A stretch of 64,000 bases of DNA from Phoronis australis. Taxonomy: Eukaryota; Animalia; Phoronida. Position numbers and translations under genes: made by a program. The notes beneath the pieces were generated by a model. It made no database searches. It saw only the letters and a list, made by a program, of their open reading frames with translations, and had not been told where the DNA came from. The DNA lies in the NCBI GenBank assembly GCA_002633005.1, contig NMRA01000007.1, forward strand, positions 1,192,362 through 1,256,361, written 5' to 3'. Positions 1-64,000 of this stretch are shown one piece after another. How positions within the stretch are numbered: position 1 is the first letter of the stretch; each line of letters opens with the position of its first letter.

Positions 1-200
1 CGGCCCCTGGCGATAACTTCGATGGGACCGAAGTTGGCCGCACATACTGCACAGCAGAACCAATGCTCCGCTGTTAAATCCACCTGTTTACTGCAAAGTT
101 AACTGGCACTGTTAACTTCAATCCAGGATCAAAGTTAACCATTCATACTGACCGCAACTCCCCAAAACATCGACGCGTCGACATTAGTATGAAAGAGCCT
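1..200 (+). mobile_element. Right end of a PIF/Harbinger-like MITE (same family as 4052-4550)
   Basis: Colinear similarity to 4353-4550, ending CATTAGTATGAAAGAGCCT. Confidence 0.75.
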
Positions 201-3200
201 TGAGAAAAGACTTTTCAAAACATCCTTTATAATCGTGATTTTACAATTACCTGATTTTCTTTGTAATTTGAATCATGTTCAACATTAATGACAACTCGTT
301 AACATTAAAAGTATCCTCAAAAGCCAATCACTGATGCCTGACATTAATCGTGTTTGTCTTGCTGTTCAAGTCATGTATTCACCTGGTTGTTAGATGTGCA
401 CCGATAACGTTAGTGGATGACAATTTCCTTAATGCGACATTTTAATAACTCATTAGTCACGTTAATTACACGTTAGAATCGATCCGTGCCATGTGACTTG
501 AGTACAGGTTGACTACATTCTGTTACTGTGTAGTTTATTAACAATACAGATCCTTTGTTATCTTGGTAATACGTTTTTCTGGATTAATTGTTGTTCCCCT
601 GGCATGTACAGTACAAGACAAAAGTAACCAAACCAAATACCATTTTCCCGTCATGACAGATGACAGCTAATTCTGTTAACGGCAAAAGTTACTATAGTTA
701 CTATTAAGGCGCAAAAATTTCTAATCACAAAGTGACTCGGCCACCTTGCTGACTTTTTTGTTTATTCCTCTTCATTTGCGGTCATTAGGAAAGACTACTC
801 TGCCCATGAATGCGGCGTCCGCCCACCTGCCATGATGAGGAATTCTGGGTTATTTTGTCTGAATACTTTCGGCTTTACGGTTCATGGGTCTGAATACTTT
901 TGGCTTGTACTGTATTCACGGTCCAGGGGTATGACTCACCGTCTGAATACTTTTGGCTTATACTGTATTTACTATTCATGGCACAATAGAAAGTGCTGTC
1001 AAAGGTCTAGCAAAAGGCAGGCATCTTGGTTCAGCGTTCACTTCCAATGAGCAAACGTGATGTCTTCCTCGCAATTGAACACAGTCTGTGTCAGTCATTC
1101 GTGTTTGTTCAGTGAAAGTTAATGGCGGACCAACATGTGTTCCTTTTGCTGGGCAGTTTGCATCACTTTTTATTGTTGCCATGGATATGGCAAAAACTCA
1201 TCAATTTTGAACAAAAATAATTACCAAAATAGCCATTTTTTTCATTTCTCAAAGGCTTGTAACATTGTTGTAAATGTCCTCAATTTTTCGATACATTATC
1301 TGGAGGTAGCTATGGTACAAAATTTGAACATATAAAAGCATTTCTAACTGACCTATCGCAAGCTCTGCCCCCTTGCGGAATATCGACTAACAAACAATAA
1401 GTTTACCCGGCAACGTGTTGTTTGTCGGGTAAAATGGCAGCTTGGAAACGAAAGTGTGTCAATAATGGTGCATTCTAAATGATCTGTTAAGCTGTCGCTC
1501 AAAATCCTGGTAGTAGGTCAATTACTGCTTCATAGCTTTCTTGGGAAAAATCAAAAGACAAAATTTAATTTGCCCTTCGTATTGTGTTCTTAATTAGTGA
1601 GATTTTACTGCACTTAATACTCACTACTGGGAAAAGTAATTAACACAGATAAATATCCCATCAAGATAACCGGGGATCTATATTTTACTAAAAAGTAACA
1701 TTAAAAAAACGTTACTCTCACTGTAATGTTGTACTCTTACGGCTAACACGAAAGTTGAGTACCACACTCCGATGTCCCGTAAAAATGTACTTGTGACATA
1801 GACCACTTGTGGTAACGCTTTCTCAAATCAGAACAGAAATAACGGTCAGTCAACCGCTATCTCATAAAATGATAGTCATTTGAGTGAAATGGCAATCGTA
1901 AAATATAGTGTCTTTCCAAAATAAACAAAATTTTATATCAAGACATATTGCATACGTATTTTAGAACAATCCGGTTTTCAAAAACATGCAGATACTGAAA
2001 ATATGCTAACAGGTGTACTTTTTAAAATTTTCTGAAAATCCGCCCTTGGGCATAATTTTTGGTGGGCCTACTTTCGTAAATTCCCAGTTATAATTGATAC
2101 TGGTTATTTGTAAGAGCTCTTTGTTCCTTGGCCATTTTCTTAAAATTAATCTACAGTGAAAACGGTCTTTGCAATAACAATAAAAACAATCATTATAATA
2201 ACTCCATTCATTGATCGTTGCAGTAAGTAAATGTGGGCTAGTGGAAAACTTAATGAAGTTTCGCTCTAGAACACCTGTGCGTCTTGTTTCTTTTTCTACC
2301 AGCCAAAAAATGAATGTGCATTATGGGGTTTTTACCTTTATACTGTATTGATATCATGATTCAATGTGACTATATCTCTGCTTGTGTCTGAACCTTGGTA
2401 CCAGGTGACTATCTGCCGTGAGACAATAAATAACGTCTGTATCTAATTGGACTTGGGCTATTAGGACAGTGCAGTAGATTAGGCAAAAAGGTTTGAAATT
2501 GCTTAATGTAAAAATAGCCGTCAGACTAAGATAAGTTCACTAGGTCTGAAAAGGATACAGTAAGCAATTTGTTTTTTGTTTCCGGCAGTGACCAGAGAAT
2601 GATTTGCCTGCCTTCTGCACTGAATAAAAGGATTCTGAAGTCCAGGATCTTGGCTCACCTGAGGGCAAAGGTGCCTGTGCCTTCTGAGTGGAGATTTTTT
2701 AGCATAGTATCTCTTGTCGGGAGTTGCTCAAGTTGTCAAAACTATCATACCAATTCCACCCCCCTTGGTCGCCACCCTTCGTTGGCAACGCCTCAAGTAG
2801 TAAAAATTAACATTTTGCAAGCGTGATTTCATGCCATTGTTACAGAAGTTGTTGCTAGGCAGCATTCAGAATGATAAAAATTTTGTATCTGTACCAAAAC
2901 CATTGTTCAATGTCACGTACAGTGAGTGATACATGATTTTGTCTTGTCAAAACTGCCAACTTCAAAGTAGAATAAATCGAGTTTGTGGCCGCAAATCTTG
3001 CCTCAGGAGCAGTCAGTGAACTCTACTTGTTGTACAATGTAATTATGTAAAATTAATAAATGTCTGATCACTAGATTAAAAAGTCCTAAAAAGGCTTTGA
3101 TTCCAACAGGGTTTCAAAAGATGACATTGGCTGCCCTTGATTGACTTAGCCAGCGAACCGGCTAACTTGGGGCTAAGGCATCTAATAGGTACACGATGAC

Positions 3201-4051
3201 AACTTTCAGCTTATAGACCAATCACATTTCTTAGTCGGTTGACCCGACGAATCTGGAGAATTCAATCACGCACACTCGTTGTTTGTGACTTTGAAATAAA
3301 ATTTGATCTATAGGGTTTGTGTACACCGGTGGGGTAATCTCACGTAGGAGGGGTTAGCGTGGTTGTGGTGCTAAGTTATGTTTGTATTTTGTCTTCTAAG
3401 AGGGCTATGGTACATCCAAGAAGTATCATCTTGGGTAGGTAAACAAAAGTGGTGACATTGGGGGTAGGTATTGGTGTTTTCTCACGTAAGGTTTTCATCA
3501 CCTTGTGTTGTTTTGGTAGGTATTATCTCACTTTGCAAATATTGACCTGGCCTCGCTTTTTAATGTAAGATGGTACCCTCTACCCACTAGGTGATGGAAC
3601 ACCCTCAGACTATTAGGCATGTTAGTACTTTATTCACCTTTGCTCTCCTGTCCAGGTAGTTAAATCTTTGCTGTCATTCCATTTAGTCATCATCCTAAAA
3701 GAGTTTTCCTAAAGGATTTCTAATTGCAGTCAGACATCGTTAATAGGAACATGATTTATAATGTTACATTTCTCAAGTCCCTAGCTAACTATACTCTGTT
3801 CAAATTGCTTTGGTTACACAGAACTTGGACCACAATGAATGTTTTAGAAAGGTAGTGGGAGGTTTTATTGTAATGCGATTTTACTACAGGCAGTGTATGA
3901 TTAATACCAATCTCCACAGGTGATGGTAAGTATGATCTTATTTGATGGCAAAATTGTGATGTTGGAATATTGTGTTGTCAATTGAAACATAAACTTTTCA
4001 CCAGGAATTGAGGGTCATTTTAAAATTCTGTCTCACAGCTAAGCTTGTTTA

Positions 4052-4550
4052 CGGGCCTTTTCATGCTAACTTAACTCCGCTGGGAGTGGAGCATTGATGT
4101 AAACTGCGAAGTTAATTGAATCGTTCAAACTACCTTCGGTAGTATGGCAGGTGACGCTGTCGTCATCGATGTAATCACAAGGTAGTGCTGATGCATCCCG
4201 TGCATGCTAATATTTTTTTAATGTGACAATATGAGAACACTTACATGTACTAATTGACATGAAACTTATTTCTAATTCCATTGGTAAGTATTGAAGCAAA
4301 GTATAAGCAACTATTAACGACGGCACTGCCCTATATTTGTTGGTGATAACAGCGACCCCTGCCAACAACTTTGATTAGACTGAAGTTGACCATTCATACT
4401 GCACTGCAGCGTCGACACTTCCCTGTTCAATCCACCTATTTACTGCGAAGTTAACTTGCACTTCAACTTTGATCCAGGACCAAAGTTAACAATTCATACT
4501 GACCACAACTCCCCAAAACATCTTGGCTCAACATTAGTATGAAAGGTCCT
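4052..4550 (+). mobile_element. PIF/Harbinger-like MITE, complete
   Basis: TIRs GGGCCTTTTCATGCTAA / TTAGTATGAAAGGTCC; TTA on both flanks (4049-4051, 4551-4553). Confidence 0.8.
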
Positions 4551-6039
4551 TTAGAGACACAGTATTAGTATCAGAGATAAAGTATCTTACCATATTAGTC
4601 AAGAAATTATAAGGAATTTGTTTGCAAGATCTTAAAAAATTCTGCATTTACTGTGGTTTGAAGACAATAACAAAGTGAGTTGTGGTTTGAAGACAATAAC
4701 AAAGTGAGTGAAAAATCGTAATGAAACTGGAGTTGTTTATACCAGACAATAATTTTAATAGAATTTGTATTTTAAACACATATGCTTTGGGCGGTGGAGT
4801 TCAAACTTGAAGGACAAAATCTTGCATCCGAGGTCCCTATAAACGTAGAAATTGCATCACCTTTAAATGAAATATGTGCTCCGAACATCAGCAGAAAAGG
4901 AATTGAGCTACTTGTACGAATTCTACGCATGGCTGTATGTTTTCTGAAAAGTAAATATAACTGTAGCTTATTTTATCTGGATCCAACCGTATGGTGTATC
5001 AGTGGATAAAAGCTCTCTTATTTAGAGTTATCACTGGTTCGCATTGGGAAGAGCTTTGACTACTCAATAATAGCTAATTCATGATCGCAAATGATAGTCA
5101 TTGCTGATTAGCAATGTGTCCAGTGTTAAATTGACATCTTGTTATTAGCCAAGGATACGTAGAGTTTCTTGTCATGTGACAGAACAAAGAAATCGTTTTT
5201 GTCAAATTTATTCGCCAATTAGTGATAAAAAATTGATACTTTTGTTAGCAGGATAGTTTGCACTGGGAATTTCTCCAAACAAATCTCCTGAATATACATT
5301 TACTTCCTAAGCTAGCTCTTGCTTCTTATCTTACTTAGATCTGGTCAGATTATCTCCACATGTAAGCCCATTGGATATTTCCAGATGAACAAAGCATTGT
5401 GATATCAGGCATCAAACGCAATGCTTAGCAACCATTTCTACGTTTGATAGCTTCCTCTGCTTCATTTTCTCATAAATAGTTTTTGAGCCGACTCACAAAA
5501 TTTAAGTTTTGTCGACACGTTGGTCGGCAGTTCTAGGTGAGCCAGTCGTGCCACCTGGTGACTGACCGAATATAGGCCCATTGGTCCTTATTTAGAAATT
5601 TACAGAGTAACCAGAGGGACAGGAACCTACTTGCAGAGCTACGACTGAAAGTTTCTATGGTTTGTAGGGTCTCCAGAGATCATAGTTGCTTTAAAAGTGT
5701 TCATATTGTTCATTAAAAACAAGGCTATGGGGTAGCTTATTTCAATGTCACTAAATAATTTCATTGGGATTACATGATGAGATTAAAAAATGGGGGCTCG
5801 AATTTTTGAGAATGTGGACCTTTTACTAAAAAAAGAAAAACGATGTACTTTCAGAGCTATGAATTGTATATTCGCCGAATTTTGGTAGTTCCTGCCTTTT
5901 TAGTGGACTTTTGTCACGTTTTCTTTTTTTTTTGGACTTTCTGTGTCTTTGAAGCAGATCTTTTTGCCTACTTGGCCAAATGGGGGGCTTGTTTGATCCC
6001 CGTGCCCCTCCTGCGTATGGGTATTCAGTAGAAATGCCT

Positions 6040-6752
6040 TCTAAAAATCCAGAGAACAAACCATTAATCGACAGAAGTTTTCGAAAGTCAGACTGTGGTT
6101 ATCCTATATGAAGGTTCGAAACAGTCTAAAAGAATAGAAGTACTGAGTGCTACTTCTGGGTAGGAAGTCATGATCGTAAGCACGTGGTTGTGATCCCTTA
6201 CGTGAAAGGCCTTTCTGAATCTCTACGACGTACATAGAGTAAATTTGATATAAGTATAGCGGTCAAACATATTTCTACTTCTTGTCACTTATTGGTGCAT
6301 CCGAAAGATTCATGTGCTAGGGAGGATTGTAGTGGTTTTTGTTTATAACAAGAGTGTTTATATTGGTGATACTGGTTGGAATTTTGGTTATAGAATGGCT
6401 GGACATGATGGGGACGTTGATGACAGGTCGGACAGGAAAGCCTCTCTCAGTGAATTTAACAAATCAACTATCAGTGATCACAGAAGAAAAAACAATCCTG
6501 TGGTTGACTGGTAAAATGCAAAAGTAATTGACAGTGAAAGTTGCACTAGAAAAAAAGAGGAATAAGGGAATCAATCTGCATTAGAAAAGAACTCAATGTC
6601 ATGAACAGAAATATTCACACATTTAATCTTTTCGGAATTTATGACGTCAGTTTGACCCCCACTGCATCACAGGGTCACTCTGAGGAAGGAAGCAGTCAAC
6701 ATCAACTTTCGAAAACTTCTGGGGTTTAATGGTCCATTTCCTAGATTTTAGA
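6040..6752 (+). mobile_element. Degenerate Penelope-like retroelement 3' fragment (GIY-YIG endonuclease) with inverted terminal copy
   Basis: Broken frames VVIPYVKGLSESLRR, LLVHPKD, VYIGDTG, STISDH...VVDW, IRESICIRK..VMNR; 6040-6088 is an inverted copy of 6705-6752. Confidence 0.85.
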
Positions 6753-7226
6753 AAAAAAATCTGCAATCCTATTTCAATATTTTCATTGGCTTATCGTCAA
6801 AAGAAACTTAACGAACAATACTGTGGTTACCATAAATTTCTTCAACTACAGATATTGTTCTTCGTTGATTTCCATGGCTATGCCACTGGCATATTATCTA
6901 CAAACTAGGTCTCCTGTTTCTTAAAGTATACCCAGGCTATTAGATAGGTAAAAATATACCATTTTCTGATTATACGGCCTGAGGCTTGCTCTTAGTAATG
7001 AACCACTACTGTACAGCTATCCTCAACCTATGTTTATTTTTATTATTATTTTATTTAAAATTCTTGAAAAGACTGGTGGTCTGATTTTCAAGTAGGCCCA
7101 GTTGAAAATAATCACATGAAGTAAAATACAGACAGCTATGTACAATCAGATTGAAAAGGTTAATAAAATAAATAAAATAAATTAGTATAAAAATCAGTTA
7201 ATAGGTACAATTAGATGAATAAATAA

Positions 7227-8425
7227 GACGAGAGCGCTCGGAGGAGCGACACTTGGCGGAATTAATCGAAAAGACGACGAACACGATATCATTCATGTGA
7301 CTAGCGAAGAAATCAAATAGAGAGCATACCATCAACTACAATAAAGAATGAAAGCCCGTTCAAAACTATCTAAAGTGGTAGTTTGGCAAACACGATAACA
7401 TTCACGTGACTAGCGAAGAAATCAAATAGAGAGCATACAATCAACTACAATAATGAACAATAGATGGCGCAACATAACGGTCCAGTCTGCAGTAGGACAG
7501 TGCTGGCTGGGTCAGTCTGGGTCAACTAGGCATAACCAAAATAAAGTGAACTGAAAGCCAGCCAGCTGCGTCTTTTCATTGGGTCAGTCTGGGTCACAAC
7601 TCTCTGTTAACTTGTGCAGACATAACCAAAACAAAGTGAACTGAAAGCCAGCCAGCTGCGTGCATACGTGACCGAAAGAACAACGGTATCCGAAAATCTC
7701 GAATAATTCAAAAAGTAGACGTCGTAGCGCAAAATGGAAATTATCATCTGAAAGCCCGTTCAAAACTCTATCTAAAGTGTTAGTTTGTCAAACACGATAA
7801 CATTCATGTGACTAGCAAAAAAATCAAATAGAGAGCACACAATCAACTACAATAAAGAACAATAGATGGCGCAACATGACGGATGAACCATGCTTTACAG
7901 TACGACAGTGCTGGCTGGGTCAGTCTGGGTCAACTAGGCATAACCAAAACAAAGTGAGCTGAAAGCCAGCCACCTGCGCGCTTGCATAGGAACAACGGTA
8001 TCCGAAAATCTCGAATAAGTCAAAAAGTAGACGTCGTAGCGCAAAATGGAAAATATCTTCTGAAAGCCCGTCCAAATCTCTATCTAATGTGGTAGTTTGG
8101 CAAAAATCNCGATTTTCAGCCATGTAGGTCGAAAAATGCGGCCTCTACGAGTATTTGACTGTGAAATCGGATACAAAATGGCCGCCACGTCCGCCATGTT
8201 GTATCCGATCATGACCAAAAACAATAGCGTTCCAGTGATTCCCAATCTACATGTTGTGTGCAAATTTCGTGAAAATCGAACCAGAATTGCGACCTGTAGA
8301 GAGCGAACAAAAAAAAAAAAAAAACTTGCTGTCAGAGCAACATACTTGGCGGAAGAATTCCGCGAAGTAAAAAAAAAAAACTTGCTGTCAGAGCAACATA
8401 CTTGGCGGAAGAATTCCGCCAAGTA
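7227..8425 (-). mobile_element. Non-autonomous Helentron/DINE-1-like (HINE) element with internal tandem repeats
   Basis: Sub-terminal IR ACTTGGCGGAA (7251) / TTCCGCCAAGT (8414); 12-bp terminal palindrome 8399-8425; small hairpin CGCTC-GGAG-GAGCG at 7235-7248; T-rich target with no TSD; repeated internal modules 7280-8100. Confidence 0.75.
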
Positions 8426-8448
8426 ATAAAATAGAGTAAAATAATGAT

Positions 8449-8488
8449 GTGCCTACGTGCGCCTACGCGCGTCTACGCGCGCCTACGC
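8449..8488. repeat. 10-bp minisatellite (GCGCCTACGC)x4
   Basis: Read directly from the sequence. Confidence 0.8.
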
Positions 8489-8499
8489 CCCACTACAGC

Positions 8500-8790
8500 A
8501 CTGAGGCCACTATAGTTGAGTATCAGCTTCCCAGCCTTGTTTTGTAATTTTTGAAGTCTATCCTGAAGGCATGATGCACAGTTACCCCACACAACATCAC
8601 AGTAATCAAAGTGTGGTACAATTAGACTCTTGTACATAGTCTGAAGAGTATCCTGACCGACATGGCTCCTGACTCTGTTCAAAAGCCCAATCCGCTAAGA
8701 ATCTTTTGTTGTACATACTCAACATGTTGGTTGCATGATAAATTATGAATCGTAATGCCCAGATATTTATATTTCTCAGTTCTTGCCAGT
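8500..8790 (-). mobile_element. CR1/L2-type LINE ORF2 C-terminal relic; its AT-rich 3' tail probably lies at 7040-7225
   Basis: EKYKYLG-like stretch and MYKSLIVPHFDYCDVVWGNC...LQKLQNKAGKLIL, typical of the LINE post-RT region. Confidence 0.8.
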
Positions 8791-9159
8791 TTTTGGAGAG
8801 TTTTTGTAAAGTCCTTTCTCTGGCAGTTATTTTTATTCAAATTTGAGGAAACGTTTGCCCAATTCTGTTGTTCATGTCTGAGGATAACATGTACGGGTAC
8901 TAATTAACAGATTATAATCATGGCACTAATTAATAGTTTATGATCACATGCACTAATGACGTGTCTGTGATCATCAGCTTGTTACTCAGTGTTAATGTTT
9001 TGTCTCAACTGTCCAAGTGTTGATATTGAATCATCTGCAGATGTCTATTAACCTATAGACGTGCTGTTTTTCTCAATGCGTCAATACCTATTCATCTCCT
9101 TACAGTCTGTACACGCTATGGTCGACAACTGAAGTCAAGCCTAATCTGAACGCACCGCC

Positions 9160-9195
9160 ATGGAGGATTTCCTGGAATATACCCACCTTAGTCTG
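9160..9195 (+). CDS. PRUNE2: Prune exon 1 ([12 protein letters not shown])
   Basis: Strong Kozak context CACCGCC-ATG-G; Prune-like N-terminus; GTAAGT donor; phase 0 matches exon 2. Confidence 0.85.
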
Positions 9196-12100
9196 GTAAG
9201 TTGTGTTGACAGTTGTGTTTCCAAATTCAAAAGCGCGGCCATTTTCTATAAAGAACCTCTATAAGAATTGGTAAGGAAACCGAGGAAGGTAGTCAACTTT
9301 ATTTTTAAGGGGCTACAGCTGGAGAATAGGGCTACGGGATAACCACCTACTCAGGGATTGGACTTGAAAGAGGGATGCAGTTTGTGGGGAGCTTTAATGA
9401 AGCGATCACCTTGTAGTTTTCTTGTGGAAATATCCTTTTATGGGGCTTAATAACCCTTTGTAAGGAGCCTGAAACTGTAGAATAAGAGATGCTGTGTTAT
9501 CAAAAAAACTTTTGCAACTAAAGTTTTGAAAATACAAATAACAGTAATCACTATTATGTGGATTTTTGTAATTGGAAACAGGAACCTCCCAAAGGAAGTG
9601 CCTTTGTAAGGAATTAAATTCGAAAAGGTACCTTTCTTGGGAAACTGGTAGTGAAAAGGTCATTCATCTGAGAGGTTCGTCCTGTACATACCTCTGCTAT
9701 GTGAACATCCCCTGGGGCAACACAGTAGTGGTTACATTTATAGGATGTCTACCTTTTGAATGTTATCCTCAGCCTTTAGGCCGATTGACAAAATGTAGGG
9801 TAGACTTTACACTGCTTCGAGTGTTTTGCACTATTGTGGCGGATGTCAGTGGTCTATAATTGCTGTAAATGTACATTTCATTGCACAATTTTTCCTTTTA
9901 GACCTCTGTGTTGAGGCTGTTATGTTTGAGACAACAATGGGTCTTGTTTGTACGTTTGGGTAATTTTTACTTAACGGGAATACAAAATGGTATGTTTTTT
10001 TGCAATCTGTTGCAAAACTTGCTGTGAACTTTGAAAAATATTTCAAAAGTGTCTACGTGTTTATCATCTCGTGTTTTTGCATTTTGGTTTGTCGATTCAA
10101 GTGGAGGCTTTTTGCTAAAAAACCTCATAATGCAACTCGCACCAAAATGAAAGCTGCTGCAATATGCCACTCAACATTTTTTAAAGTAAACAGAATTTGA
10201 AAAGGAATTTTCAGTAACACTGGAATGGATACAAACCCACAGTCCGTTCACGAAGCGAAGTTTTTATTTCGACCCCGTACCTCCATAAAATTGGCCTCGA
10301 TTTGCTCCTTCTCGGGTAAGTAGCGATTTCTAGGTTCACACAGAACTGACAGTTCGTTATTCCTTGAGACCAAGCTCTGAGCATAAAGCGACATGCCGTG
10401 AAAAGCCAACTTGTAGAGCCTCGTCTCAAGTACTAATAAACTGTCAGTTATTTCGTAGAAGTCCTGAAATCACCTCCAATTTGACCATGGTACAGTTTGT
10501 GAGAAATTTCATAACACCAAGTGGTCCAAATCAAGAGTTAATTTTGTGATGGAAGGCGGGTTTCTTGTTGCTTGAACTTCTGGACTGAGTTGCATAAGAA
10601 TTTAAAATTATCCGCTGGATTAGTTTGATTGTTACTTGACGTCAGGTGCATTGTTCAACAATAACCATGTGATAGTGTGACGTCATTGTTGCTATACGGT
10701 GTATAACTTTTTTGCAACTGGGCCTTGGTGTCAACTAGAAAATTGCAGGCATAATCGTCGTACATGTGCGGTCGATTTATTAAATGTCATAACGATACTA
10801 CAAGACAACGCATGGTCAGAGAGTCTTCCTGGTTGTAATTTTCTTCCTTGTCACCTGAGTAGCAGATATGGGGTTTGGATACTCAACTGATCTAAATAAA
10901 AGATGCCATTTAGCCCAACCCAACTTTCTGCCTGTTGTGTGGATGCAACCTCAGTACAGGGCAGTAACAATCTTGTTCATTTTTTACCATTGGTTGACAT
11001 GTACTGTTGCCTGAAGCTTGACCAGTATAATTACTGGGTTACACTTGTCAGGCTGTGTCAAAAACTCTTATTGGGTCTGTTCAATATATCCTGTCGCCTG
11101 TGAGACATGTTCAGTGAAAATACTCCTACAGGAATAGTGAGAATGGTAAAACCTTGCTATGTTCGGACAAATGTGATTGCCAAATTTGATGTTTTCTTCA
11201 TTTTTTCAAAGACTTGTTACTAATGTCCACAATTTCTCAAAGCAGTGTCTGGTGGTAGTTCTTGTTTGTAGCTTAAAATGATGAAGCATAAATATTTGTT
11301 ACTTCTCTATAGAAAATCACTTTTCTGTTGTATTGCATTCTAAATTGGTGGGATTTTATCGCATTCGGGTTGTTTACATACTGTTTTCTCTATTAACAAA
11401 ATATTGTAGCATATGACAGCCATTTTCTTAGTGTGGGCTGGTAATAGTAAAATGGTGAGCTTACTTGTACAACACACAGTAATCATCCCTTTATTTCACA
11501 CAAAATAAATTGAACATTTTCCTGATAGTCCATGGCAGAAGTGAATATACAGACTTCATTGATGGTGGCTGTGCGAAATTAACTGACAGAGTAAACAAGC
11601 TTCCTATACTGTGAATTTAATGATTAAATGCTGTCTATGGGTTGCCAATGTGATCCATTTGACATTAGTTAATTTACTTTATGCTTTCGGATATCAGAGT
11701 ACTTTACCCCATCTTTAGTGAAACACTCTGTTCAGGCCCTTTCGCACTAGGATCGACATGGTCAGTGTGAACAATTAGCTTCAGTCGTGGATGGAAGATA
11801 ACAACGCCAGTTAACTTGGCAGTAAACAGATGGATTTAACAGCAGAGAGTCAACACTACAGTGCGGTATGACTGGTCAACTTTGGTCTCATCGAAGTTAT
11901 CGCCAGGGGTCACTGCTATCGTCAACAATTAAGTGGCAGTGTCATCATCGTTTGCACAAACTCTGTCTCCCCCGCTCCACTACAGACCTTCGTTGCGCAC
12001 GTTTCGGCACCACCTTGGTCCCAGGTATTGCACCGGCCCCCTATTTGAATTCGAGATGTTCTATTTTTTCTGGCGGGCCGTTATTTTGCGGACGCGGAGG

Positions 12101-15100
12101 GAGGGTAGCCAGTTTCGTACTGGCCTTTGTGACAGTCGGTCGGCTCAAAAGGCCTGGCTGACGTCACTTCGTTGGCTTAATTTCACTCCCTCCACCTTCT
12201 GTCACGTATATAATTCATCGGGCCTGTCTCCGCCAAAATTAATGATGTCTCATTAAAAAAATTTTTACTTTTCCTAAATTATTTACCCGGATGTTGGAAA
12301 ATTGCTGCTAAAATTGCGATGCGCTCTTTGGGCGCCATTGCGTCACTTATCGTGCCAATTTCCATGTTCTTCACTCAACTGTGGAGGTTGCGTACATGTC
12401 ATAACAATTGGAAGTGGTTTCATTTCGTTACATGTTTTTACTATTATAATACCAAAAAAAAACAATTTTAGGAGAGATATCGCAAAGTTTTGGGAAATGT
12501 CGCGTACATGCGTGTGTCACGAGATTGCACTGTTTTCAAAACGACGGCAGATAGGATTTTCCTTTGTTACAAAAGGCGGAGAATTGCGAAACATAAGTTC
12601 GTTTATTAGATTTTGTTTACTTCTATAAATGGCTGTAACTGGCACTGTGAATGTCGATTCATTCCCAGTTTCTGCATGCACCCCTGCACTAAGGCAGGTT
12701 GTTAGCTCTGTTTCACGACGAGGTGACGAGCTGAGCACCTGGGTTGTGTGAAATTTTGGTGTCTAACGGAGCTCTACTCACGGCTACCTAGCTGTATGTT
12801 GATGCAAGTCTTCATACAGCTAGCTGGCTTTCTACCACAGTATGTACATTTATGATGCAACTTTTGTAAATACATCCAGGGGCAGATCCAGGATTTTGCC
12901 AGAATTATGCCCTTCACTGACCATTCGCACCCCCGAACTGCCAAATGGAAGCTGCCCCCCCTCGAAATCCGCCACGGACATCTATATACTTTGTGTACTA
13001 TACAATATTTTAAATGCATACTTAGTTTTCACTTTAAACTGAAAAATATCTGATTACCGTACTTTGTGTTACGGCATGGTCAAATGTTCTGGAAAGAAAT
13101 TTGTACTGCCTAGGGGAAGAATCCCACAGCCGCACACCTTAATTGCCTACTAAAATCTGACAGGTGACAGAAATTCTGCTTGAAGCTTTGAACACTGTAT
13201 TCCTGTCTCTTGCCATGAACACTCGGTCGGTTCACTCTATAGGTGTAGCCATTTCTCCTCGGCGTTTCCCACTAGCTGCTACCAATTCTTTCGCCCGGGT
13301 AACGGCTAGTTTATTAATATTTTGCTCCAATAATCAGCAATCGAATTGGAAATAAATTTGATGTTAATTATCAGATGTAAATGCTCTCAAGTTGTCACAT
13401 TAAAAAAATCTTAGCGCTCACTGGACGAAAAACCCATCATTTCTTAATCTAATCTTCCTCAGACATCACCTCGCGTGTATGCATCATCACGGACCTTGCA
13501 ATTATTTCAGTGAGGTTAGCATCACCTACCGTTTACTTGGATGTCGTTAAATGCCGAAGTTGGTATGGGTATGAACGGTTCAGTTAACTTCGGAGTTTAC
13601 AATGACGCTCTCAACGTTCCTTTTTTATTGCTAAATTTTACTAAAAAGATATGATTATGTGACCCAATTAATGACATAAACTATTTGTTTAAACTCAGTT
13701 ATCTAATTCTTCAGACTTTTAGAAATATAGACTTTCACCGAGTTAAACTCTATAGTTTTGGTAATATTTAGCTACATAGGCAGTCCTGTCAATAAGGTCC
13801 TACACAACTTTAACATTTTTATGGGCAAGATGTCGTACACCATATATACTAAGACACTTTTGCAGGCACTCGATGGCGAGCTAAAAGATACTGTGTGCTG
13901 ATTTCTCTTCCTGTAACATGAGTTGAAGTCTGGCCTCTGGCATCTTTCAACATTTGCTAATGCTAGTGCACTCTAGAGAAATGAGATTGCGGTTGTAACT
14001 GAAGTCTGGGCGCATGTTTTAGAGGTGGAAAGCATTAATGTTCCATCATTTATGCATTGAAGACTGTGAAAATTAAGTTATCTTGCGAATGGCGTTCATT
14101 ATGAGATGATTCAGCCTGAATAGGTTTCAGTTCATGTTTGAAGAACACCATTCACCGACTTAAGTGATGCGTTCAAATCAATCGATTTTGATCCTCGAAT
14201 GACAGCGGTTTGCGCTGAGACGCTCTGCATCTGAACTTTTAGTTACCAGTAGTTCTTATTACAGTAGGGTTGGTGCCCTTGTTTGGCTCAACTCCTAATC
14301 TACTGCACATTCATGTTCAGTTACTAGTGTAGGCTCTCTCTCAAGCTCCAGTTATACGCAGCACCGTTACACCTCTACAAAAATATACGCTGTATGCAGG
14401 TGTAAATGTAAACTTTTGAAGTCAAGAAGCGAGACAAGCAATGTTGTCAGTAAAAAGGACACTTTTAATACTATAATTTCCTTGAAACTGGGTAGGTCTT
14501 AGGAGTATTTCAAACAATAAGTGTGGATTGAGAAAGATTGATGAACTTGTTGCCCGTATGTGCGAAATTTGTCAACTGGCAGATGTCTTGTTGGCAGACC
14601 TGATTGCTTTTTTCAAGAATTGCTTGAAGATATTACAAAAGAATTTTAGCCAATCCACCTGTCAGAAAACCGTTGAAGCTAGGGCATAATATGGGGGTAA
14701 ATGGGTGCAGGACTTAGTAACAGCACTGGAGGTAACCTTTCCGGAGTTGTCAAAGCAAGTTTTCCCGTTTTCAAAATTTCATTCGTGAAATTAGAATAGT
14801 CACATCTGGTTACTTATAGTATTTTAAGATTTCCACAAAGCATTCATTTGAATTATGTACTTGGTATTTCCCAATTGTGCTGGTAGTATCGATAGAAGTT
14901 TTTTATCAGTTATTGTATCCGAAATGTAGTTCGCAATTTTTCTTCAAACAAAATAAGATCACGCTTACGATATTTGGTTGTGATTACTGATGCAAATTAT
15001 ATCTTTACTCATGAACGTAATCTGAAGATGGCTTCGACATGCTCATGCTGTTAGAAATTCGGCATTCAAAGATCTTTTACAAAGTGACTCAAAAGGCTGA

Positions 15101-18100
15101 TTTGTCTTAGAGAAGAAATAAGTATGCCTATTGCACCTCTTTGGGATGGTTCATATCCAGCGGAAAACGTAGCATACAAAATCAGTGACACATTCACCTA
15201 TTAGCAGCTGTCAGCAGCATTTCAATAAAAAGCAGGCATGACAACAGAAGAGGCTTTTTGACAACTTTAAAGAGGAGTGGTGTTACTGTCTGAGGTGAGA
15301 TCACAGAAAAAGATTGTAATGGCACTTTTGGCTGAGCGATCCTGCATTTATACCTGCACGGAAATTTAAATCATTTTTCAGGCATGCCAGGTGTGTGTTT
15401 ACGTGTGTGTAAATTAGAAAAATTTGTTTCAGGGAGGCGCTTATTGCAACCAAAGGCGGTTGAAACCCCGTCTTTAAAACTGGTGAAATCAGAAGCTAGG
15501 ATTCATCAAATTTAAGTTCTGTGACCTATCTGTAGTACCCTATGACAGACTTTTTACAAAACTGTACATTGCTATCAAACTTAGTTCTTAAGTTACGATC
15601 ATTTTACAGAATATTGTGCTGGAATCCCAGCGCAGAAACTCGATGATGCGCCACTGCCTCGCGATCGTTGATATAACTTGAATAAAAATACAGTTTCGAC
15701 TCAACAAATTACCTGAAATCCTCGCTTAAGTTTTCCAAATAGCGTCCCTAAGATTATTAAGTCACTGTGGAGTCAGGATTTACAGCTGTAGGTTAAGTAC
15801 AAATCTGCAAGATCGTGCCCCACAACACAAGAAAAATCGCATTGTTGTCACTTGACTTTTGTTTTGAAGTTCAAGGTGTGCCTGTGCATGTGTGTGTGAG
15901 CGAATGAGTGTCATCAGTGTTCATTTGCCGGAGTAAATGTAATGTAGTGATGTAGGTGTGTATTGGAACTAATGAAATTAATAGAGCCACTAAAGCAGAA
16001 CGTGTTTTATTTAGCACTTTCTGGTCTCATCTGCTATTAAAACGTGCGAGAATTGTCTCGGTAAGGCCAATATATATTAATGTCACTGAGTCACCGGGTG
16101 ACTGGATGCATGGCAGTCTAACAGTTTTCCAGGAGATTCAGTTGTAAGGGTGTGTGCGGAGGTGTTCACTATCAATAGGGCATTTTATCAGATGTTTGAC
16201 TTTAAAAACACCAGGGACATGGGTGCTTATTAGGGCGAATACGGTATATATTTTTAAGCATTATTTTTGCGTCAAACATGCAAGTTGATAGCTGTTGAAT
16301 GTGAAATCGAACGCGCTAACTTCACAGTAGCTTTTCTGCTAATCTAAATCACACGCATTAAATAGCAGTGTGTTTAAATGGTGAAGGTATCAACCTTGAT
16401 GTCTGAGAGTCCTGGCAGTTAATGGTGAGAACTGGCGATTTGTAGTAAAATAACAAAAACGCGACAGGTTTTATTGTTTCATGGGTCTGGTTAAAGCTAG
16501 TAACTTGAAAAATCAGATTCAGAAATGTTTATTGCATGTATCCCTTGGCGTCATAATACAGTTAACATTGCAACTTTACAATGATAAAATTTCAGCTCCT
16601 AACTCTGTTGCTCTTGAAATATATAGCGCCAGACTTTTTAGTTCACAAAGATCATGGACTTTAAATATTCTAACTAGTCTGGTGTCATCTGTCATTTTCG
16701 TCAGCAAATTTATGCGCACATGACTTTTAAAAGTCAGTGTCATTCAACAATAACCCGACAATTACATTTTTCTGTTGCAAAAAGATTTTTCACTCATCGT
16801 GGATTCAGAGAATTGTATACCTCGGTCCAAGGGTTGGAAGCAGGCCTTTATGCAGCGTGCGTCCTGGGCGTCCAAATGGACACCCTAGCACTAATCTGGA
16901 CGCCCTGGCAAGGACGCCCAATGTATCATTTGGATGACCACTGTCAATAGGAACCTTTCAAGTTTGGACTCACACATTGTAATGAATACTAGGAAGCCTC
17001 TGAAGGCTCACAGTGGGGGCTCTTTTTTCAAAGCAGGAAGAAATATACAATGTATATACAAAGTATATGCATTGTTGCTATTCTGACACTTGATTGACAG
17101 CATTGTAAAAGTCTTGGTGTATACAGTTTTTTTAGTAAAAATGCTCGCCATAGAAGGCTGTTTTATAAACTTAGATGTAAAAACCTTGATCTATGCATTT
17201 TTTGTAAAAAAAATCTGTGTGTTTGGGGGTATTGCTGGGGGTGGGGGGTTACGCGTCGGAATCATGGATGCCTTGGAATATTGGGAACCCCATTTTGGAC
17301 ACCCTATTTTCAAAATCCTGGATAAAGGCCTGGTTGGAAATGAACATTTTTGTAAAATTATTCGATGAAATGTAAAAGAACTTTATGAAGGTTGACTTAA
17401 TAAATGCTCTCTTTTGTTTCTGAAACACACTCGCACAATTCGTTTGCCTTATTTGAAAAGAAGGACGTTGTCTGCAATCTGCCCATTTTTTATTGAATTC
17501 TTGCTTGTGAAGGGGATTACATGAGTGTTACTTTATGTTTCATAACCCGCAATTGGGAGTACAATTGTAATTGCCTACTCCCACTTTTCAAAATAAACTT
17601 TGCTTTTGAATTCTCAAACTCGGCTTGACCCTGCATTTTCTGATTTTTGAATATTTTCAGTTTTTATACGCTGGGTGACAGGAGTCACCATGAATGGAGA
17701 GATTAATTCTTGACTTACGATGTGCAAAAAGTTTGTGAACAGTGTAAGCAATTGTCACGCAGCACGTTTTAAAATATGATTCACTCGCGGTTGCTTCCAG
17801 ATCACTGTTTAAAAATACGGTTCGTCTGCTTCAAATTTTGTATTGAATATTCTGTTCTATCCTCAACAGCAGTTTGTTTTGCATTGAGGTCATCCGTTTC
17901 TTTAGGTTTAATTAATTCTAAATTTATGGGAGGTAAAATGTTCAGGAACTATGCTTAAGCAATTCATTTTATAAGGTTTCATGGGTGACTTGTTTTTGTT
18001 AAAAAAAACATTGTTTAAACCTGACATGTTTTAATTACTAAGTGTTGTCCTGGTAACATCTTGCCAGTACTTCAAAGGATGGAAAATTACAATCTCAGTC

Positions 18101-21100
18101 AAAGAGAATCTGTTGTATTTTTGCAATTAATTCATTTCACTGAAACAACACTTGAATACGAGGATTCTTTTTTACCACGTTTCTTGCAGTATGCTCCTAA
18201 AGCAAAAACAAAATGACCTGAATTTCCAATCATGACAGGTTTAGGAATGACTGAAGTTTGTTGAAATGACGTCCATCAATTCCCTTTAAAATGTACGGTA
18301 AAGTGTCTCCAGTTTCAGATAAAACTTGTCTGAAGAGGTGGTCGACCAGTAATCAAGTTAGGTTTTAGAGCAGTTGTGCAAAGCGTTAATTGCATTACAG
18401 CTTTTGGTGTGCTGAATGAAATATGGAATTGCATTTGTATGGTGAAAGTTTTCTGTATAAATCTTTAATTGACTTGGTATTTATTCATTATCATCATAAA
18501 CGAATCCTGAAATTGCAACAGTGTTTTTGTCAAGATTGAAGTGATTGCTTTGACCTGCTGAAAGCAGTGTGGCTGACTGGTTCCATGACCAAACACTAGA
18601 TGGAGCTAAAGACAATGATTACAACCGTGGCTGCCTTTAGCCTCAAAATGTGCGTCATTTGTTTTCAGAACAATTTGGCGGGGTTTGAGACTATTCATGT
18701 CGTCATGGGTAACGAAGCTTGTGACTTGGACTCGGCAGCCAGCGCCATTGTCTACGCTTACTATCTGAGCCAGGTAGGTTGTGTCAGATGTTGAATGCTA
18801 ATTACAAAGTTTTTAAAGATCACAAGAAATTTTTAAACTGACAAGAAGTCATTTTCAACACTCGATATTGATGAAAATGAAGCCCTGCCATGAAAACAGC
18901 TGTCTCCAAAAGACAATCGTGACACAAGTTTATCACGTACATCTCTAGAGGGTGAAGCATAGCACATGGCAGTTTGAAGACGAATGCAGTGCCGACCCCC
19001 TGTGGCAGTTGTAGTTTTTGATATTTTTTTTGTTTGACACCACTTATTTTAATTTGTATTTCTTAAATTAAGCAGGTGTGTTTTAGTAATTTTCGTTGTT
19101 ATAACACGGCTATCCCCTGTGGCAATTTCATGTTTTTAATTTGGAGAATTTTGAAAATCTCGACAGATTTAAGGTAAACAATTTGATTTGAGGTTGTTTT
19201 ATAAACAATGTGCTACCAGCAACATTTTTGGTCGATTCTGATTAAAGCAGTGTTCCCGTTGCACAATGGCCTTGATTTCAATAAATTATTGACACAGTGT
19301 AAACTCTCTTCCTCTCCTTTTGATAAGTTTATATCTAAAGCGAAGTCCAAATAATATCGTTACAGTTGCAATTACAGCCTTTTCGCAGGTTCATGCAGTT
19401 GCTGTTGTAAGAGCCACTAAATTGCAGTTGTAGCCAGTAATACTCATTGTCTTGCAGCAACTCTTGATCTATTTTATTAAGGCAGCTGGGACTTGTAGCA
19501 AGGCTGAGATCATTGCTTAGCATGTTGTCAACTTGTCAAGTACGCTGGGGGATTTATTTAGTTCAAAGGATGATTTGGAGTTTGCACCGGTGACCCGGAT
19601 TGCAACTCTTTTGACATGTGGACTAGTCTTAATATTTTTTAAAAGATATTTAACGCTTGTATTACTTGAGCTCACCGTTTGCGATGCACCAGTTGGCCTG
19701 AAATCAAGGCTTTCCATTGATTCTGTGCTGTTAAGACAATACCTGTTAATAAGTGGTACTAACCACCTTTTTTGACTGTGACCTCTCTTGACTAGAGGCT
19801 GCCAAATTACCTCAGTCTGTAATGATTTAAAGCGATCGACAAACGCAAAAGTGTTCGCTCGAACATACGAGTGATGGCGTATTTGCTACTCGTTTTCCCA
19901 GGTTCAGGCTTGTAAGGAATATTGGCCAAAAGAAAAATGCCATATATCTGCTCCGCGCCGTTCGAATAACACGAGTGCAGTCAATTTACTACTCGCATTT
20001 TCCTTGTTTGGGCGTTTACTCGTTCATGTCGAGGCCTGATTTAACTAGCTAATACCTTTCCTAGCAGCAAGGTAACATCCTCTATATTAAAAACCTCTTG
20101 GAATGAGGTATGGCTTATTCAAGATTAGCAATAGACACAATTAGATGATGAATGTGTTAAATCAATATGAAACGTGCTGGCTCAGTGGTTTTCCTGTGTG
20201 CTTCGGACTATTTTCTTCTAATACATTGGGCTCAACATTTTTCTGCTCAGGTAATGCGAACACGTCACATTTAATTACAATTTATACATAACACGTTTTT
20301 CTTATCTGTAGTGTTTCGTGATGCTGCCAAGTGATTTAATTAAGGTAGATAGACACCTAATTGAGATCATGGGTGCATCTAAGTTGTAAAAAATAAAACC
20401 AAAAAATTTAAAATCATTGGTTTTGTTTCTGTATTATCTTCACATAGTTTTCCATTTGTAAAATTTCCTTAAGATTTGACTCATTTGTTCAATATTCACT
20501 CTGCATCTTCCTGTGTTGGCGTCAAGATATTTGGTTCATGTTCAGAGACAAAAAGAAATTAAAATAGACCCTAAAGATTTCAGAATTTGTACCCCCTGCG
20601 CGCAAATGGTCAGAAGTGTAAGACAGACCCTTTATCTAGATTGAGAAACGTTACAAACATGGACGACATAGCTATCTACGACACAAACAGTTACAGCATT
20701 TTGTGTAGGAAATAGTCAGATGTAAGGTGCCCTTACTTTGAGAACCAGTTTGATGCCCGTTATTTAGTGGAGAAAACTGGTTCTCAAAATTTTCTGCGCG
20801 TTATGTCCGACAATTGCCTTTTACATGTAATGTTTATCTTTATTTGGTTTAAGGCAGGTGAATTTGGAAAAAATCCCAACATGACTTTAGGATTTTTTAC
20901 CTGCACATACAGTCTACCCTAAAAGTAAACTGACAAAATACAGCACAAGGCAAAAGTAATTGGACAAAATATAATATGCACCAAAAAGTTGCTGGGTTAT
21001 TATTCGAACTATGTTTTGCACACAAGTACAATTATATTAGAATGCGCATGAGCCAAAAGGGTCATTTTGTGTCCTCTTCATTAAAGAGTGGATACTTTTC

Positions 21101-24100
21101 TGCCGGACAAGATGTCTGACTGTTTGTTACTTGGAGCTATTATGGGTGGTAAAATTGATGTGAGACACATGTTCACAAAGACTCGCTCTGGCACTTTTTA
21201 AGAAGTGTCAATCATATAGTGTGGGTGTAATCGCCACGTCGCGGTCGTCATTGGGATGGCCAGATTTAAATAATGGCTCTCAGACAGCACAGCCAAGAGG
21301 GTAAAAAGACGGCCTGTGTCAAGACACCTTTGGCGATAATAACAGCCACATGAAGAATTTTAACATTTCTGTTTAATGGAAACCTGAAATTTGTTGTTTT
21401 AGTTCATTAAATATTCAGACATAAATTGAGTACAAAGACTGTTGATGTCTATTTTTACCATAAATGTCATACCAACGATCAGGAAATGCTGGCAGCCATG
21501 TTTTTGCGAAGAATTACCTCCCTTTTCTGAGATGTCAGGGTGACCTCGTGCAGAATCCTGGCATATGGTAGGTGTCAGTCTGTGGAGTCCTAGATGCATC
21601 CCTTGTTGTGCGCTAAGCCAAGCATGGTTGTTTAAAATTAGAAATTTGGAAATTTTTGAGTATGGACGATGAGCCAAATATGGGTGTTATACAAAACAAG
21701 TATGGTAATTCATGTAATTGTGTTGTTATAAATAAGTGCGTTGATTTCGTGCAAGTAAGAATTATTAATAGTCTTTGTACGTGCCATATGTTGACCCGAG
21801 CAAAACGAAGATCTTTTCAGACTGTAGGTAAACTGTAGGTCACATGATGTGACAAGCATATGGCATGTATGAAGACTAATAATTCTTATAAGTACAATAC
21901 TTTGTGTATCGGAAGGAAGTGTTGCATCAAAGAAAAGTGGTGTCCTGTTGGGTATATCAGACACAATTTAAACGGAAATGATAACATAAATAGATAAACA
22001 GTGTGCTGAAGTTCATCAACTGTGGCAAACGAAAAAGACCAACAAGAAAGTTTTCTTATTCATTGCAAAGAAAATCAAGTAAATGTGTGTTGACACACAA
22101 CGTTGTTGCAATTTTTATTTGTGTTGAACATTTATCAGTCAAATGCTTTGGCTTCTTTGCACTACTGTGATCTCTTCTTTTTCTAGACAACACCTGGACG
22201 CGAACGCTTCTTTTTACCTCTCCTAAATATGAAGCGCAAGGAGCTTCGCACTCGCACAGAAATCATTCAATGGCTGAAAGACTGCCACCTGATGGAGGAC
22301 CATCTAATATTCCGAGACATGATCGACTTCTTTGCCATAACTGAGAAACAAGCTCTAGAAATTACACTGGTTGATCACAACATGTTGACTGGAGACGATG
22401 CCCAGTTCAACTCCTGTGTAGTGTGTGTCATTGATCATCATCAAAATGAGAGACCCCAGAAGGAAACGTGAGTGAAGTTTGGTGTAAATAAAAAATCTTT
22501 TTATAAACATTTATTGCAATAATAATAACACCACAGTACAAAGACAGTTTCCAATGACACATCATATGCACACACAAACCGTTCATAAAAAACTCAATTT
22601 CACAAACCAGAAAACCAAATGTACTTTTCTCATTTGCATTACTTTTTGAAAAATAAAAAAACCAGACCATCTTTGGAAAAATAGGTCTCCTAATCCATTT
22701 TTACAATAGTATATTTATATTTTTTGAATGTGAAATAAATTTCTATTTCTTTTTTAAAAACTGTTATAGATGGAGATTATACATTCAACTTTCTACAGTA
22801 TATCTGGTTTTGGGCCAAAAGAATGATAAGATTCAACAGTTCATTTGCTTTTCCAGTTTTACCGAATATAAAAGTTGGAAAATCTATCTATAATCAACAT
22901 TTTTTGGATCGATATAATATTCAGCTATACTTTTCCAAAAAGACTTAACAAAAATGCAACCCCAAAGTAATTGTTATTAACTTTCAGTTTCATTCCTACA
23001 AAAGGTTCATTGATCAGTTGGAGAAATACCAATTTGCATTAAAAAGTTATTTGTTGCTAAAATTATTTGTACAATTCTCATTTGAAACCACCTGAGTCTA
23101 ACATTTGAAGTGCAAAGAACAGAAGTTAGAAAGCATAAATTCCAGTTGGTCATTGTTCTTGCAAAAGCAAAGGTATTTCCCATTTTTCTAATCCTTTTGG
23201 TTTTTGAAACTAAGTTGTCAGAAAAGTGTCATATACATATATCACAAGTACCTTTCAAAATTTTAATCAAAATTTGCCAAAGTTGTAGGATAACTGGTTG
23301 AGACATTTTTGCACGTGAAAACGTTATACTTTTGAATGTTAATGTCACGTGAAAACGTTATACTTTTGAATGTTAATGTCACGTGAAAACGTTATACTTT
23401 TGAATGTTAATGTCACGTGAAAACGTTATACTTTTGAATGTTAATGTCACGTGAAAACGTTATACTTTTGAATGTTAATGTAAAGTCATTTTTCAATTCG
23501 CAATAGATTGCAAAAAGGGTTTAAAACCAAATTTTTCTGCAAAACTGTTGTATGACGAGAAATTTCTGTTTTCGTCAATAAATCATCAGATTATTCTAAG
23601 AATCTCCCACTCTATTCATTCCAAGTAGGGTTTTCCTCCAATTTGAACTTTAGTGTTATGCCATAAATGAAGGGACAGTATTCCATCGTCTTCTTTGACC
23701 TCGTTTAATATCGAACCAAACTCAAACGTTAAAACAAAGGCTTCCTTCCAATAAGGATTCCATGTGGACAGGGCTTACATTTTAAAAAATATAGTTTCCT
23801 CCTTTTAAATGTCAATTTGACTTGAATTCCGCAAAATATCGATTCAGGCCGAATTATTATTTTATCCGTCTATAATCATTCTTAGTAGCTTTAATAAAAG
23901 AAACTAAATGAACCGTTTTGAAACCACAATTTTTATAATTTTGAACCACTGTCTTACGAGAAATTCTATCTTTTTGTTACTCGAAATAAACTGAAAAACA
24001 TTTTCTCCAGTTGTTTGATAAAATCTTCCTCCAGTGATGAGAGACTTCAGAAAAGATGTGTAAGCTTTGGCAATAATAAAGATTTCACCACACAGTATTT

Positions 24101-27100
24101 CCCAGCACACTGAGGCATCTTCTGGACCAGGAGGGTTCCTTACTCAGATATGATTTCTGGGCTTGCGAAGAGGTGACAGTTTGTAGTAGCTTGAGATTTG
24201 AGACCAATTTCAATAATTTGACGAGACCTGGTTAGTCATCCTGTTGGGGCACCAATACTTTCTTCATGGACAGATAAAACGACTCTTTTTATCATTTGTG
24301 TCTTGTCGGTCAGCAATGCCCTTATTACGGAATAGTTTTTGTAACATTCAGTGCTCTGTTGCAGCTGTTGTAATGGCCATACTGCATGTTATTGACTGCA
24401 CATTACAACTATCGGTGGGCACGTTGCAGCGAGTGTTAGCTGTTGAATTAGTCATACTGTGTCTTAAAACAGTCTGTGGACAAGTTACAACAAATTGTAA
24501 CTGTTATAATAGTCATACTGCATCTTAATATCTACATGCTACAGCAGTCTGTGGACGTATTACAGCAAATTTTAGCTGTTGAAATAATCATACAACATCG
24601 TAATCTCTATGTGTTATTACAGTCTGACACATCACAGCAAATTGCAGCTTTTGAAAAAGTCTCGCTACATTAATCTATTGTTGCAGCAATCTACGGACAC
24701 ATTGTGTCAAATTACAGCTGTCAAACTGTTCTTTTACAGTGCTGATGTGCACATCGAGATGGTTGGATCGTGCTGTACACTGGTGGCTGAGTTATGTTTG
24801 AAAGATGAAGTATTTAGAGTCTCGCCTCAATTGGCACAGCTGCTCTATGGTGAGTGATACCTGTCAAGTGTTCAGAGTGTGTCGCCATTTTGGCTCAAAT
24901 GGAATCTCACTTTTCCTCACCTGGTATCCTGAACTGGTAAGGTTGTATCATGTTCTCATTTCAAAATACATGCTAATCCTTCTCCAGTCATCGCATCAGT
25001 AAGGCTGATTGCTTAGTCCCGATTTTTGTAAGAGAAAGAGAGAGTGTGAAATGGGGTGAAATCTCATCTTATTCAGTTTCAAACAAAAATTGTCGTAAAA
25101 ATATTTTTTCATTTTTTAAAAATCTTTTAACGTTACCATGAAGTCACTCAGTTACTCAAAGTATTGTGTGATGACAGCTATCAAAATGTACATTGACACG
25201 ATAAAACATGAAATAACACCACACCAAACGTTTCACTTGTCTGCCATATTGTGTCTTAAGTTGGTAAGGTTTTACCGATAGATTGTAGTCCTTCACCCCC
25301 CTCTGAACGGGATGCTTATCCGTGGCAGATCATTTCCCAACCATGTCAGTAACTTAGTCGTTCATACAGCTGAGACAACGGAAGTCCAGAACTACGTATC
25401 CGCAAAAGGTGCAGTGACGGAGCATTGATCCCGTAACCTTTCAGTTGAGAGTTCACTGTATTACTGACCACTGAATTACTGAGAAACTTTCTCATACAAT
25501 CTGAACACAGAGGCTATTTAGCAGAAATGAGTTCTCAAATAAACAATATAGACTTTGGGTGATTGTTTAAACTCACTAATCTTGGATTTTTTGAAGCTTG
25601 AAAGCCAAAATACAGAGGTGAAAAACAAAAGGCGTGTTACCTGGTTGCACTACTTTGATGAACACTATCACATCTGCTAAACCGGATCACAAAACTGTAG
25701 AATATCCCCAGATTAGTTACAGGTTTTCTACAAGCGATTATTTCTCTTGCCTGTAATATCCCTCATTATCACGATTTAGCCGTGTACTAAGCCAGGCACT
25801 AATCTTCCTGTCAGGTCCTATACTACTGGATACCATAAATTTGTCGGAGACTTGCGGGAAGAAAACGGAGAAGGACGTCAAGATCATTACCACCATGGAG
25901 AAGTTTTTTCCTCAGATGAGACGGGACAAGACGTACACGGAACTACAGAAGGCTAAGTTTAATCTGTCAGGCACGTAAATCTGTCTATCATTCATACATT
26001 TCTTCTTGTTTAGTCGTCTGCTCATCCAAAACGAAGTTGCCCCTTCTAATTGAATGATGAAGTCCATTGTTCTCAAAATGCCAACAGGTTTCTTCTCAGT
26101 TCTTCTTGATAATTGGTCACGGTATTAACAAGTGAAAAGTAATTGATTTTTGATTTAGACCGCCATAAAATTGATCTCAAACTGTTCCTTAGTCAAAACA
26201 GGTGTGGTTCCTGGGCTTGGAAAAAACTGACAATTTGTTATTGTTTGAAACTGAGGCTCTACAAGATGATTTGTTAAAGCTTGCCATTTCATACACCGAG
26301 AATGTTCTCAAGGAATAACGGGGCGTCAGTTCTTTGCAAAACCAAAAACAATTTTCTCACCGAGAAATTGCAGTAAGTTGTCCAAATTAAAATTTTTTTG
26401 ATGGCAAATGGGTCATTGTCACTTTAATTAATGCATTATTGTGTGCATTGTAAATAAAAAATGTAAGGCTCATAAATTTTCTAACCTTTGTGTTGCTACT
26501 AAGATTGTTTTTAGTATTGTATTCATATGCATATGATGGTGTAGACTTGTGCAATCAACTGATAGTCTGACAGCCTTGGTAGGCTGTTGCATGTGATGGG
26601 CAGCAGACAGTTTTCCACTGAATTCAAGCTAATAAATTCCATTTTTCAGGATTGTCAAATGTGGAGCTGTTCACACGTGACCTCAAGGTAGCCAAGTCAC
26701 AAACTATGGATATCGCTGTCAGTTCTATTACAATCAATATCGAGGTGAGAGACCGGGCACACCGTATCCATTTCAGCGTTCTCACTAGGGGTCTTCTTCC
26801 CAAAATGTGACTCAAGTCATAAATTTGATCTTGCGCTTCTGAAAGGCAATTAAATCTCACTTAATGAGCAAAAGTGCCAAGTCTTTGGTAAACGTAACTG
26901 CCAATTTCTGAGATAATTTTTATGCATTATTATTATGATTCAGTTTGAACTGCTGTGTTCTAAATTTAGGAGCTGTTGAAGCGCCCTCGTCTTCGACATG
27001 ACATGCGGGCGTTCCTAACCAAACGAGAGTTGGACGTTTTAGTCATCCTAACAATTCATTACCGCGGACCCAACAAACCCTTTCGCAATATCATCGTCTA

Positions 27101-30100
27101 TTGCTACAATGACCTCGTACGAAAAATGGTGAGTTTCCACTGGATGAACGTGAATTTACAGACTTTTGTGAAAATGGCACAATCTGTCTGTTGTGACTGT
27201 CTTTGTGTAAAGCTGTATACCGTAACTGAGTTATCTAGTTCCTGATTACACCAATAGGTGGGCCATTAAAGGTGCTATATACCGACCTTACGTCAGAAAA
27301 AACGGACTTCTATTTTGTCCTTTTACAGTACTGTCATGAAATTAGTCGAAATCACAGATAAAAATTTGAATCTAACACTGGAATTTGAAATAAAACTTAA
27401 TAGAGTTAGCAACGTTGCATCCGTCTCTCACAAACTTCAGCTTGGCTAGTGATGTTATTATTATTTTGGCTTATAGGTGGCGTTTTAACCTCTCTGCCTC
27501 GTCATCTGGTTAAAATGCCACCTATTAGCCAGAATAATAATAACATCACTAGCCAAGCTGAAGTTCGTGAGAGACGGATGCAACGTCGCTAACTCTAGTA
27601 AGTTTTATTTCAAATTCCAGTATAAAATTCAAATTTTTATTGGTGTTTTCTCACCTAGATGCCTCAAAATTTTCATGCTTTTAGTCGAAACCAGTTCCTT
27701 GCTCAGACTAGGGTGATTTCTGGCCTTTGAAGGAACTGATAGTTCACCATTGCTCCTTGCAACTTGTTCTCAGCCAATCAGTTTTTTCCTTTCCCAGTCC
27801 AGAAAGCCTTTGTCGTCTGAGTAAGGAAAGCATTGAGACCACACACATTTATAGCTGCAGCTAAAAGGTGTTTTCATTAAAGAGACATTTGTGTGTTAAC
27901 CACATGTATTTGTGGAAAGGCAACCAAAGCAGTTGAAAATTCCAAGTTATTGCTGCAGGACATCAATTAGTGATCTACGTCCAATTGATATTATGTCATG
28001 CAGTTGGGTAAGAACATAACATTGTATGCGTCATATGCTCCCGTGACGTGCCTCGTACAGGCACTAGTGGTCTTTGCATGTTTTATATTCATTTTTCCAA
28101 ACTGTTTCTGCAATGGTACCATGCAAATACTTCTTCAAAGTACAAGACATCCATTTCAAATAATATTTTTCTTTGCCTGAATTTTATCAAGTCATAATCT
28201 AGTGCTATTTTACCGTTGCTACCGTTGCCATTTCCCAGGTCGTAGATGTCTTGATGGCATCAGATAAACCTCCCCTTGACCTGATGCCAGTGTCTTGTAA
28301 GCTGGACAAGTGCGACGTCTTCGTCCAAGGAACAGTTACAGCCTCCCGCAAACACATTCTTCCCATCCTTAAGGACTTCCTAAGTAAGCAAGATGCAATG
28401 TTCGCTAACCGTCACGGCTTACCAACGGTTTCCGATTACATAGGTCTCCAGAGTCACCGGTCTATCGATGGACTCATGGAAAAGTGCAGTCGTCTGCTTT
28501 GTGTTTCAACTGAAGATGTGGCTAGTAGATCCAGTGTAATGGACGCCACCACCAGTCAGGTTACTGTAAAACGCTCCATGGTCAAGTCCAAGTCTGTCAT
28601 GGGGAAGAAATTTCTTTTCGAATAATTCGTGTTGCAAGAGGAATGCATAAGAAATAAAAAATTTTGCTACGCACTGGAAATGTTTTCATGACACTCAATA
28701 CCAAAATTGTTCAATGTTAGTGGAAATGGGATTTGGTCGCATGTCCACTAAACTTGAAATTTGATGCAAAAAGTATGTGGAATTGAAAATAGAGAATATC
28801 TTTGCTTTAACAGTTCCTTGGTAAATCTTTTCTTTTTAATTCCCATCCTTGATATTCTCTTACGTTGTTCTCATGTTAGCGGATTTAAAGTGCAGATGTT
28901 AATAGGTATGTTAATTTAAGTTTCATCTCAATTCAGTTGTTGTGTTCTGTTACCTTGTGTTATGTATATTTTTCTCTGATGTTTCCTTGTGTTTGGTTTA
29001 TGAGACTGGTTTTTTGGCTTTTTGCTTCGTGAATTGTTGCCGTGAATTACCGTCGTGTTTTTGTGTATTTTAGACAACCCACCTGACTTTAGTGAACTGG
29101 CAGAATGGCGCTCTGAACCGCCTGAAGACTTGAGCGAGAGTGATGAAGATGAAAATGGTAGTCTCAACGACGTTTGCGAAGACCAGGAAGAAGCAGAAGA
29201 GTCATTCGGAGAACACGAGGATCAGAAAACGACAACGTCTTCTAACGACCTGTTGTCAGTTCACACGTCTTTTTCTAATGGTGGAGTGTCATCTGAGTCA
29301 CTTGTCACACAGGGTTCTTCAGAAAATGACCAGTCAGCTGTGGACTTCCTCGGTGTCGTCACGGTCCCATCCACGTCTGTGCAGGACACTGCACCTCTGG
29401 AAAAGCAGGATTTATTTTCGTTTGACTTGTTGGGAAGCGACATTTCACAAGCTCAGAACAGTTCAGTACCAGCTGTTGCTACATCTGATGACCTGGATCT
29501 ATTTTCTGTGACAGGAACTGCTCAAGTTCAAACTAATGACATGTCGTCAGGCGACATATTTGGTAATTCAGATACATTTGGCAGTGACTTTTCTCTGGTG
29601 AGTTCAGATACCACGGATGTGTTTGGGCTTAATGTTTTTGCACCAAATGTTGACTCTGTGACGGGTAATAGGGATCAGGCAGACATGGTGTCTACGAATA
29701 TTGAACGTGCTAACAATACTATTGAGGATTCAGATCCTTTTGGTTTAGGACTGTCAAACAACGCAACGGCATCAAGTAACGTGATGTCAGAGGATTTCCC
29801 TGTCTCCGCAAATGTCCGTCCTTCCGTTATTGTATCTGAATCTGAAGACGCCAATGTATCTGTTGATTCACAAAAAGACATCATGGAGGATTTTGACCCT
29901 TTTTCATCTACACAGGGGTCACCGGTTGTCCTGAGTGGATATAACACACCCACCAAGAGATTAGAGTCTGAGGATCCTACTTCACAATACAGCAGCTATC
30001 CGTCGACGCCACCGAGCAGTTTTGTCGAGTCGAACATGGCGCACTATGCAAAAGAAACGGTTCTTCCCAGTTTTAACAACTCCGAAATGGTGCAGAGAAT

Positions 30101-33100
30101 TAAAGACAAGAAAGATAAGTTAGTGAAATCCGATTCTGCAGACGATGATAAAGGATCATCTTCCAGTCTGGTGGCTAGTAGCAATTTGCTGCATAGCGAT
30201 GATGAGCCCGTGATTCCGTTCACCCCCAGCAGTAGCTACCAGGAGTCGTCAGCCATACCAACCAAGGAGACGAATCTGCCCAGTTTCATGAACTCAGAGA
30301 TGGTGCAGAAAATACACGAGAAAAGAGGCGAACTCGGAGGCAGTGCTGCCGACAGCGATCCATACCCGTTCACTCCGCGAAATAGCTTCTGCGAAGGGGA
30401 CATGGATACATATGGGTCTGCAAATGGGAATTCAGCTGCGTTTCTACAGTCAAATCCTGACGAACTGAGGAGACTTGTTCATGAGAAAAAGAGGAGTATT
30501 GAAAGAGATCTCTCTCAGGACTTTTATGTTGACGAAGAGGATGTTGATGACAGTTTAGCTGGAAATGAAAATGAGACGGATGTAGGAAGTTCTGTTATTT
30601 CACCCCAGCATGTCAATAATGTGTCAACAGAGTGCAGCACGATACTTGAGCCTGAAATTGGTGGTCATACAGAGATCGTGCATACTCAGACTCTGGAAAA
30701 ATCCAATGATGAACAGGCAGTGGAAAATTCAGATAATGGGACTGCGGCTCAGAATCGAAAAGTGTCTTCTGACAGCATTCAGAATATTGCCAGTGTTGTG
30801 ACTCAGTCAATTATTAGTGCTGCTTTGGATTCTTTCCCCGTTGACATGGCTGGTTCCCTTGAGGACACATCTGGCACTGCTGCCAGCAGTCAGCAATGCA
30901 CCAATGATGGCAGCGGTGCTGAAACTTTGTTTCCCAGTGTCGCGATAACTGAACATGCAGTGGGCAGTGAGGAAATCCCTGTTGAGACGGATTATTTGTG
31001 TAACGTCGACCCGCTCAAAGGTCAAATGGATATCATTTACACTGACAAGAAATCGTTTGCAACGGATGCAGTGAAAGATGTTGCAGAGAGCACGAGCTTC
31101 GAACAGCTCCAAGCGGAATCTGCTGGAAAGGAGAAATCTGATGTTGGCAGTGATCAAACTGTTGAAGAGTATGAGGACGAGGCTGGAAATGAAGTTGAGA
31201 AAGAGATGACTGAAGAGGGCGCAAGTGAAACTGAAGATGTGTCGGAAGTTGTAGAGACATCTCCGGAAAAGGATAATTCTTTAGTCGTTGTTGGTGAGCA
31301 GGAAATAAAGGCACAGGGTAATGGTTATGTAAAGGATGGAGATGAATTTGGTGAAAAGATTGATGTAGAAAGTGCAGCAGGCGAGGAAGCCGAGATAAGT
31401 CCTGTCGTGGAATCTGCCATTAAGTTGGAAGAATCCAGTGGTACGGAGACAGCTTACGAATTCCCATCACCTGATGGTGGCTCGGACAGCGATTCTCCTG
31501 TCACTGAAGTCCTGAATATTGAGCAAGAGAGCCGTGTCAATGAAACGTTGTCTGTTGCCACCTCATCCCCCATTCGTAAGTCTCCTGAATTGCAAGCCAA
31601 TGTTTCCATCATTGAAGCGCCACCTGGTGAAGAGTCACCAAGTAGGATTAACTTGATTAATGGTGATGAGGGCGGCAAGTCTGCCCCAGCTCTGCCTGTT
31701 GGCCTAATGGAAGATATTGACCTGGGGCAGAGAGGAGAAGCAGAAGGTGCAGAAATTAACAAGGTTAGCATTTTTATCACAGACATATTTTAAGTCTGGT
31801 CAGCACACCACCTGTTGGCCACATCACATGACCACGTGCATATAAGTCTGAAACAATTTCTGCCCCAACCCTTTCTTAAGCCCGGGACCTTCTGCTTACG
31901 GTGCAGGTGCTCTAGTCCACTGAGCCATCGAGAATAATGGTATACATTTCCATGCCGGTTTAAGAATTACATATTTATGTTAGCATTTTTGTTGGGAGAT
32001 GTGCAGTTGGTCTGGGTTTGGAGTTTCATGGTATTGCTGGCATATTGGATTCAGTTCGTCTCTCTGAACTGTGCTGCTTTGCTTCAGATGTTTTACAAAC
32101 CATATTGCAGTGTTATTAAAAATCTGATTAATTAGAAGAACTTGATAAATTTGCTGGTAAAATGTGTCACGGTATTTGACAATAGAAAAGAAATTTTAAA
32201 AGATGAGATATTCATAGCTCTTGTGTTTCTAGTTTGAAAAACACTTCATGAACTATCCAGACATTTTGAACATGTTCATGGTATTATATTTCAGGGTTCT
32301 CGAACTCCAAGTATGTCTTCTGAAGAAATTGCTTTAACTGAGTTGACTGAGCAGATTCTCTCTGAAGATGATGACAAAGTTGGTTAGTACAGGATTTCTT
32401 TTTATATCTTTCCAATTTCGTATCAACGTTTGCGCTGTAGTTGTTTTACAGTCTTATGGTTGTTGCTTCCTGTTGACTTCATGAAGAAACACTGGTCGTC
32501 TTGAGACTTGGCCTTATGAAGTGCTAATTTTATGCGATTATCCTTTTTGTGAAGTGGATTTTCTATAGCTTGTTTCAACCTCTGCTATGAACTTTGTGTG
32601 GCTGGAAATATCATGTAATTCCACTTCAATTCTTAATTTCAAAACATTTTTTCAGAGTCTTAAATATTGATTGTAATGGACTTGGAAGGTTTTGACACCG
32701 CCATGAAGTCGTGAAATTTTTCAGAAGTCGTGAAATTTTTCAGAAGTCGTGAAATTTTTCAGAAGTCGTGAAATCCATTGATATTTTATTTTAACCATGT
32801 TTTGATTTGGTGACCTTGATAGGTCTCTTACAATAAAATTGCTCCAATTTTGAACACAATGTGGACGACTAGTGCTACATTTGTAGCACCAAATAAATGC
32901 ATTTCCTTGTTCAAGTTTTGTACCACAGCTACTATCGGACAAAGTTTTGGAAAACTGAGCATGTACAACAAGGATGGAAGCCCTTGAAAAATTAAAAAGG
33001 GCATTTTCAAACATTTTTGTCCAAAATTTGTGAGATTTTATCTTTAGTTGATATGTTTGCCTCCTTGATCCAGCCCGACCTCAGACACTGGATGCCAGTG

Positions 33101-36100
33101 GGGGAGCTGTGCCCAAGAAAAAGATCCATCCTAACCTGACTATGTTGGATGACGATGCGCAGAGTTACATGTCCAATGATGTCAACACTAGTAGCATACT
33201 GGCCATGATTGACGACATGAAGACTCCTGATGATCTTACTACACCAGATTTTGACAATTCTGTCTTGAGAGGGATTTCCACGGAAGGTGATTGATTTGAA
33301 ACTATACAAATATCTAGTTTAAGGGGAAAAAATAAACACGCCGCCCATCAAAGATGTTTGTTCACACTATTTTGCGTTTGAAAATTGTCCCCGGAATAGT
33401 CCTTATTTGTATCAGAAACAAGATTTTTGCTTGAAAAGAACCTCTGGTTTTGCTATTCCTCGAGATCAGGCGCAGTATATTGACTTGGCTTGGCGTGTCA
33501 TTTTATGAGAGAACTTAGAGTGCTTCCGAACCTCCTGAAGTCACTTCTAATCTGAGTATGCAACAAGTTGGGGCCAATTTTGATGTAGTTTGCAGTCTAA
33601 CCCTAAAGTTTTTTGTTTGGTAGTCGGTAAACCAACCCTTCTAAGTAGGGTTGGAAGTCTAGAAAGTGAAAGTGAAGAATCAAGTGCCGTACACATCACA
33701 CTCGAATAATTGCACACCAAACATTAACCTGCACATGTCGAAATTGCAATCGCGTGAACATATTTATCTTAAGAAATAATACAGCGAATATAACTGCATA
33801 GAAATTGCACCCTTTGGAAGAACGTATTCACTTGAAGATTCGACTTTTTAGTTTAATTTGCTTGTTGCTCTGCCATTTGCAATTTTGTTACCTACCGGTG
33901 AACTCATGAACTAAACATTCACTGAGCTTATTGGCTGTCATTCGATCAAAATCTAAGATTAGAATATGGCAGACGATTTGATTTGATGTTAGAGGAAGGT
34001 AAAAAGAGGTGAAATTAATTGGTAAGACTGTTTGTGGTTTTTTAAATGTGTCAAGGGAATTGATTTTGTTAGTACTAACACCCTGAACTCAAATTTTCCT
34101 CCCATTCTGTTGGTTTATATCTTTTTCACCAAGTATTGAAAAGACCTCCGGTGGACCTTCAGCTCTGTTTAAGAGCTGAGTATTGGTTAGGTTTATTGCA
34201 ACTCTAAATGTTTGTTCCTGCTTTGAGTATCTATAGTAAAGATTTTTCATTTGGAGACAAAAATAGAAATTTTAGTAAACTATAAGTTTCCCTTCATTTT
34301 CAGCATAGTCTTCAATTAAAATTTTGAGCTCTGCCTCTTACACCAGTCTTGAAAATGTCAATTTTTATAAAAATTGTCAAAAATTCAATTATGATTTTTT
34401 GTATTCTCATGACTTAATCACTTGGGTTGCTTTTGTTTAGTCCAGGAACTATTAGGCGTCATGTTTACTGACTCTTGTCTCTGTAGTCTCTCTGTAGCTG
34501 ATATGTCACAAATTTGTACTTTGAAATTAACATTATAAACTTTGCATTTTTCGTCGTTCAGAAGATTGGTCTGACACAAACATGAAAATTTTGTACTTTT
34601 TTGATGGCACAAAATTGTTCTACTTTGTTAGCGTAGCTGCATTAACCACAGTGGTCACAAAATGTTTTTAAACACTACATCGTACTTGTTAATTTTAGAC
34701 GACACGACACCCACGGGTGATACAACTCCTATCCCAGAATACAGTGCAGCAGATGAACTGGCCGACGAGCGACACTGGCGGAGTGTCACTATTGCCGGAA
34801 AACAGTACAAAGTGGACATGAAAGTGATCGAGCCCTACAAGAAGGTCCTGTCTCACGGCGGATACTATAACGGGTGCAACGCCATCGTCGTGTTTGCTGC
34901 CTGTTACATGCCAGACAGGAGTCGAAAGGATTACCATTATGTGATGGACCAACTGTTTCTGTGAGTAAACAGTTTATTATCAAGGGGTGCTCTCACTGCC
35001 TGGGTGCTCTCACTGCCTGGGTGCTCTCACTGCCTGGGTGCTCTCACTGCCTGTGTGCTCTCACTGCCTGGGTGCTCTCACTGCCTAGGTATGCAACAAC
35101 ATGCTGCTGAGTTGGCCACGTTTTGGGTAAACCGGATGTAACGTGCCTGCATTTTGAAAAACAGTTTTCTCCCCTGAAAATTGGGCATTAACTGCTTCTC
35201 AAATGGGGGCTCGTAATATCTGACTATTGACACTTCTTTGAACAGAAGATCTTACAAGGTGGTCCATGCTGACCCAAAGAACCATTATGCGGACATTAAT
35301 GTCAGAAAATTTCAACAATTATATGTTGCTGCTGAACAGGGGAGGTAACGTGCATGGGGAAAAGAGATTTTATTATGTTAGGGTTTGAATGTATACTCCA
35401 TTTCAACTTATTCCCATCTAGAATTTGTTGAATTACCCCAAGGTTACAAACTGAAAAGACAATTTTAATTGTCTTTTCAGTCAACTTAAAAGTTGTTTTG
35501 TGTAAAAGGTTTCTCAACTGAAGTGTCATGATTTCCCACAATTTTTTTTGGCTCGACAGCGCATAGACAAACCTAAAACACACTGCAACAGTGCCATCTA
35601 TTGTCACTCGGTGCCTCCTCAGCAGGTGATAAATTTTGACAATGCATATATCGTTTGTTATGAGAACAACACCCCTCTGATTACACATCAAAGAGTCCCT
35701 GCAGATTCTTGAATAGAAAGCATTCCTGTCACTCATTAACAATATTCCGTCATACCTTGATTTGTGCATAACCCCCCCCCCCCACCCAAACTCCCTTTTC
35801 TCTCGCAGTCGTTGACTATATGGACTTATAATACCTGGTGTCTCCTATGATTCTGTCTGTCAGCAATGGTTTAAGTTCTAACCAAAACATTTTAATGCAC
35901 AACTCGTCATCTAACGAGTGGCAAATGTCAAAGATGACAACACTCATGAGTTGAGTAAAAGATAATTCATGACAAAACCACAACCTGTCAATCATATGGT
36001 GCTCATTACTAGAGTTGCAGTGTAGCATAAACAGAAGAAGTACATGGTGGAAGATGAACACATTTTAATGGAATTTTGTACTAAACTGCAAAGTAAACAG

Positions 36101-39100
36101 ATTAATAATATGCTTTTCAAACTGTTGCTCCAACTTCAGATAAAAGTCTTTGATAGTTATTACAACCATAGAAAAGTTTGTACTAAATATACTTGATAAA
36201 AAAGAGCATAGTGCAAAATGAAAAGTGTGTGGACTTCTAGAAATGTTTAATCACATGTTTGTGTAATGTAAGCATGTAGTTCCACTTTGCAACGAAATAC
36301 AAAGTTAAAACATAACTTTCAAATGTAGTTGGCACTGACCTCTTGTTGGTTGAGAAAAATGTATTAGATAAGCATGCTTTAGAGATTATTTTCATGAAAT
36401 TAATCACTTCTCAACCCTTGCACAAAACTTTATACTTGTTCTCAGGCCACCTGTAGCCCCATAGTTAAGAAATTTTAAAAAATTGATGTAATTGATTTGT
36501 CAAGATGTGGAAAAATATGAAACTATGAGAATTCCCACGACATTGCTCTTTAAGACCCTTACAGATTNAATTCATGACAAAACCACAACCTGTCAATCAT
36601 ATGGTGCTCATTACTAGAGTTGCAGTGTAGCATAAACAGAAGAAGTACATGGTGGAAGATGAACACATTTAAATGGAATTTTGTACTAAACTGCAAAGTA
36701 AACAGATTAATAATATGCTTTTCAAACTGTTGCTCCAACTTCAGATAAAAGTCTTTGATAGTTATTACAACCATAGAGAAGTTTGTACTAAATATACTTG
36801 ATAAAAAAGAGCATAGTGCAAAATGAAAAGTGTGTGGACTTCTAGAAATGTTTAATCACATGTTTGTGTAATGTAAGCATGTAGTTCCACTTTGCAACGA
36901 AATACAAAGTTAAAACATAACTTTCAAATGTAGTTGGCACTGACCTCTTGTTGGTTGAGAAAAATGTATTAGATAAGCATGCTTTAGAGATTATTTTCAT
37001 GAAATTAATCACTTCTCAACCCTTGCACAAAACTTTATACTTGTTCTCAGGCCACCTGTAGCCCCATAGTTAAGAAATTTTAAAAAATTGATGTAATTGA
37101 TTTGTCAAGATGTGGAAAAATATGAAACTATGAGAATTCCCACGACATTGCTCTTTAAGACCCTTACAGATTTACTGTAATTTTAAGTTGTGCAAAGCTG
37201 GGAATTGTGAATGTGAGAGTGAAAGGTTTTTCCTCCTTGTTTGTGTCGTTAATTTCTATTACTTTGTTGAAATAAATTGTTTACCAAAAAAATCACCCGA
37301 TTCTTCGTTTGTTCTAGCTATGTAGTTAGTACCCTGGAACTGCTGGTCGTCGATGACTACATGATTATATACTTCCACGGCGCAACACCAAAGAAACAGA
37401 TGCCTGGACTGTCATGGCTGAAGAAATGTTACCAGTGCATTGATAGAAGGCGAGTGTTATTACTGATGCTGTTGCATGCAATTATACTACGTCACTCACG
37501 CCATGATCTATAAAATTATAATGCAGGGTGCAAGTTGCAATCATTATGTTCTAAACATTGTACCACTGCTGCTAAAATAACACTTGTGATTAGGGTTTGA
37601 CACATTAATTTCTGAATAATTGACAAAGTTGTTTCCATTTTCAAAGACAGGCTGCATTACTACAAGTAAATTAGACCTTAGCTTTTATTTTCAATGATTT
37701 TTTTCGATCCTCATGCACTCAATTATCAATTGGCTTTTAGAATATTATAAATTCAGCGTAGTGTTCCGTTGTACTTAGTTGGTGTCGTATTGAACTTTCC
37801 CGTCATTACAGTATCCCACACTTGGTTTTGTCTGTCTTATCGGGGCTACCACAGGCAGACAGCTATGAGCTGAGCTGCCTGCCTGAGGTGAACAATAGCT
37901 GAACTGACAGCTCCTGTCAAGACACCTTCATTTAATTGTCATGTTTGTACGCCTTGGTGTGAGCCGTCAACTCGGCTGTCATTCACTCGAGGCAGACAGC
38001 TGAGCTCATAACTATCCTTCTTCGGGTGCCGTTAATTGTGGCTGTGATGTTTTGCTTTGTCATCTGACGTGTGTGATAAGTTGCCATGCTGTTCACGTTA
38101 ATCTTTTCTTCTTAATAGGCTACGGAAGAATTTGAAGAAACTGTACCTGGTTCATCCAACCATGTGGTTAAAGACTATTATGTTCCTGTCCAAGCCATTT
38201 ATCAGGTTTGATCGGATATCTAGTAACATTGAAAACTTCATATCCTGCTATTAACTGTTTTTATCAGGCGTTGCTTTATGACAGCGGTATGATGCAAACA
38301 ATCCTAACAATGGCCTCCATGATGTGAGCTAAACAGGTGAAGAATTGTCCGTAGTTGTCCACTCTACGATAATGATAATTCTGCACTTATTTTGCCCAAA
38401 AATAATTGCCAAAAGTGTCAGTTTTCAAAAGCTGATTACTTCGCTGAAAACAATGGAGCATTTACCAAAACGTTGTTTTATGACATCTTCTCAGTGCAAA
38501 CTGTGCCAACAGAAGACTAAACTTTTCTTCATTTTCATTTTTGTAGAGAAATACGAAGTATAATTTCACTTGCAAGCCAAATTGTGTGATCAGTAGATTA
38601 ATAATTACCGTATCCATAGTTACTTGCTGTATTTAACTTAAAGCGATTATAAACCGGACTCTTGTCTTAATCTTCTTTTTCATTTAGACCATTATTCATT
38701 ACAAAACGAGTCTCAACTTTTTCCTTACTCATAGGAGTGATTTCTTTGCTATGAAATAACTACCAGTTCATGATTTCTTGAGCCCATGCTCAATGTATTA
38801 GAGCCCATGCTCAGTGTATTAGTGTCCCAGCTTTGATAAGCCACCTTACACAGCTCATTCCAAGCAGTAAAGACTTGTCAATCATTTCTTCCCAAGTCCA
38901 GAAATCAACTCCAATGTGAGTAAGGAACGAGTTAAGACCAGTTTTATAACAGTTAGCAGTCTCACTAAACAAAGTTAATTTTTATAGTAGACCGGTTTGT
39001 TGCTGCTTTACCACAAATTCGGTGGGAGTAAATCTCCTATTTCTTATCGGTTTTTCAGCTCCAAGTTTTACCGCAAGGTGGTCTACGTGCCAACATTGAG

Positions 39101-39872
39101 TATGTTGTCAAGTGAGGTCAACTTGGAGTACGTTTACATTCCAAACGAGATTCGGAGGTAAGTTGCTGTCTTGTTGTATATTTCGTTGATTAATTATTTG
39201 TTTATATTGACTGCAACTACATATTTTTGAAGTAAATGTCAAGAGTGTTGAATCAAAATGGAGCATTTTGTACATCAAAATATTTATCCTTGATCCCAAG
39301 TGAACATACTTTTTAAGATTTATTCCTAGACTTTTTTGTATATCTAGTATGAGTTACATACTAGACTTACAAATAAAACTTGGAGGAGGATTAAAAGAGT
39401 ATTCTACTTACATTAAATTAGCTACAAAGAGGCGTTCTGTGCAAGAAACTCACGTTTGCTCTAGATCACTTGTCGCGCGCTATGAAATTGGTCTCAACTC
39501 AATCTTTACTCAGATGTTTGAACTGTATGTACAGTAAACATTTTAATTTCGGATGAAAGTTATTGTTGAAATTAGCATTTTCCTATCTCAAAAGCATACT
39601 TTGTCATTCACCAAAAGTCAATTAGTGACACAGGTCTTCAGTATAAGGCGACCTTATTAAAGGTAACTTCCTTAATATTGGAGAAATTTGATGCACAGTG
39701 AAATCCCATTTTTTCCTGTCAAAATGTGCCCTGAGAAAAATTTTAGCCATTGTATTTGTAAATATGGTGTTCGTTAATACAGAGTCCCTAATTATTCTCA
39801 TGTTTCTCATGATTATCTCGATGTTTATGTCTTATTGTAAGGTATGACAGTAAGCTATACGCCCACTCGTAG
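9160..39872 (+). CDS. PRUNE2: Prune homolog with C-terminal BCH domain (PRUNE2/BMCC1-like architecture; DHH exopolyphosphatase/phosphodiesterase + acidic disordered linker + BNIP2/CRAL-TRIO domain), 16 coding exons, about 1562 aa
   Basis: join(9160-9195,18669-18773,22187-22467,24740-24849,25815-25970,26650-26744,26970-27128,28239-28383,29074-31763,32295-32382,33074-33286,34699-34960,37318-37449,38119-38205,39059-39157,39842-39872). All intron phases are compatible; total 4689 nt. Prune motifs [38 protein letters not shown]; BCH motifs [37 protein letters not shown]. Confidence 0.9.
11734..13612 (-). mobile_element. Third copy of the Harbinger-like MITE, split by an insertion of about 1.35 kb
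   Basis: 11734-11950 matches the reverse complement of 4320-4550; 13300-13612 matches the reverse complement of 4090-4320. Confidence 0.7.
12877..12977. mobile_element. Short CAG...-ended MITE with 5-bp TSD (hAT5-like)
   Basis: CAGGGGCAGAT...ATCCGCCACGG flanked by ACATC on both sides. Confidence 0.6.
16841..17332. mobile_element. hAT-type MITE
   Basis: TIRs CAGGCCTTTATGCAG / CTGGATAAAGGCCTG; 8-bp TSD GTTGGAAG/GTTGGAAA; subterminal GGACRCCC repeats. Confidence 0.8.
18669..18773 (+). CDS. PRUNE2: Prune exon 2 (DHH motif I)
   Basis: TTTTCAG acceptor, [41 protein letters not shown] donor. Confidence 0.93.
20339..20921. mobile_element. Putative Kolobok-like MITE (TTAA-type target)
   Basis: TTAA-GGTAGATAG at left, CAGTCTACC-CTAA at right. 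Confidence 0.4.
22187..22467 (+). CDS. PRUNE2: Prune exon 3 (LVDHN and IDHH motifs)
   Basis: Pyrimidine tract + TAG, ...[13 protein letters not shown]...[15 protein letters not shown] donor (phase 2). Confidence 0.93.
22490..24110 (-). mobile_element. Decayed L1/Tx1-type LINE 3' part in Prune intron 3
   Basis: Frameshifted minus-strand peptides [60 protein letters not shown]; AATAAA/A-rich tail near 22500. Confidence 0.7.
23312..23481. repeat. Perfect 34-bp tandem repeat x5
   Basis: Unit CACGTGAAAACGTTATACTTTTGAATGTTAATGT starting at 23312, 23346, 23380, 23414, 23448. Confidence 0.97.
24355..24725. repeat. Degenerate minisatellite, 60-75 bp unit, about 5 copies
   Basis: Recurring AGCTGTT..TAGTCATAC..CAGTCTGTGGAC..TTACAGCAAATT blocks. 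Confidence 0.7.
24740..24849 (+). CDS. PRUNE2: Prune exon 4
   Basis: [17 protein letters not shown]...LAQLLY; CAG acceptor, GTGAGT donor. Confidence 0.92.
25262..25480 (-). mobile_element. Decayed tRNA-derived SINE
   Basis: Eroded tRNA-like head on - near 25420-25478 plus a CGGGATGCT..CCCA body resembling invertebrate SINE2 cores; recognised by eye only. Confidence 0.4.
25815..25970 (+). CDS. PRUNE2: Prune exon 5 (ends at a GC donor)
   Basis: [21 protein letters not shown]...LQKAKFNLS; donor CAG|GCACGT needed for phase. Confidence 0.88.
26650..26744 (+). CDS. PRUNE2: Prune exon 6 (DHHA2 start)
   Basis: [32 protein letters not shown]; TTTTTCAG acceptor, GTGAGA donor. Confidence 0.88.
26970..27128 (+). 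CDS. PRUNE2: Prune exon 7
   Basis: [16 protein letters not shown]...[17 protein letters not shown]; TAG acceptor, GTGAGT donor. Confidence 0.87.
27353..27645. mobile_element. Fold-back MITE: arms of about 138 bp, 17-nt spacer
   Basis: 27353-27490 is a near-perfect reverse complement of 27508-27645. Confidence 0.9.
28239..28383 (+). CDS. PRUNE2: Prune exon 8 (end of DHHA2); frame stays open to a stop at 28625
   Basis: [15 protein letters not shown]...[19 protein letters not shown]; donor A|GTAAGC is phase 1 and matches exon 9. Confidence 0.87.
28653..28658 (+). promoter_or_regulatory. Candidate internal polyadenylation signal for a short Prune isoform
   Basis: AATAAA 27 nt after the stop (28625) of the extended exon 8 frame. 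Confidence 0.5.
29074..31763 (+). CDS. PRUNE2: Prune exon 9, 2.7-kb acidic Ser/Glu/Asp-rich disordered linker
   Basis: 912-aa ORF in the track; TTTTAG acceptor phase 1; AAG|GTTAGC donor phase 0. Confidence 0.88.
31862..31933 (-). mobile_element. tRNA-derived SINE head / pseudo-tRNA
   Basis: On -: A-box TGGCTCAGTGG, D-arm and anticodon arm with CGT; degenerate T-arm/B-box. Confidence 0.55.
32295..32382 (+). CDS. PRUNE2: Prune exon 10
   Basis: [29 protein letters not shown]; TTTCAG acceptor; G|GTTAGT donor bridges phase 0 to phase 1. Confidence 0.7.
32705..32774. repeat. 19-bp tandem repeat x3.7 (GAAGTCGTGAAATTTTTCA)
   Basis: Read directly from the sequence. Confidence 0.95.
33074..33286 (+). 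CDS. PRUNE2: Prune exon 11 (BNIP2-family N-terminal region)
   Basis: [26 protein letters not shown]...IDDMKTPDD resembles the BNIP2/caytaxin upstream segment. Confidence 0.8.
34699..34960 (+). CDS. PRUNE2: Prune exon 12 (BCH domain)
   Basis: IPEYSAADE...[31 protein letters not shown]...[11 protein letters not shown]...YVMDQLF; GTGAGT donor. Confidence 0.93.
34985..35086. repeat. 17-bp tandem repeat x6 (GGGTGCTCTCACTGCCT)
   Basis: Read directly; begins 24 nt after the exon 12 donor. Confidence 0.97.
35964..37172. repeat. 604-bp direct duplication around an N (probable assembly overlap)
   Basis: 35964-36567 and 36569-37172 are identical except for the two substitutions I noticed; the N at 36568 sits exactly at the junction. 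Confidence 0.9.
37318..37449 (+). CDS. PRUNE2: Prune exon 13 (BCH; ends at a GC donor)
   Basis: [43 protein letters not shown]; donor AAG|GCGAGT. Confidence 0.92.
37857..38015. mobile_element. Small palindromic MITE
   Basis: Imperfect inverted arms of about 55 bp (TATGAGCTGAGCTGCCTGCCT / AGGCAGACAGCTGAGCTCATA). Confidence 0.7.
38119..38205 (+). CDS. PRUNE2: Prune exon 14 (BCH)
   Basis: [30 protein letters not shown]; phase 2 at both ends. Confidence 0.92.
38700..38950. mobile_element. Dispersed MITE family with TCCTTACTCA...TGAGTAAGGAA inverted ends (related pieces near 24135, 27690-27840, 39485, 61420-61505)
   Basis: Shared GTCTCAAC/TTCCTTACTCAG and CCAGAAATC...TGAGTAAGGAA words. Confidence 0.6.
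39059..39157 (+). CDS. PRUNE2: Prune exon 15 (BCH)
   Basis: [32 protein letters not shown]; TTTTTCAG acceptor, GTAAGT donor. Confidence 0.9.
39842..39872 (+). CDS. PRUNE2: Prune exon 16, last coding exon ([10 protein letters not shown]-stop)
   Basis: AAG acceptor in phase 2 gives the YD expected after IPxxI in BCH domains; TAG stop. Confidence 0.72.
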
Positions 39873-40171
39873 ACGCGTCAGGTAAAGATCTTTCTTTAGC
39901 CAGGTGATCTGTTCTTGTTTAGTTTTAGAGCTGAACTTGTCCGTCTGCTTTCCACGTCTTCTGCTCCTGACATTGGTAGAAAAAGACACTAATATGCTTG
40001 TATTTAACTTTCTGTTTCAGAACACCCTAATCAGAACTGACATAGTGTTCACACGTCAATTACTTTGAAACCTACATTCAAAGTTGCCGAAATAATCTAA
40101 TGCAGTGTCCCTGTCAAAATCTGAAATTTCTTGCAGAAGTTTAATTTTCTGTCCACTTTGTGTTGTTTGAC

Positions 40172-40650
40172 TTTAAGGTTATGTACGGTCCTAGAAACAT
40201 GTCCAAATATGGCTAACTGTGGAACGTATATCTCAGAAATGGCTAACTGGATTCCTATAAAACTTTCAGGCAGTATGTTTCCACACTGTTCTACAAAACG
40301 CTGGTGGGAAATTTTTTAAAATGTTCCACTTTTGCATGAGATTCTATCAAAAAATAAGTCTTGTGATTTTTATGAAAAAATTTTAAAAGTTAACGAAAAT
40401 GAGATGATAATTTAGATAACTAACAGAGCTTTTGAATCTTGAACATTTATGCTAAAGAAACTTGGTCTGTACACGTTATTCGGTAGTATTGTTTTGCTAT
40501 TATTGTACCTTTCTGTTTCCCTAAATTTTACTAAAAAGGCAGTCACTTGACCCAATTATTGACCGATTGTTGTAAAATCTAATTTTACAAGCTTTCTACT
40601 TTTAGAGACTTTTACGGAATTAAATCTACAGTTTTGTTTACATTTGGCTC
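40172..40650 (+). mobile_element. Dispersed repeat inside the putative Prune 3'UTR; homologous to 13630-13810 (+) and 59117-59460 (-)
   Basis: Shared AAATTTTACTAAAAAG...TGACCCAATT and GATAATTTAGA..TCTTGAACATTT blocks; TTAAGGT start. Confidence 0.6.
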
Positions 40651-43600
40651 AATACACACATCCTATATAACCTTGATGACTGATAATGCTCGTTGAAACA
40701 CAGCACAAAAGCATCGCAGCTCGTGTCCTCGTGGTGTTGCCTTCAACTGTCTGTGATTCTGCTAAATGTTTTGGATACAAAACTAGGTTATATTTTTGTA
40801 TTTCGGCACTATACATAAACTTCAGTACTGCACGAAACTGCCTTGCTTAAAAAGTGAGTTGTGCTATGTAGTGCTAATTTTTCCAAATTACTGGTACTGG
40901 TTGCATCCTCTAATCTCTTTCGCTTTTTCTTCTTTACACAGTACACCTTGTTCTGTAATGTTACACTTGCTGTTACACGATCAAGAAGTGGAAAACAAAG
41001 AGCATATTTGGTTAATATCAAAACGTCGTTTTCATGCGTCATTTGTGTTTTCCACTTTTTGCTTCTAATTTGGACAAAAACTAAACTTATTGCTTCAGGA
41101 CGAGTTATATTCCTCATTGTGTACACGAGCATTCTCATGGACAGTGTACTTTTCTCATTAACACAATTCTTTTCTTCCAAACTGCAGTTCCTTTCTCATG
41201 AACCACATTTTTTTCTTATGAACGGCATTCTTTTCTGGTAAACACAAAATTACAACTGTTTCGAAGAAAGGAATAGTTTCGATAAGAAAAGCTAAGGTTT
41301 GTGAGAAAAGGCCTGCACTGGATAGAAAAGTATGTTGTTAAATGTGAACTTCTGTGCTCACTTTGAGGCAGGAAGGTTGTCTACTGCGTATTAAATATAA
41401 GAAGCTGCAGAATTTCTTAAATACAAAACGTCTTAATCAAAATTTACGTAGTGCTCAGTTTCCTGATACTCACAGGGCCTGTGGGAAACAGTGCGTCCCT
41501 GCTTGGGTGTGGTTTTATTGTTTTAGTGCGGAAGGTCACTTACTTCACAAAATATTTAAGTCCAGCTGCACAGGTCAATAAGACTGCAGTTATAGAACAC
41601 GGTCATTTATTTGACCGTAGTAAGATCAAGTGAGTTTAGGATATGGTTGTGTCAACCGTTGGTATCAGAAGCAACTTGAAAGACATAGTATTGTTCGCAT
41701 GTTTTGGAGGCACAAAAATGTGAAACGTCAACCAAAAAAGTAATTTGAGACGGTGTAATTTGTCATAAGTACTGTCTTTTAGCTCTATCCATGAAATGGT
41801 ATAGTCATGCATGACAAGAAGTGTCAAGTCACATTATTTCAAAGGTTAGGTTATTTCTTCAGACAGATGCAAGACAAAACTTAGTTTTGAATACTACATT
41901 AGTCTTGCTTGTTGTGCGAGTGGGTTATGTGCTCGCGAAGTGACCTGTGGCGGGTCGCATGAAACAGTCCCAAATAGAGACTCGACTAAGTTCCCTAAAT
42001 CTACTGCGTGAAACCATTGATTGTCTTTTCTTATGCTGTTTTAGTCTCATTACTAAGTCAATTTTTGGCTTTGATACAAATCGAGAGTGAACTCGACGTT
42101 GAATTCTCAATATTATCGAAAATCTATAGGGCTGGGATCTTTTCATGCAATGCTCCTAACTTAAGGACTAAGTCCCTATTTGTTTTCATTGAACTCAGGG
42201 CTCACTTTTTACTTATTTTATTAGAAAATAATGTCTTTAAATTAGTTAAAGAGGAGCTCATAGTCAAGATGAAATGATAGAAAAAGATTATTCTGTGAGT
42301 AAACAAAGATGCAAATAGGTAAAAGATTTAGGGAACTTCGTTGAGTCCCTGTTTGAGACTGTTTCATGCAACCTAGCACTGAACCCTTTCTACCATTTGA
42401 GAGATATCATTGAAAATGAGAAAATGTTTTGTGTTTTGTGCGTTTTTCTGTTAGCTGGTTGAGTCAGTACAATAAGTGAATATTTTGGAAATGGAATTGT
42501 GTTATTTTCAATGTTTATTTTCAGAATTGAAGAAGATGTCAAGAAGTAATAGATATCTCGTCTCTGGCTGGCTGCTGTATTCAAGAGGCCTCTCTGTTAT
42601 TAATTGCTGATAATGTATGATAAAACAAATGGCAATTGTTTGATATAATGTGCTGGCATTTTGAGAATCAGTTTTCTCCACTGAATAATGGGTATCAAAC
42701 TGGTTCTCAAAATGCAGGCCCGTTTCATCTGACTATTGCCAAACAAACACCCATGGTTCACTATTTCTGCTCAGCACTGGGGAGATGGGCTTACTAATAG
42801 CACTTTGATGAGAATGTTTTGCTGAAAATGATGATATTTTAGAACAGAATGCCACATTTTATGATTAAAGACAGACTTTAAGTTGCTTATTGTGAAAACA
42901 CCAAATTCAGCCATTCTTTTAGAGTATTAGGCTTGGTAAAATGACATAGTCTCTGCTTAAAGAAGAATATGATACGCATATTGTAAAGAGATTTAACTGA
43001 ATTGGCCTGTTGTAGGCTATTGTCATTTATCCTTCTGAAATGTAAGAAACAGTTCTTAAGTGGCCACTATGAACTTTTAAAGCGAGCTTGTCTGTTTTAT
43101 TAAGTGAGCTGTGGCCTATATCTTTGGTCATGATCATGTGGAAATTTACTTCTTTCTGTGGTTTGAACTGGAATGCATTTTATGATATGTCTCTTCCTTG
43201 TACTGATGTGATACAAAGTGATATAAGGGATATGTACTGGTCTACTGATATTATGTTTTATATCAAATTCAACATCGGTATACAGGTTATGATATGGGGA
43301 GTGACATCAAAATTAAATTTGTTATAAACATATGCAGTGTTAATGATAAATTATTTGAATTTGTAAGTTATTTCTTAATGAGGGTGCTTTGCTCAAGTAC
43401 ATTTTATCCAAGCAGTGCTTGAACGAGTAACACTCGCATTTTCTGTTGAGATTAAAGGCTTGAATTAAGATATGTTTGTGTGTGTGTGATACTTGTGACT
43501 AACTGCATACATTGCCCATGCATGTCAAGGGATGTTATGGTTCTCTTTTCTGGATTGGCCGGATCACAAATATTTCGTAGATTTGCAGATATTCATTGCC

Positions 43601-44672
43601 TTTATGCTGCATGTGACATTTTGTATAACATTTGAGAATATTGCTTGGAATATCATATGGAAGACATGCTACTAACGTGGAAGACTGGTATACTCGCAGA
43701 TCCAGGATTTTGTTGAGGGAATCCAACTAGGGACAAACGTAGTGGCTGCTTGTGATTTCCCCATTACAAGAATATAAGTGACCGAGCAAGGGGGTCTTGA
43801 CCTCCTGAACTGTCCTCTGGGTGCACATCTGCAGTAACATTATTTCTAAATTGATATATATATTAAATAATGATCGGTTGTGAAATGGTTAGTTGGTTCT
43901 CATACCTAATGACAAAAGGAAAACATTTGTCTTGTGTGAATCTTTGTTTAGTAAATGCAAACTGGAAACATTCTATGTACAACTATTTAGCATGGCAAGA
44001 GCATGAAAGCGTTTTTTTTTTTTTTTTTTTTGCTTAACTCAATTTCTAATTCCGGAGTGCTGTACGGGCCGTGTTGACGGAGATGAAACATAGGTTGTTT
44101 CATTCACGCACATTTTGAGACATTGATTTTGTGACATTGGATTCTTTTTCGTAAGTTGTTTTTTAATGTCCCACTACGCAACAGGAATTATTTGCAGTAA
44201 GATGGTCAGCCTTCAAAACAACAAATATTTTGCAATTTTTATCCAAATGAATATTAGTATAGTTTTGAACTCCACAGGCCCGATTACCACTTCTAAGCTA
44301 TGTAGATAGTGGATACAAAAGTGATATAGTAAGAAATTGGGAAATTGTGCACTGTAATTGCCTAATTATGTAACGTTGGGATTTTAACAGTACTGTTGTT
44401 GTTGCTTTTGTAATATGCCAATTGTTAATTAGCAATGGATTTCCGGGTGAGGCTTTGAGGGAAATGTCTTGTGTATTCTTGTTTGAATCTGAAGATGCTG
44501 AAAATGAATTCCAATTTGGTAAAATGTGATTTGAAGTTAAAAGTAATAGTGTTGGAGGTTAATTATACGGTTTTATGGTATTAAAATGCTATTGTTGATT
44601 ATTAAATATTTTACAAATTGTTCGTTAGATATTTGTAAAGGTACTTGTTACCAATTTTGCTGCAGATACTCC

Positions 44673-44678
44673 AATAAA
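44673..44678 (+). promoter_or_regulatory. Candidate poly(A) signal of the long Prune transcript
   Basis: AATAAA at the end of a long T/G-skewed UTR-like tract starting near 40021; base skew flips just after it. Confidence 0.5.
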
Positions 44679-44702
44679 ACTTGTTTAAAGACCACAAAAT
44701 GT

Positions 44703-44708
44703 TTTATT
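44703..44708 (-). promoter_or_regulatory. Candidate poly(A) signal of ARMT1
   Basis: TTTATT on + (AATAAA on -), about 580 nt past the ARMT1 stop. Confidence 0.5.
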
Positions 44709-45284
44709 TCTCCCAGTTTCTCAGCCTGAATTCTTAGAGCAATTCAGATGTTTACAAATACATTGATGTAACATCCACACGATTGCGACTGTGTCTGGTC
44801 AGAGAATTTCAGTTGACCATCATATTTATGGACCAAAAACAATTTAGAAGCACTAACATTCCAAACCAATATACTCCAGAGCCCGTGACTACACCAAATT
44901 GTATCCCAGACTTAACTACAAAATCGACCAAGACAAAGATTACTTTGTGCTGAGCAATTGGTCAATATCTTGGGGACTCTAGGCATTTGTCATTTAATTT
45001 ACTACTGTTCACTCGCACATCTCTAACAGTTTCTAATAACTTCTCTCGACAAAATCCAAAGGTTTTGAGAAAGTCACTACCCAAGCAGTAGCCCTCGTGT
45101 TCTTTAATAGACTCCGGCTCAATATTGATGACTACTACTTGTACCAACCAGTAGAAACAAATGTTCCAGAATTCACTCGAGTTCTTTGTTGTAACGGGAG
45201 GTTAAAAGGATTTTGTCATAATCGAAGTATCACAGTAGTATCACACCTGAGAACTTATAACTGAAAACCCCAAATATGTCTAAA

Positions 45285-46049
45285 TTAATCCCGCCTTCCA
45301 CAAAACTGAATAACACCGTATTTGCCAGAAATCATCCAATCGGCATCTTGCTCTTCAGTCGCTTTATCTTGTCCAGGTTCAAGACCCACTACAACGTCTG
45401 CTTTTAATGTTCGGAATGAACAGACGGGTGCCGGATGGAAACCCTGCAGTGCCACCTCATATGACGTAGTGTGATCCCACATGCGATCTGCCACCAGTTT
45501 ACGGTAGTTTAAGTCGCCCTTGAAATATACAAGGTCAGATTTAGCCAATTCGTTGTACAAATCTGGTGCATACATCTTCATTTGACTGTAGTCTAAAGGT
45601 GAAGTCCAGAATAAATGCTCCGAAGACCTCAGTGACCCCGATTCGAATCGCTCACTCCATTTTTGTCCAAGTTTCGACATATAAATACTATTGGATGCCA
45701 GGAATGTCTGCAAAACCCACGTCAAGTCATGAGGGACAACATCGGAAACAAACCAGGGCATTGCTTTAGGATGAAAGACAATCTCATTGACTAATCCGGC
45801 ATCCAGTAAGAACTCGGCAAAACATAAGTCACTGATGACCTCGAATCCTGCGTTATCCAGCACAATGTCCACTCGTACATTTCCTGGTTTGTTCTGGTTG
45901 GCCGTTTTCAGGCACTCGAGGACTTGGTCTGTGTGGTTAACCAATATGAATGGATTGAACTGATCCAACTGGTCAAGGGGGTTAACCTCATCGCTACACT
46001 GTACACCAGCCGAAATGGACAGGTCAAACTTGTTCCCCCACAAACACAG
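45285..46049 (-). CDS. ARMT1: ARMT1 exon 6 (catalytic core)
   Basis: 257-aa ORF in the track; DNAG, FKGDLNYRK and RTLKAD motifs; TTTCAG acceptor. Confidence 0.95.
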   Translation of the reverse strand: MCLWGNKFDLSISAGVQCSDEVNPLDQLDQFNPFILVNHTDQVLECLKTANQNKPGNVRVDIVLDNAGFEVISDLCFAEFLLDAGLVNEIVFHPKAMPWFVSDVVPHDLTWVLQTFLASNSIYMSKLGQKWSERFESGSLRSSEHLFWTSPLDYSQMKMYAPDLYNELAKSDLVYFKGDLNYRKLVADRMWDHTTSYEVALQGFHPAPVCSFRTLKADVVVGLEPGQDKATEEQDADWMISGKYGVIQFCGRRD

Positions 46050-49000
46050 CTGAAACAAAATAATTCTAATAGTTGACGACTCTAAAACTTCGGCATTTTA
46101 AAACACGGTATAAAAAATAAACTAAGATCTCAACAATTTCTGACAACGACAATCATTGCGGAATTTGCTCTTTGTTAGTTTTTCAACAGTTTCTAGCATT
46201 GCTGTGAATGTAAACTTCAAAATGACAGTGGCTAAGGCACAGAGTTTGAAAATGGTTAAGTTTTACTTTGGTAACTCTTAAACGTTGTGAGACACAAAAA
46301 AGTTACTCATTTGACCTTTTGACCCAATTTCAAATTCTGGTGTGTATGATGGGCGGAGTAGAGAGGCACAAAACACAATTTCTTTCATTCACAGACATTT
46401 TGCGACATTGTACATTTTTGTGTTAGTTTCTAGAATATCCCATGGCAAAGCAGAAGTAATATGAGGACATGATGATTGCAAAGAATTTATTGAAAATATC
46501 CCCATTCAAGAATGCTGAACGCTTTTGACCAACAACTCAATTGCCATCTAGCGACAAAATACATTCCACTATGTCGCCACTATATCGGAAAATGGCTATT
46601 AAGTGAGATTTATTCCCAAAATTAGATTTTTTGCTACTTATTATTCATGAAAAAATAAAAGATCACTTGTGCGCCACAATATGCCCTATGTATGCTGGGC
46701 TCCATTTAAATGATAAAAATATTGAGAAAAGATCCCTTTTGGAACCAAAGAAACTGTACCTTGCATAGAATGTGCACAGCCGTTTCGTCCATATCTCACG
46801 GACTTGTTTCACCACCGGGTGCGCCCTCTGACGGTGCAGAATAAAACAAAGACCCAGGACTTGACCTACCTGCGGTACATTTAGGTTTGTTGTGGGATTC
46901 CTCACGACACAAGCGAATTCTACAACGTCAGAGGGCGCACCCAGTGGTGAAACAAGTCCGTGAGATATAGACGAAACGGCTGTACACATTCTATGCAAAG
47001 TACAATTTCTTTAGTTCCAAGAGGATCTTTTCTCAATATTGTTATGCCCTAAATAAGTGACATTTTACTATAATTATGTTATCCATAAACATTTTGAGAA
47101 CAACAATGTTAATTAGAATAAATAAAGGTTATTGAATGGTTCTGGCATTATTAAACGTATTATGAGGAACAAGATGGTTCTTAGAAAAAATATCACTTGA
47201 GGGCAAAGCCGAGTGACATTTTTTCTAAAAACTAGATAGAGTTCCTCATAATACATAAATAACCCCACAACCATTCAGTAATTATCCCTCATTTTTCTGT
47301 GATATAACACTTCCTGCCTGGTAAAAACCTTCAGATTCTTCATGTTGATGCATTGCTATAAGCTCAGCTAACTTTCACTCGTGGCAGCAAGAACAGCTCA
47401 TTTCTCTCCATCAGCTATGTCCAAGTATGATCCTAACTCAATCACAACTACATGCCACTGGTGAACAGCCAATTTCAAAGGCCAGCTGCTATGATAACGT
47501 AAGAGGTGTCAGAGAGGCAGTTCGGGTTGAGGCCAAGAATCCCTCCTTGAATAGACATGAGGGGTCAGGTTTAAGTTGTCTGACTCATGATACAGGGCCT
47601 TGCTGTTGTCTAAGAAAACCAGAAGAGGGCGACGAAGTTTTTGTGTGAACCAGTCAGTCATCAATCCCCAGTAGAAGAAGCCAGGCGGCTTCGCAATATC
47701 GGAAAAAAATTATTTTACAGTAAAAGTTTCAGAAGTTGTGAAAAAAATTTTTTCGCATTTGCATGGTGTAAGAACAAAAGTCCAAGCATTTAATGCAAGC
47801 CAGTCATTAAGAACGGACTCGAAATAAATGCCTTTCTTGACCATTTTGAAAGCCTTGTCATGTAGTACATGACTACTTAACAGAACACAAAGTATCACCT
47901 ACCTCAATCATTTGTTCAAACAAGTGCTTGTATTCACCAATGTCTTTTCCTTTAATCTGATCCAGTACTTTACACAGATACCCAGTCAGAGCTAGAATGG
48001 CTTCCTGAGCTGACATAAAGCCACTCTCCTTCAACTCGCGAAACGGGTCATAACTTCTGAGGAAAACGCTGTAAGCAAAATAAAAATAAAATATTTATCA
48101 GCAGTCATTGCAACACGTAGGTAAAATAATTTTGTTGCCAACAGATGGCGTGCTGACAAGACCTAAATGTTTTTAACATATTTTCTATGTCATATTGAGA
48201 TTGACTTATACAATTTTGATATAGCCATTGGAAATGCATAATGCTTTGAACTACTGGTATTTTAATCATGACAGTGCTGTTTGGTTCAGACAATATAGCA
48301 CCACGAAATAAACATTGCAACAGCTGATGGTTGTATTCACATTTGCCCAGGTTGGCAAAACAAACAATGAAATTCAAGAAATAATCTTCACCATTTCATT
48401 ACAGACGTAATTAGAAATATACAACAATTACTACATCAACTAATACTTATGATGCCCCACTGCAAGCTTGAACAGTCGATAACTATTGAGTAACAACCCT
48501 TATAGTTATTTCTTGTGAGAGAGAACGGTTTAGCAAAAAAATGTGGTGGCCAAGCTACATTGTTTTATGGAAAACACTCGCCTGTGTAGTTTGATTCGCT
48601 GGACTACAGAGGGATGACCAACGAAAGCAGAACATTTTCATTTCATTTTTCAAAAAGGGGATAAATAGATTATTACATGCCCACGGCAACTACGTCCCTT
48701 ACCTGGACCCCTAGTGGGAGTTGGAGGAATTATCAGCCTCAGGGCTAGAGCCTCTAGGGTGGTAATTCCTCCAAATCTTACTCGGGTCTAGACACTGGAA
48801 TAACAGTCTGGTCATGTATATTTAATGCAAATAGAAACAAGGTTAAGAAAGTATGTCAAATACGCATGCCAATCACAGCTAAAGGTGCTTTAAACTTGCA
48901 TTCTGACAAAAAAATTTTTGATTTAAACCAATTGTTGCTATAAAACTGAACCCAACGTGTTTCTTATTCAGATTGGAAACCATTTCTGAGGCTTGGGGTG

Positions 49001-52000
49001 AACTAACAGTTCGTTATTGTTTGAAATGAGGTCAACAAGATGGACTGACTCGCCTGGTCATTCTTGTACCAATTGACCTATCGCCAGGATTTTGAGTGAC
49101 GGCGTAACTGACCAATCAGAACGCAGCATTCTCGACACACCTTCATTTCAAAGCCGCTATTTTATCTGACAAACACCACATTGTCGTGTAAAACTTATTG
49201 TTTGTCGACTTTTCACAAGGGGGCGGAGTTTACGATATGTCAATTAAACAATATCAAGCACTAACGAACTGTCAATTCTTTCCAAGCCCTGAAAAACATT
49301 TTAATCTGAATTAGGAATAGGCCGAGACCAGATTAACAACAGGAAACAATGTGGTTCCTCATAAAGAACAAATTGTATAACAGTAAGCTGATAAATCAAA
49401 AGTTTTTGCACACCTTTTCAGGTGATATAATCAGCAAGACAACTGTAGTTTATTTGAGATCAGCACAAACACAGATTCAAACGCTGGACTTCAGCAGTTG
49501 CAGTCTGGTACTTTTGCAAGCGGAATTAAACCCCACTCAGCAAGCAGACCAGTATTTTAAACCTACTGAACTGATAAGTCTCAATTTCGCAGAATGGCTG
49601 GCAGCCAACAGCAAAAATTGGCCATTTGTAATGAAATCCTCAAAACACAACAAATTTTGGTGTTTTGTAACTCTAGTCAAAACGAATACCTTCATGAAGT
49701 CTATCCCATCTAACAATGATCCCAAAAATGTGTTTCTCGTCTTCCTAAAACTGACTGTGTCCCTTTAACCCTTACCTATTCGCTAAAGCCTCGTTGATTC
49801 TTCTGTACATGTAACACTCCACATACAGCCAGGCACTGCTAAACCAACTAGGAGGCTCATCCTCAGTAGCTGATTTTATTTCCCTTTCTAAGCAGGCATT
49901 CCATAACTGGTTGTCAGCAGCACCATCTAGTGTGAAAAAGATAAAATAACTATTTACAGCAGCTGCACTTCGCCATTTTCAGTTGCCTAAAAAACAAAAT
50001 CAAATTAAGCATTTTACTGTCGTAAATTCGAACACTGAAATGATGCATATAAACATTGCCTGTGACTCGAGTTGGTAATGGAAATAGAATCCTATCATGG
50101 CAAGACCGATTTTATGACAGTAAAAAGGTCTAATTCAACTTTCTTTTTTCAGCCTGCTGAGCAGGGCAAAATGCAGCTCAAACAATCTTTAATAATCAAC
50201 TTTCTACTCAAATAGTTTTTCTCCAACAGATTCAAGACAGCATAGTCATACACGTATAGCTATTGCATTAAAAGCATATTTTGCACAGAGGCAATTTGTT
50301 GATTATTTTAGGAATATTACATAATAATCAAAGTTATTGCTCAATTTACTTGCAAGTACACAGAAGTCAGCATCTTGTCCTTAGCGCGGTTGGTTTCAAG
50401 GTCAACAGTTCAACAGCAGTAATTGAATAAGGCATTCAGTTCGATCTATAGTCCCAGATGAAAGCCAGCCGTTACTTCTACCAAATGCAGGACTGTTGTA
50501 AATGACTAGTGCCCTCAAAATGCATAATGGGCTGCATTTGATTGAAACCCTGAGAGAGTGTACCAGATCATCCGATTCAACAAACCAAGATATTTGACCT
50601 GTTCGTGACCAGGAAGTCCTCATGAGTAACCTAAATGTTTCTGTCAGCTGACCTGTTAAGCAGTTGAGTTAGAACTTTATGGTATGCAGAGCAGAAATGG
50701 CACAAGAACATTTAAGGTCCACAGATGGTTATATTTCACGCTAATGTAACAATAAAATGAACTGTAGCAGGCGGAGTTTGTAACAAAAGCAGGAATATTC
50801 CTGTTAACACGCTCAACTATAAGCAATAGCAGTGGCAGATCTCCGTTTTCAGTATTTTCAGTAAGGGGGGTTTAGGAGTCGCGCAAATCCAAGGCGCGTA
50901 GCGCCGAATGGGGGGAGGTCAGGAAGGGGTTCCCTCTCCCGTGTAAGATTTTTTGGTTTTTGTAGCTGAAATCATTTTCCTGGCGACGTTTTCTTTTAAT
51001 TTTTATTTTTGATCTTGTCCCGGGGGAGGCTTAAACCCCCTGAACCCTCCACCCCTGTAGATCGGCCTCTGAATAGCGCTTGAATCTGAAAATCTTCAAC
51101 AAGGAACTGATTGAACAGTGTAAGACTTGAAACCATTACCGTCAATGGGAAGGATAGGTTTATCAGTTTGCATCTCATTCCGAAGTTTGGAAAATCTTCC
51201 AGTGAGAGTTTTCAAATCTTCAAGACCATCCTACAGATATAAGAAAATCTCATTCAGTTATACATACTGTTGTGTGACCATGCAACATATATACAACGTA
51301 TCACTGTTAAAACAACAATAACATTAGATAGTGAACTAGAGTAAAAACAAAAGCTAAGAAAAAGTTACACTGTAGAAATGTTCAAAATGTTGAAAAGGAA
51401 TTGTAACAGTAAAATTCTCCAGTTTGGAGCTGTGAAAAAATAAGTATTTTGTTCAAGGTCAGATGTGGCATCAAGTTTTAGAAGTAGGCCAAACATTGGC
51501 CATCCCAAATTCAAGAACTCAACAAAGAAGACTTTGTACTCAACAAAGAAGACTTTGTTGATACAAAATGCAGAGTATAATATTTGAGAAATATGACAGT
51601 TGCCCATGTCCCCAATCTTCAAAATCAAAAAAAAAATCAATTTCTGTTTGAATTTCAGTGCAACAAATTTCAGAGACTGTCCCAAACTGGAGAATTTTAA
51701 AACTACAATAAAATACACACTGAGCAATTTCACAAATCGCGGATGAAATACAACGAACAGGTGAAATTTTTAACGCAAAATACTGGTAGCACGATTAAAC
51801 TGGTTTGTCATTTTTAAATTTCATTCCACAGTTACCGACAGTATTTTGAGTAATTGCTGGGTGGAATTCACAAAAATGTTACAAGCCTTTGAAAAATAAA
51901 AAAAAATAATTTAAAAAATCAATGTTTGGGAATTGGTGAGATTCACACGTCTATGGAATACTAAATAAATGCATACACAGTCTCTTCATCTCAAAAATAT

Positions 52001-55000
52001 AAAACATGAGCCGTATCTTTTTAAACATTTGAGACTGTTTTACATGGAATTCAGAAAGATAAGAATAAATTACAAAGCAAATAACATCCTTAGGCTCACC
52101 TGTCCATGGTCTTGTTTAACCTTTTCCTTCAGACGGTAACTTCGGTCGATAACCTTTGTCAAGATAATGGGCATGCGCTCTTTTACAGTGTCATATGCAA
52201 ATGTCCTAAAAAGGCATAAAGTTGAACTTTCACTACCAGAGTAACTAAATCATCCCCCATTCCAACTAGAAATAATTAAAGTGGTAAGTGCTCCAAATCA
52301 GAATATTGCTTCTTATGACGGTTTAAATTAAAGATGAAAAAACAAAGAAATAAAACTTTTTCCCTTTTAACAAATGGGGATCATGTGTCTGTCTTCCATA
52401 ACAAATGAGTGAGCAGCTGTGTAGTCTCATTCATCACTGATGGAAGTGACTTGGGTTTTACAGGCCACATGACTTCAGCCACTCAAAAACTGCTGTGCAA
52501 TAGACAACTAGTGAGTTCACAAAACTACAGTTTTCTCCCTTTCAGTATTTTGTCCGAAGTATGTAAATTATGTCAGACAGTTATGACCTTATCTGTAAAA
52601 AAACATGGCTGTCATCAGACGGTTTTTATCATGTGACCAAGAAAATGCACTGGTAATGGATGAAAGAGTCAAAAAACATCAAAAAGATAAAGCTTATTGA
52701 CACTAGCAGATAACAGTCTCTTCGCGATACTAAGCTTTATGATTTTCAGTATATTTTCACACGAAAGTTATTGTCAGTACACCGACAGCGGAATCAATCA
52801 GTTGGCAAATTACACAGGAGAGTAACCAACACTACTCCAAAAGGAGGGTTGGTAGAGAACTAATAATGAAACTGTGGCGTCAATATGCCACTTATGGATC
52901 GTGTCAACTCTGGATCATTACTAGATGACATCACAGTATTGGAGGAACTTTAAAGGAATAAATATTAAACTCATCTCACAGTCATCAAGTGTTGTTCTTG
53001 GTTTATCTACTATTTTGAAAATTGGAGAGCATCTGGTTGACACCTGAATCACTTCAAAAATTTTTGTGGAGGTTCTGCCTGAACTTGTAAAGAGACCTAA
53101 ATTAACCACGAACCAAAACATCACGCCGTGAATATGGTAGCGATCGAAAGCATTTTCCACACTTTTTTTAACTATAGAAGCATAACAGATAGATCAAGAA
53201 ATTTGATGAAATATATGCAACGTTTAGTAGAGCATGCTGTCACTTCTGTACCACTCCAACCAGCACATCACAAGGCAAACGCAAAATGTTTTGTTACCAA
53301 TATATTGTACAAAAAATTTCGTGAAAAAAATAGAACCATAAGTATTTAGACATGTTAGAACAGGTGAAAGCTTCATGGAACACAATTCAGCCTCTGTTTT
53401 TGCACTTCAAAGCCAAATATCTTTGGTAGTTGCAATGCCCAATGAAGTGAACGATAATATGTGTGCTGTCTACCTTGACACGGATTGCTTTGCATAGTTT
53501 GTTCGCAATATTTAATAGAACAGAGTCACAGGGTGATTGTTTTATAATTCAAGTATGTTTTCTAACAACTGTGAAGAACACTGTAGCCAAAACAGTCAAG
53601 CAAAGTTATAGACAGCAACACCATCTGAACTGGTCCAACACAGCTGGCACAGATGGTGGTTATCCCATGGGCTGCCACACACCGGAAGCTTTTCGGCAAA
53701 AGTAGTTGCTATAAGTACCTTTTGAGCATAGAGGGACACCTTAGAAGGCCATTGATGTAATTCACTACTTCCAACTCGAACAAATAATGCGGTAATTAAG
53801 ATTTCTTTCCAATACATTTTTGCTTGTCAACAATACCATTCTTGCAGGTGGAAGAGGTGACACCCTGTGTCCAAGTTTGAAGCATTAGCAAACTCTGCAC
53901 ATCATCAGTGTTAGTGACTGGCTTAACCCGAAGGCCTCAATGTGATTTAAAAATTTGCATGCTGATGCAAACAAAACAGAAATAGGTTAAGTTCCCAGAA
54001 ATGGTTTAGCTCTTGATTTTGATAGCTGAACAAAGGACTATTCGGAAAAAAATGTTGATTGCAAGAGTATAACTGTATTTATACATGACTTAGATGGTTT
54101 AATTAGTGTGAGGCATAGACAGTACCATGGTCTCAACTGGCCGCAGTAGAGACGTGGTCAAGCCCTCCATATGCCATGTTGCCCTAAGTGCCTTTTGCAC
54201 ATAGTACTAAGTAGGATACCTTAGACATTGTCTTCATTATTTTCACTCAAATATTCCCGTAATCAACTTTTTTCGAACAGTTGGTCCTTCATTAAGTCGC
54301 CCAAATTGGCAGCTGGCCACACCCACACTGCTCACACCAAGGTAGAGGAGAGGATACGATGCCATAGCTCCTGACGCGAGCAGTGTAAAAAAGGTCAGTT
54401 GCCGATTTGGGCAACTGAACGAAGAACTGATCAAAAAACGTTTAATTGCGAGAGTATTTGTTAGAGGTGGAAGAGTTAAAGACATCAACGGCCTCCTAAG
54501 GTGTCCCTCTATGTGCAAAAGGTACACTTATAGCAACATGATTTTAGGGAAACACATAATTCACCAAAAAGCTTTCTGCGTATGGGTTATGGGAGGCTTA
54601 TGGCTTATGCCAAGATGGCCATTGAGTCTACTGCGGATGGCCATTGTCTCTACTGTGGAAAATTTGAGGCGGTGGTATTGTCTATGTGAGGTATAATTTG
54701 TCAAAAATGTACTAGCTTACACTACAGCCACAGGCTACTTATGGACTAGGCAATGACCATCGCCTCTGTTGGCCCGAACCAGAGGCGATGCAGAGGCTAT
54801 AGGCGCTCTGTACGCCGGAAGCTTTTCGGTGAATTATGCCTCGCACCGACTAAACCATCAGAGTCACGTTGTTATAAATACCTTTTGCGCATATAGGAAC
54901 ACCTGAGGAGGTTGTCGATGTGTTTATTTCCTTCCAACTCGAACAAATACTCCCATTATCAAACCTTTTCTTCGAGCAGTACCTATTTCAGTTCCCAAAA

Positions 55001-55978
55001 TCGTGAACTCACCATTTTTATACTGCGCACGCTCCAATTTTTACCGCGCTCGCTAGGTGATGTGATTTCGTGACCTCAATCTTTAAATAGGCCAAAGGTG
55101 AGCCATTGCGGTCTTGTCAGTCAAATGTTCGTTTCCAAAATGCCACCACTTATACTTGTCTTTAATTGGCGTTACTTGAAACTAATTGTATTTCAATGAA
55201 TTATTGTTTGTATTTGATAAAAATAAATGCTGTTGATATGACATTTAATAGTCTTTGTGCACATATTTGACATTTTAATGATTAACAACACGGCAAATGC
55301 ACGGCTGGTTCCCGGCAGCAGTACGCGAAGGGCGGGAACTTCAGCTTTCAAAGCTCGCCGGTAGGTCCGCAACTTCTGACCTTCGGCCTGGTTAAAAAAA
55401 TGAAAATGTTGATTTCACGATTTTGGGAACTGAAATAGGGACTGCTCGAAGGAAAAGTTTCATAACGGGAGTATTTGTTCGAGTTAGAAGGAATTAAACA
55501 CGTGACTTTGATGGTTTAGTCGGTGCGAGGCATAATTCGCCGAAAAGCTTCCGGCGTACAGAGCGCCTATAGCATCTGCATCGCCTCTGGTTCGGGCCAA
55601 CAGAGGCGATGGTCATTGCCTACTTATGGACTAGACAGCGACCACAGTCTCTACTGGCTCCGCATTAGGAAGGTGGTCAGTGTCTACTTAGTTAATAGGC
55701 AATGACCATCGCATCTGGTTCGGGCCAACAGAGGCGATGGTCATTGCCTACTTAGTTTATAAACATGAGCAAGTTACTATTTAGGGTGTGCCGTTGCCAA
55801 CGACGTTGGCGTAGCAGTATAAGGCCGCTTTTTACGACATGTCATTTGTATGAATTGGTAAATGTCTCTCAACTGAAGCAGACACTCGCCCAACTTCTAT
55901 AACAATGCAAACTGCAGTCATGATGTGTTACCCTTTATACTTCGCAGAAAGTGGACCTGGCACCTGTTGGCTATCCAT
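45285..55978 (-). CDS. ARMT1: Damage-control phosphatase ARMT1 (DUF89 family), 6 exons, 441 aa
   Basis: complement join(55932-55978,52100-52205,51140-51230,49776-49926,47903-48068,45285-46049); 1326 nt; all GT-AG and phase-compatible. Motifs FAYDTVKERMP, WLYVECYMYRRI, LWGNKFDLS, VLDNAGFE, PWFVSD, FKGDLNYRKL, RTLKAD. Confidence 0.95.
46713..47045. mobile_element. Fold-back MITE: arms of about 130 bp, 74-nt spacer
   Basis: 46713-46842 is a near-perfect reverse complement of 46917-47045. Confidence 0.9.
47125..47285. mobile_element. Palindromic MITE
   Basis: TGAATGGTT..TATTATGAGGAAC..TAGAAAAAATATCACT / AGTGACATTTTTTCTA..GTTCCTCATAATA..AACCATTCA. Confidence 0.7.
47903..48068 (-). CDS. ARMT1: ARMT1 exon 5
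   Basis: VFLRSYDPFRELKESGF...LFEQMIE; CAG acceptor, GTAGGT donor. Confidence 0.9.
48660..48822. mobile_element. Palindromic MITE
   Basis: GACCC..TTGGAGGAATTA / TAATTCCTCCAA..GGGTC symmetry. Confidence 0.55.
48958..49320. mobile_element. MITE with inverted ends; related palindrome at about 10325-10465
   Basis: ATTCAGATT..GGCTTGG..ACAGTTCGTTA / TAACGAACTGT..CCAAGCC..AATCTGAAT. Confidence 0.6.
49776..49926 (-). CDS. ARMT1: ARMT1 exon 4
   Basis: DGAADNQLWN...PSWFSSAWLYVECYMYRRINEAL; TAG acceptor, GTAAGG donor. Confidence 0.93.
50830..51071. mobile_element. CAG...CTG MITE with 5-bp TSD (same family as 12877-12977)
   Basis: TIRs CAGTGGCAGATCT / AGATCGGCCTCTG; AATAG on both flanks. Confidence 0.65.
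51140..51230 (-). CDS. ARMT1: ARMT1 exon 3
   Basis: DGLEDLKTLTGRFSKLRNEMQTDKPILPI; TAG acceptor, GTAATG donor. Confidence 0.92.
52100..52205 (-). CDS. ARMT1: ARMT1 exon 2
   Basis: TFAYDTVKERMPIILTKVIDRSYRLKEKVKQDHGQ; TAG acceptor, GTGAGC donor. Confidence 0.93.
53680..54582. mobile_element. Older long-TIR element related to 54747-55622
   Basis: 53680-53805 inverted against about 54435-54582; shares CCGGAAGCTTTTCGG and CTTCCAACTCGAACAAATA with the neighbour. Confidence 0.7.
54747..55622. mobile_element. Non-autonomous DNA transposon with TIRs longer than 200 bp (TAGGC...GCCTA) and a 9-bp TSD (Academ/MULE-like)
   Basis: 54747-55020 inverted against 55403-55622; CTTATGGAC at 54738-54746 and 55623-55631. 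Confidence 0.88.
55696..55750. mobile_element. 55-bp minimal derivative of the same element
   Basis: TAGGCAATGACCATCGC...GCGATGGTCATTGCCTA; flanks CTTAGTTAA / CTTAGTTTA. Confidence 0.85.
55932..55978 (-). CDS. ARMT1: ARMT1 exon 1 (MDSQQVPGPLSAKYKG)
   Basis: ARMT1-type VPxxLS N-terminus; GTAACA donor; phase 2 matches exon 2. Confidence 0.87.
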
Positions 55979-56116
55979 TATAGTGTGCGCTAACAATAAC
56001 ACACTTGGCAAAACCGGCTTCGCAAAGGAGTGTGGGTAAAATCAATAACTTCCGTCAACAAACCTGTAAAACATTAACATGGTAATCGAGCTGAAACTAG
56101 TCATCGTGGAGTAGTA
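55979..56116. promoter_or_regulatory. Bidirectional promoter/5'UTR region shared by ARMT1 and the dehydrogenase gene
   Basis: Divergent ATGs are 138 bp apart; ETS/GABP-like ACTTCCG at 56048-56054. Confidence 0.7.
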
Positions 56117-56168
56117 ATGGTCAAAATTGCTGTCTTAGGATGTGGGCTGATGGGAGTGAAGATTGCAG
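56117..56168 (+). CDS. Dehydrogenase exon 1
   Basis: MVKIAVLGCGLMGVKIA; CAG|GTTTGA donor, phase 1. Confidence 0.87.
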
Positions 56169-59100
56169 GTTTGAGAAATCGTGCTTTTCACGCTTGTGAG
56201 ATATTTAAAAGAAGTGAGCACCTGTAAGAAATGCTTGCACGTCTGTGATAGGCATCGCCCTGGATGCCGCATGCATACTGAAGCGTGTTCAACAGAGTGA
56301 GCGCCCGCTAGCGTGTAGTCGCGAACACAAGGAACAGCTCCTGAACAGCTGTGAGCGCTCACTGTGCGATCCAGTATGGCGACTCTGAAGCAGATTGTGT
56401 TGAACGTCTTAGCCGATGAGCTTAACACTAACAGTCCTTCCTATGGCGTACTGAGCGATAAATACGATTAATCTTTGCCAATATTAATATCGGCAGCCCA
56501 AGACAACAACCGTGAAGGCTTTGGAATGACAAGAATCGAAAATTACGCTTAGGAAACTGCCGTCCTCGCTACAGCGACCCACAATTTAAGTCGCACTTTC
56601 GGATGAGTCAGTCAACTTTTGAGGTTATTTTTGGTGTTGCAGAACCATAATGGGTTCATATGTTGCAGACGTGAAGCCTTCGCAGGACGCCATCTTGGAA
56701 ATCTAAGTGAACATGCTCTCGATGTTGTTCGCGAGCGCTAACATAAACACAGCTGTTGAGGACAAGGGCGCTCAAATCGCTCGTGGGCGCTCACTCTATT
56801 GAACACGCTTCTGGCGATAACACAGGCGTCCTCAGCTTCTGATCGTCCCCAATACACAACATATGATACTACAAGGTATGACACTCCGGACTTCAGCCGT
56901 CCATAGCAAACACAAAACTCAATGAATTTACACAAATCAGAGGTTCAACAAACCATTAGGAATTGTTCTTTCTCCCAATACCATTTATGGTGTCCTGCTG
57001 CAATGAGTTTGCAAGAAATTGGCAACTCACTGTTGTGTTTTGCTTGGAAATTAGCCTCATTGCAAACATATGTGAAGCACATTTCTGAAGCATCTTTTGA
57101 AGTATTTTTTATTTCAGTTATTTTCAAAATTGTAAATGCTTTTAAATTTTAAGTCACGCTTGCCGCTATATGAATCAGTGACATCACGTAGTTCTCAGCT
57201 CAGATGGAATTTCATGGTGTGCCACTATTTTATTTTTTAAAAGAACCCATTTGGTTGCAGATTTGATAAATCATGTTTTATCGGTTCCAAAGTTTCAGAA
57301 AGGCATGGTGGGGTCTTGTAAAACTGTTTGAATGACCTACGTTTTCCATATGTGGCATATGTAGATTGACTTGTCAAACCCAGAGCTATACCAACGTTAT
57401 GATTGATTAACACTGATTTGACTCAATAAGAATCTGTTGAAGTTCAGTACTCTCTTCTCATACTTCAAACGCTCTTTCTGACTCCTACAATCAGAATTTT
57501 TTCAAATAAAGAATGTTGGCGAGGCACAGTTTTGAAAGGTAGGTGGGGATTATAAACATATTTATTTATACTTTACCTTATATGTTTCCAAACATAGACA
57601 TCGAGGAATCGACAAGTATTTTTAGTCTGTATATTAAAAGAATTGCTATGGAATCGCAAACGACTTGGTGCATTCTGAACGCATGTCCCCAAAGCCATTA
57701 GTGTTAAGTGAACCAAGAGTGCATGCGACTTTTCGCAAGCATGTCACGCAAACTAAATCAAAGAGTATCGGTATACAGACGTATAGCACACCTGCCCTCA
57801 GATCTCGAAAGGTTAAATTAGAATTTAAGTCTGTGTATTATGTATCTGTCTCGAAGAAACCTGCTAGCACGTATTGTATTGTCTGTATTTGTTACAGATT
57901 ACCGTGGTGAATGTTCTTCATTTTGTATGGAAAATTATGAATTTTTGATGAGCTTAGTAAGTTGAATCTTAAAATTTGTTCTCATTTGTCAAAATTATCT
58001 TTCATATAGTTTTTAATCCCCAACACCGCACGTGGTCACTTTTCAGTTATTGCATCAACGCATTGTTAGCTAATCAATTGATTTTTTCTCTCAGACACTG
58101 CAAGTCAATCTACATAATGCCATACATGGAAAAAAGTAGGTCATTCGCAGTTTCACATGACACACCATGCCTTTCTGCAATTTTGGAACGAAGTAAGCAA
58201 GGCTGGGAATTGGTTCTCAAAACTGGGACCTATTCTTTTTTAAACTTGTGGTTCATGAAAGTTCATGAATGATCAAAGTCTTGGTATGGTTTCAACAACA
58301 CGACTGCAAAAGCTGCTTGCAGGGTGCAAAGTCACCTATTCGGACCCAACATCAAATGCAATGTAAAATTAATTCATTTTTTTGAAAGCACACTTTTACA
58401 GTTGTAAAAATGAACTGACAAGCCGGATGGATGCATTAATGTAGCTTGGGTGTCCATCCCCGGCGGTGAGACACCATTGTTTTGATTGAAATGGAATCCA
58501 ATCTTTTGTTTTTCAATACCTTTCCCTATAATTACACAGTCATGATAATGCCACGGATCAAATGGAGTTCTTTGATGCTTCAAAAGGAATATTCCTAGCT
58601 AACATGTGGAAATTTGATTTGATTCAATTAGTGCTGTGTGGGTCTTTAAGACGTAATTATTTTTACACCGCTTTATATTTCTCTGGTGGATGTGCACATC
58701 AAGTGGCTTTGTATTTTGGGAGATCCAGGTTATTAATTCTGTTCATCCAAAGAAAAACATACATTTTCCTGTAACTAAGCGGTCCGTAATATTTGATGAG
58801 AAAGCTGGTTATAATCAATAGTCTTGTAAAGCCTATGTGAGGCCAGGCCACCAAGGTTGTAACGTAATGGAACAGTGCCAAAATGAAGACGTGTATAATT
58901 ACATATTAAGCAATTTCTATCGCTATCTATCTACCTGCCTTCCATACAAAAAAAATAACTTTTGACTTAAATCACCGACCATTTTAGAATTGATCTCAAC
59001 TTGTTTCGTTTTTAAATTAGAGGTGATTTATGGACATGGAAGAAACTGACAGTTTCAACTTTGTTATTGCTTGCAAACAAGGATAATTTATGTGCAAGTC

Positions 59101-62100
59101 TGATCTGCAATTACAATTTAAGGTCATGTAAGACTTTGTAGCCAAATATCTACATAACTGTCAATTTTAACTCAGTAAAAGTAAATATTTTCGGAAAGTG
59201 GAAACCCTGTAGAATTTGATTTTTGACTTTTTATCAGTCTGTCTTAAATTGGGTCAAATGATCATGTCTTTTTAGTAAAATTTAATAAATAAGAAAGGTT
59301 CACTAATAGCAAAACTACAGTATCAATAACACGACCAAATTTCGTGTGATAAAAATGTTCAAGATGAAATCTCAATAAACGCTGCTAGCTACGTAGTTTT
59401 CTAAATTATCCTTTCATTTTCATTTTATGCAACTTTTAAGTTTTTTTCCTTTAAGACCATAAAAGCAAAAGTAGAGCTTTTTAAAAACAATTCCTTAAAG
59501 ACGTATCGGAGAACAGTGCATAATGCCTGAAAAATTCATAAGAATCCGATCAGCAATTAAGTTTATGTAGAACCAAACAAAAATGCCCAAATTTGGGCAT
59601 TTTTGTTTGGTTCCCCATAAACTTAATTGCCATTTCTTTCCACGGCTTGAAACCAGTTCTCAGCTGACTATAGGGTGAGATCAGTTTTATAGGGGAAAGG
59701 GGACTAAATTAAAAGTTACTAAATCTTTAAGTAGAAGGCCGACACAGGTAAACAGCAGCTTTAAGGCTTGCAAGGTTACATACAATAAAATTTCGCAAAG
59801 TTACCTCACAATATGGCTAGCGAGGGAAAAGTTATTCTGATATTCTTTGTACATTATAAATAGGTCCAACTTAATGCTGATTACCATTTTCAAGTTCGGT
59901 ATTGTGGCTACCAGCAAACAGTATGACGAAAATTGTGAACATAATTTGCATGACGTTAAAAGTTTTTGAAAAATAAAATGGTGGCAATTATTTTTGTCTA
60001 AAATTGGTGAGGTTTTAACATTGGTGACCCGCTAATTTTGTCCTTGTCCATATAAGCATATTTGAAATTTACTGTTTGTTGGGCAAGTGATGATTTCACT
60101 AGAACTTTTTCTTAATTTTGCCCCATTTTTTCTTCATTTGCCTGGCTTTTTCACTGCTTTTGCCCAAACTTGAAGGCAATTACCCCTCTCCAGCAAACAA
60201 ACCGTACCTGTCCATCTCTTGACTATTGTTTGTCCAGTCAGAATTCAATCATCTTATATATCATTTACGCCAGTTTCACTTCTCTTGAATTGTTTGATTT
60301 ATGTCCTACGTGGTAATAGACCTCTTAAAATATTCTTTTTTTGACCGTGCAAGAAATAACTTTGATATTTTTAACCAATGCTGTTTTATATTTATGTTTA
60401 TATTCATATTTACAGTTTCTTGTAGTTGGTAATTTTCTGAAAAAGTAACATATTGAAGTTCCTGTGATCCAGCCTTTCTCAAAAAACTAACTGCCATTAC
60501 AAAGCTGGTTTCAACATCTTTCGTACGGTCTCAGATTCGAGATGTTTTCTGGGTTGAGTAGACGTGACTTGTGTCGTTGTACGAGACCAAAATGAATAAG
60601 GGACTGTTCTCAATAATTGTTATTTTTACGAGTCCAAAAGCACTTTAGGAGAGAGGGGGTCAAGGCTTGCTGCCAGAGTCTGCTTTTCACATCAAAAGAC
60701 AATTGAAAATGCAGCTTTTTTGCTTTTTCTTATGTTGAAATATGATTAAATAATTAGCCAGCAACTGAAATATCCATGTACAACATATCACAAGACTGCA
60801 CACCTGTTGTTTCCCACTTTTCATGCTGCAAGAAAACAGCATCAATTAAATTTAAATTTTACTCAAAACCACTTATAACAAAATCATCCGTTTGTCAGGA
60901 TGTGACTGTATACTTGATGTGTATGTAGTTTTTGCGACAACTGGCCAGTGATGATGCCAGTAGAAATTTTTTGTGGTCACGCTTAGGATGTTCTTAAAAC
61001 ATTTTGATTTCCCTGTGCTCTTTCCTCTTGATGGAATGGTGGATTGGGAAATTTCCATTTTCCACAGGGAAAACGCTTTATTTTGTGTGGGGAGAATACT
61101 TTATATTCCACGGGGAAAGTGCTCTTTTATTGTCTGGACATGCTCGTTTTTGTTGCAAAAATGTCTCATTTTTACAAGTGAAAAAAATGTCAGATTACAA
61201 GCATAGCATTGAGATGTTGTAGTTTAGGATTGAACACAGTGAATGAAAATAACCGCTTTATTTTGCCATGCTACAGTGCAAACTTCAACGTCTTTGTACG
61301 CTCTTATTTTTACACTCTTGAAAATGGCAATAACAGGCCCTAAGATGGCTTGTCGCAGTGAGTAATTTTATATGCTGAGTGTCGTCTCATGCAATACAAT
61401 TTGACAGAATCCTCTACCAGCTCAGAAATTCTTTCCATCTCAGTAAGAAAAAAATGAGACCAGTTTTACATTTGATTTAAGTCGCAACTTATTTTCTCTT
61501 ACTGAGGTTTTTAACAGCTTTTCACAATACATTGCAAGTTTATTATGTGGTATCATCTTCAAAACTGCATGTTTTTTCCACAACATCTAAATACATGCAA
61601 AAAATTAACTTATGACTACTGGACTATAAAACAAACTTCCTGATGTTGTGGAGCCACCTGAGTGAGGATTAATGATTGTGGTTCCAGCGAAAATTTAGGC
61701 ATCCTCTGTCAGTGTTTGTTGACAACACCTGAAAGGACCTGGACCGTAAGTCAGATATTTTAAATCCGACACCTTCATGTTTATTCAGAGATTGTCAGAA
61801 AGTTTGTTTTATAGTACTATCAAGTCCAGTAGTCATGAGTTATAACTTTTTGCATCTATTTATTCACCTGGATGAATCTTAATATCCATCGTTTAACAAC
61901 TGCTAAGTTTTAGTTATTAGTTTTCGTGTGACTTCGCTCTGATTCTAGCATATTGGTATCGGCATATGTGAACAAATTAAGTCAATTACAGAAGCGATGT
62001 TTCAGTTTGTTCGATGTGAAATTAAGAACTATTTTGTCAGTTTCTTGGCAGATGTACTTGTATTTCTAGGAGAGTTTGCATACCATGGTCACAGAGTAAA

Positions 62101-62724
62101 AGTCTACGACAGCAACTTACCAGCTTTGAACAGCGTGTTTGATCGAGTGGAAGAAGACAAGAAACAACTGTTGCAAGATGGACTTATGGCACACAAAAAT
62201 TTTATTGTACGTGAGTTACGCATTTTTTGAACTTGCGCTTTGGTAGTATACTACAAAGCTACAGTGTGAAAACGTACATTTGGAGAATGTATTTAATGAG
62301 ACTCTAAGTTTTCCCACTTGTTATAAGTAAGCAAGTCTCATACGGAACGTATAACAGCAATTGGAATAGGGAATTCTCGTAAATTACAGACCTTTATTTG
62401 TTTTACGATCAGTATTTTTAACCATTAGATGATAAGAAATGAAGTTCACTTAATCAACAGCGGCAAACATTTTGTTAGTGGATCACGAGAACGTCAAAGG
62501 ATGTACTATTATATATTGCTCGATGATAGTTTTTTTGGCATCAGTGAATTTTTATGTAATCTGTAAATCCACTGTCATCATGATGACTAGAGAATTGTTA
62601 CATGATTGTCACTGACAGGGTCAGATCCTATGTATGAGTCAACTAGAAGAGGCAGTGCGAGATGCAGAGTTTATCATTGAAGTTGTACATGATGATCTAC
62701 CTATTAAATTGGACCTGTTTGAAA
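56117..62724 (+). CDS. 3-hydroxyacyl-CoA dehydrogenase family protein (3-hydroxybutyryl-CoA dehydrogenase / lambda-crystallin-like), first three exons; continues beyond the window
   Basis: join(56117-56168,62070-62206,62619-62724): MVKIAVLGCGLMGVKIAGEFAYHGHRVKVYD (Rossmann GxGxxG plus acidic residue)...LEEAVRDAEFIIEVVHDDLPIKLDLFE (3HCDH_N-type IE...K motif). Confidence 0.88.
56280..56811 (+). mobile_element. Internally deleted Harbinger transposon with a transposase N-terminal relic
   Basis: TIRs GAAGCGTGTTCAACAGAGTGAGCGCCC / GGGCGCTCACTCTATTGAACACGCTTC; broken ORF from 56376 ending PRYSDPQFKSHFRMSQSTFE (Harbinger FRMS motif). Confidence 0.8.
56990..58885 (+). pseudogene. Possible highly decayed THAP-containing (Kolobok-like) transposase
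   Basis: Ordered fragments W...ICEAHF (57080), SIGIQT (57765), FESTLLQL (58380), GIFLANM/ALYFSGG/IQRKTYIF (58585-58770), GHQGCNVM-x-SAK (58846-58883). Confidence 0.4.
59553..59630. repeat. 78-bp palindrome with no spacer
   Basis: GCAATTAAGTTTATG-TA-GAACCAAACAAAAATGCCCAAA|TTTGGGCATTTTTGTTTGGTTC-CC-CATAAACTTAATTGC. Confidence 0.92.
61588..61862. mobile_element. MITE with imperfect TIRs of about 55 bp
   Basis: ATGCAAAAA..ATGACTACTGGACT..ATAAAACAAACTT / AAGTTTGTTTTAT..AGTCCAGTAGTCAT..TTTTTGCAT. Confidence 0.7.
62070..62206 (+). CDS. Dehydrogenase exon 2
   Basis: GEFAYHGHRVKVYDSNLPALNSVFDRVEEDKKQLLQDGLMAHKNFI; donor GTACGT, phase 0. Confidence 0.87.
62619..62724 (+). CDS. Dehydrogenase exon 3
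   Basis: GQILCMSQLEEAVRDAEFIIEVVHDDLPIKLDLFE; CAG acceptor, GTAAGT donor. Confidence 0.88.
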
Positions 62725-62929
62725 GTAAGTCTGCTTTCATGGTTTCGTTTTTTGTTGTTAGTAACTATGGTAAAAATTTTCTAGTTTGGAACAGTGAAAA
62801 ATTAAGTATTTTGCTCAAAGTCGGAGCTTATCCATACTCAACTTTCAATTTTCCTAAATGGAAATGATATTCTTAATAAACATCAATGTGGTTTCAGGAA
62901 ATGTCACTCTACAGAACTTGCCTCGCTTG

Positions 62930-64000
62930 AACTTTTAGACCGCATTTGTTCCCATCATGGTAATGACATGAATCCCGTGGTCATCTTTCTAGATTTCTCT
63001 AAAGCTTTCGACACAATAGACCACCAAATACTCTTGCAAAAGATAAATCACTATGGTATTACTGGAGTTGAATATACACTGTTTAAAAGTTATCTCTCAA
63101 ACCACACCCAATATGTTTCACTAAGTGATACAACTTCCAGTTGGTTACCAATATCTACCGGGGTTCCCCAAGGCTCTGTCCTTGACCCACTTCTCTTCCT
63201 AGTTTACATAAATGATCTTTCGTTTTCTTCTCCCATGGACACACTTCTTTATGCTGACGACACTTGCCTCGTCACACCTTACAAACTGACTGAATCTTCC
63301 CAACACAGCAATTAACCACCATCGACAACAACCTTAAATCTATTTCAGACTGGTTTTCCATGAACAAACTTTCAATTAACACATCAAAAAGTAAATTAAT
63401 GATCTTCCACTACCATCAAAAGAAAATTGAAAAATGTATTATTCCCACCATGCAAAACAATATGTCATGTGAACAGTTTTCCTTTCCTTGGTATTACTGT
63501 TGACAAAAACCTCTCATGGTCCCCCCACATTAACCTCAACTCAAGCAAACTTAACAATCTCGGTGGACTCTTATACAAATTGAAATCTTATCTTCCTCTT
63601 CCAGCTCTCAAGTTGATATATAATTCACTTGTCCTCCCACATTTAAACTATGGCATTGCAACTTGGGGTTTTGGCAACACTAAGAAACTTCAGACAGCCC
63701 AGAAGAGAATCCTCAGGAATATATCAAATTCCAGTTATAATTCTCACTCTCTGCCCGCATGTAAGGAATTTCGCTTCCCTCTACTTCAAAACATCTTTAA
63801 AATCTCAACTGAAAATTTTACTACAAATTCCTCAATAATCAGCTTCCTAAGTATTTTTACACTAACAACTTCTTTAGTAAACCCATCCAATATAAACCAA
63901 CCAGACACAGTAAAACTCCTACATACCTGAATTAATACTCAGCTGCTATACCGACAATACAACCCAAAATTTTAATTCCTCCGTCCAACAAATTGTCATC
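62930..64000 (+). mobile_element. CR1/L2-superfamily LINE reverse transcriptase relic (frameshifted, 5'-truncated) in dehydrogenase intron 3
   Basis: FLDFSKAFDTIDH, GVPQGSVLDPLLF, YADD, FLGITVDKNLSW, IYNSLVLPHLNYG in successive frames. Confidence 0.93.

What the first reader, a model, noticed from the sequence alone, without database searches (positions are those of the whole stretch)
28239..28660. One locus may encode both a PRUNE1-like enzyme and a PRUNE2-like scaffold via an exon-8 splice-or-polyadenylate switch
Seen: exon 8 has a good donor at 28384 in phase with the giant exon 9. The same frame also stays open for 80 further codons in AT-rich DNA, stops at 28625 and is followed by AATAAA at 28653. 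Read-through gives a DHH-only protein of about 442 aa ending HGLPTVSD...[13 protein letters not shown]. Known (from memory): human PRUNE1 is DHH-only, of similar size, with a GLPKLS...FEKCSQI tail, and lies directly upstream of the BCH gene BNIPL, whereas PRUNE2 is a Prune-BCH fusion. Inference: this could be the ancestral single-gene state, with the short and long isoforms later partitioned among vertebrate paralogues.
Basis: partly seen in the sequence, partly recalled or inferred. Interest (0 to 1): 0.78.

Follow-up and report, generated by a model that had tools for sequence, protein, structure and literature searches.

The report
Prune–BCH gene with splice-or-stop switch
RNA reads show that this single animal gene either stops after exon 8 or splices on into a giant exon, which likely yields a free polyphosphate-cutting enzyme or the same enzyme tied to a long trafficking scaffold, and vertebrate PRUNE1 likely arose by truncating the long form rather than by inheriting the short one.

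Summary
The switch is real. In two stranded RNA runs, reads splice 28383→29074 (7 and 6 reads) and also run unspliced through the 80-codon extension, fading out at the AATAAA (28653), with zero depth over 28663–29019. The gene model gives a 442-aa DHH-only protein and a 1562-aa Prune–BCH protein. The extension is 46% GC, not AT-rich.

The evolutionary reading mostly fails. The conserved PRUNE1 tail motif also lies inside shark PRUNE2 (57 and 44 bits) and matches a repeat in invertebrate linkers (hhalign 92.9%). That repeat occurs three times in exon 9 and not in the extension. The extension matches only the motif's second half (2.1 bits); its EKCS occurs in 2 of 101 PRUNE1 tails. So PRUNE1 is likelier a truncation inside the exon-9-like linker.

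An unnamed cephalopod-like protein pair splits short/long at nearly the same point, with an unrelated 3-residue tail. Human PRUNE2 has a published extended-exon short isoform. The mechanism is ordinary intronic polyadenylation; the new leads are the repeat and the fission reading.

The parts
9160..9195 (+). Exon 1 coding part (ATG in gccATGG context)
   Evidence: N-terminus aligns with Prune homologues; not covered by reads laid here
18669..18773 (+). Exon 2, DHH motif I (NEACDLDS)
   Evidence: the intron after it maps to c.132 of pika PRUNE1, the position given for human intron 2 in PMC8569853
22187..22467 (+). Exon 3, DHH motifs II and III (LVDHN, IDHH)
   Evidence: Pfam DHH weak, E 0.0094, below the curated cut-off for this single exon; yeast PPX1 2QB6 E 0.009; 349 homologues
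24740..27128 (+). Exons 4-7 (24740-24849, 25815-25970 with a GC donor, 26650-26744, 26970-27128): rest of DHH and DHHA2
   Evidence: exon 7 to exon 8 join shown by 35 and 38 loose ends; the intron after exon 4 maps to c.520
28239..28383 (+). Exon 8, shared part; ends the DHHA2 domain ([14 protein letters not shown])
28384..28389 (+). Alternative 5' splice site GTAAGC (phase 1)
   Evidence: junction reads 7 and 6; 6 of 9 match to the U1 consensus, like most donors of this gene
28384..28625 (+). 80-codon extension of exon 8; C-terminus of the 442-aa short isoform
   Evidence: unspliced stranded reads; GC and codon bias
28653..28658 (+). AATAAA, likely poly(A) signal of the short isoform
   Evidence: only hexamer in intron 8; depth ends in this bin; cleavage site not shown
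29074..31763 (+). Giant exon 9: acidic, low-complexity linker with two DPF motifs
   Evidence: first 426 nt covered by reads
29994..30122 (+). TPx(N/S)S...LPSFN repeat, copy 1 (aa 670-712 of the long form)
   Evidence: 51.9 bits to a profile of 30 invertebrate copies built without the window
30213..30338 (+). Repeat copy 2 (aa 743-784)
   Evidence: 33.1 bits
30363..30416 (+). Repeat copy 3, first half (aa 793-810)
   Evidence: 18.5 bits
32295..39881 (+). Exons 10-16: BNIP2 region and BCH domain; predicted stop in the exon at 39842-39881
   Evidence: Pfam BNIP2 E 1.9e-19; 52-62% identity to BCH of the 10 best homologues; splice model from sequence only, no reads laid here

Best explanation
This Prune-BCH gene makes two messages, one spliced from exon 8 into giant exon 9 and one that reads on through exon 8 and ends near an intronic AATAAA, which likely give a free 442-aa short-chain exopolyphosphatase and a 1562-aa form that likely ties the same enzyme to an endocytic, Rho-linked scaffold. 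Shown: both RNA paths; the open, coding-like extension; catalytic residues shared by both forms; three linker repeats, two DPF motifs and the BCH domain confined to the long form. Inferred: the 28384 donor competes with cleavage and polyadenylation after 28653, as at any composite internal/terminal exon. Inferred: the 80-aa tail is a lineage-specific cap. Inferred: vertebrate PRUNE1 arose after gene duplication by a stop placed just behind the TPxNS repeat of the long linker, with the BCH half left as a separate gene, while PRUNE2 kept the fusion and lost catalytic residues.
For: RNA: junction reads and terminal extension, no depth in the rest of intron 8 or at the end of intron 7. Coding-like composition. 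Equivalents of PRUNE1 D30, D106 and R128 are kept as D33, D109 and H131 (residues from PMC7788287 passages; yeast PPX1 also has His there). Elephant-shark PRUNE2 has NKVCGLDS in motif I. A profile of 101 PRUNE1 tails finds the motif inside elephant-shark PRUNE2 and a zebra-shark Prune-BCH protein at 57.3 and 43.5 bits and in a pseudoscorpion linker at 16.1 bits, against 2.1 bits for the extension. The invertebrate repeat profile matches the PRUNE1 tail profile over 36 columns (P 92.9%, E 3.8e-7) and scores the extension no better than 434 of 1000 shuffles. Cephalopod-like pair P0047/P0317: identical for 369 aa, then a 3-residue short tail or the long linker. Human PRUNE2 aa 575-904 binds AP-2 (PMC3765211 passages). 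Four vertebrate BNIP-2-type groups from two genome duplications, one such gene in the invertebrates examined (PMC3313917 passages).
Against: The extension's second-half match to PRUNE1 tails is not nil: 4.9 bits and 1 of 1000 shuffles with a 6-sequence profile; 2.1 bits, 8 of 2000 shuffles and 17 of 1622 real 80-aa tiles with the 101-sequence profile. The window's own exon-9 repeats score only 3.7-4.0 bits to that same profile, and pairwise tests of two of them against six PRUNE1 tails reached p<0.05 in 5 of 12, so the link to PRUNE1 runs through profiles and through PRUNE2. No poly(A) reads or 3' end were seen. Only 13 junction reads in two runs of one study. No close relative's DNA was found, so selection on the tail and the intron position elsewhere are untested. 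The cephalopod-like split is known from proteins only and lies 6 residues further on. PRUNE1-BNIPL adjacency is recalled, not tested.
Confidence: 0.72

Rival explanations
1. One reading: the extension is homologous to the PRUNE1 C-terminus, the switch is ancestral, and vertebrates shared the short and long isoforms out between PRUNE1 and PRUNE2.
For: Same position and similar size (442 aa against 454 for pika PRUNE1); weak second-half match above most shuffles; human PRUNE1 appears to have no intron at this point, since its exon 8 carries the 3'UTR (PMC8569853 passage) and window intron 7 maps to about c.936; a cephalopod-like short form exists.
Against: PRUNE2 holds the whole motif internally, which a spliced-out tail could not give. 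The extension lacks the TPxNS half and CPL (99 of 101 tails) and needs a 10-residue insertion to join GLP to the helix. EKCS occurs in 2 of 101 tails, though mammals are few in this sample. Other short invertebrate forms have unrelated or almost no tails.
Confidence: 0.12
2. The short message is a leaky, neutral by-product of a cryptic intronic poly(A) signal, and its tail has no selected role.
For: No relative of the tail among 326 proteins, in the protein search, the Atlas or metagenome contigs, although these blanks are weak. A two-base variant changes two tail residues (MV to II) in 9 of 9 and 4 of 10 reads.
Against: The short path is the commoner one next to the donor (depth ratio 0.66 and 0.82; inflated by 3' bias if the libraries were poly(A)-selected). 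An 80-codon open frame with exon-like GC and frame-specific codon bias is unlikely in neutral intron DNA. Variant sites are 2 in 242 nt against 14 in 426 nt of exon 9 (Fisher p 0.06, not significant).
Confidence: 0.13

Closest known systems
Human PRUNE2/BMCC1 (BMCC1-1 long form; BMCC1-2 short form)
   Same: Prune + giant linker + BCH in one gene; a short N-terminal isoform made from an extended exon that ends in the intron (BMCC1-2, extended exon 6; PMC2655648 passages); the TPxNS motif inside the linker (shown for shark proteins).
   Different: BMCC1-2 stops at exon 6, before the DHHA2 domain is complete (inferred from the exon map), and a later paper's legend calls it obsolete (PMC3765211). 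Here the switch is at exon 8, leaves the enzyme whole and is abundant. Motif I is intact here and altered in elephant-shark PRUNE2.
Vertebrate PRUNE1 (short-chain exopolyphosphatase, DHH/DHHA2)
   Same: About 39-41% identity over the 362-aa core; catalytic residues kept; 2 of 2 testable intron positions shared (c.132, c.520); similar length of the short form.
   Different: PRUNE1 is a separate gene, and its tail carries the TPMNS...CPL...GLP motif that overlaps the NME1-binding globule (aa 413-439, PMC3584926 passages). The short form here lacks that motif; its relatives lie in exon 9.
Invertebrate Prune-BCH proteins (amphioxus XP_066270782, Saccoglossus XP_002731053, Anneissia XP_033127283, Ylistrum XP_060083778, Argonauta GAB1610613)
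   Same: Same domain order; linker motif in one to three copies.
   Different: No DHH-only isoform was among the cluster members listed for these five, but clusters need not hold all isoforms. Nemerteans (Lineus 365 aa, Tubulanus 368 aa) are annotated as DHH-only proteins.
Composite internal/terminal exons (intronic polyadenylation; the immunoglobulin mu secreted/membrane switch is the recalled textbook case)
   Same: A 5' splice site competing with a downstream poly(A) signal, giving two C-termini.
   Different: Only the gene; no regulator or condition was shown here.

Membership tests
Prune/PPX1-type DHH exopolyphosphatase | DHH and DHHA2 domains with metal-binding Asp residues and the DH(H/R) motif | tested here: met
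   Aligned residue for residue with PRUNE1 proteins; Pfam DHH weak on exon 3 alone; PPX1 2QB6 hit
Prune/PPX1-type DHH exopolyphosphatase | Hydrolysis of short-chain polyphosphate | not testable with these tools
   Needs an enzyme assay
Prune-BCH fusion (PRUNE2-like, group I BCH) | C-terminal BNIP2 region and BCH domain in frame with the Prune domain | tested here: met
   Exon 8-9 junction reads; open model to BCH; Pfam BNIP2; BCH blastp. Joins after exon 9 rest on sequence only
Composite exon with intronic polyadenylation | Both a spliced path and an unspliced terminal path from one donor | tested here: met
Composite exon with intronic polyadenylation | Poly(A) tail added 10-30 nt after the hexamer | tested here: inconclusive
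   Depth ends at the AATAAA bin, but no poly(A) loose end was listed
PRUNE1-type C-terminal tail | TPMNS...CPL...GLP...E..EK motif | tested here: not met
   Extension scores 2.1 bits, second half only; first half and CPL absent
Sole Prune gene of this genome (ancestral single-gene state) | No separate DHH-only Prune gene | not testable with these tools
   No genome held; no second copy within the window

The most novel reading that the evidence does not exclude
The ancestral bilaterian Prune was an active polyphosphatase fused to BCH through a linker carrying an undescribed repeat (TPxNS...LPSF/L...helix). A stop point just after the enzyme domain, used as a switch in molluscs and perhaps fixed in nemerteans, lets animals choose between a free and a scaffold-bound enzyme. 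Vertebrate PRUNE1 plus BNIPL are one split copy of this gene, and the NME1-binding tail of PRUNE1 is a surviving copy of the repeat, so PRUNE2 and invertebrate long forms should bind the same partner through it.
Probability: 0.35. Interest if true: 0.6.

Novelty: new variant of a known kind. Interest (0 to 1): 0.42.

Why it matters
PRUNE1 is a disease gene and PRUNE2 a poorly understood giant protein. The comparison points to a conserved linker motif shared by the PRUNE1 tail, the interior of PRUNE2 and invertebrate long forms, which gives a concrete binding element to test. It also offers an animal in which one gene supplies both a free and a tethered Prune enzyme, so the role of tethering can be studied by isoform. 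The switch mechanism itself is ordinary, and human PRUNE2 has a precedent.

Tried and rejected
No whole genome was held, so a second Prune gene could not be sought. Protein searches with exon 8 plus extension and with exon 3 against longer proteins found nothing (weak blanks). Atlas searches gave no usable hit for the extension and only an unnamed 0.76 lead for the repeat region. No RNA holder was indexed; runs came by species label. Metagenome scans for the extension and for PRUNE1 exon 8 found no relative, so intron positions elsewhere and PRUNE1-BNIPL adjacency stay untested. Alignment A1 misplaced three exons and was dropped. Intron retention was rejected because depth is zero over 28663-29019. 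Internal priming at the A-rich run 28650-28662 was considered; it is unlikely for fragmented, stranded libraries (own knowledge), but library selection is 'unspecified', so it is not excluded. The extension is not a copy of exon 9 or of a window repeat (best other blastn E 0.2). Trees did not place the window's protein in any supported group smaller than 34 rows (quick method, none). The careful 70-row tree did not finish. Paper searches for the fission or isoform idea returned 0 papers; the library holds open-licence papers only. The 99 of 101 TPMNS count is largely by construction, because tails were picked by that motif; the CPL, GLP and EKCS counts are not.

Full report
Observation. Exon 8 runs 28239-28383 and is followed by GTAAGC; exon 9 starts at 29074 in the same phase. 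Without splicing, the frame continues 80 codons to a stop at 28623-28625, and the only poly(A) hexamer in the intron is AATAAA at 28653. A model built from the window gives 442 aa for read-through and 1562 aa for the spliced path. An open run of 80 codons has probability about 0.0095 per intron, and the other 15 of 16 donors read through 0-38 codons. Its codon score of 6.6 bits exceeds all 651 overlapping intron windows (maximum 3.5) and its other two frames; this score partly reflects GC.

RNA. No indexed RNA holder was listed, but runs of the same species label were. About 18-19% of each of three raw runs was laid on 28000-29500. X1 (134 reads) and X2 (115 reads) are stranded and show the 28383-29074 junction in 7 and 6 reads. 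They also show unspliced depth of 23, 20, 13, 8, 2 and 32, 28, 22, 9, 2 over 28408-28662, then zero over 28663-29019. Exon 7 joins exon 8 in 35 and 38 loose ends. X3 gave 6 reads, all in exon 9; the contig run X4 gave none. The extension is thus a terminal exon piece and not a retained intron. Next to the donor the short path makes up 0.66 and 0.82 of depth, a figure likely inflated by 3' bias. No poly(A) end was listed, so cleavage after 28653 is inferred. The rest of the gene has no read support here.

The protein. Exon 3 found 349 homologues, of which 150 were listed; an alignment search listed 120 of 766. The 362-aa core is about 39-41% identical to its best matches, mostly vertebrate PRUNE1. 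It keeps the equivalents of D30, D106 and R128, the active-site residues described in PMC7788287 (passages). Elephant-shark PRUNE2 has an altered motif I. Two window introns map to c.132 and c.520 of pika PRUNE1, the positions given for human introns 2 and 4 in PMC8569853 (passage). The 3' exons encode a BNIP2/BCH domain. Of 73 listed homologues aligned to the end of the core, 13 carry BCH, among them amphioxus, acorn worm, crinoid, two bivalves, Argonauta, a tick and sharks. PRUNE1 and PRUNE2 form one clade in a quick tree (SH-aLRT 99). PMC3313917 (passages) reports one BNIP-2-type gene in the invertebrates it examined and four vertebrate groups from two genome duplications. The fusion is therefore likely ancestral, and both isoforms here are likely active enzymes.

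The tail. Behind the core, invertebrate long forms carry one to five copies of a motif, TPx(N/S)S...LPSFN...EMV..I. A profile of 30 copies, built without the window, finds three in exon 9 (51.9, 33.1 and 18.5 bits) and none in the extension (434 of 1000 shuffles score as well). That profile matches the PRUNE1 tail profile over 36 columns (P 92.9%, E 3.8e-7). A profile of 101 distinct PRUNE1 tails finds the motif inside elephant-shark PRUNE2 and a zebra-shark Prune-BCH protein at about aa 615-630 (57.3 and 43.5 bits) and in a pseudoscorpion protein (16.1 bits). The extension scores 2.1 bits, on the helical second half only; 8 of 2000 shuffles and 17 of 1622 real tiles reach that. With six tails it scored 4.9 bits, 1 of 1000 shuffles. 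The resemblance is slightly above chance but lacks the first half and CPL (99 of 101), and EKCS is in 2 of 101 tails of a sample with few mammals. Against my reading, the window's own repeats score only 3.7-4.0 bits on the vertebrate profile. The decisive point is PRUNE2: if PRUNE1's tail came from a segment that the long isoform splices out, PRUNE2 should not hold it. The simpler history is a duplicate truncated just after the linker motif. In human PRUNE1 this motif overlaps the NME1-binding globule, aa 413-439 (PMC3584926 passages; overlap inferred from the pika sequence). That BNIPL lies directly behind PRUNE1 is recalled and untested (one search found no DNA).

Is the switch wider? The repeat region scores 169-244 against molluscs and an annelid, 102-147 against arthropods and similar unnamed proteins, and 57-68 against invertebrate deuterostomes. 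The genome is likely lophotrochozoan, and earlier notes on it say mollusc; trees did not resolve it. Unnamed P0047 (371 aa, 6 contigs), sister to Argonauta in the tree, and P0317 (1217 aa) are identical for 369 aa and then diverge, 6 residues further on than here; the short form ends SIF. A Ser at that point fits phase-1 read-through, as in the window, but no DNA was available to check it. Nemertean proteins are annotated as DHH-only, and one horseshoe-crab paralogue has several short alternative ends. Short forms recur, but their tails are unrelated (best blastp E 0.34 among 326 proteins).

Mechanism. Shown: two RNA paths from one donor. Inferred: the donor (6 of 9 U1 match, ordinary for this gene) competes with polyadenylation; the short protein is a free enzyme; the long one adds three repeats, two DPF motifs (AP-2 binding by DPF is recalled) and BCH. 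Human PRUNE2 aa 575-904 binds AP-2 and the protein is endosomal (PMC3765211 passages).

Known and new. Composite terminal exons are a known class, and human PRUNE2 has a short isoform from an extended exon 6 (PMC2655648 passages). PMC12663043 (passages) added nothing on DHH-only isoforms. Four searches for the fission or isoform-partition idea found no paper in a library limited to open-licence texts; supplements were not read. Verdict: observation confirmed, interpretation partly supported, new variant of a known kind, interest 0.42.

Noticed in passing
window 29020-29073: Low stranded depth (2.0 in X1, 0.4 in X2) just upstream of the exon 9 acceptor, with no other AG nearby, and X3 reads only in exon 9. 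This could be an internal start giving a Prune-less BCH form, as in human BMCC1-3/4, or pre-mRNA.
   Followed up: no
window 42525-42549: A possible second last exon, in phase with the donor at 39158 and ending IEEDVKK-stop, beside the one at 39842-39881.
   Followed up: no
window 25971 and 37450: Two of the gene's introns have GC donors in the model.
   Followed up: partly
window 45285-52200, minus strand: Convergent ARMT1-like damage-control phosphatase gene (Pfam E 6.8e-62 for the last exon; further exons read by eye).
   Followed up: partly
P0006 (JGI, 1615 aa): A deep-branching protein with CH domains, Prune and BCH almost adjacent, on a contig of under 10 kb; the Prune-BCH fusion may be older than bilaterians.
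   Followed up: partly
window 36560-37170 against 35965-36575: A near-perfect tandem duplication of about 610 bp with an N at its border, possibly an assembly artefact (read by eye).
   Followed up: no
window 29074-29499: Exon 9 is polymorphic between reads and assembly: 14 sites in 426 nt, 9 of 15 variants non-synonymous, against 0 in exon 8.
   Followed up: partly
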